DNA from: Callorhinchus milii
Lineage: Eukaryota
Length of the DNA stretch: 64,000 bases
Assembly (NCBI RefSeq): GCF_018977255.1
Contig: NW_024704742.1
Coordinates: 71,736,001 to 71,800,000 of the forward strand
Reading direction: 5' to 3'
Shown: positions 1 through 64,000 of the stretch, one piece after another
How the letters are laid out: every line of letters begins with the position of its first letter
Numbering within the stretch: position 1 is the stretch's first letter
The notes under the pieces: model-generated
What the model saw: the letters and a program-made list of their open reading frames with translations, nothing else
What the model was told of the DNA's origin: nothing
The model's database searches: none
Position numbers and translations under genes: made by a program

Positions 1-2694
1 TATACTATAATAATAATAATACTTGCATTTGATATAGCGCTTTTCACATCTTCTAGACATCTCACCGTGCTTTACAGTTGGGCACAGCAGGTCCCACGAA
101 CAGTCGTGGATTGAGTGAGCACATTTTTTTTATTGTTTTTTTTTGAAGGGATTATTACCCCCCAAAAAGCGATCTGCCAATCAACTAACAATCGGGTTCC
201 TCTTACTGCTGGATGAACACAGGCCATAGTTTCACCGTGCCCGGGAGTTGAACTTGGGTCTCTCATTTGCCAGGTGCTGTCAATTGGCTGCCGCATTTCA
301 CCCACAGTCAATTCACTTTACAGTATATTCTGTGAAACGCTTTGAGATGTCTCAACGATGTGATAAGCCACTATATCAAATGCAAGGATTATTATTATTC
401 ACTCTCATATACTCTGGTATACCCACACACTTACACACGCACTGTGTCTCACACGGATACGCATATTCTTTCATACTCACATGCTGTCTCACACATACCC
501 TGTCACACACATATGTTTTCTCACACAAAAACGTTCTCTCCCACGCACCACACACACACACAGACACGTTTTTCTCACACACGTTCTCTCACACACGCAC
601 ACACGTTCTCACGCAACACACACACATTCTCTCACACAATTTCTCTTTCATGCATACAGTCTCACACATACTTTCTCCCACTTATACTCTCTCAGGTGGT
701 GACCGGTGTCTCCTCTCAGTGAGGGGAGGGTGTGTATTTGCAGAGAGAGCAGCTCTGTCACACCCTGTATTAAGGATATGAAACAGCCTACAGTGGAAGT
801 TGTGCTTTGTTTGGGAACCTGTAGGATTACAGGCGGGTTAATCGTGCGGTTTAGAAGCGCTTAGCGACAGTTCAGTTGCTAGAATCGGATAGTTGAGGAA
901 TAATGAAGTGTTAATCTGATCTGTTTATAGGGACACCCTGCCTCCGAGGCCAGACACCGCATTCCACCCAATCTCAGCCAGTCTGTCTATCCTCCAGTCT
1001 CAACTTCCCCCACGCGCCCCGCCCCCATCTCAGCCAGACTCAGCCTCACCCGTGCAGTCTCTGTCTGTCAGTCTGTCTGTCTCCCAGTCTCAATCCCCTC
1101 ACCCCCCCCTCATAGCCAGTCTCAGTCTCAGTTGCCAGCCCATTCTCAACAACAACAAGTTGCATGTGTACTGTGCCTTTAGGAGTCGAGTATGTGCACC
1201 TGAGCTGGGGGTTAGGATCAGGAGGATGGAGGGCAGGAAGGGTACGGGTAAGAGGGTGACCAAAAGCACTATCGAAGAGAAGGGTCTTGAGACAGGTCTT
1301 GAAGAAGGCAATCGAGGGGGTGAGCAGAGGGGCTCTGGGATGGAGTTCCAAAGAGCAGGGGGCAGAGAGGCTGAAGGCCCGCCCGCCAATGGTGGGGCGG
1401 GTATGGCGGGTGACGTGGAGCAGGCGGCAGGAGCCTGCTGAGCGGAGGGAGAGGACAGGTTGATATGGACTGTCAAAAGTGAATGAGATACATATCTAAA
1501 AAGGAGCAGGCTACAGGGTGTGAGGAAAGGGCAGGGAAATGGAACAGACACCATGGGCCGAATGACCATCTTCCATGCTGTAAATTTCTAGAGTTCTGTC
1601 CTCACTAAACTGTGAGACATTTTTCTATCGAGTATTGATTTAGAAGTTGGTTTTCGTTTTTAGGACTAAGAAAAATGGCTTCCTACATTGGGAACATGTG
1701 CAGCGCAGAGCTGAAAAGTGGGCTTCGTGAGGCATCAATTATCACATAATATCTCTCGCTCGTGATACACAGTCTTTAACTCAATAAACCACAAAATGCT
1801 TCACAGGATTCACTGCAAATTGCAGTGACTGTGTGTTTTGTGGGTGAATGCAGCAGCACAGCAACATCTCACAAACAGCCGTGAAGTGAGACTTATTGTA
1901 TCTGGGGGATTGTCGGCCAGGAAACCTCTTTTCTAACGGCCGCATGGGATCTTTTAACATCTGCCTGGACATGCACAGATGGGGACAGCCTAGCAAGCAC
2001 AGACTGGGGTTTACTGTCTCATCTGAAGGACGGAGCCTCTGTCAATGCAGCGCTCCCTCCCCCCCAGCCTGGACTGTGAGAGTGGGGGGTGGGGGGGGCG
2101 AGACAGAGGGGCTGATGCGAGCAAGTCTTCTGTTAGGGAGTGTGAGGAAAGCCTGGCTTTCACTGTTGAGTAGAGAGATTCCCCCCCCACCCCCCAAGCA
2201 CAGCGGGCTGACACAGCCCACGCTGATCTCCTGTCAGTCACTCGGCTGCTATGGACAGCTTCTCAGCAGTGAGAGGACCTTCACCTTTAACCTGTGCATT
2301 AGCAGGATTGACGGAGGAGAGGAGTGCCTGCCTCCCCAATACACACTCACACACACGGCCACACAGACACACACACTCTCACTCTCACAGACACAGACAC
2401 TCTCACACACAAAGACACGCACTCAGATACACACACACACACATGAGACAGAGAGTGGAGTGACAGAGAGACTGAGTGTGTGACAGTGACAAAGAGAGAG
2501 TGACAGAAAGAGATTGTGATAGTGTTATTGTAGGCAGAGATGTTTTATAAAGAGCTGTACATGGGTGATGAGATTATTCTTTGTCTGCCTGTCACTATGT
2601 CTTGGGCAGTTGATCATGCTCTCACCTGTGAGTCAGAAGGTTGTGTGTTCACAGTCGAGGCTGACGCTCCTATGTGGTGCTGGGGCAGATGTTA

Positions 2695-3510
2695 ACAACA
2701 ACAGCAAGATTACATGCATATAGCGCCTTTCACGTCGAGAGGACGTCCCAAGGTGCTGAACAGTCAAGAGTTTCAGACCCAAGCTGGGGGTCGGGCAGGT
2801 GGAGAAGCAGGGTGATCGAAAGTATGGTTGAAGAGGAGGGTCTTGAAATGGGTTTTGAAGGAGGCAAGGGAGGGGGCGAGACAGAGGGACTGTGGGATGG
2901 AGTTCCATAGGATGGGGGCAGAGTAGCAGAAGGCCCGACCACCAATGGCGGGGCGAGCGAAGCAGAGGATGTGAAGCAGGCCAGAAACAGCTGAGTGGAG
3001 GGAGTGAGCAGAATGGTAGGGGGTTTGGAGGTCGCAGAGGTAGGCGAGAGTAGGACCAGGATCTTGAACTGTATCCACTGTGTGAAGAGAAGCCAGTGGA
3101 GTCAGGTGAGGATGGGGGTGATAGGGTCATGGAGCCTAGTGTGGGAGAGGACACGGGCTGCAGAGTTCTGGATGATCTGAAGTCTATGGAGGGAGGAGTC
3201 GGGGAGGCCGACAAGCAGGGAGTTTGCATAGTCAAGTCTCAATGTAATGAATGCGTGTATGAGGGTCTTGGCAGCCTGCGGTGTGACACAGTGGCGGAGT
3301 CGGGCGATGTTGCAGAGGTGGGGGAAGGCAGAGCGGGACATAGCATGGATGTGGGTAGAAAGGACAGTTGAGGGTCAAACAAGACCCCAAGGTTCTGGAC
3401 TGGCTCAGTGAGGTGGAGTGTGCAGCCATGGATGGTGATGCTGTCAGCGGTGTGGAGGCGCTGATGGGAGCCAATCAGCAGAGCCTCGGTCTTGTTGACG
3501 TTCAACTGAA
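2695..3510 (-). mobile_element. L2-clade LINE 3' fragment
   Basis: NVNKTEALLIGS, RLDYANSLLVGLP, IGGRAFCYSAPILWNSIP motifs and the L2 tail. Confidence 0.85.
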
Positions 3511-3749
3511 GAGAGTTAAACCAAGGTCCCGTCTATGCCCTGTTCAGGTGGATGTTAAAAATCCCGTGTGGCTACTCAAAAAGAAAAGTTTCTCTCTCCG
3601 GGACCAACAATTGCCCAAATAAAACTAGTCACTCACTTCGTGGCTGTTTGTGGAACACAAAATACAGTCACTGCTTGTTACAGTATATCCTGTGAAGCTC
3701 TTTGAGACGTTTCGATGAGGTGATAAGGTGCTATGTCAAATGTAAGAAT

Positions 3750-4690
3750 TATAGAAACCGGAGTAGGCCATTCAGCCCCTCAAGCCTGTTCTACCATTTT
3801 ATTAGATCATGCTCAGACGCCGTCCGGCATGGAAGGCGCTGTATAAATCCAAGTTGTTGTTGTTGACTGATCTGTACCTCAACTCCATTTACCCACAGTT
3901 GCCCCATATCCCTTGATACCTTGGCCCAAAAACATCTGTACACCTCAGTCTTGAAAGCGTGAATGGTTCTAACATCCACAGCCTTTTGGGGGAGAGTTCC
4001 AGATTCCCATTACCCTTTGGGTGAAAAACTACCTCCTGATTTCACTCCTATATGGCTTAGCTCTAATTTTAAGATGATGCCCCTTGTTCCGGATTCCCCA
4101 CCAGAGGAAATAGTTTCTCTGTATGTACCTTATCAAATACCTTTATTATTTAAAAAGTCTCAATCAAATCATTCCTCAACCTTCTAAACTCAAGGGAACA
4201 GAGACCAACTTTATGGAACCTGTCCTTATAATTTAATCCTTTTAGCCCTGGTATCATTCTGGTGATTCTGCCCAGCACCACCTCCAGAGCCAATATATCC
4301 TTCTTGAGGTGCGTTGCCCAAAACTGAACACAGTACTCCAGATAGGGTCTGACCAAGGCTCTGTATAGATGAAGCATCAAGTCCTCTCCTTTATATTACA
4401 GCCCCTTGAGATAAAGGCCAACATCGCATTAGACTTCTTGTACCTGTGAGCTTGTTTTTAGTGATTTGTGTAGTGGACACCCAAATCCCTTTGCTCCTCC
4501 ACAGTTCTTAGTTTCTCACCATAAAAAAATATTCTGTTTTGCTATTTTTTGATCATAGTGGATGACCTCACACGTCCCCACATTGAATTCCATCTGCCAC
4601 AGTTTTGCCGACTCACTTAATCTAAGTCCCTTTGTAACTTCCTGCTCCCATCTACACAATTTACTGTGCCTCCTAACTTTGCGTTATCTA
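3750..4690 (-). mobile_element. CR1 LINE 3' fragment
   Basis: LYRALVRPYLEYCVQFW...RRLRNDLIETF, the CR1 ORF2 C-terminus, plus CR1 3' UTR. Confidence 0.85.
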
Positions 4691-4699
4691 CAATAAATA

Positions 4700-5008
4700 A
4701 TAATTCTTGCATTTGATATAGCGCTTTTCATGTCTTCTAAACGTCTCAAAAGCGCTTCACAGAATATACTGTAAAGTGAATTGACTGTATATTTGTGGGC
4801 GAAACACGGCAGCCAATTGCGCACAGCAGTGTGTCACAAACAGTCGTGGATTGAAATTGAAGTGACCAATTTATTATTTTTTTTTCTTGAGGAATTATTA
4901 AGCGTGTGGAGTAAGGAAACTTGCCCAAGGTTTCGCCCTGCCGGGAATCGAACCCAGGTCTCTGACTTGCAAGGCGAGTGCTCTAACCACTGAGCTACAA
5001 GACTCCAC
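4700..5008 (-). mobile_element. tRNA-derived SINE, short variant
   Basis: A/B boxes, core, tail. Confidence 0.85.
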
Positions 5009-5197
5009 TGCAAATTACTCTGTCATCTGCAAATTATTATATAATTATATCATTATTGTGGCTATTTTTTGGGACGTTGCTGTGTGGAAACTGACGACCT
5101 AAAAATATACAGTGATTGCACTTTACAGTAAAGTTCCCACCCCCCCATGACTCAAGATGTAAATTCTTCACAAAATAACGCTGCCAACAGATCAGTG

Positions 5198-5214
5198 AGT
5201 TCAGTCTGAGTTCA
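5198..5214 (+). promoter_or_regulatory. DR5 retinoic acid response element motif
   Basis: AGTTCA gtctg AGTTCA, a perfect RGKTCA-N5-RGKTCA. Confidence 0.55.
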
Positions 5215-7104
5215 TAGTAACATAGGAACAGAAGGCCATTCAGTCCCTCGAGCCTGTTCCGCCATTCATTGAGATCAGGACTGATCTGTACCTCAAGTCC
5301 AATTACTTGCCCGTGCCCCGTATCCCTTGATACTCTGACTTAACAAATATCTATCCACCTCAGTCTTGAAGCTGTGAATGGATCCAACATCCACAGCCTT
5401 CCATCTGGAGACAGCAGGGGGAGCTATTGCTCCACACAAACACGTTCAACATGGAAGGTCGTCTCAAAGCGCTTCACAGAATTGTGCATTGACTGAGTGT
5501 TTTGCGAGTGAACTTAGCAGAGAGTGAGTGACCGAATAATGTCCGCCTGAACAGGCACAGACGGGGCCTCGGTTTAACGGTTCATCCAAAGGACAGCGTC
5601 TCCCCACGGTACTACACTGACGTGTCAGCCTGGACTATGTGATTCCAAGTCCCAGACTTGGGGGCTTGAACCCACAACCTTCTGACTCAGAGGCGAGAGC
5701 GCTACCACTGAGCCAGATTGGCCACACTGGGAGCAGGGATTCTTCCCACTCAAAGCCCTAACAGTAGGGTGGTCTGAGCTGGACAAGCAGCAGGTGAAGC
5801 TTGCTAGGCAGTGCTCTCAATACAAATCGTGCAGTGTTAGCTGGTTAAACTAACACATTTACCACATTTACCCCAACAAACACTCAGGCCCCCAGTGCTT
5901 GGCTCTCACCAACCTATGCTTAATATTCTCTGGAATTAGGTAAGCAGGGTGCGTCAATCCAGGGAGAGAGAATATGCGTTCCAGACACAGGAATTTACAA
6001 TGTGTAGGTGACCTACATATGTGTCATGTAGTCTTAAGATGACACTGCAATGTAGTGCTGGGGAGGTGTATTGTCAGAGGTGCCATCCTTCAGTTAAGAT
6101 GTTAAACCTTTTCAGGTGATTATTAAAGATCCTATGGCACGATTCGAAAAGATAAGGGAGTTTCTCTCTTCCGGTGACTAACCATCCCCCAAATAAAATT
6201 GGTCACTCCTTGCATAGCTGTTTGTGGGACATTGCTGTGTGCATTGTGCTGACGCTTTTGCTTACAAAATATACAGTCCATTTCACATTAAATCCTGTGA
6301 AGTGCTTTGAGACGTCCTTCTGACATAATAAGGCACTATAGCAAATGCAAGGATTATTACTCTGTCTGGTTTGGAGACGCTTAAGCAAGGTGAAACACCC
6401 AGCTAACCACAAACAATTCACATTTATATACAGTGCTTGTTCTGTTTTTCCAAGTACTCTTGACAGCGTTCTGCCACTGTCAAGCGCTCTGGGGCGCTAC
6501 CCTGCATAAGGGGCGCTATCTAAATGCAAGTTGTTGTTGTTTACCAAACTCTCTGCTTCTGTGCCTAAATTCCTCCACTACTACTCATTATGGTTTAATC
6601 ACCATTCGCTCTGTGAATCCACCTCCTGTTCTTTTTCTCTCGTTAAGTGCAACGCAGATACAAGGGCAATATGATTAGAGTAAAGAACTCCAGTGGGGGA
6701 GCGAGCACCCGCATAGACATGATGGGGAGAGAGCAGGGAATGGGATTAGAGTAGAGAGCTGTGGTCGCTGGGAGTCAGGCTCAGTGTGTAAGCAAAGCTA
6801 CACCCTGAATACTTCCATGATCCACCAATTCCCAGATAGAAGTATATGGTTTCTGTCCATCGGCCTTTCAACAGATGCCAATGCCTCAGTGGGAAACAGA
6901 ACCCCTGGTGTGTGGAGCTGTGCTGATCCCCTGGGCCTGTGGCCAGGCTGAGGGGAGGACAAGAAAGCTGCGGTCCCTGGGGGAGGGAGGGGAGAGGGGG
7001 GAGGGAGCCCAAAAGCATTTCTGGGCGATTACTGTCCGGGGCTGTTACACTCCATACCACACCATGCTAGAGTGAAATGTGAACCATGTGTGATACACTT
7101 AGCT

Positions 7105-7280
7105 CCAGAGAGACACAGAGAGGAGAGCTACCCACGGAGAGAGAGAGAGAGAGAGAGAGAAAGAGCTGCCCAGAGAGAGAGAGGAGAGCTGCCCACGGAG
7201 AGAGAGAGAGAGAGGAGAGCTGACCAGAGAGAGAGAGAGAGAGAGAGGTGAGCTGCCCACGGAGAGAGAGAGAGAGAGGA
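7105..7280. repeat. GA-rich minisatellite
   Basis: Repeats of gagctgcccacgg followed by (GA)n. Confidence 0.9.
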
Positions 7281-10200
7281 ACATGGTACCAATTTGCATT
7301 TCACCCAGAAAATACACAATCAATCCACTTTATTCTGTGAAGCGCTTTGAGACGCCCTATAAGCGCTATGCAAGGATTATTATCATTAGGAAAACAAGGG
7401 AAGGCCATTCAGCCCATCAAGCCTGTTCCACTACTTTATTGGATCCAATAATAATAATCTTTATGTTTGATATTGTGTGGTTCCATTCACATCAAACCAC
7501 TTTACAAGGTTTACTGTAAAGTGTGACTTTTTTGTTAGTAAATAAGCCAGTTTGTACATTGCAATGCCCCACAGACATCGTGAAGTGAATGGTCCGTAAA
7601 ATGTCAGAATCGAGCCCACCCTCTGTGACGGTCTCTCGTCGGGATCCTGAGCCAGGTGGGTCCGCAGTATTCCAGGGCACTGCTGATGGCAGCACAGCCC
7701 AGCCTGGCTCATCACCAGGACCTGGAAGGGCAGACCAGTCACTGGGGGTGGGGAATCCTCCCACTCAGCTCCTGTTAACCCTGCAAACCAAAGCCCCTAA
7801 TGGGTAGGGTGGTCCCAGCTGGACAAGCACCGGGAAAGCTTGCCAGACAGTGATATCAATGGCAAGCTATGCGGGTTTAGCTAGTTAGACTCCAGGAATT
7901 ACCAATTTGGGGTCCCTAAGCCTTGGCTCTTGCCAATCTGCTCATTATCATTTCGCCTACAGTCAATTCACTTTACTGTGAAGCGCTTTGAGACATCTCA
8001 ATGACATAATCAGGCGTTATATCAAATGCAAGGCTTATTATTATTAATACTCTCCCGAATTAGGTAAACAGATTGCGTCCCTCCAGGGAGAGAGTGCCAG
8101 ACATGGTCATTTCCATGGTAAGTGGCATTGATGTGTGGAACTCTCAGTCTGTAGACTCCTGATCACAGTGTTGGGTTTCCGTGTGTGTCAGACACCTGGC
8201 TGATCACAGTGATAGGTTTCCATGTATGTCAGACACCCGGTTGATCACAGTGATGGGTTTCCACAAATTTCAGACACCCGGTCGACCAAAAAAAAAATGT
8301 GTAACATGTCTGGTGAGGAGTGAGAAAGAGCAAAACAAAACCCTGGTGGTTTGGGCTCCCAGATGTCAGGATGTATTAGGGCAGGCTGGCTCAGGAACAG
8401 ATTAAAAAGGAAAATTCTTCCCAAATTACAGTGTTTCACTGAAAAAGTAAAGGTTAAAAGCACAAGTGGAGATCCGTGTGGTATATTGCTGATTGCTAAA
8501 ATATGTGGAGATTTGCTTTGACATCAGATATTGTACCAAACGTAAGCCGGTGTGTCTGATGAACAGAGGAAAGTGTTCCCACATGCGCCTGGCGTTAGTA
8601 CATCAAACTCAATCCAGTCTGTAGTTTATACTCTTTCTGCCCCCACCCCCACCAATTCCCTGCGTTTTTTAAAGGGTCTCACACCAACTCAACCCCCCTA
8701 CCCCAAAAACACACACCACCACTTCGTTGGCTCCGTGTGAACTTCTGCAATGAATCCCGTCTGAAAAACTTACCCGAGAATGCCAGGCATTTGATCCCAG
8801 GGGTGGGAGACCCTAAGCATTCTCCTCATTCCTAATCAATGAGGTCTTCTCAGCATAACAATAATAATAAATAATAATCCTTGCATTTGGTCCAGCGCCT
8901 TATCACGTCGTTGAGATGTCTCAAAGCGCTTCACGGGATATACTGTAAAGTGTAGTGACTGTATTTGTGGGTGAACGAGGCAGCCAATTTGGGCACAGCA
9001 ACATCCCACAAACAGTCGTGAACTGAATAACTGATTTTACAACCTCCCGACCTAGAGGCCAGACTGACAGCGAATGTGAAGCACGTGTGCAACGACTAAT
9101 TGCAGTTACACAGCTCCCTTCAGGATAGTGTCTCAGAGTGAGACGCGGGGAGAAGGAGCTGGTAACGTCAGGCTGCTGTTTACTTGCTCTGTTGTGTCGT
9201 CCTTTGTGTTTTTAAGATATTTGAGGCTTACAATGTGCCTACCAATAAATATCCCCTCCAAAGCCCCCCCCGCCCGCTCCGTCTCCATCGCTGATCCCCA
9301 GCTGGGAATAATTAGAAAATGCTTTTTTTGATGAAAATTCCTTTTGAACCAAGTAAACAGTGCTGGTAAACAGACATTGTGAGAAATCCCCCCCAACATG
9401 TTAATGTGTGTGGGGGCGGGGGGGGGGGGCGGGGGAGACTCACATGGAGACAGATGCCAGCACCCATGGGATGGAGTGAGCGGCCTTCTGTTCTGGAACA
9501 TTCCACGGTTTCCTTAAATCCTTTTTACGCTTGTACCAGGCTCATTGGGTATCACACTCCCCTCTGATTCACAAGGTCGGGCTCTACATCAGGCACTCTG
9601 AGCTCACAGTCTAGGCTGACACTCCAGTGTAGTGCTGGGGGCCGAGCAGAGAGAGCACAGCATTGTCAGAGATGCCATATTTTGAGTATGATGATAAACC
9701 GAGCTCCCTGTCTGGCTGCTCAGGTGGATGTCAAAGATCCCATGGTGCTATTGGAAAAGAGAAGGCGGTTTCTCTCTTCTGGTGTCTTGGCCAACAATCC
9801 CCCAGATAAAATGGTGTCACTCAATTCACGACTTTGTGCAACTCTGCTGTGCCCAACTGGCTGCCCCATTGCGCCCACAAAATATACAGTCACTACACTT
9901 TACAGTGTAAACTACATATCTCAACAACGTGATAAGGCGATATATCAAATGCAATTATTTTATTATTTTCTTTCCTTTCTCTTCATTTTTTCTTCCTTCT
10001 CTTTTTCTGCTGAGCTGAGACACAGATGAGTTGCCCTTTGCCCTGCGAGGTGCAGTATAACATCGCATCAATACTGTGTCCATCCCGAGAGCCTGCGGGT
10101 GAAATCTGACCTCTCTTGTTGCTCAGATTACCACAGTGCCTGTCATGGCCAAACCAAGACACTTTTCTTGTGTGCTATTTAACACGTCCATTCTCCTCAG

Positions 10201-11451
10201 TTGCCCAGGATCCTATTTACACCAGACTGACTCCTACTAAGGGACTGCTCCCTGTCCACAGTACTTCAGGGCACTGCTGATGACAGCACAGCCCAGCCTG
10301 GCTCATCAGCAGGGCTGTCAGGGGAGACCAGTCACTGAGGGCAAGGAATCATTCCACTCAGCTCCTGTTAAGCCTGCAAGCCAAAGCCCTAATGTGTAGG
10401 ATGGTCCTAGCTGCATAAGCAGCTGGAAAGCTTGTCAATGGTTTGACTCCAGCAGTTTTACCCTATTCCACACTCTGGAGTCCCCAAGCCTTGGCTCTTG
10501 CATCCTATGCATAATAGTCGAAGTCCCAGGTTCAATTCCTTATGCAAGTTTCCTTACTCCACACGCCTGTTAACCCAGCAGTGAGTAGGAACCCTGGTAT
10601 TAGTCAATTGTAATCCTGTAGCTCAGTGGTTAGAGCACTTGCCTTGCAATTTCAGGCAGGGCGAAACCTTGGGCAAATTTCCTTACTCCACACGCCTAAT
10701 AATAATCCCTCTAAAACAAAACAATAATAAATTAGTCATTTTCAATCCACGGCTGTTTGTGGGACACTGCTGTCTGTGTGCAATTGGCTGCCGCATTTCG
10801 CCCACAAATATACAGTCAATTCACTTTACAGCATATTCTGTGAAGCACTTTGAGACATCGAGAAGGATTATTGTTATTATTAATTGACGGATCACTTTCC
10901 AGGGTAATAATCCCTCAAAAAATGTGGTCACTGAATCCATGACTGTGGGACACTAGTGTATGCAATTGGCTGCCGTGTATCACCCACAAATAAGGTCAAT
11001 CCGCTTTACAGTATATTCTGTTAAGCTCTTTGAAACGTCTCAACAGCGTGATAAGGCACTATATCAAATGCAAGGATTATTATTATTATTATCATCATGC
11101 TCTCTGGAATTAGGTAAGCACGGTGTGTCCCTCAGAGAGAGTGCTTATTCCGATTGCAAGCGACTGTGAGTCCGCAGTGCTATAACGGAGACGGCTAGCG
11201 TCTTAACATTCCCTGATCAGCGCTCGGTCGCTCACTCACTTGCTCTCCCTCCTGGGTCCAGCCTCAGCCTGGGCGTTTTTCCCACACTCTTGGTATCCAG
11301 GGTTCCGGACTTCCTGTTCCCATTGTACTGCTGCCTTTGTTGACCTGAGCTGTTGTTTTGTGAGCGGCCAGGTTGTTATGAGCCCTATTTCCTGGTAAAG
11401 TGCACAGTCAGACGATGGATGGCTTCCTGCAGACCTAGCTCAGTGTGGCCG

Positions 11452-11465
11452 GGGTCAGCAGGTCA
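11452..11465 (+). promoter_or_regulatory. DR2 retinoic acid response element motif
   Basis: GGGTCA gc AGGTCA in a non-repetitive block. Confidence 0.45.
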
Positions 11466-11586
11466 TCTGTCTCCAGACACAAACCACTTTCGTCCACTGG
11501 GGCCCCCTACAGGTCGTCCCCATTATAACGCAACGGGTTTTGGGTGCATGGACTTGGAGCCTGTGTTATACCAGTCAGTACCTCCA

Positions 11587-11958
11587 GGATTCCCTGTAGT
11601 GTAGTGGTTTGCGCGCTTGCCTCACACGCGAGAGGACCTGGGTTCAATTCCCAGGCAGGGCGAAACCTTAGGCAAGTTTCCTTACACCACAAACCTCTGT
11701 TTATATAGCAGTAAGTAGGAACCCGGTTGTTAGTCAATTGGCGGATTGCTTTCCAGGAGTAATAATCCATTAAAAATAATAATAATTTAGTTACTTAATC
11801 CATGACTGTTTGTGGGACACTGCTGTGCACAGTTGGCTGCCACGTTTGACCCACCAAATATACAGTCAATTTACTTTACAGTATATTCCATGAAGCACTT
11901 TGAGACATCTTAACGATGTGATAAGGCACTATATCAAATGCAAGGATTATCATTATTA
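11587..11958 (+). mobile_element. tRNA-derived SINE, long variant
   Basis: A/B boxes plus the internal segment gcagtaagtaggaacccggttgttagtc; (ATT)n end. Confidence 0.85.
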
Positions 11959-13689
11959 TAATCCTCACTCTGGTTGCAGCATTTGCAACCCCCAAAACCG
12001 TTCAATTTGTTGTGCAGATCATTGACCGTGACTGTATTTGTAGATGAATGCAGAGTAGTGTCCCACAAACAGCCATGACATTGGCTGCCACGTTTATGTA
12101 TACAATACATAGTCCCAGCATTTTACAGCAATAATAATAATAATAATACTTGCATTTGATGTAGTTCCTAATCACGATGTCTCAAAGCGCTTCACAGAAC
12201 ATATCATAAAGTGGATTGACTGTGTATTTTGTAAACGCGGCAGCCAATTGCGCACAGCAGTGTCCCGCAAACAGTCATGGATTGAGTGACCAAATCATTT
12301 TAAGTATTTTGAGGGATTATTACCCTCAGAAAGCAATCTGCCAATCAACTAACAACCGTGTTCCTACTTACTGCTGGGTAAACAGAGGCGTGTGGAGTAA
12401 GGAATCTTGCCTAAGATTTTGCCCTGCCCTGGAATCCAACCCGGGTCTTCTCGCTCTAACCACGCCATTACGGAACTCCAGAATCCTGTAAAGCACTTTG
12501 AGAGATCTCAGAGATGTGATCAAGTGCTGTGTGCGATGCGAGGATTGTTATCAGTTATTACAGTTGTGACAATTGATCGGCACCAAACCTGCAGTAATGC
12601 AGTTCTCACTTGACAGTTTCACAATGAACCATTGATCCGTTCATTGCTCGCTCCCTTTAAGAGCTGCTGTAATTTCATCCAGGCTGAAGTGGTGGTGGGG
12701 GGAACACTGGACATTACGGGGTGGGGGCAAGAGCAGCTTTCTCTCTCCACAGATGAGAGGCTCCAGCACTCGATCTACAGCTAATGGCCTCTCCAGGGGC
12801 AGGGGGACGGTTAGTGAAGCCATCTGCTGACTCATAATCTACCTGGTCTCAGCATTGAAACCATTTTGACTCAAAAAGAATCAATATCGCGCCTTTCACC
12901 TTATCGAGACAGCTCAAAGTGCTTCACAGGATTTTACTGTGAAGGTAGAATAACTGATTTGTAGGCAAACTTTGAGCTCACGATCCAGGCTGATGCTCCA
13001 GTGCAGTGTCGGGGGGATAGAGTGCCACATTGTCAGAGACACCATCCTTCAGATGAGATGTTAACTTCACTCCCGTTGAGGTGAATGTTAACGATCCCAT
13101 GGCACCGTTGGAAAAGAGAAGGGAATTTCTCTCTCCTGGTGTCCTGGCCGACATTCCCCCAGATAAAATGGCTGATTCACTTCACGATTCTTTGTGGGAC
13201 ATTTCTGTGTGAAAATTGGCTGCCTACACTATTTCAGTGAGCAAGTGGTAAATCTATAGAACAGGCTCCCTAGGAGACGGTAGAAGCAGAAAGTGTTGAT
13301 TCTTTCAAATTAGACAAATTTCTTTTAGGAAATAATATTTTGGGTACAGTATATGAGGAATGTGAGACATGACATATAGTAAGCGTATGGTTTGGAAGAA
13401 CCAGGCAACTTTGGATCTAAGGTTCCCAAAGGTTTCCACTGTGCTGTAGTCTAATCCATACAGAATTAATTGTTACCAACATCTCCATTATCAGCAAGTG
13501 ATTACCAGGATGGCAGAAGGCGGACGAGGTGGACCTTGGTGTTTTTTTGCCTAGCAATTCCTATGTTCCTAGGCATAAAAACAGTCACTACACTAGGCAG
13601 CTTTTCTCACAGTGTGACGCTCTCTCCCCCAGGTACTGCACTTGAGCGTCAGCCTGGACTGTGAGCTCATAGTCCCCGAGTTATAATAT

Positions 13690-14372
13690 AATAATAAGAC
13701 TTGCATTTGATACAGCGCCTTATCACTTCTTCGAGGAGTCTCAAAGTGCTTCATAGAATATATTGCAAAGTGGATTGACTATATTTTGCGGTCAAAATGT
13801 AGCAGCCAATTGAACACCGCAGTCAGTTGTAGATTGAATTGACCAAATTATATATATTTTTTAAGGATTATTAGCCCCGGAAAAGTAATTTGCCAGTCGA
13901 CCAATAACTGGGTTCCTACTTACTGCTAGGAGTCTTGTAGCTCAGTGGTTAGAGCACTCGCCTCGCAAGCGAGAGACCTGGACTCGATTCCCAGCAGGGC
14001 GAAACCTTGGGCAGATTTTCTTACTCCACGTGCCTGATAATAATCCCTCGGAAGAAAAAAAANCAATAATAAAAAATTGGTCACTCAATCCACGACTGTT
14101 TGTGGGACGCTGCTGTGCGCAATTGGCTGCCGCGTTTCCCCCACAAATATACAGTCAATTCACTTTACAGTATATTCTGTGAAGCGCTTTTTTAAGGATT
14201 CGTCTAGAAAAGGTGAAAAGTGCCATATCAAATGCAAGGCTAATTTTATTATTATACAGGTAAACAGAGGCGTGTGGAATCAGGAAACTTGCCTAAGGTT
14301 TCACCCTGCCCGGGAATCGAACCCTGGTCCTCTCACTTGCGAGTGCTCTAACTTCTAAACTACAGGACTCCA
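13690..14372. mobile_element. SINE (minus) with a second SINE (plus, about 13929-14254) nested inside
   Basis: The host sequence tactgctagg|...|aggtaaacagaggcgtgtgg resumes after the inserted copy. Confidence 0.8.
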
Positions 14373-14591
14373 CTTGAGGAGCTGAGGACTTGAACTAATA
14401 ACCTGCTGACCCCGAGGTGAAGGTGTCACTGAACGCGTTCCCACAGTCAGGAGGGCACGGCCGGGGAAAGGGAAACATAAAGTTAGCTGCTTTCACAACA
14501 GCAGGAAGCAATAGTAGGCGAGTGGATTTGTGTGTGTGCAGCTCTGTGTAATCAATGTAACATTACACAGAGAGAGAGCGAGATAGCGGGA

Positions 14592-14681
14592 AGGTCACCC
14601 TGAGGTAAAGACACTTCACAGCTTCCGAGGGGGTCACCAACAGGTCAGCGCGGCTCACACACTTAGTGCACGCACAGGTCA
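14592..14681 (+). promoter_or_regulatory. Cluster of three DR5 RARE-like motifs
   Basis: AGGTCA ccctg AGGTAA (14592-14608), perfect GGGTCA ccaac AGGTCA (14631-14647), AGTGCA cgcac AGGTCA (14665-14681), all in unique sequence. Confidence 0.65.
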
Positions 14682-14775
14682 AACCGCACATTGCTCCTAC
14701 ATGAACATATCACTCGCTGCCTAATCACCCTGGAGGCCAAATCATAAAATTCCGGGGATTAGTTGAACAAATTGC

Positions 14776-15032
14776 TGGAGCTCTCTTGTCTAAGGCCATT
14801 CCCTGCTCTCCCCATCGTGTCTGTGCTGGTGTTCGCTCCCCCACTGGAGCTCTCTACTCTCATCCCATTCCCTGCTCTCTCTTCATCGTGTCTGTGCTGG
14901 TGCTCGCTCCCCCACTGGAGCTCTCTACTCTCATCCCATTCCCTGCTCTCCCCATCGTGTCTGTGCTGGTGCTCGCTCCCCCACTGGAGCTCTCTACTCT
15001 CATCCCATTCCCTGCTCTCTCTTCATCGTGTC
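14776..15032 (+). repeat. Tandem 69-71-bp unit (about 3.5 copies); also dispersed elsewhere
   Basis: Unit cccattccctgctctccccatcgtgtctgtgctggtgctcgctcccccactggagctctctactctcat. Confidence 0.9.
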
Positions 15033-15502
15033 TTGTTTCATTGGGGAATTGGTGAACAGTAACCTTGTTTCAGTGGGTAGAAAGCTCAACTCTGGGTCAG
15101 AAGGTTGTGGGTTCAAGGCCCACATCAGGGACTTTGAGCTCACAGTCCAGGCTGATGCTCCAGTGCAGTGCTGGGGGAGCACCGCATTGTCAGAGGTGCC
15201 GTCCTTCGGATCAAACGTTAAGCCGAGCTCCCGTCTGTGCCTCTCAGGTGAACATTAAGGATTCTGCGATGCTAATGGGAAAAGAGAAGGCAGTTTCTCT
15301 CTGCCAGTGCCCTGGCCAGCAATAGCCGGATAAATCACTTGTGGCTGCATGCAGGACCTTGCTACGTGCAAAATGGCTGCCGTGTTTGCCTGTAAAGATT
15401 TGATGACAGTTCCTTAAAGTGCTGGAAGTCGTTCTGACGTCCAAGGCAAGCATTATTTATCAGGGAATATTTTGCTGATGTAGGCGTCTGGCCGGATGCC
15501 AG

Positions 15503-15519
15503 TCACCTCAGGCTGAACT
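15503..15519 (-). promoter_or_regulatory. Near-consensus DR5 RARE motif
   Basis: Minus strand AGTTCA gcctg AGGTGA. Confidence 0.4.
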
Positions 15520-17588
15520 CTGGGGAGCCCTGAGACGCAAGTGACTTTTATCTTTTAACTAAAACCTGTTTACAGGGAGGAAGAAAAGCCGGCGTATTGT
15601 TAGGCTGGAGGGAATTCTTGGCACCAAATCTATTCATTACACACAACGCCCACAAGGAGGGAGGCAGAGATTACAGTGTCACAGTCTGGGCTGTGAACTC
15701 AGTCCGTGGTCAATGGGCACATCATTAAGGAAAGCAGGAGAGAGCAGGGAATGGGATGACAGTAGAGAGTTCCAGTGGAGGAGTGAGCACCAGCACAGAC
15801 ACAATGGGGAGAGAGCAGGGAATGGGATTACTACAACAACAAACAAAATTACATTTGTAAAACACCTTTAATGTCGGGAGGACATCCCAAAGTGCTGGAC
15901 AGACAGAGTTTCGGACGCGAGCTGGGGATCCAGGAGGGTAGAGGGGAGGGTGGGAAGGCGGTTGATCGAAGAAGAGGGTCTTGAGATGGGTCTTGAAGGT
16001 GGCAAGAGAAGGGGCGAGGTGGAGGGACTGCGGGATGGAGTTCCAGAGGGTGGGGGTCAGAGTGGGGGAAGGCCTACCCGCCAATAGTGGGGCGAGCAAG
16101 GCGGGGGACATGAAGCAGGCTGAGTGGAGGGAGCGAGCAGGATGGTGGGGGTTAAGATGTCGCAGAGGTAGGTGAGCAAGACTGGAGGGCTCTGAAGGTG
16201 AGGACCAGGATCTTGAACTGTATCCTCTGTGCTTAAATCCAGATCATAATGCCAGGTTTGGGTTAGGGTTTGGGGCATCCCTTCATTTTATTCCTTGTGA
16301 TACTTAAAGAAAGATACATACAGTACTATATAATTCACAGGATTTACTGTAAAGTAAGTTGTTAAGCACTCCGAGACAATACCCCACGTGAAGGGCACTA
16401 CATTAATGCAAGTTGACAGTGCTTTCAATGACAAACTATGTGGTTTCAGCTGGTGAGACTCCAGCAGTTACCCCAATGCACACTCTGGGGTCCCCAAGCC
16501 TTGGCTCTTGCCAACCTGGGCCTAATACTCCCCGGAATTAGGTAAACAGGATGCGTCCCTCCAGGGAGAGAGTGTGTATTCCATTCCAACAATCTTTCTC
16601 TGGGATTTCCAAGTGTAGGTGGATTCTGTTTAGGTTTGGGTGTATTCCTGTACCTCAGTGGGAGAGGAGGGGAGGGGGAGAAGAACACTCGCCTCTCAAG
16701 TGAAAGACCTGGGTTCAATTCCCAGCAGGGCAAAACCTTGGGCAAGTTTCCTTACTTCACAACTGATAATAATCCCTCAAGAAGAAAAAACAATAATAAT
16801 TTAGTCACTCATCCACGACTGTTTATGGGATACTGCTGTGTGCAATTGGCTGCCGCGTTTCACCCACAAAATATATAGTCAATTCACTTTACAGTCTATT
16901 CTGTGAAGCGCTTTGAGACGTCTAGAAGACGTGAAAAGTGCTATATCAAATGCAAGGATTATTATATTTCATCTTATAAAAATAATAATAATCCTTGCAT
17001 TTGATATAGGGCCTCATTATGTTGTTTAGATGTCTCAGAGCGCTTCATAGAATATACTGTAAAGTGGAGTAATTGCATATTTTGTAGGCGATACATGGCA
17101 ACCAATTGCGCACAGTAGTGTCCCAAAGGTGTCCCTTCTTAAGCATGTCGATAGGTTTCCAGATGTGTCAGACACCCAGCTGACCAAACAAAAGAGCATG
17201 TTAAAGTCTAGTCTCTGTGCGTATCATTGGAAAACCGCGGCAGCCAATTTATAGGCAGCAATGTCCCACAAACAGTCACGGAGTGAGTGACCAATATTAG
17301 CTGGGGGATTGTTGGCCAGGAAAACAGGAGAGAGAAACTCCCTGCTCTTTTCCAACAGCACCGCAGGGTCTTTAACATCCATTTGAACAGGTACAGGCAG
17401 AGGAGATCGGTTTAATGTCTCGGCCCAAGGATCTCCCCTCCCGGCAACACAGCTGAAGCACTCCGAGATGCTATCCTGCATGAAGTGCTCTGTGGAAATA
17501 CAAGTTATTGTGAACTCTTAAGACTCTGATACAGGGTTTTAGCCCACAAACATTCTGACTCTGATCTCTCCTATTCCCATGTTCACAG

Positions 17589-17701
17589 CTTCTCGATCTG
17601 TTCATCAAGTGGGACTGGTCCACCTACTTTGCTGACTATGGGCAGCCAACCTGCAAGTACCTGCGTGTGAACCCAGCCACTGCCCTCATCCTGCTTGAGA
17701 A
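17589..17701 (+). CDS. EXOC6B: EXOC6B penultimate constitutive coding exon (113 nt)
   Basis: ttcacag|CTTCTCGAT...CTTGAGAA|gtaagt. Translates LLDLFIKWDWSTYFADYGQPTCKYLRVNPATALILLE(K), matching the Sec15/EXOC6B C-terminal region. Not in the ORF track. Confidence 0.95.
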
Positions 17702-18668
17702 GTAAGTCATCTCCTGTTAGCCCCGCAAGCCAAAACCCTAACAGGAAGGGTAGTCCGAGCTGGACATGCAGCGGGAAGCTTGTCAGACAGATATTGCACT
17801 ATTAGCTGGTTAAACTCCAGCAGTAACGCCCAACATCCCCTAAACCTTGGCTTTCACCAATCTGCGGCTAACACTCTCCCAGGTTACGTGAGCAGGGTGT
17901 GTCCCTGTAGGTCTGTGTGTTACTCCTCACTGGACTTCCCAACTCTTCCCTCCACAATCTGCAGATTATTCAGAACACTGCAGCTCGTGTCCTCTCCCGC
18001 ACCAGGCTCTGGGAACCTATCACCCCAGTTTTTGCCCGGCTTCACTGGCTCTCTATTTCTCAGAGAATCGAGTACAAAACCCTCGTTCTTACCTTCAAGG
18101 CCCTCCATGGTCTTGTCCCCCTAACTCCTACCTCATAACCCCATCTCAGCCTGTCCACCGGCCTGATTCAGGTCCCCCGCACTTCCCGTCCCACCATTGG
18201 TGGACGGGCATTCAGCATCTCTGCCCCCACACTCTGGAACTCTATCCCACAATCCCTCTGCCTCACCCCCTCGCTTGCCTCCTTCAAGGCATGCCTGAGA
18301 CTTTCCTCTTGGTCCGTGCCTTCGGCCACCCTCCCATCCCCACCCCCCTGCCCTCTCCTCTAACCCCAACTCTCAGCTCGGGTCTAAAACTCCTGATTGT
18401 CCAGTGCCCTGGACAATCCGACCTGACAGGCGCTATACAAGTGTAATTTGTTGTTGTTATGCTCACTGGTATTGTGTGGGTCTGTGTATCAGACTCCTGT
18501 AAAGTGAGGTCTGTATTTAACACTATTTCACACTGTGGTACATTCCAGGTGTGTATAGTACTGCATATAACATTCCAGTAGTGTATATACTGTATATATA
18601 ACACTGCAGTATATTAATCCTCCTCACACTAACCTATGTTCTCTCTTTTATTCCTGCCGCGTGTCAAG

Positions 18669-18680
18669 GATATCTAGAGC
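18669..18680 (+). CDS. EXOC6B: Candidate 12-nt alternative microexon of EXOC6B (inserts ISRA)
   Basis: CACTAAC branch point (18627-18633), pyrimidine tract, TGC at 18655-18657, caag|GATATCTAGAGC|gtaagt. Phase 2/2, reading K-I-S-R-A-M with no stop. Confidence 0.8.
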
Positions 18681-19002
18681 GTAAGTACAGCCCCTACCTT
18701 CCCGTAGGAAATTGATCATAAAGTCATAGGGGTGGGGAGAAAATGGTGTGTGATGTGCTAATTCTCACAAGGATAAAAGATCTCTACTCTAATCCCATTC
18801 TCTGCTCTCTCCCCATCGTGTCTGTGCTGGTGCTCGCTCCCCCACTGGAGCTCTCTACTCTAATCCCATTCCTCGCTCTCCCTACACCCTCTTCCTCTAT
18901 ACTCTTTCAAGTATCCGGTTCCTTTCAATATGGTAAAGGGTCGGAGCCTGAATAAATCCTTGAACCTTTATGGCCGTCCTGACCATTTCTCTCTTCCCTC
19001 AG

Positions 19003-19135
19003 GATGAAGGACACGAGCCGAAAGAACAATGTCTTTGCCCAGTTCCGCAGGAACGAGCGGGACAAGCAGAAACTGATCGACACTGTAGCGAAGCAACTGC
19101 GGAGTCTCATCAACAGCAACAGCACGGCCCAATGA
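19003..19135 (+). CDS. EXOC6B: EXOC6B last coding exon
   Basis: cttccctcag|G ATG AAG GAC...; (K)MKDTSRKNNVFAQFRRNERDKQKLIDTVAKQLRSLINSNSTAQ* with TGA at 19133-19135. Phase matches the upstream exon. Confidence 0.95.
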
Positions 19136-22100
19136 ACTGCTTGTTCCTTCTCCCCTCCTTTACACACACCGTCCCTCTCAACCTGCCCCCCTTCCCCCTT
19201 CACACACACCCACTGCCCTCTCCCCAACTTTCACACACACACGCTGCCCTCCCTCCCTCTCTCCCTCCCGCTCCTCACCCCCTGCTCCCCCACTCCCCCT
19301 TCTCATGCTCGTCTCCCTTCACACTCCACTCTCTCTCCTCACCTCCCCCCTCTCCTTCTCTCCCCCTCCCCTCCCTTCCTCTCCGCCTCCCCTCCTCCCC
19401 TCCTCTCCCCACACCCTCCTCTCCCCCTCCACTCTTCTCGCCCTCCCCTCCTCTCCCCACCTCCTCTCCCCCTCCCCTCCGTCTCCTCTTCCCCCTGTTA
19501 ATGGCCAATGTATTGGCCAGCCGTGCCATGTGCTGCCGGAGTGCCGGGTAGTCCTGCTCAGTGAGGAATGGAGACAAAGGGACACAGTGTGAAGTGCTGA
19601 CGGCCACACTTCCAATCACATTTGTTTACAAATGCCCCCCTCCCCCCCTCGGGTGCTATACCGGGGGCGTAACAAGGGGACTTGGGCTCCATTGCTGCTC
19701 TCTCTGTGAGTTCTGCCAATGGACTCTCTACATAAGGGACCGAGAGAAAAGTGAGGATGGATGGATGGGGGGTGGTGGAGGGAGGAAAAGGCACTACTTG
19801 TATCTGAACGTCCCCCTTTTTAAGTATTGGTTTCTCCTGGGAAGGGGCTGGGTAGAGGTTAGGGGTCAAATTGTGGAGCAGCCATCTTGAATTCCTGGCC
19901 TAAATGGACCACAGTGGCCTTTTCTGTGTCCGTGTATATTACTCCCAGCCCCCCCATGGGTGCACTGAAATGAAAGGGTTAGCTGTGTTTTTCTTGGCTG
20001 CTACAGACTCTCGCAATATTCAGGAACACAACTAACCCTGGCTATCCAACCCCTCCCTCTGCCCCAAACCATGGACATTTGTGGAATCCTGTAGCTTATT
20101 GCTCCCTCGCTTGCCTCCTTCAAGACCCATCTCAAGACCCTCTTCTTTGACCATGCTTTCGAACTCCCTGGTTCCCCATCCTGCCCTCCACCCTCCCCGA
20201 TCCCGACCCCCAGTTTGGGTCCGAAACACTGACTGTTCAGTGCCTTGGGACGTCCTCCTGACATGAAAGGCGCTTTACAAATGTAATTTTGTTGTTAGTT
20301 CGATTCCTGGGTGGGGCGAAACGTTAGGCAAGTTTCCTAACTCCATGTTCCTGTATTTACCTAGATTTGAGTAGGAACTCGGTTGTTAGTCGATTGACGG
20401 ATCGCTTTCTGGGGGTAATAATCCCTCAAAAGAAAATATCGGGTCACTCAATCTCTGACTATTTGTGGGACACCCCTGTGCTTAATTGGCTGCCACGTTT
20501 CGTCCACAAAATACAGTCAATCCACTTTACAGTGTATTCTGTGAAGCGCTTTGAGACATTTCAACCACGTGATAAGTCGCTATATCAAATGCAAGGATTA
20601 TGATTATTATTTTTTGACCTCCCTCTCTCCCCTCCACCCCAACACCATAGTGAGAGTGTGGGTCATCTCAGACCCATCCCAGTCTCGTTCCCCTCAGTCT
20701 TGTTCCCCTTTTAACTGTCTGACAGAACACTAAAGACTAAAGTCTCACGGCCACTGAACGCTGCCCAGTGTTTCCCTGAGGGGAGACCAGCACTGAGTCT
20801 CAGGGGGGTGGGGGCAAGTTACTCAAAGCTGCTATGTATCTCCCCGGTTGGGTGGGGGTGGGTGGGGAGAGTAGATTGACGGAACAGTTTCCAAAAGGGA
20901 GTCTCATCCTTTTTTTAAAAAAAAGTTGTATTCACAGACGAATTAGGTTTTACCCTCACATCACTGCAGGCACATCAGAGGAACATCCATCCTCCTGAGC
21001 TGGCAGGTTCTGCTGCCTCTTGGCTCATTCACCGCACAGGACCCTGAGACCGAGGTTTAAGTCACTCAAAGCTTGGACGTGTTCAACTGGTTCCAGTGCC
21101 GGAATCTCAACCTCTTATGCTATGGGGGAAAGCTAGACATTTCAGAGAAACCATCTCGAGACAGTCCAGAGACAGTCAGTGACACAGAGCACTGCCTGGG
21201 AGGAGAGACTGAACCCGACAGCGAGGCAACTGGAGGGACACCAGTAGAGACACCGTAACATGTGCATTAACCTACAATTACAATCAAAGCTGTTATCCTC
21301 TACAATAACTTGGTTTCCAGCGTCGCTTCCAAGACACAATTGAATTTGGAGCCCTGGACGTGCAAGCGGGATATAACCCTCAGGAGGAGTAGCGGTTCAG
21401 AAGGAACAACCAACCACCCGTCTTGTCCGATGTCCAGGTCAGCTGAGGTTTGGAGAGATGTAGACCCCCCCACCCTCCACACACACTGACCCCCCGATCC
21501 TGAAGAATTGGGTTTCTGACTCCCCCAGAGTGCGATCGGTGTAACTGGGCTACTTGGACCCAGACCATTGTGAGACATGTCGTATGGAGTGAGCCCCTTG
21601 GAGGAGGGAAGTGAGAAAGAAAAAGGGACGAGGAGATTCCTAGGGGAGGGGGGATTTCCGGGTCGGAAATCTCAAGATGATCCTCGAAATCCTGGCCAGG
21701 AACACCAGGAACTAGTATTTTGTAAAAAAGGGAAGAGCCAATGACACATGAATGGTATGTGTTCAGAGACCTGCCACTTCAACCTGTCACACCACTGGGA
21801 TTCACATTTAAAGCAACACAGAACTGAGGAAAACCCGCCAATCCTGACCACATTACGTTCGCTCCTTTCAGACATAGGGAAAATCAGCTTCAAATTTACA
21901 TGTTCGCTGTCAAGTGTAGTGACTGATTTAAAAGCGGATGTGCTGACCATTTAATAATAATCCTTGCATTTGGTATAGCATCTTATCAGATTGGAAAAGG
22001 ACATCTCACAGGATTCACTGTGAAACGCAGTGACTGTGTTTGTAGGCAAACCAGCAGCAGAATTGTGCACAGCAGTGTCCCCAAAAAGTCTTTTATTTGG

Positions 22101-22985
22101 GGGATTGTTGGCCAAGCCTCAGGAAGAGAGAAACTCCCTTCCCTAGTGCTATGGGATTTTTAATGGCCTCCTGAACAAGCAGACAGGACCTCAGTTTAAT
22201 GTCTCATCCGAAGACTGGCACCTCCGACAAGGCACCACATCCCCAGGACTGCATTGGAGTGTCAGCTTAGATGATGTGATTCCAAGTTCCAACCTGGGGC
22301 TTGAACCCACAACCTTCTGACTCAGAGGCAAGAGCGCTACCTACTGAGCCAGAGGCGCTATCCTTTGGATGAGCAGTGAAACTGAGCTCCCCTTCTGTGC
22401 CCTGTTCAGGTGGATTTTAAAAATCCCACAGCTTTGTTCAAAGAGAAGGCAGTTTCTTTCTCCCAGTGTCATGGCCAACAATACCCCAGATAAAATGGCT
22501 GTTTGTGGGGCATTGCTGTGCGCAAATTGGCTTCTGCGTTCATTTACAAAACACAACAACAAATTACATTTGTATAGCATCTTTCACGTCGGGAGGACGT
22601 CCCAAGACACTGGACAGTCAAGGATTTGCACCTGAGCTGGGGTTGGGAAAGGGAGGCATAGTTTCAACCTTCTTGAGACGGCCTTGAAGGAGGTAAGGGA
22701 GGGGGATGAGACAAAGACACCAGAAAACACTCACTTTGCAGTGAATCCTGTGAAGCCCTTAAAGGCTTCCTCCTGATGTGCCAGGCACTGCATCAAATAC
22801 AAGGGTTACAAGGGTTTATTCTAATGAGGCTGAATGTGGCCTGAAGTGGAATTTTGACGCTGGGTACGAAGACTTGCGTTTGGCTGGGTCACTGTTACTG
22901 TAAAATAAGCTGCCTGGAGCTTGGTTCATTGTATAACTATAACTGACTCTTACAAAATAAATATATTAACCCTTTTTGAACAGAT
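19136..22985 (+). other. EXOC6B: Probable EXOC6B 3' UTR, with candidate poly(A) signal AATAAA at 22956-22961
   Basis: Follows the stop codon. Unique-sequence blocks interrupted by SINE/L2 pieces; AATAAA followed by T-rich sequence. The 3' end is inferred only. Confidence 0.45.
19146..19495. repeat. C/T-rich low-complexity tract just after the EXOC6B stop codon
   Basis: Nearly pure polypyrimidine (CCT/CCCCT) runs. Confidence 0.9.
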
Positions 22986-23494
22986 CTTGTCTTCTTCCTT
23001 CCCGCAACCCCCACCAGGTACAGGGGCTTGTTAAAATCAGAATCCTACAGCACAGAAGGAGGCTATTCAACCCATCTTGCCTGTGCCTGTGCCAGTTCTT
23101 TGAAAGAGCTACCAACTAGTCCCACTCTCCCGCTTTTACCGCATAGCGTTGCAATTGTTTATCCTTTTTAAGTACCTATCCAATTCCCTTTCAAAAGCTA
23201 TTGTAAATCGTTCAATAATTATTTTTAAGAAATGGCTTTTTTAACACTAAGAAACAATGCTCTTTTTTGATTAGTTTGCATCCAATTAATTCAAAACTCT
23301 GGCACCTCCTATTTTCACCCCACCAAACTCTGCATCCCCATCACCCCAGTCCTTGCAAGCTCCACTGGCTCCCTATTGGAGAACGGAATGATTTCATAAT
23401 CCTCACACTCACCTCACACTCGCATACAAATCACTTTATGCCCTGTCACCTCCCTACCTCTTTAACCTGCTTACTCCCCATTCCACAGGTCTAC

Positions 23495-23940
23495 AGTTCT
23501 CAAGGGCACTGCAGATGACAGCTCAGCCCAGCCTGGATCTTCGGCAGGACTTGGGAATGGCAGACCAGTCACTGGAGGCAAGGAATCCTTCCACTCGGCT
23601 CCTGTTAACCCTGCAAGCCAAAGCCCTAAGGGGCAGGGTGATCCTAGGTGGACAAGCCAAACAGTGCTCTAAATGGCAAGCCATGTGGTTTTAGATGGTT
23701 AGACTCCAGCAGTTACCCCAACGCACACTCTGGGGTCCCCAATCCTTGTCTCTTGCCAACCTGTACCTGATACCCTCTGGAATTAGGTAAACAGGATGTG
23801 TCCCTCCAGGGAGAGTGCATTCCATTACAATAATCTATCTCTGGGATTTCCATGTGTAGGTGGGATACATGGAATTCTCAGCTTGGTTTGGATACTCTTA
23901 AACATGGTGATGGGTTTCCACATGTCAGACAGCCGGCTGG
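23495..23940 (+). repeat. Unclassified interspersed repeat, most complete copy
   Basis: Shared with about 5730-5990, 7668-8290, 10262-10515, 16425-16640, 17715-17905 and 53790-53900. Confidence 0.75.
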
Positions 23941-24913
23941 TGGGAGCTTGGTTTAACGTCTCATCTGAAGGATGAAACGTCCAACAATCCAGCTTCGGCC
24001 CAGCACTGCCCTGGAGCATCAATCTTGACTGAGTTTAAAGTCTCCGAAGTGATCCTATGACTTTCTGACCGAAAGGCCAGATCATAAGAGATCGGGCAGG
24101 GATGGTGCTTACAGTGGAGTCCTATAGTTTAATGGTTAGACGCTGGCGAAACCATAGGCAAGTTTCCTTACTCCACACGCCTCTATTTACCGAGCAGTAA
24201 GTAGAAACCCAGTTGTTAGTCGATTGGTTGATCGCTTTCCAGGGTCGGGGGGGAATAATCTTCAAAACAAATTGTTTTTACGTTATATTCTGTGAAGCGC
24301 TTTGAGACGTCTGAATGATGTGATAAGGTGCAACATCAAATGCAAGGATTAGTATTATTATTACATGACCAGTTGGTACAGTATTTGGGAGATCTCACAG
24401 TTTGTGTGACCAACACTGAGCACAAGTATACAGCAGCCAAGAAAAACAGAGTCAGAGTAAATTAGGCTTCAGTGAGCTGGGATTTAGGTGACAACCTCTG
24501 TAATGAGCCGTTAATCTACCTGGAATTCGCCAGTGATTAGCGAGGCTCCCAGACACGGTTGTTTAAGCAAAGGGTCACCGGCAGGTCAGAGCAGAGGTGA
24601 CGTTGGGTCACCTGCGCGTGGCTCAGACGCTAGCACTCTCGGTTCTGGGTCAGGAGGTCATGGGCTCAAGCCCCACAACGGGCACTTTGACCTGGCAGTC
24701 TCCGCGCTCTCTCCAGCGCAGTAATGGGGGCAGACCGCATTGTTAGAGACTTTTGGATGAGACAATGGCAACAACAACAAATTACATTTACACAGTGGTT
24801 TTTTGCATTGGGAGGACGTTCCAAGGTCCTGGACAGTCAGGGATTTACACCCGAGCTAGGGGTTGAGATCAGGAGGGATGGTGCGCCACGAAGGTAGTCA
24901 TAGAAGGGTGACC
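23609..24913 (+). repeat. Left arm of a 1.3-kb near-identical inverted duplication
   Basis: Reverse complement of 29413-30714; the ORF track also shows identical peptides at 24533-24724(+) and 29601-29792(-). Confidence 0.95.
24572..24660 (+). promoter_or_regulatory. DR5 + DR4-like + DR2 nuclear receptor motif cluster (duplicated, inverted, at about 29665-29753)
   Basis: GGGTCA ccggc AGGTCA (24572-24588), AGGTGA cgtt GGGTCA (24595-24610), GGGTCA gg AGGTCA (24647-24660). Confidence 0.6.
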
Positions 24914-25544
24914 AATTTATTATTTTTTTTTGAGGGATTATTATCAAGCGTGTGGAGTAATGAAACTTGCCCAAGGTTTCGCCCTGCCGGGAATTGAACC
25001 CAGGTCTCTTGCTTGTGAGATAAGCGCTCTAACCACTGACGACTCCACAGGACGCCACTTGACAGTGGTGGGAGCATGACCCAAGACGGTGGTAGATGAC
25101 CATAGGCGCGGTCTTCAGGCACAATCTGAAGATGCCGAAGGAAGGGGAGAGGTTGGGAGAATTTGTCACACACAGAGTGGTTAGGATATGTAATGGTGTT
25201 TGAGGCAGAATCTACATTAGTTTTCAAAAAGGAATTAGATAGACAGCTGAAAGCAGTTAGTGACAGGGGTTTGTGGGTGTGTGTGGGGTGTGTCGGGGTG
25301 GGGTGGGAAGGGCAGGGAAATGGGACTGAAATATTGCTCTTGAGGGAGTGACACAGACACAAATTATCTGAATGGTCCTCCTCTGGGCTATAAATTTCTC
25401 TCGGGATGCTGTCTCTCTCTCTCTCCTTAAGGGCGCTCTCTGTCTGCTCGTTCTCTCAACAACGACAACACAATTTGTTGTTTGTTGTTGCCTTCCGGTG
25501 GGACTTAAAGATAAAGATAGCTCTAACTCTGCCCAAAATAATAA

Positions 25545-25952
25545 TAATCCTTGCATTTGATATCACGCTTTATCACGTCATCAAGGCGTATCAAAGCGCT
25601 TCACAGGATATACTGTAAAGTGGAGTGACTGTGTATAATGTGGGCGAAACGTGGCAGCCAACTGCACAGACAGCCATGGAGTGAGTGACCAATTTTACTT
25701 GGGAGGATTGTTGACCAGGACACCGGGAGAGAGAAAATCCCTTCTCTTTTTGAATAGCGCCGCGGGATCTTTAACGTCCACCTGAGCGGGCAGACTGGAG
25801 CTCAGTCTAACATCTCTGATAATGCAACACACACCCAGCACTGTGTTGCAGTGTCAGCTTAGACGATGTGATTCCAAGTCACGACTTGGGGCTTGAACCC
25901 ACAACCATCTGACTCAGAGGTGAGAGTGTTACCACTGAGCCAGGCTGACACA
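25545..25952 (-). mobile_element. Deu-domain SINE
   Basis: Reverse-complement head tgtcagcctggctcagtgg, Deu core and shared tail. Confidence 0.8.
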
Positions 25953-26451
25953 CAGCGTGTTTCTCTACCTCTCTTTCTAGAGGTTGCTGTCTGTCTGTCT
26001 GTCTGTCTCTATCTCAGAGGGGGCTATCACTGCCCCATGCTCTCTCTCTCCCTGAGGGATACTCTCTCCCCCTCTCCTAGACAGGTCTAACTGCCTCTAA
26101 GTGGCGCTGTTTCGCTGTCTGTATCAATCCCACTCACTGTCAGCACAATGTGATCAAATATACAGACATTTACGCAGGCTGACAGACAGGTTTACAGACA
26201 CACACAGAATTGCGCACAGTTACAAAATTATTTATGAAAACAAATCTTGCACCTGATAATAATAATAATCCTTACATTTGATATAGCACCTTTCATGTCA
26301 ACCATCGAGTGGGCAATTTTATTTGGGGGATTGTTGGCTCGGACACCGGGAGAAAGAAACTCTCTTCTCTGTTCCGGACAGTGCCGCGGGATCTTTAATG
26401 TCCACCTGTACAGGCACAGTCTGATGTTAACACTGGGTTTAATCATCCTCA

Positions 26452-26752
26452 TGGAGTCCTGTAGCTCAGTGGTTAGAGCAGTAGAGCAGTCACCTCGGAA
26501 GAGAGAGACCTGGTTTCGGTTCCCGGCAGGGTGAAACCTTGGGCAAGTTTCCTTACTCCACACGCCTGATAATAATCCCTCAAGAAAAAAATAATAATTT
26601 GGTCACTCAATCCACCACTGTTTGTGGGACACTGCTGTGCGCAATTGGCTGCTGCATTTCGCCCACACATATACAATATATTCCATGAAGTGCTTTGAGA
26701 CGTCTAGAAGACGTGAAAAGCGCTATATCAAATGCAAGGATTATTATTATTA
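26452..26752 (+). mobile_element. tRNA-derived SINE, short variant
   Basis: A/B boxes, core, tail. Confidence 0.85.
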
Positions 26753-27696
26753 TCCTTACATTTGGTACAGTGCCTTTCATATCAGGAGGTCAGAGGTCAT
26801 CCCAAAGCACTTATGGGATATATTGTAAAGTCTAGTGACTGTGTGTTTTGTGGGCGGACCACAGGCGAATGGACCTCTTCATTTGCTGTAAATTTCTGTG
26901 CTTCACCTGTAAAAAGTCACTGCACCTGTAAGTGATGCTGAGAGCTTTCAAGGTGTGATAAGGCGCTGTACCAATTGGAAAGGCCCTCCTCGCCGGTCTC
27001 CCCAGCTCCACTATCCAAAACATCCAACAATTCAGAACTCTACCACCCGTATTCTCACTCGCAGTAAACTCCGTACCATCACACCAGTCCTCGCCAGACT
27101 CCACTGGCTTCCTATCACAGAACGGATCAATTTCAAGATCCTCTCACTTGTCTACAAATCCCTTCATACCCTCGCACCTCCCTATCTCTCTGACCTGATT
27201 ACTTCCCACTCCACCACCTGCTGCTGAACTCAAGACGAGGCAAATTTAACCCCAGGGACACATTACCTCACCTGGGGACTGTCCCCAGGAATCGGGGACA
27301 TGTGGTCACCCTATGTGTACACCCTATGTGTGAGGTGGGGAGTGGTGGTTATGAGTATTGTGTATGTATGGACTGTATGTTGTGTGTGTGTAGGGAATGT
27401 ATATATGTGGGAGCATATGTGGGAACCAAAAACAATAATAAATTGATCATTTTCAATCTACGACTGTTTGTGGGACATTGCTGTGCGCAATTGGCTGCCG
27501 CGTTCGCCCACAAATATACAGTCAATTCACTTTACAGTGTGTTCTGTGAAACGCTTTGGGACGTCCTCCCGACGTGAAAAGCGCTATATCAAATGCAAGG
27601 ATTATCAAATGCAAGGATTATTATATGTGTGTGGGGGAGGGGGTGTGGTTGCATGTGTGTGATGGAGGGGTGTATGTGAGGGGGAGTGGAATAATA

Positions 27697-28066
27697 TAAT
27701 ATAATCCTTGCATTTGATGTAGCGCCTTGTCACATCTTCGAGACGTCTCAAAACGCTTCACAGAATATACTGTAAATTTACTGTAAATTTTGTAGACAAA
27801 ACGTGGCAGCCAATTGCACACAGCAGCATCCCACAAACACTTGTGGATTGAGTGAGCAAATTATTATTATTTTTATTTTGAAGGAATTATTATCCCCGGA
27901 AAAGTGATCTGCCAAACGACTAACAACCGGGTTCCTACTTACTGCTGGATAAGCAGAGGCGTGTAGAGTAAGGAAACTCGCCCAACGTTTCGCCCTGCCG
28001 GGAATCAAACCCAGGTTGTCGCGGTTGGGAAGCGAGTGCTCTAACCACTGAGCTGCAGGACTCCAC
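27697..28066 (-). mobile_element. tRNA-derived SINE, long variant
   Basis: A/B boxes, internal segment, tail. Confidence 0.85.
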
Positions 28067-28494
28067 AGGTTGCACGTGCATGAGGGAGGGTGTATGTGAG
28101 GGGGGTGTATGTGTGTGGGTGTGTGTATGTGGATGGAGGAAGTTCATATGTGTGTGTGTGGTGGGGGGATGGGGTGCGGGGTAAACAAGTCTCAGTAATA
28201 GCCCGCCCCGTGCGTTGAGGGAGTGGAGGAGTCGGCTGGTGGAGATTGGCAGATTGATCGCATTAAGGGCTTTCTGATTCCTGGCTATTGGCACCAAAGC
28301 TTCATTAATGAGGACTGACCCAAATGTGCAGTCCTAGAGGATTAAAAGCTCTGTAATGATCTAATACAGCGATGGAAAGGCTGAATGGCCTCTCCGGGCC
28401 CCGGGAATAACTGCTGACCCCAGGCACTCCTCACTGCTGCTTAATCTCCATCACACACACAGCTCCGTGTGGCTAGAGTTAGAGTGCGTGTCAG

Positions 28495-28915
28495 TCTGGT
28501 AGGAATCTTGCCCCTGTGTCAGAAGGTTGTGGGTTCAAACCCCACATCGGGACTTGGAATCAAACAGTCTAAGCTGACGCTCCAATGCAGTGCTATGGGG
28601 TGTTGCGTTGTCGGAAGCGCCATCCTTCAGATGAGACATTAAACCGAGCTCTTGTCTGTGCCTGTTCAGGTGGACGTTAAAGATCCCGCGGCACTTTTGA
28701 AGAGAAGGGAGTTTCGCTCTCCCGGTGTCCTGGCCGACAATCCCCCAAATAAAAAAGATCGCTCACTGCGCTGCTGTTTGTGGGACAATGCTGTGCACAA
28801 ACTGACTGCTGCGTTTCGCCCACAAAATACACAGTCACTACACTTTAAGTGTATCCTGTGAAGCGCTTTGAGATGTCTCAACAGTGTTCTAAGGCGCTAT
28901 ATCAAATGCGAGGAT
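28495..28915 (+). mobile_element. Deu-domain SINE (SacSINE1/AmnSINE1-like)
   Basis: tcagaaggttgtgggttcaa head and the Deu core cttcagatgagacattaaaccgag...tcaggtggacgttaaagatccc...cccggtgtcctggcc. Confidence 0.8.
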
Positions 28916-29412
28916 TTGAGATGTCTTGACGACATGATGAGGCGCTGTATCAAATGTAAGGATTATTATTACAGAGGTCTAAGTGTAGATGCAGGAAGTC
29001 TAAGCTATCAGATATTGGAGGTTAGAGGCAATGAAGCAAAGAACTCTTCACTCTGTTTAGAGCACTGCAAACTGCCATGAAGGGAAGGAGCGATTTTACC
29101 TGAGGAACTGTCAGCCAGGACACTGGGAGAGAGAAACTACCTTCTCTCTTCTGAGATTGTCACAGGATCTTTAACATCCTCCTGAGCAGGACCTCGGTTT
29201 TAATGCCTCCATATCGGTCTGTCCGCTCCCACCGCTCAACCGGCCACGGCCTGCTCCATCTCCCCCATCTTGTCTGCTCTACCATTGGTGGGCAGGTCTT
29301 CAGCCTCTCTGCCCCCCATCCTTTTGAACTTCATCCGGCAGTCTCTTCGCCTCGCTCCCTCCGTTGCCTCCTTCAAGGCCGTCTCAAGCTCCTCCTCTTT
29401 GACTGCACCTTC

Positions 29413-30714
29413 GGTCACCCTTCTATGACTACCTTCGTGGCGCACCATCCCTCCTGATCTCAACCCCTAGCTCGGGTGTAAATCCCTGACTGTCCAGGAC
29501 CTTGGAACGTCCTCCCAATGCAAAAACCACTGTGTAAATGTAATTTGTTGTTGTTGCCATTGTCTCATCCAAAAGTCTCTAACAATGCGGTCTGCCCCCA
29601 TTACTGCGCTGGAGAGAGCGCGGAGACTGCCAGGTCAAAGTGCCCGTTGTGGGGCTTGAGCCCATGACCTCCTGACCCAGAACCGAGAGTGCTAGCGTCT
29701 GAGCCACGCGCAGGTGACCCAACGTCACCTCTGCTCTGACCTGCCGGTGACCCTTTGCTTAAACAACCGTGTCTGGGAGCCTCGCTAATCACTGGCGAAT
29801 TCCAGGTAGATTAACGGCTCATTACAGAGGTTGTCACCTAAATCCCAGCTCACTGAAGCCTAATTTACTCTGACTCTGTTTTTCTTGGCTGCTGTATACT
29901 TGTGCTCAGTGTTGGTCACACAAACTGTGAGATCTCCCAAATACTGTACCAACTGGTCATGTAATAATAATACTAATCCTTGCATTTGATGTTGCACCTT
30001 ATCACATCATTCAGACGTCTCAAAGCGCTTCACAGAATATAACGTAAAAACAATTTGTTTTGAAGATTATTCCCCCCCGACCCTGGAAAGCGATCAACCA
30101 ATCGACTAACAACTGGGTTTCTACTTACTGCTCGGTAAATAGAGGCGTGTGGAGTAAGGAAACTTGCCTATGGTTTCGCCAGCGTCTAACCATTAAACTA
30201 TAGGACTCCACTGTAAGCACCATCCCTGCCCGATCTCTTGTGATCTGGCCTTTCGGTCAGAAAGTCATAGGATCACATCGGAGACTTTAAACTCAGTCAA
30301 GATTGATGCTCCAGGGCAGTGCTGGGCCGAAGCTGGATTGTTGGACGTTTCATCCTTCAGATGAGACGTTAAACCAAGCTCCCACCAGCCGGCTGTCTGA
30401 CATGTGGAAACCCATCCCATGCTTTAAGAGTATCCAAACCAAGCTGAGAATTCCATGTATCCCACCTACCATGGAAATCCCAGAGATAGATTATTGAATG
30501 GAATGCACTCTCCCTGGAGGGACACATCCTGTTTACCTAATTCCAGAGGGTATCAGGCACAGGTTGGCAAGAGACAAGGATTGGGGACCCCAGAGTGTGC
30601 GTTGGGGTAACTGCTGGAGTCTAACCATCTAAAACCACATGGCTTGCCATTTAGAGCACTGTTTGGCTTGTCCACCTAGGATCACCCTGCCCCTTAGGGC
30701 TTTGGCTTGCAGGG
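29413..30714 (-). repeat. Right arm of the inverted duplication, ending at the assembly gap
   Basis: Reverse complement of 23609-24913, with a few mismatches/indels near the gap end. Confidence 0.95.
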
Positions 30715-30739
30715 NNNNNNNNNNNNNNNNNNNNNNNNN
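30715..30739. other. Assembly gap (25 N)
   Basis: Run of N. Confidence 1.
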
Positions 30740-32826
30740 CCTCCCTCCCTCCCACACTCCGACTCCTACCCATCCTCCCCTACACACTTTCGTATCCGTT
30801 TCCCCACTCTCTGTCACCAAACTCATCCTATCCCTAAAACCCACCACCTGCTCCCTTGACCCCATCCCCACTCCACTCCCTATCTCTCAGCTTCACCTCC
30901 TTACCCCACATATCACAGACATCATCAAACTGTCCCTCTCCTCTGCCTCTGTTCCCATTCCCTTAAAAACTGCCACCATCACTCCCACTTTGAAAAAATC
31001 CTCCCTTCATGCATCGCAGCTATCAAGCTACCGGCCCATCTCCAACCTCCCCTTCCTGTCCAAGGTCCTGGAACGAGTTGTTGCCTCCCAACTGCGCTCT
31101 TTCCTCTCCACCCATTCATTATCCAAACCCCTTCAGTCGGGTTTCCGTGCTGCCCATAGCACAGAAACTGCCCTGGTCAAGGTCACCAATGACATCCTGA
31201 CCATCTGTGACCAGGGCTCCCTCTGCCTCCTCGTCCTATCGGCAGCATTCGATACGGTCAACCACTCTATCCTCCTCCACCGCCTGTCCTCCCACCTCAA
31301 CCTGTGGAGTCCTGTAGCTCAGTGGTTAGAGCACTCGCTTTGCAAGTGAGAGACCTGAGTTCAATTCCAGGCAGAGGGCGAAACCTTGGGCAAGTTTCCT
31401 TACTCCACACAGAGCCTAATAATAATCCCTCCAAAACCAAAAACAATAATAAATTGGTTATTTTCAATCTTCGACTGTCTGTGGGACATTGCTGTGCCCA
31501 ATTGGCTGCTGCGTTCGCCCACAAATATACAGTCAATTCACTTTACAGTGTGTTCTGTGAAGCGCTTTGGGACGTCCTCCCGACGTGAAAAGCGCTATAT
31601 CAAATGCAAGGATTATTATTATTATTATTATTAAGCTTCAAGGCCCTGTCCTTGAGTGGTTTAGGTCGTACCTCTCCCACCGTCTTCACTATGTTTCCAC
31701 GAACGGCTTTTCCTCCACCCTCGCACTGTCTCATGCGGTGTCCCTCAGGGCTCTGTCCTCGGTCCCCTCCTCTTCACCCTCTATATGCTCCCCCTGTGGT
31801 GACATCATCCGCAGACATGGGTTAACTTCCACATGTATGCGGATGACACCCAACTCTACCTTTCCTCCTCTACCCTCAACTCCACGACCACCGATGTCCT
31901 GACAGCTGCCTGTCCGACATCGAGTCCTGGACGAGAGACAACTTTCTTCAGCTCAACGTGCGCAAAACTGAGGCCCTCCTGATTGGCTCACGTCAGCGCC
32001 TCCGCACCTCAGGCGCTGACACCATCAGCATCCAAGGCTGCACTCTCCACCTCTCAAAGCCATCAGGAACCTCGGGGTTCTGTTCGACCCTGAGCTGTCC
32101 TTTCTCCCTCATATCCGCACCACAACTGGCACCGCCTTCCATCACCTCCGGAACATCGCCAGACTACGGCACTACCTCACCCCTCACGCGGCTGAAACTG
32201 GTCCACGCCTTTATCACCTCAAGGCTGGACTATGGGAACTCTCTCCTCGCCGGCCTTCCCGCCACCTCCCTCCACACTGCAGGTCATTCAGAACTCTGCA
32301 GCTCGTGTACTGTCCCGCACCAGACACCGCGACCACATCACTCCCACCCTCGCTCGCCTCCACTGGCTCCCCATCCCCCAGAGGATCGAATTCAAGATCC
32401 TCATCCTCACCTACAAGGCCATTCACGGCCTCGCTCCCTCCTACCTCTCCGACCTACTATCCCCCTACCTACCTGCCCGTACCCTCCGTTCCTCTGGCTC
32501 CGGTCTGCTCCACATCCCCCGCCCCAACCGCCCTACCATCGGTGGCCGGGCCTTCAGCCTCTCAGCCCCGAGGCTCTGGAACTCCATCCCCCAGTGCCTT
32601 CGCCGCTTCCTCCCTTTCCTCCTTCAAGGCCGGTCTCAAAACCTTTCTCTTTGACCGAGCCTTCAGCTCCCCTCTCGACTCTCTACCCCCTCCTCGCTCC
32701 CTCCCTTCCCTCCCCTCACCCTGACCATTTCCCCCCCCAATGCTCGGGTCCTGACCCAACTGTCCAGCGCCTTGGGACGTCCTCCCGACGTGAAAGGCGC
32801 TCTATAAATGAATCTTGTTGTTGTTG
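30740..32826 (+). mobile_element. L2-clade LINE, RT domain to 3' end, frameshifted, interrupted by a SINE
   Basis: YRPISNLPFLSKVLERVV, QSGFRAAHSTETALVKVTND, SAAFDTV, YADDTQLY, SRLDYGNSLL, LHWLPI motifs; 3' stem-loop plus (GTT)n tail. Confidence 0.9.
31304..31632 (+). mobile_element. Young tRNA(Ala-like)-derived SINE with L2-type tail, short variant
   Basis: GGAGTCCTGTAGCTCAGTGGTTAGAGC A-box, GTTCAATTCC B-box, TTGGGCAAGT core, stem-loop tail, (ATT)n end; inserted inside an L2. Confidence 0.9.
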
Positions 32827-33495
32827 TAGAGACAAAGTTATCAAACCTGAATCTTCTGTCTGCATGCACTTCAGTCTCACTTGAACTAGTGAACTTTATG
32901 ACTACTTGTGGGAGCTTATTACATGCAAATTGCCTATTGCGTTTGCCAATAAAACAGTCGCTATTAGACAAATAATTTCTGTGATGTGCTATTGGTCTTT
33001 GATGTCATAGCCATTGAATCTAATAATGACAAACCTTGCATTTGATACAGTACCTTACCAAGTTCTCCAGATGTCTCAAACAGCTTCACAGGACTTACTG
33101 TAAAGTGTTGTGATTATGTAGGTGAATACAACAACAACAACAATAACAAGATTCGATTTATAGAGCGCCTTTCACGTCGGGAGGACAGTACCAATTTGCA
33201 CACAGCAATGTCCCATTGCAACCATGAAGTGAGTGACTGATTTTATTTGGGGTATTGTTGGCCAGGACACCGGAAGATACTCCCTTCTTTTTTTCAATAG
33301 CACCGAGGGATCTTTAATGTGCACCTGAACAAGCAGACAGGACACCTCATCCGAAAGGTGGGGCATTGGGATTAAACGATGATGTTCTAATTAACTGGTG
33401 GAACAGACTGGAGTGACGGCTGATCTGCCGGTCCTTATGATTCATTCCCAGCAGCGGGACTGACTTCTGACTGTCCAGATGTTAATGCCCTATTT

Positions 33496-33514
33496 TGTCC
33501 ACTAGGTGGCAGTA
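33496..33514 (+). promoter_or_regulatory. Strong CTCF motif
   Basis: TGTCCACTAGGTGGCAGTA matches the CCASYAGRKGGCRS core. Confidence 0.5.
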
Positions 33515-34229
33515 AAGGCTGAGAAATTCTTACCAGACAGGACCTGAAGTGTACAGCAACTCTCTCTCCCCTCCCCGACTTGTACACAGGCCCCCATACG
33601 CGATATCAAAGGCAAGGATTATTATTTCATAATAAGTGTATTCAAAGTGTGTTTGGAGACAGCTCAGAGACCACTAGTGAGCTTGAAATCCCTCTCGGCT
33701 CTGTCTGAGCAGTGCAGCACTAACCCTAATTTGCAGATCCTAACAAATCATTTATTACAAAGCAGCAAACTTCACGAACACAACTTTCAACGGGAGTCCC
33801 ATAGCGTAGTTGGTAGAGCGCTCGCCTCGCAAGCGAGAGGACCCTGGTTCAATTCCTAGTGATCTTAAACCTGTGGCTCTCGTAACTGACTGACTGGCTG
33901 GAAGCAGGAGAACACAAATTTAAGATATTCACACAAGTAATTAAAGTGGCAGCTATTAATATTTATTATTAACAGATAAATTATTGCAAAACAGCAAAGT
34001 GCTCATTTAATCTAGAATCCTAAGGTGTTTCTGAGAGTCGTGGTGCATTACTGATCGGGTGGTTGGGGGAGACTGCAAGTGAGTGGGGGTGTCACCGGGC
34101 AAAGTGATTTCAGGAAGAGAGTTCCCGAATATGTTTACCAATGTACACTTCACAAACTCCAATGGCCTCAATCAGATCCCCTTCAAAACAACACCAACCC
34201 TTGCAATTGATTCAGTGCAAGATGTTAGA

Positions 34230-36055
34230 CTTCCTCAAATCCAAAATCAAGGGGATTCATTTGGCTACTTCTCCCACGTTCACCGCCACCCCCTCATGGC
34301 CCAGCCCCCACCAATCCCTCCCTATCCACCTTCAACCCTGTCTCCCCCTCTTCCCTCACCTCCATCATTTCAAAAATGAAACCCACCACCTGCTCCCATG
34401 ACCCCATCTCCATCTCCATGTCCCAGCTCCACCTCCGGGCCCCTCTTTTAACTGTCATTTTCACCCTCTCCTTATCCACTGCCACTGTGCTCACCCCCAA
34501 AAACAGCTGTCATGAACCCCACCCTCAATAAACCTTCCCTGGACCCATCCCTACTCTCCAGCTGTTGTCCCCTCCTGCTTCCGACCTGTCAGTCAGTGCT
34601 CTCCTAGGCCCTGGAACAAGTCATCACATCCCAGCTTCATTCTTTCCTCTCCCACCATTCCCTCTTTGAAACCCTCCAACTTTGCCCACAGCACGGAAAC
34701 GTCCCGGGTCAAAGTCACTAATGACTTTCTGAACATCTGTGACCTGGGCTCTCTCCACCTCCTTGTCCTCCTCGACCTCTCTGCTGCCTCCGACACTGTC
34801 GACCATTCTATCCTCCTACATCGCCTTTTTTCTCAGCTCAGTCTCACGGATCTGTCCTTGCCTGGTTCAAATCCTCCCTCTCCCACTGTCTCCTGTTTGT
34901 TGCCACTAATGGCTTCTACTCCAATCCCCGCACCGTCACGTCTGGCGTCCCTCAGGGCTCTGTCCTTGGTCCTCACCTCTTCAGTATCTCTATGCTCCCT
35001 CTTGGTGACATCATCCACAAACATGGGGTTAACTTCCACATGTATGCGGATGACATCCAACTGTACCTCTCTGTCTCCACCCTCGACTCCAGGACCACTG
35101 CTGTCCTCACTGACTGCCCATCGGACATCAAGTCCTGGATGAGAGCAAACTTCCTATAGTTGAAGTGAACAAGACCGAGCGAGGCCCGCCTGCTTAGCTC
35201 CTGTCCTCCGGCACTGACAGCATCTCCCTCCCAGGATGCACTCAACATCTCACTGAGCTAATATGGAACCTCGGCGCCCTGTTCGACCTTCAACTTTCCT
35301 TTCTACCCCACATCCATGCCATGACCCGCTCCGCCTTCCCCCAGCTCCGCCACTCTCTCACATCGCAGGCCGCCGAGACCCTCATACACTCATTCATTAC
35401 ATCGAGGCTTGACTATGCAAACTCCCTGCTTGTCGGCCTCCCTAACTCCGTAGGCTGCAGATCATCCAGAACTCTGCAGCCCGTGTCCTCTCCCAGACCA
35501 GGCTCCGTGACCCTATCAACCCCATCTTCACCCGACTCCACTGGCTTCCCATCACACAGAGGATACAGTTCAACAACAATAACAAGATTACATTTGTATA
35601 GCGCCTTTAACTTCGGGAGGACGTCCCAAGGCACTTGACAGTGTGCATTCAAGATCCTGCTCCTCACTTTCAAAGCCCTCCATTGTCTTGCACTTCCCTA
35701 TCTCTGTGATCTCCAAACCCCATACCAACCTGCTCGCTCCCTCCGCTGGCTCTGGCCTGCTTCACGTTCCCTGCCTCGCCGACTCCACCATTGGCAAGCG
35801 GGCCTCCAGCCACTCTGCCCACACCCTCTGCAACTCCACCTCGCAGTCCCTCCGCCTCGCCCATTCCCTTGCTTCCTTCAAAACCCGTCTCAAGACCCTC
35901 CTCTTCGACCGTGCCTTCGGTCACCCTCCTTCCCCCCTGTCCTCCACCTCCCCGATCCCACCCCCAGCTCGGATCCAAAACACTGATGGTCCAGCGCCTT
36001 GGAACGTCCTCCCAACATGAAAGGCACTATACAAATGTCATTTTGTTGTTGTTGC
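34230..36055 (+). mobile_element. Older L2-clade LINE RT fragment
   Basis: HSTET/KVTND/LLDLSAA motifs, YADD, SRLDYANSLL, 3' tail with (GTT)n; small inverted tail insertion near 35570-35645. Confidence 0.85.
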
Positions 36056-36489
36056 CTTTCGCGTCACAAGGACGACTCAAAGCGCTTCACAGACTCTGTG
36101 AAGTGTAGGGACAGTGCTTTGTAGACAAACGCAGCAACCAATCACAGTATCGTCGTCACAAACAGCTGTCAAGTGAATGAGCTGTTTTATTTTGTGTTCC
36201 CAGTGACTTCTGTTTGTGTTTTCATTGTATCTGGGGATTGTTGGCCAGGACACCGGGAGAGTGAAACTCCCTTCTCTTTTCCAACAGCGCCGCAGGATCT
36301 TTATCCACCTGAACAGGCACAGACGGGAGCTCGGTTTAACGGCTCATCAGAAAGATGGTGTCTCTTACAATGCAGCGCTCCCCCCAGAACTGCAACAGAG
36401 CATCATCCAAGCTGTGAGGCTTCAACCTACAACCTTTTGATTCAAGAGGTGAGAGTGCAAATGACTAAGCCAGGCTGACACAATATCCA

Positions 36490-36985
36490 TCAAACTGAAG
36501 AAGGATACGGAGGAGGGCAACCAAAATAATTGAGGTGATGGAGGGACTGGACTATGAGGAGCGATTGGGTAAACTGGGCATATTCACACTGGAGACGAGG
36601 AGGTTGAGGGATGATATGATAACGGTCTTTAAGATTGTGAAGGGACTAGACAATGCATGGTAAGCTGTTTTATCTTGTACTGAACAGTAGAACCAGAGGA
36701 CACGGCCTGCGATAGAAGGGGGGTAAATTCAGAAAAAATCTGCGGAAACACTACTTCAGTGAGCGTGTTGTAAACATATAGAACAGGCTGCCTAGGGAGA
36801 CGGTGAAAACAGAAAATGTAGTTTGTTTCAAGAACAAATTAGATAGATTTCTGCTAGAAAAGAATATCTCGGGATTCAGTACATAGTTTGGGACACGACA
36901 TGTCAAGCGACTGCTAGGATGGAGGAAGGAGAACTGGATGGACCTTGGTCTTCCTTCGCCAGCAGATTCTTATGTTCTTATGTCC
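36490..36985 (+). mobile_element. CR1-like 3' fragment (related shorter copy at about 13230-13572)
   Basis: YEERLGKLGIFTLETRRLRDDMITVFK-like frame and terminal ttcttatgttcttatg repeat. Confidence 0.7.
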
Positions 36986-37141
36986 TAACCGCTCTGTTTA
37001 GTCCCACTGGCTCCCCTCCCCCAGCCTCAGATATCTCTCCTTGTCACATATTTATGCCAGAACTTGCCAACATCCTCCTTGTTGAGAAAGTCGCCTTCCT
37101 CTCTGTAGCTGGATTCCCTGAACTGTCAGGTTAGGGCTGTT

Positions 37142-37470
37142 TATAATAATAATAATAATAATCCTTGCATTTGATATAGCGCTTTTCACGTCAGGAGGAC
37201 GTCCCAAAGCGCTTCACAGAACACACTGTAAAGTGAATTGACTGTATATTTGTGGGCGAACGCGGCAGCCAATTGCGCACAGCAATGTCCCACAAACAGT
37301 CGTAGATTGAAAATGACCAATTTAATTATTGTTTTTGGTTTTGGAGGGATTATTATTAGGCTCTGTGTGGAGTAAGGAAACTTGCCCAAGGTTTCGCCCT
37401 CTGCCTGGAATTGAACTCAGGTCTCTCACTTGCAAAGCGAGTGCTCTAACCACTGAGCTACAGGACTCCA
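37142..37470 (-). mobile_element. tRNA-derived SINE, near-identical to 31304-31632
   Basis: Same diagnostic body and tail. Confidence 0.9.
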
Positions 37471-39064
37471 TGAGACGTGTGAACAGTGGCAACCCCCCAC
37501 ATTTATTATCTGGACGCCACCGGCCTCTCCCCTCCTCACAACAACAAGCCCCAATGTCAAAACAAGCCCACAAATCAGACAGATTAATCAGAGACCGGCC
37601 GGTGGCTGCTCGCTCACCAGTTACCTTGTGTACACTCAGGCTAACTCACTTACAGCAGAAACAGAACCATAAAGCCAGCTCTACTGTGGATATAACAGAG
37701 TGGATATGAGGGCTGTCTGTCTGCCCTGTGTGTTGGTGTGTCTGTGTGCTCTGTGTGTTTGTGTGTCTTCGTTCAGTGGGCTCCGGTCTGCTCCATATCT
37801 CCTGCCCGACCATCGGTGGCCGGGCTTTCAGCCTCTCTGCCCCCACACTCCATCCCACGGTCCCTTCGCCTCGCTTCCTCACTCGCCTCCTTCAAGGCCG
37901 GTCTCAAGACCCTTCTCTTCGATCGTGCCTTTGGTCTCCCTCCCACCTCTCTGCCTTCCCTCACCCCTACACCACCCCTCCCCCATGCTCGGCCCCCGAA
38001 ACCTGACTGTTCAGCGCTTTGGGACGTCCTCCCGACATGAAAGGCGCTCTATAAATGTAATTTTGTTGTTGTTGTTGTTGTGTACTCTGTGTGTTTGTGT
38101 CTGTTTGCTCTGTGTGTTTGTATGTCCGTTTGCTCTGTGTGTTTGTATGTCTGTGCTCTGTGTGTGTGTCTATCTGCGCGTTTGTCTGCTTTGTGTGTTT
38201 GTGTTTGCCCGGCTTCACTGGCTCCCCATTCCTCAGAGAATCAAGTACAAAACCCTTGTTCTTACCTTCAGGGCCCTCCATGGTCTTGCTCCCCCTAACT
38301 CTCCTACCTCATAACCCCATATCAACCTGTCCACTCCCTCCGCTCGGATTGATTCAGGTCCCCCGCACTTCCCACCCCACTATTGGCGGTCGGGCATTCA
38401 GCATCTCTGCCCCCACACTCTGGAACTCTATCCTGCAATCCCTCCACCTCTTCCGCTCTCTTGCCTCCTTCAAGTCCTGTCTGAAGATCTTCCCCTTCAG
38501 TCGTGCCTTCAGCCACCCTCCCATCCCCACCCCCCTGCCCTCCTCCCCTTCTGACCCCAACTCCCAGCTCGGGTCCAAAACCCCTGATTGTCCAACACCC
38601 TGAGACGTCTTTCCAAAGTGAAGGGCGCGGAACAAGTATGTTGTAGTGATGTATTGTCGTGACGAGGCGCTGGATCAAATGTAAGGATAGCAACACAGAA
38701 TAGGTTAGTAGATTTAAGACGGGAGTTTAATGGGGGGGGGAGAGGGAGGGGCAGACGGAGGGACTTCTGGAGGTTAGAGATGTTGTGACTGAAATCTTGG
38801 AGATGCTGGGAATGAGCCGCAGGCCTGTAGTTAGTCGAGCAGAGAGGTTGATTACATGGTTATCATTGGCCCAATAGAAAGGTGTGGCCGGACCTTTTCC
38901 GCCATATCGACCCTTGTCTGCCATAAACCTGCCATAAATGTAGGTTCTGGCCCGCGGGCCGCTCGCGCTGTTTACCTGACGTCAATGTGGGCAGAGCGGC
39001 TCGGGACACGCATGTGCAGTGCAATCAGAAAATGGGCGACACTCGGAGGCCCTGCTGTTGGGAT

Positions 39065-40950
39065 TGTCTGTGTGTGTCTGTGTGGGTGAGTCTCTGTCTC
39101 TGTGTGTCTCTGTCTCTGTGTGTGTCTCTCTCTGTGTGTGTGTCTCTCTGTGTGTGTCTCTCTCTGTGTGTGTCTCTCTCTGTGTGTGTGTCTCTCTCTG
39201 TGTGTGTGTCTCTCTCTGTGAGTGTGTCTCTCTCTGTGTGTGTGTCTCTCTCTGTGTGTGTCTCTCTCTGTGTGTGTCTCTCTCTGTGTGTGTCTCTCTC
39301 TGTGTGTGTGTCTCTCTCTCTGTGTGTGTCTCTCTCTGTGTGTGTGTCTCTCTCTGTGTGTGTGTCTCTCTGTGTGTGTGTTCTCTCTGTGTGTGTGTCT
39401 CTCTCTCTGTGTGTGTGTGTCTCTCTCTCTGTGTGTGTGTCTCTCTCTCTGTGTGTGTGTCTCTCTCTGTGTGTGTGTGTCTCTCTCTGTGTGTGTGTGT
39501 GTCTCTCTCTCTGTGTGTGTGTCTCTCTCTCTGTGTGTGTCTCTCTCTGTGTGTGTGTGTCTCTCTCTGTGTGTGTCTCTCTCTCTCTCTGTGTGTGTGT
39601 CTCTGTGTGTATCTCTCTCTGTGTGTGTGTCTCTCTCTGTGTGTGTCTCTCTCTCTGTGTGTGTCTCTCTCTCTGTGTGTGTCTCTCTCTCTGTGTGTGT
39701 CTCTCTCTCTGTGTGTGTCTCTCTCTCTGTGTGTGTCTCTCTCTCTCTGTGTCTCTCTGTGTGTGTCTCTCTCTGTGTGTCTCTCTCTGTGTGTCTCTCT
39801 CTGTGTGTCTCTCTCTGTGTGTCTCTCTGTGTGTGTGTGTCTCTCTCTGTGTGTGTCTCTCTCTGTGTGTGTCTCTCTCTCGTGTGTGTGTGTCTCTCTG
39901 TGTTTGTGTGTCTCTGTGTGTGTGTGTCTCTCTGTGTGTGTGTGTTGTCTGTGGTGTTGTCTCTCTGGTGTGTGTGTGTCTCTGTGTGGTGTCTCTCTGT
40001 GTGTGTGTGTGTCTCTCTGTGTGTGTGTCTCTCTGTGTGTGTGTCTCTCTGTGTGTGTGTCTCTCTGTGTGTGTGTGTCTCTCTGTGTGTGTGTGTCTCT
40101 CTGTGTGTGTCTGTGAGTGTGTCTCTCTCTGTCTGTGTGTGTGTGTGTCTGTGTGTGTGTGTGTCTCTGTGTGTGTGTCTCTCTCTGTGTCTGTGTGTGT
40201 CTCTGTGTGTGTGTCTCTCTGTGTGTGTGTGTCTCTCTCTGTGTGTGTGTCTCTCTGTGTGTGTGTGTGTCTCTCTCTCTGTGTGTGTGTCTCTCTCTGT
40301 GTGTGTGTCTCTCTCTGTGTGTGTGTCTCTCTCTGTGTGTCTCTCTCTGTGTGTGTCTCTCTCTGTGTGTGTCTCTCTCTGTGTGTGTCTCTCTCTGTGC
40401 GTGTCTCTCTCTGTGTGTGTGTCTCTCTCTCTGTGTGTGTGTCTCTCTCTCTGTGTGTGTCTCTCTCTGTGTGTGTCTCTCTCTGTGTGTGTCTCTCTCT
40501 GTGTGTGTCTCTCTCTGTGTGTGTGTCTCTCTCTGTGTGTGTGTCTCTCTCTGTGTGTCTCTCTCTGTGTGTCTCTCTCTGTGTGTGTCTCTCTATGCGT
40601 GTCTCTCTCTCTGTCTGTGAGTGTGTCTCTCTCTCTGTGTGTCTCTCTCTGTGTGTCTCTCTCTGTGTGTGTGTCTCTCTGTGTGTGTGTGTCTCTCTCT
40701 CTGTGTGTGTCTCTCTCTGTGTGTGTCTCTCTCTGTGTGTGTGTCTCTCTCTCTGTGTGTGTCTCTCTCTGTGTGTGTCTCTCTCTGTGTGTGTCTCTCT
40801 CTGTGTGTGTCTCTCTCTGTGTGTGTCTCTCTCTGTGTGTGTCTCTCTCGTGTGTGCGTGTCTCTCTCTCGTGCGTGTCTCTCTCTGTGTGTCTGTGAGT
40901 GTGTCTCTCTCGCTGTCTGGGTCTCTGAATGTGTGTCTCTCTGGGTCTGT
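39065..40950. repeat. Compound (TC)n(TG)n microsatellite/minisatellite array, about 1.9 kb
   Basis: Alternating short TC and TG runs; source of the long CVSL and RETH ORFs. Confidence 0.98.
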
Positions 40951-41193
40951 GTGCAGTGCCGGCCATGAGGGGCAGGAGGTGGTGAGCTCCTGTAGCCTCG
41001 CTGGTGTCCCCCTCCCCCACCAAAAAAAATGGTCAGTTTTTGTGTCAAAGAAGCAATTAATAATTTTTTTTGCACCAATCTCAATAACAATAACAATCTC
41101 AATGCAGCAATAACAAAATAACAATGTGTTATTTCCTTATGTTTAGTTTTTATCAATAACGTGAAAAAATGTAGCAGTAAAATGTACCTCAAT

Positions 41194-42165
41194 AGCAACA
41201 ACAAGAAGATTCCATTTATAGAGCGCCTTTCACGTCGGGAGGACGTCCCAAGGCGCTGTACAGTTGGGTCAGGACCCGAGCAGTGGGGAAATGGTCAGGG
41301 TGAGGGGAGGGAAGGGAGGGAGCGAGGAGGGGTAGAGAGTCGAGAGGGGAGCTGAAGGCACAGTCAAAGAGAAAAGGTTTTGAGACCGGCCTTGAAGGAG
41401 GAAAGGGAGGAGGCGGCGAAGGCACTGGGGGATGGAGTTCCAGAGCCTCGGGGCTGAGAGGCTGAAGGCCCGACCACCGATGGTAGGGCGGTTGGGGCGG
41501 GGGACGTGGAGCAGACCGGAGCCGGAGGAACGGAGGGTACGGGCAGGTAAGTAGGGGGATAGTAGGTTGGAGAGGTAGGAGGGAGCGAGGCCGTGAATGG
41601 CCTTGTAGGTGAGGATGAGGATCTTGAAATCGATCCTCTGGGGATGGGGAGCCAGTGGAGGCGAGCGAGGGTGGGAGTGATGTGGTCGCGGTGTCTGGTG
41701 CGGGACAGTACACGAGCTGCAGAGTTCTGAATGACCTGCAGTGTGGAGGAGGTGCCGGGAAGGCCGGCGAGGAGAGACTCCCATAGTCCAGCCTTGAGGT
41801 GATAAAGGCGTGGACCAGAGTTTCAGCCGCGTGAGGGGTGAGGTAGTGCCGTAGTCTGGCGATGTTCCGGAGGTGATGGAAGGCGGTGCCAGTTGTGGTG
41901 CGGATATGAGGGAGAAAGGACAGCTCAGGGTCGAACAGAACCCCGAGGTTCCTGATGGCTTTGAGAGGTGGAGAGTGCAGCCTTGGATGCTGATGGTGTC
42001 AGCGCCTGAGGTGCGGAGGCGCTGACGTGAGCCAATCAGGAGGGCCTCAGTTTTACGCACATTAAGCTGAACAAAGTTGTCTCGTCCAGGACTCAATGTC
42101 GGACAGGCAGTCTGTCAGGACATCGATGGTCATGGAGTTGAGGGTAGAGGAGGAAAGGTAGAGTT
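41194..42165 (-). mobile_element. L2-clade LINE 3' fragment, same young subfamily as 30740-32826
   Basis: Near-identical reverse complement of about 31855-32826. Confidence 0.9.
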
Positions 42166-42649
42166 GTCTCTACGATTGCAATTTTCACCCCGCAATATTT
42201 TGCAAATCCCTCCACAATTTCCCGCAAGATTTGTAAAGTGCTCTGAAAGTTTTTGCAAAAATGTCCGCACTTTTCTATTGGCCCAGATTATAACACAATC
42301 TGGTATTGCAATCTAAAGTGAATCATACCCCCAGCTCACACAAGCGCTGACCACTTGCTTCCTGGCTGGGAACTGACTCAATCTTTCCATCCAGTGTTCA
42401 CTGCCCACATCAGACCCCCTCCCTCGGCCCCTGACACAGACAGCAAAAAGGAGAAGGAAAGCCCGAGAGGGGATCGAGTGTCTCAGTGGGTGGAGTCACT
42501 GGTTGTATCACCGGCGCAGATTGGCAACCGTGTTTGCCTCCCTATCGTTCTACACGGTGAATCAGAAGTCCTCACTCAAGAGTTTTTAATTATTAATCAT
42601 GTTCTTTTTTTAAGATCTAGAGAGTGCGTAGCTATTACAGGAGATATCT

Positions 42650-43041
42650 TTAATAATAACAGTAATCCTTGCTTTTGAAATAGTGCCTTATCACGTCGTT
42701 GAAACGTCTCAAAGCGCTTTGCAGAATATACTGTAAAATGGATTGATAGTGTATTTTGTGGGCGAAACGTGGCAGCCAATCGCGCACAGCAGTTTCCCAC
42801 CAACAGTCATGGACTGAGAGAGCAAATTAGTATTATTTTATTTATTTATGTTTCAAGTGTTTATTAACCCCGGAAAGCGATCTGCCAATTGACTGACAAG
42901 CGGGTTCCTACTTAGTGCAATGTAAACAGAGGCGTGTGGAGTAAGGAAACTTGCCTAATGTTTCGCCCCGCCCTGGATTGGGACCCAGGGCCTCTCGCTT
43001 GCGATGTGAATGCTCTAACCACTAAGCTACAGAACTCCACA
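42650..43041 (-). mobile_element. tRNA-derived SINE, long variant
   Basis: A/B boxes, internal segment, tail. Confidence 0.85.
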
Positions 43042-46000
43042 GGACTGCACTTCACAGACCCACCGACAAATGCGCTCACACCCACATGCAAACCTAGAAA
43101 GACAAAGACAGACGCACCCACATTGGCAGCCAATACTTCACAGAACACGAAACAATTCCGGTTAAATAAAACTAGGAAATGATGCTCAGGTCCATGCAAA
43201 AAAACAAGTCACAGAGCATAGGGAGTTTCTCTCTGCCTGTATCCTGGCTGACAATCCCCCAGATAAGATTACTCATTCACTTTATGACTGTTTGTGTGGT
43301 GTGTGTGGTGTATTGTGTGTGGTGTATTGTGTCTGTGTGTGTATATGCGTGTGGTATCGTGGGTGTATGTGTGTGGTGTCGTGTGGTGCTGTGCGCGTGT
43401 GTGATGTATTGTGTGTGTGTGTGTGTGGTGTATATGAGTGCAGGAGTGTACTGCACGTAGCTATTGACACAGTTGCCTATATAAACAGTCACAGCAACAA
43501 CAAATTTTTACAGCACCTTTCACATTTCGAGAACGTCCCAAGCTTCTGGAGAGTCTTAGGGTTTGTACCTGAGCTGGGGGGGGGGGGGGATGATGGAAGG
43601 TACGGTCAAAGAACATAGGCGTTGGCCATTCAGCCTCTTGAGCCTGTTCTGCCATTCTATTAGATCATGGCTGATCTATACATCTACTCCAAATACACCC
43701 TCTACACCATATCCCTTGATACCCTGACCTAACAAATACCTATTCACCTCAGTGGTGAAAATATGAATGGATCCAATACCCACAGGCTTTTGGGGGAGAG
43801 AGAGTTCCAGATTTCCACTTGCCTTTGTGTGGAAAAACTGCCTCCTGATTTCAATAAGGAAGGTCTTGAGGCGGACATTGAAGGAGGCGAGGGAAGGGGT
43901 GAGGCAGAGGGGCTCTGGGATAGAGTTCCAGAGAGTAGGGACAGAAAGGCTGAAGGTCCGACTGCCGATGGTGGGAGTGGGTGACGTGAAGCAGGCTGGC
44001 GGCGTGGAGCGAAGTGAGCACCAGGTTGATGGGGTTTGAGGTGGTCACAGAGGTGAGGTGGGGCAAGATCATGGAGGATTTAATGATGAGGATCATGAAG
44101 TGGATGTGCTGTTGGTTGGGGAGCCTGTGAAGCCGGGGGAGGATGGTAGTGATAGGCTCGCGGAGCCTGGTACACTATGCATGATAATAATTACTATCAA
44201 CTGACGTGAGAGATTTCGACGACAACAACAACTTGCTCTTATATAGCGCCCTCCACGCTGAGCACTTTGACGCAATAAAATTGCAAGAGGATTTGAAAAT
44301 GTGATAAGACGCCACCCGAAACCAGTGAAAATAACTCGAGGCATCTCACCCCCCGGCCCCTGACTGAACTCCACACTGGCAGAGACTCTGAGGAGGAATA
44401 GATTTGAAAAGTTATTCCCCCCCCAACCCAGTGGTCGAGATATTTATAACCTGTGCGCACATACAAGCACATGCCGACGCACAATCTGGACATGAATGAC
44501 TGATTTTATCTGGGAGGCAGGCAGTTTGTTGGCCAGAATAAACTCCCTTCTCTTTTCCAACAGCGCCCGCAGGATCTTTAACATCCACCTAAACAGTGTA
44601 AGGATTGGACCTCGGCTTAACGTCTTGCTTTAGATAATGCAGCGCTCCCCTCAGCACTGTGCTGGAGGGTCAGCCTGGATTGTGAACTCTATGTGGGAAA
44701 TCAAACCCACAACCTCCTGAACCCAGAAGCAAAAACACAGGAAGCTGAGCCAAGTGTCTAAGAGTTAACAAGAGTATTTATGCCTCCATCTCAGAAGGAA
44801 AAAATAGGGTCAATATCGGCCTTCCTGAGTGGAACTGCGCAAAAGCACAGATGATTTGCACAGGATATATAGCAGGATGTGTCAAAAATAGGATCCGTTC
44901 CGTTTACAAATGGCAAAAAAAAGTGTCTGTTTATGAGCTCCGTATGGGAAGTCAAGCACTGATTATTTCTTCGAATTGATGACAACTTTTCCACAACGCG
45001 ACCTGGCTGACAACTGCCCACCCCTCCCCATCCCCGATGAATCCGGCCTGCATGTTAAACATCTCACCACCATATCGGAAAAGAGACCAGCCCTGTCCTG
45101 ACCCACAATAATGATAAATATTTGATGTTGCACCTTTTACATTGTTGAAATGTCTCAAAGCGTCTCACACGATTTTTACTGTAGTGTAGTCACTGTATAT
45201 TTTGTAGGCGAAAGCAGCTGCCAATTTGCACACAGCAACGTCAAGCAAACAGCCTCAAGATAAATCATTCATTCACGTTAAAGCTCCCATGACATGATCG
45301 GAAAGGAGATGGGAGTTTTGCTCTCCTGGTGCCGGGCTGACAATCCTTCGGATAAATCGCTAACTCACCTCACGGCTGTTTGTGGGACTTTGCTGTGTGC
45401 AAAATGGTTACTTGTGATTGGCAGCAAAAATAGTCCCTCGATGAGACAGTAATTTCTCCGAAGTACTCAAAGATGTTTTTTGTTGTGTGGAGCTTTAAAA
45501 AAGTATTTCTTTCGTTCTCTCTCTTAGTCTTTCTCTCTCTCTCTCTCTCTCTCACCCATGCTGCACGGGTTATCAAGGAACGTTCCAGAACAGAAACACC
45601 CATTTTGAACGTCCAGTCTGTGCTTGTGTTTGTCTCCACATAAACCACCTGATATAACCCCAAGTTCCCACTCTTCTCCCCCACACACACATACTGTCTA
45701 ATTTCCCTTTTATTCACAACTGACGGACGACTCCTCCTCTGTGGGTTGTGACAGAGAATCCCTGTGATGTCTAAACTCTCCTTTAAACCCCGTTTTGGTA
45801 AGAAAAAATCTTAAAATCAGAACCCAGAGGGTTAGAGCTGAGGTCAGGAAGTGTTTCCTCAGAGACTTGTGGAGATATGGAACCCTCGACCCCAGAGAGT
45901 AGGAATCAACAGAGATGTCTGACAGAGACACAGAAATCCAACCCCAAAAAACACCACTCACGGTCACCCCACCCCCTCTCCCACGCTCGGCGATCCACCC

Positions 46001-46824
46001 CTGTGAAGCACTGTGATGAATTATCCCAAGTGATGAAAATAATAATGGAAGAATAATCCTCCCATTTGGTTTATCAGGTCTCAAAGTGCTTCAAAATACA
46101 GTGCAAAGTGGATTGACTGCATTTTGTGGGTTAAATGCGGCAGCCAATTGCGCACAGCAGTATCCCACACACAGTCGTGGATTGAGTGACCAAATTGAAG
46201 AGTGCTTATATGAACGCAAATGCTTGTTGTAGGGTGGCTGGCTACAGTGCTGGAGCAAGCCAGCAACCCCTTGCCCTCCAATCATCCCCCCACCCGGCCC
46301 TGGGTCTCTAGCACCCCCCAACCCCCTGGCCCACACCTCTCGCCCGTTTACCTGCCCAGCCCCCAAGCTTGCTGCTCGCAATGACAAACTGTCTGTGATT
46401 TATGAACAAAAGATGAGAATATTCCAGTCTATTCCTCGCTGACTGGGCTGAGCAATTTTGATTTAAAAAAATCAACCCAGCAGTCTTTGTAACAGCATTA
46501 CTCATTATAGTAATAATAACACCAGCATTTGGTATAGAGTCCATAACATCAAAACCACTCTAAGCACCTCAAGTGCTGTGACTGTGTATTTACAGGCGAA
46601 TGGAGCAGATAATTTGCGCACAGCGACATTCCATAAATAGCCATGAGATGACGAGCAATTTTATTTGGGGGATTGTCGGCCAGGACACCGGGAGAGAGTA
46701 ACTCTTCTCTTTTCCAACAGCGCCGCAGAGGATCTTTAACATCCCCTGAACGGACATAGGAACGACCTCAGTTTAACGTCTCAGCGAAGGACAGCGTCTC
46801 TGACAATGCAGTACTCCTCAGGGT

Positions 46825-47560
46825 AACAACAACAACTTGCACTTATATAGCACCCTCCACGCAGGGTGGCATCTCAGAGCGCTTAGCAGTGGCGGAGCCT
46901 GACTCCGAGCCAGGGGGATGAAGGAAGTGGCCGTAAGCACGATCAAACAGGAAAGTCTTCAGGCGGGACTTAAGAGGAGAGGGGGCAAGGCGGTGGGATT
47001 GAGGGAGAGTGTTCCAGAGTTTGGGGACGTAGTGGATGAAAGCACGATCTCCGATAGTGGGGCGCAGGGTGCAAGGGATGAGCAGGAGGCCGGTGCCAGT
47101 CGAGCAGAGGCGCCGGGTGGAGGAGGTCGGAGAGGTAGGGAGGTGTCAGGGAGTGATAGGATTTGAACATGAGTGTGAAGATCTTGAGCTCGATCCATTC
47201 GGTGATGGGGAGCCAGTGGAGCCTGGCCAGAACTGGTGAGATGTGGGTACGGAGTTGGTCGGGTCAGTACGCAGGCGGCAGAGTTTGAATGAGCTGGATC
47301 TTTTGAATAGTGGAGCTGGGGAGACCGACGAGGTGTGCGTTGGAGTAATCCAGGCGGGAGATGACAAATGCATGCACGAGGGTTTCGGCTCCATTTGGAA
47401 TGAGGAACAGAAGAGGCGGGCAATGTGGCGGAGGTGGAAGAAAGCGGTCCTGGTCAGGGACCGGATGTGGGGGGATGAAGGACAGTTGGGGGTCGAACCG
47501 GATGCCTAGATTGCACATTGGTTCTGTGAGTCTGAGGGAGAGCCCAGGAGGTTGAGGAGT
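46825..47560 (-). mobile_element. Diverged L2-clade fragment
   Basis: AETLVHAFVISRLDYSNAHLVGLP motif and L2-type tail. Confidence 0.75.
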
Positions 47561-48521
47561 TTGGCTCCCCTGGAGTGAAGATGGGTGGTAGATTGGGGAG
47601 TGAGGAGGTAAGGGTAAGGGTAATAATCCCTTCAAAAAATTAAATAAATAAAAAATGTAGTCACTCAATCTATGACTGTTTGTGGGACACTGCTGTGCAC
47701 AATTGGCCGCTGCGTTTCGCCCACAAAATACAGTCAATTAACTGTACAGTATATTCTGTGAAGCGCTTTGAGACGTCTCAATGACATGATAAGGTGCTAT
47801 ATCAAATGCAAGGATTATTGTTATTATAAAATCAGATTTTAAAAACTACTCACCAGCGAGGGGCTTCGAGGGAAACCAGTCTGCCACACTCCATCCGAGG
47901 GCTCAGCGGGCTATAGCCTCCCCACACTAAAAAGGCCGTTTATAAGCCGTGTTACAAGGTCAGTGCCTTCCTTCAGGGATCAGCCAGAAAGGCAGAGGGC
48001 TCGATTTCCTCAGCTACTGCAGCTTAGAGACGCAGTAAAAGGCAGCTCCTGTCCGCAGGCACTCAGGAAACACACTGCACTGGACCAGGAGAGTGGTATT
48101 GTGACAGGCGTTGACTGTGCCCTGACTGACACATTTAGCGGCACACACGCAGAAGGTCGTGTAATATCTTTGTATCACAGAGAAAGAGCACCTGAGAGGT
48201 AGAGCGCGTGAGAGAGAGAGAAAAAGTGAGTGTCAGAGAGTGCGTGAGAGAGAGTGCAAGAGAGTGAGTGCATATCAGAGTCAGAGAACGAGAGAGAGAA
48301 AGGGGTGGGGATTTCAGGCTGTGACAGTGCCTGGAGACATCGCTCACTCACGAGGCTCTCTCACTGTGGCTGTGAGCTCCAGTACTCACACACGGGCACA
48401 TGGTTGTTAGTAAGGATATTAAAGGACACTGACTCACATACACTGGGATTTGGGCAGCCCCATGCGCACTTACTCTTTTTTAAACACACCTACTTTTATT
48501 GTTATATAAACAATATAACTC

Positions 48522-48864
48522 TGGAGTCCTGTAGCTCAGTAGTTGGAGCACTTGCCTCGCAAGCGAGAGGACCTGGGTTTGATTTCTGGGCAGGGCGAAA
48601 TTTTGGCCACGTTTCTTTGCTCCACACACCTGTTTACCTAGCAGTAAATTGGAACCCGTTGTTAGTCGATGGGCAGATCGCTTTTCTGGGGGTAATAATC
48701 CTACCAAAAAAATCCATGACTGTTTATGGGACACTGCTGTGCGCAATTAGCTGCTGCGTCTTGCCCAAAATACAGTCAATTCACTTCATAATATATCCCG
48801 TGAAGCTCTTTAAGATGTCTTAACGATAATAGGCACTATATCAAATACAAGGATTATTATTATT
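48522..48864 (+). mobile_element. tRNA-derived SINE, long variant
   Basis: A/B boxes, internal segment, tail. Many further partial copies across the window are not listed. Confidence 0.85.
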
Positions 48865-49613
48865 CTAGCGAATGTTTGCTGGATGCCATCCAGGCCTGGT
48901 GTAACCTTCCTCAGAGTGGCTATCCACAGCTGAACACAGAATTCCACACAAGATCCGGTTCCACATTCAATGCAGCAAAACCCAGCACCACAGGGAGCAA
49001 TCTCACAGCCACACTGCTGCCAACAGAGGTTCAGAGAACTACAGAGATGAAGAGGAGAGCTGCGAGTGGGAAAAACTAAGTGAGCAGAGTGCAGGCCCCT
49101 GGAGCGTCAGAGTGCACTCAGCAAACCCTTGTTTGCTGGCCCAAAGCCAGGGCTCCATTATCTCTACCTCCACCCAGCGTTCCTGAACTGATCGAACCTC
49201 TCTCTCTCTCCAGCTCCATTGAGTCCTTGCTGTAACTACTCATAGGGTCTCAACCCTTCACCTCAGTTTGAGAGCAACACAGCACAATGCCATTGAGTAG
49301 AATCATGGAATCACAGAAGGAGGCCATTCAGACCATCATACCTGTGCCGGCTCTTTGAAAGAGCTACCAACTAATCCCACTCTCCGTTCTTACCTCATCT
49401 AGCCCTACAAATTTTTCCTTTGGAAGTACCTATTTAATTCCCTTCTAAAAGCTATTGTTGAATCTACTTCCATCACCCTTTCAAGCAGTGCATTCCAGAC
49501 AGTAACAACTCGCTTAAATCTGTGTCCTTTGGTCAACAACCCACCCGCCAGAGTAAACAGTTCCTCCATATCTACTCTATCAAAACCCTCATAATTTTGA
49601 ATACCTCTATTAA

Positions 49614-50740
49614 GACTTGTAAGCAAAATAGAAGCCCACGGTATTAAAGGGACAGTGGAGCATGGATACAGAACTGGCTGGGAGACAGAAAGCAGAGAGT
49701 GGTGGTGAACGGTTGTTTTTCACTGGAGGGAAGTGTGCAGTGGTGTCCCCCCCATGGGGTCAGTATTGGGAATACTGCTGTTTTTGATCTATATAAATGA
49801 CCTGGACTTGGCTATAGGGAGTACAATTTCCAAGTTTGCAGATGATACTAAGCTAGGAGAAGTAGTAAACAGTGAGGAGGATAGTAGCAGACTGCAGGAG
49901 GACATAGTCAGACTGGTAAATGGGGAACGTAGCAGATGATGTTTAATGTGGAGAAATGCAAAGTGATGCATTTTGAGAGGAAGAATGAGGAGAGGCAATA
50001 TAAGCTGATGGTACAATCTTAAAGGGGGTGAAGGAACAGAGAGACCTGGGGGTTCATATAAGTAAATCTTTGAAGGTGGCAGGACAGGGAGATAAAGCTG
50101 TTAAAAAAGCATACGGGACACTAGGCTTTATAAATAGGGCATAGAATACAAAAGTCAGGAAGTTATGATGAACCTTTATATAAAACACTGGTTAGGCCTC
50201 AGCTCGAGACTGTGTTCAGTTCTGGGCACTACACTTTAGGAAGGATGTCAAGGCATTGGAGAGGGTGCAAAGGAGATTTACCAGGATGGTACCAGGAATG
50301 AGGGACTTCAGTTATCAGGAGAGGCGAGAGAAGCTGGGATTATTCTCCTTGGAGCAGAGAAGGTTAAGAGGAGACTTAATAGAAGTTTTCAAAATTATGA
50401 GGGGATTCGATAGGGTGAGCAAGGGGAAACTATTTCCACTGGCGGGTGGTTTGGTAACTCGAGGACACCGATTTAAAAAAGTAGTTAAAAGAAACAGAGG
50501 TGAGGAGAAATTTTTTCACGCAGTGAGTTGTTTGGATCTGGAATGCATTGCTTGAAAGGTTGGTGGAAGCCAATTTGATAACTTTTAAGAAGGGAAGTAG
50601 ATCATTATTTGGGGAGGATAAGTTTGAGGGGCTATGGGGAGAGAGCGGGGGAGTGGAATTGATTTGGATAGCTCTTTTAAAAGAACCGGCACAGACACGA
50701 TGGCCAGAATGGCCTCCTTCTGTGCTGTATAATTCTATGA
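49614..50740 (+). mobile_element. CR1 LINE RT to 3' end
   Basis: GSVLG..LFLIYINDLD..ISKFADDTKLG and ERVQRRFTRMVPG..RRLRGDLIEVFKI, ending ...ctgtataattctatga. An inverted CR1 3' piece lies at about 49298-49613. Confidence 0.9.
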
Positions 50741-50759
50741 AATCTCCCCTCAATCTTAC

Positions 50760-51082
50760 AATAATAATAATAATCCTTGCATTTGATGTAGTGCTTTTCA
50801 CGTCTTCTAGACTTCCCAAAGCGTTTCATAGAATATACAGTAAAGTGAATTGACTGTATATTTGTGGGCGAACGCGGCAGCCAATTGCGCACAGCAATGT
50901 CCCACAAACAGTCGTAGATTGAAAATGAACAATTTATTATTGTTTTTGGTTTTGGAGGGATTATTATTAGGCTCTGTGTGGAGTAAGGAAACTTGCCCAA
51001 GGTTTTGCCCTCTGTCTGGAATTGAACTCAGGTCTCTCGCTTACAAAGCGAGTGCTCTAACCACTGAGCTACAGGACTCCAC
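50760..51082 (-). mobile_element. tRNA-derived SINE, same subfamily body
   Basis: Same head and body; different tail loop sequence. Confidence 0.9.
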
Positions 51083-53859
51083 ATCTTCTCTGCTTCAAGA
51101 ATAATCTTAGCCATTCTAGTCTTTCCACGTAATTTAAAGTTCCTTATTCCTGTATCATTCTTGTAAATCTGATCTGCGCCTTATTTATAACAACAAAAAA
51201 TTATAATATAATTTTAAAAATTTGGTCACTCAATCCACGACTGTTTGTGGGACGCTGCTGTGCGCAATTGGCTGCCACATTTTGCCCACAAAATACAGTC
51301 AATCTACTTTACAGTATATTCTGTTAAGAGCTTTGGGATGTCTCAACGACGTGATAGGGGGCGACATCAAATGCAAGGATTATTATTATACTCACAATTG
51401 CAACTCTCACGTGGGGAGGACGTCTCAAAGCTCTTCACAGGATTCACTGTAAAGTGTAGTGTCTATATTATGTAGGCCACTGCAGCAACCAATTTGCACA
51501 CAGCTCGTTTCTCTCTCCCAGTGTCCTGGCCGACAATTCTCCAGATAAAATCAATCATTCATGTCATGGCTGTTTGGGGAACATTGCTTTGCGCAAATTG
51601 TCTGCCACATTACATAATTACAAAATATCACGTCGTTGAATTTTACAGTAAAATCAAGTGAAGTGCTCTGAGACATTGGTTGGTGTGATGAGGCGCTGTA
51701 TCAAATGCAAAGATTATTAATTATTATTGTTAAGAGAACTTAGAGCGTCTTAAATATTAAAATGTCTCAGAGAGCTTTACAATCATCATACATGGAATTG
51801 AGTCCTGTAGTGTGATGGTTAGTGCGCTCACCTCACAATCGAGAGGACCCTGGTTCGATTTCCGGGCAGATCAAAACTTTGGACAAGTTTCCTTACTGCA
51901 CACGTCTCGATTTACCTAGCAGTAAGTCGGAACTCGGTTGATAGTCGATTGACGGATCGCTTTCCGGGGGTAATAATCCCTCAAAAGTATAATAATAATT
52001 TGTCCACTCAATCCACGACTGTTTGTGGGACATCGCTGCGCACAATTGGCTGCCCCATTTTGCCCACAAAATACGTCTCAATGATGTGAAAATATTCCCA
52101 CCTCTCTCATACATGCATTGTTTCCTCTTTAAATGCCTTAATTCTTTCTGCTTTGACCACAGCCTCTGGTAGTGAATCCAGTGTATTGTTATTTATTATT
52201 CGGGGGAGGAGTGGGGTGGGGTTAAGTAAATGGAGCAGCCATGTTGCACACAGCAAGGTCCTACAACTTGGCAGGAGTGAACAAGGGATCCAGCTGGAGG
52301 ATTGTCAGCAAGGACATCAGGAGAAACTCCCTTCTCTTCTCTGAAAGTGTGACAGGATCGTTAATGTCCATCTGTGCAGCCACGACTTTGGTTTGAAGTC
52401 TCATCCGACTTCAATACTTTAATATTTAAGCGTCTGACCAGTCTCCTGGAGCCTAAACTCCTGGCGTCTCACTCACGCCCAGCCCCCAAACCACCCTCAC
52501 AACAGGGTCAAGTGCAGGAGAGCAGCCAGAGAGAGACTGTTCAACTCAACTCTGATCAGAACTCATCATTACCCTCTTCTCAAATCCCCCGCATTAATTC
52601 CAACCGACGCTTGCCTTTCACAAAGCCACAAGACACGGAGATATCTCTATGTCATCATGGGGTGGAGCGGGTGGGGGTGGGGGTAAGAGTCACTCTGCTC
52701 TGTTGGATCCAAACAAGGATTGAAAGATTCCAACACAGACCCCTCAAATCCCCACACACTCAAGCCTCCGAGACCCCTGCCTGAACATTTGAGACCTCTC
52801 AACTATGTGATAAGGCACTATATCAAATGTGAGGATTATTATTATTATATTTAACATTGACCAGTGCTCTACCCAAGTCTGCAAGAGTGTCAGCACAAGT
52901 CTTCTGCCGCAAACAGTCACTTTACTTGACAGCAAATCAACACAACAACTTGCGTTTATTCCACAAACATTCGTGGATTGAGGAGTTCAGTGACAACATT
53001 TTTAATATAATTTTTTTTTCGAGGGATTATTACCCTGGAAAGCAATCCGCCAATTGACTAACAACCGAGTTCCTACCTACTGCTAGGTGAACAAGAGACG
53101 GGTTGAGTAAGGAAACTTTTGGCAACGCCCGGAAATCAAACCTGGGTCCTCTCTCCTGAGTGGTGAGCACTCTACGCCACAGGATTATTATTAGTTTGGT
53201 TATTTCATGTCAATCAGGCCCCCAGCCGGCAGCCCAAATAATAAAACCCTGCAGCCGCCCAGTGCTGCACCCAGCGGAGGAATCTCCTGTCAGGTCACAA
53301 ACAAGCCTCAGCCCTACTAAACCGAGAACTAATAACCACACCACAGCCACAGTACTGCAGACAGCCCCACCTGGCTCCCAGAGGCCTGAAATTCCACCAA
53401 ATTCCACCTCGGAGGCTAAAGTGCCAGAGTAGTGAAAAATTCTCTGTCCAGCAGATTAGACACACATCAGTCTGTGCCTGTACAGGTGTTTGTTAAAGAT
53501 CCTTCGCACTATTCAAATAATGAATGGAGTTTCTCTCCTGGTGTACTGAATGGAGTTTCTCTCCTGGTGTACTGAATGGAGTTTCTCTCCTGCTGTACCC
53601 CAGATAAAATTCATCACTCACTTCTCGGCCCTTTGTGAGGTGTTGCTGCGCGCAAATTGGCTGCCGCATTCGATTACAAATAAATTGTCACTTTTAATAC
53701 TAAAAAATAATCATAATCCTTGCATTTGACATTGCGCCTTATCACGACTATGAGACTTCTCACAGCATTTCACAGAATAAACTGTTCCAGACAAAGGGAA
53801 ATTTCCTTGTGTACGTGGCACACAATGTGGAACTCTCAGTTTGGTTTGGAAACTCTAAA

Positions 53860-54155
53860 GCCAAGTGATGGGTTTCTGTGTGCGATCGACAGCAGCTGAA
53901 CAGAGTGCTGGATTTCTGTATGGTCTGAAACCTGACTGATCACAGTGATCGCTTTCCATGTGTGTCAGTCAGACAGACACCTGGATGAACATGGTGATGA
54001 GTTTCTGTGTGTGTCAGAAACCTGGCTGATCATGGTGATGCGTTTCCATGTGTGTCAAACACCTGGCTGATAACAGTGATGGGTGTCTATGTGTGTCAAA
54101 CACCTGGCTGACAACAGTAATGGGTGTCTATGTGTGTCAGACACCTGGCTGACAA
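53860..54155 (+). repeat. About 40-bp minisatellite (same unit at about 8158-8285)
   Basis: Unit ctgatcacagtgatgggtttccatgtgtgtcagacacctgg. Confidence 0.85.
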
Positions 54156-56400
54156 CAAAGAAAAATCCCTGGCAAACACTTTTTAAATAAACTGGCACCA
54201 CCACACCATTCTGGACAAATACTTCAATAAGAGCTGTTGGCTGGTTGTGCTGCTATGTGAGTATGGCAGTCAAAAATAATAATACTAGTATTTGATATAG
54301 AGCCTTTTCACATCATTGAGATGTCTCAAAGTGCTTCACAGGATATACTATAAGTGTAGTGACTGTATGTTTTGTGGGCAAAACACAGCAGCCAGGTTGA
54401 GCACAGCAATATCCCACAAACAGCTATGCAGCGAGTGACCAATTTTATTTGGGGGATTGTTGGCCGGGACACGGGGAGTGAGAAACTGCCTTCTCTTTTC
54501 AAATAGTGCTAAGAGATCTTTATCATCCAGTTGAACAGGCAGATAAGACCTTGGTTTAACATCTCAACCGAAACAACAACAACAAGATTCCATTTATAGA
54601 GCGCCTTTCACGTCGGGAGGACGTCCCAAGGCGCTGGACAGTTGGGTCAGGACCCGAGTAGGGGGAAAATGGTCAGGGTGAGGGGAGCGAAGGGAGGGAG
54701 CGAGGAGGGGGTAGAGAGTCGAGAGGGGAGCTGAAGGCACGGTCAAGGAGAAAGGTCTTGAGACCGGCCTTGAAGGAGGAAAGGGAGGAGGCGGCGAAGG
54801 CACTGGGGGATAGAGTTCCAGAGCCAAACATTGAAAGTGAGTGTCCCTTTAAGAAACAAGGTGTAAGTGAGCACATACCCAGTTGTTAGTCAATTGCAGA
54901 TTGCTTTCCTGGGGTAATAATAACTCAAAAAAAATAATTTGTTCACTTAATCCTGGACTGTTTGTGGAACACTGCTGTGTGCAATTGGCTGCTGCGTTTC
55001 ACCCACAAAATACACAGAACATTTTACAATATTCTGAAGCATTTTGAGATGTTTCAATGACGTGATAAGACACTATATCAATTATTATTAATGACAGCAC
55101 AGATGACCATATTGCCTGCTCTTAACATCAAGGTGTCAGCTTAGTTCAGTCACTCGCCCTCTAGTCTCTAGATCAGAAGATTGTGACTTTTTTCTCATAG
55201 TCCAGCCTGTCCCAGTGCAGCGTTGGGGGAAGCACTGCATTGTCAGAGCGCCAGCCTTCAGGTCAGATTTTAAACTGAGGCTGTCTGCCTGTTCAGATGG
55301 ACGTTAACAATCTTGCAGCATAATTGGAGAAGAGAAGGGACGTTATCTCTCCCGGTGTCCTGGCAACCGATAAAAAATTGTCATTCACCTCACAATTGTG
55401 TGCGGGACATTGCTGTCGACAAAATAGCTTGGCACATTCGCCTGCAAAATACAGTCACCGTATTCCTGAAATGTTACAGGCACTATACGAATCCAGAATT
55501 TTTTGTAATTTGCCTACAAAACAGAGTCACTACACTTTACAGTGAATCCTGTGAAGCTCTTTGAGACGTCCTCCCAAAATGACAGGTCTTGTATCTGTGA
55601 GCAGTTGACTGTCTCGTTTCTCCCACAAAATATAGTCCCATTCATTTTACAGTATATTCCGTGAAGTGCTTTGAGAAGTCCCAACAACACGATAAGGCAC
55701 TATATTAAATACAAGGTTTATTATTATCGATATAGGTATTATTATAATTTCTTTCTTGAAAAAAAATAATAAAAATAATAATAATTTGGTCACTCAATCT
55801 GCAGCTGTTAATGGGAAAAAGCTGTGCACAAGTAGCTGCCGTGTTTCGCCCACAAAACAACCAGTTAATTCCCTTTACAGTATATGAAGCGCTTTGAGAT
55901 GTCGCAAAGGCGTGATAAGGCACTATATCAAATGCAACGATTATTATTATTATTGAGTTTACTTGGTCTCACACCCTGTAAATATTACCCCTCTTCTCTA
56001 CATTCTCCCCCATCCCCACTGTGCTACATGCACAGATTCCAATCGGATGTGTTCACTGGGGGATTCAGAACTAGATCATCCACACACAGGAGGGAGCTGA
56101 GTATTTTATAGTGACATGCACAGACTTGTCCCATTTAAGCCAAAACTGGGTCACACCTTCATAGACCAGCCCAGCTCTCTTCATACAGCAGGACAGCCTC
56201 CCAATAACTGATCCAATTCCCAGCGTTGTGCCTCATTCCCAGTGACATTCCTGACAATGCAAGCTCTCTGAATGCTGAAGGGTACCGTGTAAATGCAAGT
56301 TGTTGTTGAAGCTGTTATATTCCAATTCTTCCTGGATAACATTCCTGCTATGATATCCTATTCCCACTGATGTTCCCCACATTATATCCCATTTCCATTG

Positions 56401-56806
56401 GTGTCAGCCTGCACAGTTAGCGCTCTCCCCGGAGTCAGAAGGCTCTCGGTTCAAACCCCATATCAGGACTTAGAATCACATAGTCTTAGCTGACAATCCA
56501 GTGCAGTGCTGGGGGTGTGTTGCATTGCCGGAGGTGCCGACCTTCGGATGAGACGTTACATTGAGCTCCCGCCTGTGCCTGTTTACGTGGGCGTCAAAGA
56601 TGCCACGGCACTATTTGAGAAGGGCGTTTCTCTCCCGGTGTCCTGGCCCACAATACCCAAAATTAAATTGGTCACTCACTCCATGTGCTGTGTGCAAACT
56701 GACCGCCCTGTCCGGCCCCCACCAAACACCCCCCACCCACCGCACTGCCCTCTGAGACGTCTTCATAACGCAATAAGGGGCTGTATCAAATGTAAGGATT
56801 ATTATT
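56401..56806 (+). mobile_element. Deu-domain SINE
   Basis: As above. Further copies at about 5540-5725(-), 9590-9965(+), 15060-15400(+), 21952-22332(-), 55133-55570(+). Confidence 0.8.
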
Positions 56807-56960
56807 TTTCCCAATGATATTCCCAACGTATATCTCCCATTCCCAGTGGCATTATGTGCCATTCCCAATGATATCATTACATGCCATTCCTGAAGGCACT
56901 CCCCACATTATATCCCATTCCCAGTATATCCCGGTCCCGGTCCCGGGGAGCTATCTGTAC

Positions 56961-57058
56961 CTGAGGGTGGGCCCGATGCAGGCCGTGTCAGTGCTCTCGA
57001 TTTCCCGCAGGATCCGCTCGTGCTCGGCCGCCGCCTCCAGACTCCCGGCCTCCGCCAT
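56961..57058 (-). CDS. EXOC6B: Exocyst complex component 6B (Sec15b), first coding exon
   Basis: Translates MAEAGSLEAAAEHERILREIESTDTACIGPTL(R), matching the recalled vertebrate EXOC6B N-terminus. Kozak context acaATGG, phase-2 donor AG|gtacag, inside a CpG-rich segment. Confidence 0.95.
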
Positions 57059-57290
57059 TGTGGTCTCCGCCCGCTGCCGCCTGACGTCACCACGCACCAG
57101 ATGCCGTGACGTCACAAACGTGCACGTCGCCCTGGCCGGCAGCGCCGAGCGGACGTTTCCCCGCCCCCACCGCCTCGGCCCCGCCCCTAACACCCAGGCC
57201 CCGCCCCCACCGCCTCGGCCCCGCCCCCACCACCTCGGCCCCGCCCCACCGCCCCGGCCCCGCCCCCACCGCCCCCCAGAGGGCTGTCCT
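57059..57290 (-). promoter_or_regulatory. EXOC6B: EXOC6B CpG-island promoter / 5' UTR
   Basis: Two perfect CRE palindromes TGACGTCA (57082-57089, 57107-57114), tandem GC boxes (CCCGCCCC repeats about 57158-57277), high CpG density directly upstream of the ATG. Confidence 0.8.
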
Positions 57291-57479
57291 GGATGACTTG
57301 TGAATTCAAATAGGAGCAGCTGAGCCGGAATGAGATCACTGGGGGTCAAATACTAATTCATTCCACAATGTTACATAACAAGAGGTTTTCATACAAAGGT
57401 CGACGAAGGCGGTTTTGATGACTTTCTGGACATACATTTAACACCTCAACGTCATGTATATCAAACAGATCTGATTAGT

Positions 57480-58445
57480 GGACCTAATACCGACCTCTGG
57501 GGGACACCACTGTATACTTCCCTCCAGTCTGAAAAACAACCATTCACCACTGCCCTCTGCTTTCTGTCTCATGGCCAATTTCGTATTCATGCTGCCACTG
57601 TTCTTTTTATCCCATGGGCTTCAATTTTGTTAACTAGTCTATTATATGGCACCTTATCAAACGCCTTCTGAAAGTCCAAATACACTACATCAACTGCAAT
57701 ACCTTCATCAATCCTCTACGGTATTTATTCAAAGAACTCAAGTTAAGTTTGCCTTTAACAAATAGGTGCTGACTGTCGTTAATTAACATGTTTTTCCAAA
57801 TAAAAATTATTTTTGGTCTCTAGAAGTTTCCCCACCACCGATGTTAGGCTGACTGGCCTATAGTTACCAGATTTATTCCTCTCCCCCATTTGCAACCCTC
57901 CAGTCCTCAGGCACTACTCCCATATCCAAGGAAGATTGAAAGCTTGTGGCCAGAGCCTCCACCCTAACTTCCCTCAGTAATCCAGGATGCATCCCATCCA
58001 GAACAGATGAAATTTCTACTTTGAGCACTGCTAACCTTTTAAGTACCTCCTCTATTTTTAATCTTATCTAATTTCTCTACCTCCTCCTCCTTTACTGTGA
58101 CACTGCCGGTATCCTCTTTTGTGAAGACAGATGCAAAGTACTCATTCAGTACCTTGGCCATGCTCTCTGCCTCCACAAGAAGTTTTCCTTGTTGGTCCCT
58201 GATCGGCTCCACTCTTGCTTTGACCATCCTTTTACTCTTTATATGTTTTCAGAAGACTGTAGTGTTCCCTTCTATGTCACCCGCTAATCTTTTCTCATAT
58301 GCTCTCTTTGCCCCTCTTATTTCCGTTCTCAGTTCTCCTCTGCACTTATTGTATTCTGCTTGATTCTCTAGTGTATTTTGAACTTGACATTCATCATAAA
58401 CCTCCTTTATCTGTTTCATTTTAATCCCAATTTTCTTAGTCATCC
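57480..58445 (-). mobile_element. CR1 LINE ORF2 internal fragment
   Basis: AKVLNEYFASVFTKED and IRGAKRAYEKRLA in the ORF track; NYRPVSLTSVVGK and SGVPQRSVLGP readable on the minus strand. Confidence 0.85.
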
Positions 58446-58600
58446 AGGGAGCCCTTTCCCCCTCACAGGAAAGAGCACCACAAGATCACAAAGATTAAAT
58501 TGGATGAAGAAGGTTTTGGCCGATCCAGTCTCATCCTTGCAGAGCACACACCCACCCTAATGTCGTAGCATCAAGCTGCTTTTTAACTAGCACAGCCCAC

Positions 58601-59218
58601 ACAACAACAAGATTACATTTGTATAGCTCCTTTCACGTCAGGAGGACATCCCAAGGCGCTGGACAGAGTAGAGCATTTCAGACCCGAGCTGAGGTTGGGG
58701 GGGTAAAGGGAGGGGAGGGGAAGGGGGGTGACCAATGGCATGGTTAAAGAGGAGGGTCTTGAGGCGAGACTTGAAGGAGGCTAAGGAGGGGGCGAGATGG
58801 AGTGACTGGGGGATGCAATTCCAGGGGTTGGGGGCATAGTGGCTGAAGGCTCTCCTGCCAATGGTGGGGCAGGTGGGTCGGGGACGTGGAGCAGGCCAGA
58901 GCCGGCTGAGCAGAAGGAGCGGGCAGGTTGGTAGGGGGTTAGGAGGTCGCAGAGGTAGGGTGGGGTGAGGCCATGGAGGGCTTTGTAGGTGAGGACCAGG
59001 ATCTTGAACTGGATCATCTGAAGGATAGGGAGTCAATGGAGTCAGGCGAGAGTGGGGGAGATGGGTTACGGAGTTTGGTGCGGGAGAGGTCACGGGCTGC
59101 AGAGTTCTGGATTAGGCTGACAAGCAGGGCATTTGCATAGTCGAGCCTGGAGGTGATGAAGGCATGAACAAGAGTTTCAGCGGCCTGAGGGGTGAGATAG
59201 TGGCGGAATCGGGTGATG
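58601..59218 (-). mobile_element. L2-clade LINE 3' fragment
   Basis: IQFKILVLTYKALHGL motif and L2 tail; continues at 59705-60570 after a younger inverted L2 insertion. Confidence 0.8.
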
Positions 59219-59232
59219 ACCTACAAGGGTGG

Positions 59233-59705
59233 GACCTACAAGGCCATTCACGGCCTTGCTCCCTCCTACCTCTCCAACCTACTATCCCCCTACCTACCTG
59301 CCCGTACCCTCCGTTCCTCTGGCTCCGGTCTGCTCCACGTCCCCCGCCCCAACCGCCCTACCATCGGTGGTCGGGCCTTCAGCCTCTCAGCCCCCAGGCT
59401 CTGGAACTCCATCCCCCAGTGCCTTCGCCTTGCTTCCTCCCTTTCCTCCTTCAAGGCCGGTCTCAAAACCTTTCTCTTTGACCGTGCCTTCAGCTCCCCT
59501 CTCGACTCTCTTCCTCCTCCTCGCTCCCTCCCTTCCCTCCCCTCACCCTGACCATTTCCCCCTCCTCTCTCCCTCCCTTCCCTCCCCTCACCCTGACCAT
59601 TTCCCCCCTGCTCGGGTCATGACCCAACTGTGCAGCGCCTTGGGACGTCCTCCTGACGTGAAAGGCGCTCTATAAATGGAATCTTGTTGTTGTTGTTGTT
59701 GTTGA
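59233..59705 (+). mobile_element. Young L2 3' fragment nested in an older L2
   Basis: TYKAIHGLAPSYLSNLL...WNSIPQCLRLASSLSSFKAGLKTFLF plus (GTT)n tail. Confidence 0.85.
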
Positions 59706-60570
59706 TGATACGGAGGTGAGGGAACGCAGAGCGGGTCATGGCTTGGATGTGGGGAAGAAGACAATTGAGGGTCAAACAAGACACCAAGTTCCTGACTGTC
59801 TTGGTGAGTTGAAGTGTGCAACCATGGAGGTTGATGCTGCCGAAGCCTGAGGTGCTGAGGCGCTGGAGTGAGCCAATCAGGAGGGCCTCAGTCTTGTTCA
59901 CATTCAACTGTAGGAAATTTGCCCTCATCCAGGACTTGATGTCCGACAGACGGTCTGTCAGGACAGCAATGGTCCTGGAGTTGAGGATGGTGGCAGAAAG
60001 GTAGAGTTGGGTGTCATCCGTTGACCCCATGTCTATGGATGATGTCACCAAGGGGGAGCATGTAGATATTAAAGAGGAGAGGGCCAAGGACAGAGTCCTG
60101 GGGGACGCCAGATGTGACAGTACGAAGGCTGGAGGAGAAACCATTGGAGGCAACGAAGTGGAGATGGTGAGAGAGACAGCAATCGAACCAGGCAAGTCCA
60201 GATAATAATAATAAAATAATAATCCTTGCATTTGATATAGTGCTTTTCACATCTTCTCGACGTCTCAAAGTGCTTCACAGAATATGCTGTAAAGTGAACT
60301 GACTGTATATTTCTGGGCGAAACGCGGCAGTGAATTGCGCACAGCAGTGTCCCACAAACAGTCATGGATTGAAAATGATGAATTTATTATTGTTTTGTTT
60401 TGGAGGGATTATTATTAGGCGTGTGGAGTTATTAGGCAGATTATTAGGCAGATCCGTGAAGGTTGAAGCGGAGAGGCGGTGGATGAGGATGGAGTGGTCG
60501 ACAGTGTCGAAGGCGGCAGAGAGGTCGAGGAGGACAAGGAGGCAGAGGGAGCCCTGATCACAGATGGTGA
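59706..60570 (-). mobile_element. L2 RT fragment with an inserted SINE (about 60202-60430)
   Basis: [39 protein letters not shown] motifs. Confidence 0.8.
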
Positions 60571-60933
60571 AAGAGCAGAGAGGGATTCGGGATTAGAGCG
60601 AGTTGCTTTTACATGAAAGGTGCTGTGTAATTATTAATTGTGCCTCACAAGGTCTGTTTGCTCAGTTCCATAGTCTGCTCCATTACCAAGAATAGTTGAT
60701 GTTTGTGTCCTTTAGCGTAGTATTAGAGCACTCAACTTGCAAGTGAGAGGGGAGTGGGGGCGGAGCTGGGGCTGGGGGAAGAGCTGGGGGAAGGAGCTGG
60801 GGAGTGTGAAAGAGGCTGGGGGAGAAAGGGAGGGATCACGTCTCCCAGCTTTTATCAGCATGTGTCTCATATCATCAACCAACCTACATCAGATGCACAG
60901 TGGAGCGGTTGTGAGGGGGTCGGGGGGAGGAAG

Positions 60934-61123
60934 TCACTTGTCGTAGAAATCTACATGGGCACCGGACTCGAACTGGTCCCTCACAAGGATGTCCACTAGT
61001 TTTCGGGCAGAATCCTGGGGGTCAGGACATTGCCCTCCGCATACAGAGATTTCGCGGCCTCCCGCACCTCAGGGTCACCCGTCTCTGTCCGGGCCTGGAG
61101 GAACATATCCGTGTCCAGAGGTC
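60934..61123 (-). CDS. SPR: Sepiapterin reductase, last coding exon (apparent 1-bp deletion)
   Basis: ctctgcag|GA CCT CTG GAC ACG GAT ATG (GPLDTDM) ... SGAHVDFYDK* with the stop at 60934-60936. The frame breaks in the G5 run at 61017-61021; one extra base restores LTPQDSARKLVDILVRDQFESGAHVDFYDK. Confidence 0.9.
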
Positions 61124-61334
61124 CTGCAGAGGCCAGGAGGGAAGCAGAGAGTAACTACATAGACTCAAGGAACCACACACCACACAATAGGAAAATTCAC
61201 TCCCCCACTGGAGCTCTTTCCTCTAATCCCATTCCCTGCTCTCTCCCATTCGTGTTTGTGCTGGTGCTCGCTCCCCCACTGGAGCTCTGTACTCACTCTA
61301 ACCCCCCTCCCAATTGTGATGTGTGGAGAGTTAC

Positions 61335-61625
61335 CTGGAGCATAGCTGAGGACCCTGAGGTCTGGCTGTTCTGCCGCCAGCACGTGACACATCATTTCCC
61401 TGGCGGCCTTGCCCATGCAGTACAGAGACCAGGATTTGAAGGGTTTGATGGCACACAGGGAACTGATGTTGACCACAGTACGGGTCAGTCCTGCCTTCTG
61501 CGGGAATGCCCGCAGCACCCCTGCGGACAGACACATGAAGGACGTGACGTTGAGGCTGAAATAGTCCGTGATCTCAGCCGGGCTGGTGAAATCCACAACG
61601 AACTTGGAGACGTCTCCCAGTGAGC
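61335..61625 (-). CDS. SPR: Sepiapterin reductase, internal exon (exon 2, 291 nt)
   Basis: cccgcag|GCTCACTG...GCTCCAG|gtaac. Encodes GSLGDVSKF...RTVVNISSLCAIKPFKSWSLYCMGKAAREMMCHVLAAEQPDLRVLSYAPG, with the SDR catalytic Ser and YxxxK (YCMGK) typical of SPR. Confidence 0.95.
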
Positions 61626-62241
61626 CTGCGGGACCAGAGACACAATGAGAGTGACTGACGGATGTATTCCACCGAGTGTGCAGGCAAACACAGCAGCCAT
61701 TAGGAACACAGCTAGGTTTTGTAAATAGCCGTGAGATAAAGGAGCAATATATCAACAACAACTTGCATTTATATAGTGTTCCTCACATAGGATAGCGTCC
61801 CAGAGTGCTTAAAAGTGACAGAGACTAAAGTTGAGCGATTAGAAGCGAGAAGAGGAAACATTTCTTCACATAGAGGATGGTGTGAGTGTTGAATGCATGG
61901 CCCCAGAAAGCTGGAGGCCCCGCAGCCACATCTGCCATGGGGAGGGAGGGGTGGAGGTGGGGGAAAGACATGAACTCCACAACTTCCTGATGTGCAGGTG
62001 AGAGGGTGCGTGCCTGAGCAGGGCCAGAACACAAGTATGACAGTGAGGCTGCACTTGTTTGTCAAAGTATGCACACGCTGGAAGAATTATTGTCGAGTTC
62101 TGTAGCTCTACGGTTAGAGAATTCGCTTTGATTGTTTGATTCCCGACAGGGCAAAAAGGTTGGGCACGTTTCTTTACCCACAAGCCTCTGTTTACCTAGC
62201 AGTAACTAGAAACCCGGTTGTTAGTCGATTGGCAGATCGCT

Positions 62242-63226
62242 TGTTAGAATCTACACTGTTTGTATACTGCTAGAATCATAATAGATGTTGTGAATGGGTT
62301 AACTTTTAGGTTAAGTGTGGGGGACAACTGGACTGACAGTCATGGGATAGGACATATCTGGTTTTCTCTGTTTTTGAAAGAATAACGGACAGGGGTAGGG
62401 GGGTCACCTCTTATCAGTAAATGACAACAAGCCACAGAGGTAATGGTCCAAGGTACCAGTCGACACAGGATCTCGACTGAGAAATAAGATTCTGACAAGG
62501 CTGCCAACCGACAGAAGGCAACCCTCAAGAATAGCAATTAATGAGCAAGTTGCTTAAACTAGAGGACCTTGGTACCATCCCAGGACACTGATAAGTAATA
62601 ACCAGTCACTTAAAAGGAATGTACTAATGATCCCACACCACAAGATAATGAGCACCAGATACAGTCCTAAACTGATCAATCCTCTATCTCAGACAATTAG
62701 ATCAGATAACAGGGGTCTTAAGGACAATGTGTATGAGGGCTGAGGCACGCGAACCCAACATGATTTCGACCGGGTGATCTACTAATGTCCGCACCATGAT
62801 TGGATGAACATTGGTATAAGAGTTCCGTTAACTTTGTGAAACGGGGCCGTCCCGGGTCGCGGGGACAAGGATACGGGAGATGGGGCCATCCCGGGCTGCG
62901 GAGACAAGGGTACGGAGATGGAAGACTGAGAGCTAGAAACACTAAGACTGAGGATATCAGATGGAACATTGAAAGCTGTAAGCAAGAAGACTGAAAGCAT
63001 GAAGAATCAAGCTTGTGTATTGTAAAGACACAGTGTTGAACTCTTGAACTCGAGATATCTACGGTGGTATTATTCTGTTATAAGATCTGTTGATTGTACC
63101 GGTCTTTGGTCTGACCCATCGGGATATTAGGGAATAACGAACGAATAAAAATAAAACAGTCTGATATCTGGTTAAAGGAATTAGCATTATTTTCCTTACA
63201 GATTTGGCTGATTTTATTTTCTTGCA
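62242..63226 (+). mobile_element. Solo LTR (Gypsy/ERV1-type) inserted in a SINE within SPR intron 1
   Basis: Termini TGTTAGAA...TTCTTGCA, 4-bp TSD CGCT (62238-62241 and 63227-63230). The host SINE resumes exactly after it. TATA-like GTATAAGA near 62815 and AATAAA near 63143. Confidence 0.75.
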
Positions 63227-63574
63227 CGCTTTTCCAGGGGTAATAATTCCTTCAAAAAAATAATAATTTGGTCAGTCAATCCATGACTGTTTGTGGGACA
63301 CTGCTATGCGCAATTGGCTATCGCCTACTTAAACAACTGCCTCTATTTCATCTTGGCACATGGATTCTCCTCCCGCCCCCGTCCGATCACCTGCGGGGTA
63401 TCCCAGGGTTCCATCTTTGGCCCTCTTCCTTTCCTTATCTATACGCTCCCTCTGGGTGATGCCATCCAGACACGGGGTAAACCTCCACATGTATGCGGAT
63501 GACACATAAAGCTACTTTGCCTCCTCCAGTACCAACTCCAACTCCGCTCAACTGACAACGGTCGTTCTGCTCGT

Positions 63575-64000
63575 TCGGGGAGGGGAAGGGAGTGACTAAT
63601 GGCATGGTCGAAGAGGAGGGGTTTGAGGCGGGACTTGAAGGAGGCTAAGGAGGGGGTGAGGCGGAGTGACTGGGGGATGAAATTCCAGAGGTTGGGGGCA
63701 GAGTGGCTGAAGGCTCTCCTGTCAATGGTGGGGCGGGTGGGTCAGGGGATGTGGAGCAGGCCAGAGCCGGCTGAGTGGAGGGAGCGGGTGGGTTGGTAGG
63801 GGGTAGGAGGTCGCAGAGGTAGGGTGGGGCGAGGCCATGGAGGGCTTTGTGGGTGAGGACCAGGATCTTGAACTGGATCCTCTGAAGGATAGGGAGCCAA
63901 TGGAGTCGGGTGAGAGTGGGGGAGATGGGTCACAGAGTTTGGTGCGGGAGAGGACACGAGCTGCAGAGTTCTGGATTATCTGCAGCCTATGGAGGGAGGA
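63575..64000 (-). mobile_element. L2-clade fragment running off the window end
   Basis: Same 3' region as the 58601-59218 copy. Confidence 0.75.

What the first reader, a model, noticed from the sequence alone, without database searches (positions are those of the whole stretch)
5198..24660. Dense array of DR5/DR2 retinoic-acid response elements across the EXOC6B 3' region, a candidate long-range CYP26B1 RA-feedback enhancer landscape
Seen: perfect DR5 at 5198, 14631 and 24572; perfect DR2 at 11452 and 24647; one-mismatch DR5 at 14592, 14665 and 15503. By simple arithmetic, a perfect RGKTCA-N5-RGKTCA has about 1e-6 chance per position, so about 0.05 are expected in 25 kb on two strands versus 3 seen. 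I noticed none by eye right of the gap. Established: RAR/RXR bind DR5/DR2; CYP26B1 is an RA-inducible RA-degrading P450 lying just downstream of EXOC6B in human. Inference: these sites are CYP26B1 enhancers hosted in a bystander gene, possibly of gnathostome age.
Basis: partly seen in the sequence, partly recalled or inferred. Interest (0 to 1): 0.75.

Follow-up and report, generated by a model that had tools for sequence, protein, structure and literature searches.

The report
Retinoic-acid response elements inside chimaera EXOC6B
In a chimaera (cartilaginous fish), retinoic-acid receptor motifs cluster in and just after the end of the gene EXOC6B, where zebrafish and human also show receptor binding, so they probably switch on the neighbouring retinoic-acid-degrading gene CYP26B1, though that link is not shown here.

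Summary
All 8 listed motifs are at the stated coordinates, and the DR5 excess is real: 12.6 kb of non-repetitive sequence left of the gap holds 3 perfect DR5 (0.03 expected) and 6 with at most one mismatch (0.84 expected); 0 of 300 simulations reach either. The host is holocephalan EXOC6B; six sites lie in its penultimate intron, two about 5.5 kb past the stop. That intron carries RAR peaks in zebrafish and human, where CYP26B1 is RA-induced and EXOC6B barely responds. Corrections: it is two clusters plus three single sites, not a dense array; the DR2 at 24647 derives from a tRNA-headed SINE; two perfect DR2 do lie right of the gap; the scaffold is misoriented near the gap; CYP26B1 is not in the window. 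Sequence-level conservation could not be tested (swamped by repeats), and the zebrafish peaks are absent from that study's conserved-element table. Verdict: probable RAR feedback enhancers for CYP26B1, a new member of a known kind, function inferred.

The parts
5198..5214 (+). Perfect DR5, isolated, in a 224-bp non-repetitive island between repeats; also readable as a short 11-bp-period duplication, so the weakest DR5
   Evidence: a same-species contig covers 5100-5262 with 0 differences (table 8, run X15)
11452..11465 (+). Perfect DR2 in a non-repetitive island (11160-11586)
14390..14774 (.). Cluster A: non-repetitive island in EXOC6B penultimate intron, 6 perfect half-sites; best enhancer candidate
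14391..14412 (-).
14592..14608 (+). DR5, one mismatch (cluster A, first of three same-strand DR5)
14631..14647 (+). Perfect DR5 (cluster A, second; 39 bp after the first)
14665..14681 (+). DR5, one mismatch (cluster A, third; 34 bp after the second)
15503..15519 (-). DR5, one mismatch, in non-repetitive island 15387-15736
17586..17701 (+). EXOC6B penultimate coding exon (exon 21 of 22 by the human and zebrafish numbering)
   Evidence: tblastn 100% to a Callorhinchus EXOC6B-like protein, 85-92% to shark, coelacanth and caecilian EXOC6B
18669..18680 (+). 12-nt in-frame EXOC6B microexon (AG..GT)
   Evidence: equivalent 4-residue inserts in amphibian and bird isoforms
19003..19135 (+). EXOC6B last coding exon with stop codon
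24572..24588 (+). Perfect DR5 in non-repetitive island 24383-24618 (cluster B), about 5.4 kb past the EXOC6B stop; further perfect half-site at 24605
24619..24760 (+). Degenerate tRNA-headed SINE copy (about 29% from the consensus of 8 other window copies) that hosts the DR2
24647..24660 (+). Perfect DR2 derived from the SINE head (consensus is 3 substitutions away); 58 bp from the DR5
29413..30714 (-). Inverted duplicate of 23609-24913 abutting the 25-N gap; its DR5 and DR2 are not independent; probable assembly artefact
56960..57058 (-). EXOC6B first coding exon, on the opposite strand to the last exons: scaffold misoriented somewhere between

Best explanation
The unique islands at 14390-14774 and 24383-24660 (and probably some of the single sites) are RAR/RXR-bound enhancers that sit in the penultimate intron and 3' flank of the bystander gene EXOC6B and act on the next gene downstream, CYP26B1. 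RAR/RXR heterodimers occupy tandem DR5 (and DR2) sites; retinoic acid switches them from co-repressor to co-activator recruitment; the enhancers contact the CYP26B1 promoter and raise RA-degrading enzyme, closing a negative feedback loop. Several sites give a steep, redundant response. Shown here: the motifs, their excess over chance, their position in EXOC6B. Shown in other species (published tables): RAR occupancy and RA-opened chromatin in the same intron, and RA induction of CYP26B1 but not EXOC6B. Inferred: binding in this animal, looping, the target gene, and shared descent with the fish and human peaks.
For: DR5-specific excess in non-repetitive DNA, 0 of 300 simulations, top class among 93 spacing/orientation classes. 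Three same-strand DR5 within 90 bp, like the two DR5 37 bp apart at mouse Dhrs3 (PMC7259794 Table 2). Zebrafish RARaa ChIP: 5 of the 11 peaks assigned to cyp26b1 are in exoc6b intron 20 of 21; 8 consecutive peaks (3982-3989) fall in 22 kb there; of 27 RA-opened ATAC peaks assigned to cyp26b1, 6 are in intron 20, 1 on exon 21 and 2 between exoc6b and cyp26b1. cyp26b1 log2FC 6.1 and 5.8 with RA; exoc6b has 0 rows in that RA-regulated table. Human RARgamma CUT&RUN (knock-out subtracted): 2 peaks in EXOC6B intron 20; CYP26B1 log2FC 3.6 at 6 h (0.26 in knock-out), EXOC6B 0.14 at 48 h (columns read from the header). EXOC6B ends about 30 kb before CYP26B1 on the same strand in both tables; both genes are also named as neighbours of lamprey EmxA.
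Against: CYP26B1 is not in the window and the scaffold is misoriented near the gap, so linkage here is assumed. No sequence-level conservation was demonstrated; zebrafish peaks 3980-3999 have 0 entries in that study's table of 116 RAR sites in conserved non-coding elements. One of two DR2 is SINE-derived and perfect DR2 are as frequent right of the gap (2 vs 2). The human data also show peaks downstream of CYP26B1 and in EXOC6B intron 8, so the region is not the only RAR-bound stretch. One paper states that RA control of CYP26B1 seems indirect (PMC5247814). Chondrichthyans have two CYP26B-type genes, so the target's identity needs a map. The P values concern one window chosen after the fact.
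Confidence: 0.68

Rival explanations
1. The sites are real nuclear-receptor elements but serve another receptor or gene: NR2F/COUP-TF, NR4A-RXR or Rev-erb (known from the literature, recalled, to read DR5 or DR2), or RAR acting on EXOC6B itself or another gene of the domain.
For: Half-site consensus is shared across receptors (established knowledge). A mouse RARE on chr6 near this locus was assigned to Zfp638 rather than Cyp26b1 (PMC7259794). No contact data seen.
Against: The excess is DR5-specific. RAR itself binds the orthologous intron. EXOC6B is hardly RA-responsive while CYP26B1 is.
Confidence: 0.12
2. Functional but young: lineage-specific RAREs that arose by turnover (SINE heads, short duplications) in a region under long-term selection for RA input; same logic as in fish and human but no shared ancestry of the individual sites. 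This is compatible with the best explanation on mechanism and rivals it only on age.
For: DR2 24647 comes from a SINE whose consensus is a proto-DR2; DR1 26787 and DR10 15094 are also repeat-derived; zebrafish peaks are not in the conserved-element table.
Against: All 6 listed DR5 lie outside repeats detectable in the window. Holocephalan genomes evolve slowly and often keep elements teleosts lost (recalled).
Confidence: 0.3
3. Chance plus repeats plus selection of an interesting window: no function.
For: 60% of the window is repetitive; the scan reads very many windows, so a P of 1e-4 will be met somewhere; DR2 counts are equal on both sides of the gap; 5198 may be a small duplication.
Against: The excess survives repeat masking; three DR5 within 100 bp arose in 0 of 300 simulations; the location coincides with independently mapped RAR peaks in two other species, which chance does not predict.
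Confidence: 0.12

Closest known systems
Cyp26a1 and Dhrs3 feedback RAREs (vertebrate RA negative-feedback enhancers)
   Same: Several DR5 acting together near an RA-lowering enzyme gene; closely spaced DR5 pair at mouse Dhrs3 (37 bp apart); cooperative RAREs upstream of Cyp26a1 (PMC7151129).
   Different: Those are validated and, for Cyp26a1, within about 2 kb of the promoter; these are untested, tens of kb from the presumed target and inside another gene.
RAR peaks in zebrafish exoc6b intron 20 (PMC8608873, supplements 4, 5, 8) and human EXOC6B intron 20 (PMC12774775, supplement 1)
   Same: Same gene, same intron, same downstream RA-induced neighbour.
   Different: They are rows in supplementary tables, with no sequence given; the main-text passages I saw do not mention exoc6b (0 occurrences). 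Site-by-site orthology with the chimaera motifs is untested.
skap1 intron-4 RARE serving hoxb (PMC8608873)
   Same: RARE hosted in an intron of a bystander gene, acting on a neighbour.
   Different: That element is alignable fish to human and reporter-validated.
Amphioxus CYP26 cluster RAREs (PMC5247814)
   Same: Many DR5 and few DR2 around CYP26 genes; 12 of 13 DR5 bound in EMSA.
   Different: Located within the CYP26 cluster, not in a neighbouring gene; conservation across three species was shown.
Alu-derived DR2 RAREs (PMC1785376, abstract)
   Same: A SINE carrying a near-consensus DR2 that mutates to consensus, as at 24647.
   Different: Alu needs one CpG deamination and gives about 100,000 sites; this tRNA-headed SINE needs 3 changes, and 1 of 9 window copies is perfect.

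Membership tests
Functional RARE enhancer (RAR/RXR DR5/DR2) | Direct repeat of RGKTCA with 5- or 2-bp spacer, at most one mismatch | tested here: met
Functional RARE enhancer (RAR/RXR DR5/DR2) | Excess over local background, specific to RAR spacings | tested here: met
   met for DR5; DR2 weak after masking (1 left, 2 right)
Functional RARE enhancer (RAR/RXR DR5/DR2) | Cross-species conservation of half-sites and spacer | tested here: inconclusive
   swamped by repeats (40 of 1615 substitution rows shown, none informative for the sites), 80 found no homologue among 118 loci; one search lists no zebrafish peak of this locus in conserved elements
Functional RARE enhancer (RAR/RXR DR5/DR2) | RAR/RXR binding to these sequences | not testable with these tools
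   only positional support from other species
Functional RARE enhancer (RAR/RXR DR5/DR2) | RA-dependent enhancer activity lost on half-site mutation | not testable with these tools
   needs reporter or deletion
CYP26B1 long-range enhancer in a bystander gene | Host gene is EXOC6B (not paralogue EXOC6) | tested here: met
   top hit 100% to EXOC6B-like; most named rows among the best 120 of 1142 say 6B; SPR exon in the window
CYP26B1 long-range enhancer in a bystander gene | CYP26B1 downstream in this genome | not testable with these tools
   no genome held; no CYP26 exon noticed in the window's ORFs (no dedicated CYP26 homology search was run); linkage holds in zebrafish and human tables
CYP26B1 long-range enhancer in a bystander gene | Physical contact with, and requirement for, CYP26B1 expression | not testable with these tools
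   HiChIP supplement of PMC11040003 could not be read
SINE-derived DR2 (Alu-DR2 type) | Motif lies within a SINE copy whose consensus is a near-DR2 | tested here: met
   24647 only
DeuSINE superfamily (for the host SINE) | Deu-domain central region | not tested
   resemblance recalled from memory; no consensus available from a tool; passages of PMC4824008 gave no sequence

The most novel reading that the evidence does not exclude
The 3' end of EXOC6B is a jawed-vertebrate-old RAR enhancer landscape for CYP26B1: clusters A and B are orthologous to the RAR-bound elements in human and fish intron 20, they are the missing direct RAREs of CYP26B1, they explain why EXOC6B and CYP26B1 stay linked, and rearrangements inside EXOC6B could act through CYP26B1. 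In chimaeras the landscape was also extended by co-option of a SINE head as a DR2 beside an older DR5 (about 2% chance of a perfect DR2 among 9 copies under neutral decay).
Probability: 0.35. Interest if true: 0.65.

Novelty: new member of a known kind. Interest (0 to 1): 0.45.

Why it matters
CYP26B1 sets local retinoic-acid levels in limb, skull, skeleton and gonad, yet a 2020 review says no consensus RARE was reported in its promoter and predicted DR5 sites were unvalidated (PMC7151129), and a 2017 paper calls its RA control apparently indirect. Compact, motif-rich candidates in a slowly evolving cartilaginous fish, in the intron where fish and human RAR peaks lie, give specific 300-400 bp fragments to test. 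A positive result would make the feedback direct and old, and would bear on how EXOC6B deletions or breakpoints are interpreted. The class of element (clustered DR5 near a CYP26 gene; RARE in a bystander intron) is well known, and RAR binding in this intron is already present in public supplementary tables, which caps the surprise.

Tried and rejected
Cross-species conservation by laying contigs of 4 of 24 listed runs (X15 same species; X1, X6, X9 small-share relatives) on 5100-25050 at 85% likeness: output dominated by repeats; 40 of 1615 substitution rows and 32 of about 340,000 pieces shown; relatives' single contigs do align in some unique stretches (6777-7092, 8381-8589) but nothing shown bears on the motifs; absence of rows is not evidence. 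Small word shares not interpreted. Literature search for six exact motif strings: 1 paper, a barley study, irrelevant. Searches gave no listing whose title or abstract start describes EXOC6B-hosted CYP26B1 RAREs or chondrichthyan RAREs here; the library lacks most subscription papers, and Lalevee 2011, which predicts DR5 for Cyp26b1, was not held, so prior description cannot be excluded. Supplements of PMC11040003 and PMC3091300 unreadable. The mouse RARE assigned to Zfp638 matches site 15503 at 14 of 17 bases; rejected as an orthologue because 12 positions are consensus-constrained and, by recalled coordinates, it lies in a more 5' Exoc6b intron. DR1 at 26787, DR10 at 15094 and three further one-mismatch DR5 (3361, 5579, 15083) rejected as repeat-derived. 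Sites at 29665 and 29737 dropped before counting as duplicates. Rfam on 1-30714 gave only 4 tRNA-like hits, which sit in the SINE copies. Earlier scan findings: none returned (one search had no matching word).
Full report
Observation. All 8 listed motifs are present at the given coordinates. Over the whole window there are 4 perfect DR5 and 5 perfect DR2 against 0.27 each in dinucleotide shuffles, 0 of 100 shuffles reaching either count. One of each (29737, 29665) lies in an inverted copy of 23609-24913 at 29413-30714, 99.4% identical with 3 mismatches and 5 single-base gaps, abutting the 25-N gap; these two were dropped before further counts. In bases 1-29412, 3 perfect DR5 stand against about 0.09 expected from half-site density (P about 1e-4), and 0 of 400 Markov simulations at each of three orders reached 3. 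Among DR0-30, IR0-30 and ER0-30, DR5 is the top class; DR2, DR10 and DR28 have 2 each. After masking repeats by self-comparison (60% of the window), 12,586 bp remain left of the gap, with 3 perfect DR5 (0.027 expected) and 6 at up to one mismatch (0.84 expected); 0 of 300 simulations reached either figure or put three such sites within 100 bp. So the DR5 signal is strong and the DR2 signal is weak. These P values are for a window picked after the fact.

Anatomy. The sites form two clusters, each with 6 perfect half-sites in 300 bp, the highest in the window, plus three single sites. Cluster A (14390-14774) is a repeat-free island with three same-strand DR5 spaced 39 and 34 bp apart and a minus-strand triple half-site at 14391-14412. 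Cluster B has a perfect DR5 (24572) and another half-site in unique DNA, then a perfect DR2 (24647). That DR2 lies inside a tRNA-headed SINE copy. The consensus of the 8 other window copies is a near-DR2 three changes from perfect; those copies carry 2 to 4 mismatches, this one none. Neutral decay gives about 0.25% per copy, about 2% over 9 copies: suggestive of co-option beside the DR5, not proof. The DR1 at 26787, the DR10 at 15094 and three other one-mismatch DR5 are inside repeats.

Gene context. Exons at 17586-17701 and 19003-19135 (+) match a Callorhinchus milii EXOC6B-like protein at 100% and shark, coelacanth and caecilian EXOC6B at 85-95%, so this is a holocephalan EXOC6B. No earlier exon lies in 1-17585, so six sites are in the penultimate intron (intron 20 of 21 by human and zebrafish numbering) and cluster B is about 5.4 kb past the stop. 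EXOC6B exon 1 is on the minus strand at 57058-56960, with SPR exons beyond it. First and last exons on opposite strands, the inverted duplicate, and a junction at 24913 where only the second copy's continuation keeps a repeat collinear (3 of 16 hits span it versus 0 of 25) point to a misoriented piece (24914-30714) and a misjoin at the gap. 'Left versus right of the gap' therefore compares the gene's 3' end with its first intron. CYP26B1 was not seen in the window and no genome is held.

Evidence from other species. In zebrafish RARaa ChIP-seq (PMC8608873; I saw main-text passages and searched supplements 1-9, then 4, 5, 6, 8 singly), 5 of 11 peaks assigned to cyp26b1 are in exoc6b intron 20, and 8 consecutive peaks fall within 22 kb there. 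Of 27 RA-opened ATAC peaks assigned to cyp26b1, 6 are in intron 20, 1 on exon 21 and 2 between the genes. cyp26b1 rises by log2 6.1 and 5.8; exoc6b is absent from that RA-regulated table. In human squamous carcinoma cells (PMC12774775; passages and supplements), knock-out-subtracted RARgamma CUT&RUN has 2 peaks in EXOC6B intron 20, 1 in intron 8 and 2 downstream of CYP26B1; CYP26B1 rises log2 3.6 in 6 h and 0.26 in the knock-out, EXOC6B 0.14 at 48 h (columns read from the header). In both tables CYP26B1 begins about 30 kb after EXOC6B on the same strand. Both genes are named among the neighbours of lamprey EmxA (PMC4464114, one passage). Against deep sequence conservation: none of zebrafish peaks 3980-3999 appears among 116 RAR sites in conserved elements. 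My own conservation tests failed to inform.

Mechanism. Most likely RAR/RXR heterodimers sit on the tandem DR5, RA converts them to activators, and the enhancers reach over the end of EXOC6B to the CYP26B1 promoter, giving RA-induced RA destruction (confidence about 0.68). Motifs, excess and position are shown; receptor occupancy of the orthologous intron and the response of the two genes are published data from other species; binding here, looping, target and site orthology are inferred. Rivals: other receptors or targets (0.12), chance and repeats (0.12), and, on age only, functional but lineage-specific sites (0.3).

Comparison with what is known. It works like the Cyp26a1 and Dhrs3 feedback RAREs, the amphioxus CYP26 RAREs and the bystander-hosted skap1 RARE; the SINE-borne DR2 parallels Alu-DR2 (abstract). 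Membership as functional RAREs is met on motif and enrichment, inconclusive on conservation, untestable here on binding and activity. A 2020 review (passages) says consensus RAREs had not been reported in the Cyp26b1 promoter and that in silico DR5 were unvalidated; a 2017 paper (passages) calls the control apparently indirect and notes two CYP26B genes in chondrichthyans. Searches returned no listing that describes this landscape, but the key in silico paper (Lalevee 2011) was not held and two supplements were unreadable, so it may be partly in print. PMC11040003, PMC11177320, PMC13291787, PMC8950952, PMC13598204, PMC3769385 and PMC4824008 were seen as passages only and added nothing on this locus; PMC7259794 was seen as passages, section 11 and a supplement search.

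Verdict. A real, DR5-specific signal at a biologically sensible place; a new member of a known kind of element, with RAR binding in the same intron already in public tables. Interest 0.45. If the clusters prove orthologous to the human peaks and required for CYP26B1 induction (probability about 0.35), it would deserve about 0.65.

Noticed in passing
window 18669-18680 (+): 12-nt EXOC6B microexon with AG/GT ends and a TGC just upstream; adds ISRA in frame; amphibian and bird isoforms carry a 4-residue insert at the same place. The layout resembles neural microexons (recalled).
   Followed up: partly
window 23609-30739: Inverted 1.3-kb duplicate ending at the 25-N gap, with 24914-29412 apparently flipped; the join at 24913 uses a short match between two different repeats. 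Probably assembly, possibly a real inversion.
   Followed up: partly
window 56960-57058 (-) versus 17586-19135 (+): First and last EXOC6B exons on opposite strands with exons 2-20 absent: scaffold misjoin; the database protein is a 145-aa fragment.
   Followed up: partly
window 60937-61626 (-): SPR exons 2 and 3; exon 3 has a one-base frameshift near 61020, likely an assembly indel. SPR reads towards the EXOC6B promoter, whereas in human I recall the two genes as divergent.
   Followed up: partly
window 28180-28480: Non-repetitive stretch rich in TAAT/ATTA motifs inside the flipped piece; looks like a developmental enhancer by eye.
   Followed up: no
window 32882-32895 and 63037-63050 (-): Two perfect DR2 right of the gap; the first is in a unique island of EXOC6B intron 1, the second in a 1-kb stretch (62246-63226) that looks like a mobile-element end by eye.
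   Followed up: partly
tRNA-headed SINE copies at about 5706, 15060, 22341, 24612, 25933, 28481, 36476, 44742, 56397: The SINE head carries three half-site-like hexamers at 2-bp spacing, one perfect, so the family seeds near-DR2 and DR10 motifs genome-wide.
   Followed up: partly
window 31851-32826 and 41196-42166: Second inverted pair, 96% identical over 981 bp, inside LINE sequence with an RT fragment nearby; two young LINE copies or another gap-fill duplicate.
   Followed up: no
window 39070-40950: About 1.9 kb of TG/TC microsatellite that dilutes motif density right of the gap.
   Followed up: no

What the first reader, a model, noticed from the sequence alone, without database searches (positions are those of the whole stretch)
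18620..18690. 12-nt EXOC6B microexon with SRRM3/4-type (neural) splicing signals
Seen: CACTAAC branch point, pyrimidine tract, UGC 12-14 nt upstream of the exon, AG acceptor, 12-nt exon, consensus GTAAGT donor, and phase compatibility giving LLEK-ISRA-MKDT. Established: SRRM3/SRRM4 microexons have a UGC motif near the 3' splice site and are enriched in vesicle-trafficking genes. From memory, a slightly longer mammalian EXOC6B isoform exists; unverified. Gene predictors usually miss such exons, and its presence here would date it to at least the jawed-vertebrate ancestor.
Basis: partly seen in the sequence, partly recalled or inferred. Interest (0 to 1): 0.7.

Follow-up and report, generated by a model that had tools for sequence, protein, structure and literature searches.

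The report
Known neural EXOC6B microexon in chimaera
This is a real 12-base optional exon of the vesicle-tethering gene EXOC6B, included in one transcript and skipped in others, likely switched on in nerve cells by SRRM3/4 as its likely human counterpart is, and it is ordinary because it is already annotated in this species.

Summary
Observation confirmed. Window 18669-18680 (+) is a 12-nt frame-preserving cassette exon between the last two coding exons of EXOC6B (LLEK-ISRA-MKDT). One public contig includes it exactly; two skip it, one only marginally bridged. Tissue is not on record. The flanking exons are 100% identical to Callorhinchus milii RefSeq models, and isoform X1 already carries ISRA, so it was not missed by annotation. 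The insert occurs in catshark, lungfish, teleosts, amphibians, reptiles, birds and human. The likely human ortholog HsaEX0023494 is a published SRRM4 target: PSI 1.7 to 98.4 on SRRM4 expression, about 4 in non-neural tissue. SRRM3/4 control in this species is inferred, not shown. One addition: teleost EXOC6, the paralog, has a similar 4-aa insert at the same site, so the exon may predate the EXOC6/EXOC6B duplication; its human copy is retina-enriched and barely SRRM4-responsive. Lamprey models lack it (0 of 16). AlphaFold predicts a longer penultimate helix; the effect is unknown. A word search of the scan's notes found no earlier report on other DNA. Already known; interest 0.15.

The parts
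17589..17701 (+). EXOC6B penultimate constitutive coding exon (LLDLF...LLE plus two bases of the Lys codon); donor GTAAGT at 17702
   Evidence: 100% to C. milii model; contigs lie on it; start inferred from the AG at 17587-17588
18627..18633 (+). predicted branch point CACTAAC, branch A at 18632 (-37)
   Evidence: sequence; use as branch point inferred
18634..18654 (+). polypyrimidine tract with UCUC elements (-29, -27)
   Evidence: sequence
18655..18657 (+). UGC motif, predicted SRRM3/4 response element (-14 to -12)
   Evidence: sequence; role from bioRxiv 10.1101/2024.09.17.613571
18666..18668 (+). AAG acceptor
   Evidence: used in the X6 contig
18669..18680 (+). 12-nt cassette microexon, phase 2-2, adds ISRA
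   Evidence: included in X6, skipped in X7 and X8; RefSeq X1 vs X2; orthologs
18681..18686 (+). consensus donor GTAAGT
19003..19135 (+). coding part of the last EXOC6B exon, stop TGA 19133-19135

Best explanation
It is a 12-nt cassette microexon in the last intron of EXOC6B (Sec15B) that is included in some transcripts and skipped in others, is likely switched on in neurons by SRRM3/4 acting at the UGC 14 nt before it, and is predicted to lengthen the penultimate helix of the protein. Steps: (1) shown: the exon is spliced in or out and keeps the frame. (2) Inferred: without SRRM3/4 it is skipped because it is short and has a distant branch point and a weak AAG acceptor; SRRM3/4 promotes early spliceosome assembly there and, with the strong donor, gives inclusion (about 0.85 for this species; shown for the likely human ortholog). 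(3) Predicted: the four residues extend the second-last helix and shift the basic C-terminal helix (about 0.5). (4) Speculative: this tunes a partner or membrane contact of the exocyst in neuronal secretion (about 0.25); a small or no phenotype is quite possible.
For: Inclusion contig X6 (846 nt, 118 and 229 letters on the two sides), skipping contig X7 (2170 nt), marginal skipping contig X8. RefSeq C. milii X1 149 aa with ISRA and X2 145 aa without. Same-site inserts ISRA/ISRS/ISRV/ISRE/IHRV across jawed vertebrates. This site was the only 4-aa indel in 24 pairwise comparisons of close EXOC6B isoforms, which supports equating it with the 12-nt human event HsaEX0023494. That event: PSI 1.7 to 98.4 on SRRM4 expression (PMC7935315 supplement); mean 4.1 in seven non-neural tissues, 5.6 in progenitors, 34.3 in day-50 neurons, 0 to 61 in induced xenografts. 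Architecture matches the published description, and shark-to-mammal orthologs of other microexons respond alike to SRRM4. AlphaFold on caecilian isoforms: helix 753-773 with the insert, 753-762 without.
Against: No tissue label for any run, so neural bias is untested here. Only 1 of 8 runs laid shows inclusion, and contigs give presence, not level. exoc6b had 0 hits in the supplements that list zebrafish neural exons, although zebrafish models carry ISRS. The paralogous human EXOC6 exon shows that regulation can change between lineages. UGC is neither necessary nor specific (74-79% of targets). The human event was matched by gene, length and uniqueness, not by coordinates. The model region just after the insert has pLDDT near 50, and the two alignments differed in content.
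Confidence: 0.85

Rival explanations
1. Real microexon, but in this species driven mainly by another regulator (Musashi in photoreceptors, or a muscle or endocrine programme), as for the human EXOC6 paralog exon.
For: Human EXOC6 HsaEX0023471 (12 nt) is retina-enriched (PSI 39 vs 3.65 neural), dPSI 10.8 and 82 in two MSI experiments and 0 to 10.6 in eight SRRM3/4 experiments. Two UAG motifs lie at +25 and +47 downstream here. exoc6b not found in the zebrafish neural exon tables.
Against: The window's exon is in the EXOC6B clade, whose human exon is strongly SRRM4-responsive; the UGC and UCUC elements are in the expected place; two UAGs in 150 nt is no enrichment.
Confidence: 0.11
2. Real exon included at a low, tissue-independent level, with no regulated role.
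For: Human non-neural tissues show PSI 2-9; tissue of X6 unknown.
Against: In X6 the only bridging contig shown is the inclusion form; length and I-x-R pattern are kept across jawed vertebrates; human inclusion is switch-like.
Confidence: 0.03
3. Chance splice-like motifs in an intron, never used.
For: The motif scan was post hoc; contigs of X1 and X2 read unspliced across the site.
Against: Exact inclusion contig, RefSeq model, orthologs. Unspliced contigs are expected from pre-mRNA or DNA.
Confidence: 0.01

Closest known systems
C. milii EXOC6B-like isoform X1, RefSeq XP_007910234.1
   Same: Identical translation over both flanking exons and the ISRA insert; X2 (XP_007910235.1) is the skipped form.
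   Different: None seen; it is a predicted model with no tissue or regulator information.
Human EXOC6B microexon HsaEX0023494 (chr2:72182894-72182905; PMC7935315 supplements)
   Same: Same gene, 12 nt; human isoform NP_001308659.1 has ISRE at the same site.
   Different: Last residue E instead of A; SRRM4 response and neuronal bias are measured in human, only inferred here; the match was not checked by coordinates.
EXOC6 paralog microexon (zebrafish DreEX0031112, human HsaEX0023471)
   Same: 12 nt; teleost EXOC6 models carry VYRG/VHRG at the same site (43 rows); zebrafish exon is neural (PSI 92.7) and drops by 32 in the srrm3 mutant eye.
   Different: Other paralog; the human copy is retina-enriched, MSI-responsive and almost unresponsive to SRRM3/4. 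That these two events are the VYRG site is inferred from gene and length.
SRRM3/4-dependent neural microexon programme
   Same: 3-27 nt, frame-preserving, UGC between branch point and AG, distant branch point, strong donor, vesicle-traffic gene, conserved from shark to mammals.
   Different: No difference found.

Membership tests
SRRM3/4-dependent neural microexon | Exon of 3-27 nt | tested here: met
   12 nt, 18669-18680
SRRM3/4-dependent neural microexon | Cassette behaviour: both included and skipped | tested here: met
   X6 includes, X7 skips, X8 skips with only 30 letters on one side; RefSeq X1/X2
SRRM3/4-dependent neural microexon | UGC between branch point and AG, near the 3' splice site, after UCUC elements | tested here: met
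   TGC at -14, TCTC at -29/-27, branch A at -37; definition
SRRM3/4-dependent neural microexon | Strong 5' splice site; branch point and pyrimidine tract set back from the AG | tested here: met
   GTAAGT donor, 57-nt AG-free zone, AAG acceptor; judged by consensus, no MaxEnt score computed
SRRM3/4-dependent neural microexon | Neural or endocrine-biased inclusion in this species | not testable with these tools
   Tissue of runs not on record; met for the likely human ortholog in published tables
SRRM3/4-dependent neural microexon | Inclusion depends on SRRM3/4 in this species | not testable with these tools
   Needs a minigene or knock-down; likely human ortholog dPSI 96.7 on SRRM4 expression
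SRRM3/4-dependent neural microexon | Deep vertebrate conservation | tested here: met
   Inserts in chondrichthyan, lungfish, teleost, amphibian, reptile, bird and mammal models
EXOC6B (Sec15B) orthologs | Groups with EXOC6B, not EXOC6 | tested here: met
   Quick ML tree: 11-row EXOC6B clade SH-aLRT 99 holds the 149-aa fragment; EXOC6 clade 100. Careful search did not finish; fragment fills 18% of columns.
Musashi-dependent retina exon | UAG enrichment downstream and retina-specific inclusion | tested here: inconclusive
   Two UAG in 150 nt downstream; retina data not available

The most novel reading that the evidence does not exclude
The microexon arose once in the single ancestral vertebrate Sec15 gene, before the duplication that gave EXOC6 and EXOC6B, was kept in both copies, and was then rewired: the EXOC6B copy stayed an SRRM3/4 neural switch, while the EXOC6 copy, neural and Srrm3-dependent in zebrafish, became a Musashi-responsive retina exon in human. 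The pair would be a natural experiment in how a microexon changes regulator, with the chimaera sequence close to the old state.
Probability: 0.5. Interest if true: 0.35.

Novelty: already known. Interest (0 to 1): 0.15.

Why it matters
It confirms that a catalogued SRRM4-responsive microexon in an exocyst subunit, with its splice signals, is shared by chimaeras and humans. That level of conservation is expected for this class, so it changes little. What remains open is the function of the four residues, for which my searches found no dedicated paper, and whether the EXOC6 and EXOC6B microexons are one ancestral exon with diverged regulators. EXOC6B matters clinically (SEMD-JL3, ciliogenesis; PMC12089063 passages), but nothing here ties the microexon to disease.

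Tried and rejected
No whole genome is held, so SRRM3/4 genes and the rest of EXOC6B could not be searched. No listed run is on record as RNA. Runs X1-X4 showed no contig across the junction and the tables were flooded by intron repeats; X5 had none either; these blanks are no evidence. Lamprey search returned one divergent EXOC6B-like gene: 0 of 16 models covering the site, in 4 species, have the insert, 1 more was truncated; other lamprey copies, hagfish and amphioxus were not identified, so dating beyond jawed vertebrates rests on the paralog alone. Tetrapod EXOC6: 0 of 8 frog models and 0 of 2 rodent fragments carry an insert. Among 145 distant representatives, 69 aligned across the site, 26 had exactly the short length and none had a clear homologous insert. 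Solved structures: only 2A2F and yeast 5YFP/6VKL; the 2A2F match ends at human residue 693, before the insert at 726-729. Paper searches for EXOC6B or EXOC6 with microexon gave only circRNA papers (listings only), and HsaEX0023494 gave 0 main-text hits. Supplements of PMC12868881 (1 file) and PMC12626420 (12 of 13 files) had no EXOC6/6B rows. No complex prediction was run, as no binding is claimed. Rejected: 'missed by predictors', and a chance motif cluster.

Full report
Observation. The upstream exon ends at 17701 and the last exon starts at 19003. Both splice paths keep the frame: LLEK-ISRA-MKDT and LLEK-MKDT. A combined motif scan hit only this site on both strands of the window, and 6 of 2000 intron shuffles and 1 of 60 window shuffles; the pattern was chosen after seeing the site.

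Gene and species. The upstream exon's best hit among 593 proteins was Callorhinchus milii EXOC6B-like at 100%. Its cluster has two members, RefSeq X2 (145 aa) and X1 (149 aa, XP_007910234.1), which differ by exactly ISRA. Both flanking exons match X1 at 100%. The window is therefore most likely elephant shark, and the microexon is already in its annotation. A quick ML tree puts the fragment in the EXOC6B clade (SH-aLRT 99, careful search unfinished).

Direct splicing evidence. Fourteen runs were listed, none on record as RNA; 8 were laid. X1-X4 gave no contig across the junction; X1 and X2 had unspliced contigs over the microexon. Of X5-X8, an 846-nt contig of X6 runs upstream exon, microexon, last exon; a 2170-nt contig of X7 joins 17701 to 19003 with GT..AG ends; a 293-nt contig of X8 does the same with only 30 letters on one side, just under the tool's 31-letter rule; X5 had none. 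So 3 of 8 runs are informative: 1 inclusion, 2 skipping. X6 is from another study than X7 and X8, tissues are unknown, and contigs show presence only.

Conservation. With a query blind to the insert plus cluster members, 25 of 209 proteins had a 4-aa insert at this site, 152 had none, 11 had another ending and 21 did not match the pattern. With a query holding the insert, all of the best 120 of 874 hits had one (biased by design; 119 by pattern, the catshark row by eye): ISRA in catshark, lungfish and several teleosts, ISRS in cyprinids, ISRV in birds, turtles and caecilians, IHRV/IYRV in Xenopus, ISRE in squamates and mammals including human NP_001308659.1. Same-species pairs exist with and without it, and it was the only 4-aa indel in 24 pairwise comparisons. 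Forty-three of the 120 rows are teleost EXOC6-type proteins with VYRG or VHRG at the same site. Any exon in this intron would insert here, so position alone proves little; equal length and the shared I/V-x-R-x pattern favour common origin. Against or open: 0 of 16 lamprey models of one divergent gene, 0 of 8 frog EXOC6 models and 0 of 2 rodent EXOC6 fragments have it. Distant Sec15 proteins show no clear homologous insert, so skipping is likely the ancestral state.

Regulation. In PMC7935315 (passages and supplementary rows seen) human EXOC6B HsaEX0023494, 12 nt, goes from PSI 1.7 to 98.4 on SRRM4 expression (HEK293 by the legend, file matched by its columns), averages 4.1 in seven normal non-neural tissues, and rises from 5.6 in progenitors to 34.3 in day-50 neurons. 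I equate it with ISRE by gene, length and uniqueness, not by coordinates. bioRxiv 10.1101/2024.09.17.613571 (passages and section 10 seen; supplements not seen) describes the architecture found here, reports UGC in 74-79% of targets and not strictly necessary, and shows conserved SRRM4 responses from shark to mammals. PMC12626424 (passages, 12 supplementary files searched) lists zebrafish exoc6 DreEX0031112, 12 nt, neural PSI 92.7, human ortholog HsaEX0023471 not regulated alike, and has no exoc6b row. PMC9303857 (passages, 12 of 18 supplementary files) lists human EXOC6 HsaEX0023471 as retina-enriched (39 vs 3.65 neural), MSI-responsive and almost unresponsive to SRRM3/4, and the zebrafish exon down 32 points in srrm3 mutant eye.

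Protein effect. Only a fragment of the shark protein was at hand, so caecilian isoforms were folded. With the insert (763-766) the penultimate helix is 753-773; without it 753-762, then a low-confidence loop; the last helix is kept. Mean pLDDT of residues 761-770 is 82 against 64; 771-780 is near 50 in both; the alignments differed, so this is a prediction only. The site lies beyond the solved Drosophila Sec15 fragment 2A2F, which I recall as the Rab11-binding domain (recalled, no call). A review states that Exoc6 interacts with Rab11 and Rabin8 (PMC12089063 passages). The most likely role is fine tuning of a tail contact in neuronal secretion; it is untested. The title of PMC12626420 reports minimal impact of removing microexons in larval zebrafish (listing only).

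Verdict. Shown: a real, alternatively spliced, frame-preserving 12-nt exon of EXOC6B conserved across jawed vertebrates. Inferred: neural, SRRM3/4-driven inclusion in this species (0.85). Already known in RefSeq for this species and, likely, as a human SRRM4 target. Searches for a paper devoted to this exon found none, in a library that lacks most subscription journals. The boldest reading left is a pre-duplication origin with regulator hand-over between EXOC6 and EXOC6B (0.5). Interest 0.15.

Noticed in passing
window 57058-56961 (-), gap 30715-30739, repeats 23609-24913 and 29413-30714: EXOC6B exon 1 (ATG 57058, with GC-box repeats and two TGACGTCA motifs upstream) lies on the minus strand, while the last exons lie on the plus strand; no other exon was found in the window. 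A 25-N gap separates them, and a 1.3-kb 99.4% inverted duplicate ends at the gap. Most likely a scaffolding error; a true inversion is unlikely because spliced contigs run about 1.8-2.2 kb upstream of the penultimate exon.
   Followed up: partly
window 5198, 14631, 24572 (DR5, +); 11452, 24647 (DR2, +); 29753, 29678, 32895, 63050 (-): Strict retinoic-acid-response-like direct repeats (no chance control). The sites at 29753 and 29678 are mirror copies of 24572 and 24647 inside the inverted duplicate and should not be counted twice.
   Followed up: partly
proteins P0208, P0058, P0013, P0053, P0256 (not in the window): EXOC6B models show a second optional insert of 10 aa after FTHLP and a one-residue Q variant, so the gene likely has another short cassette exon and a tandem acceptor.
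   Followed up: no
proteins P0328, P0342, P0332: A mite Sec15 reads LYRG right after LLEK, and two unnamed proteins LVRG and LDRG, much like the EXOC6 microexon VYRG, without extra length. Speculative: the microexon began as a duplicate of the last exon's acceptor and first four codons.
   Followed up: no
window 18675-18680: An internal AG in the microexon could define a 3-nt exon ending at the same donor; no contig or protein model seen uses it.
   Followed up: no
proteins P0466-P0488: The divergent lamprey EXOC6B-like gene has C-terminal isoforms that differ by 5-aa repeat units.
   Followed up: no
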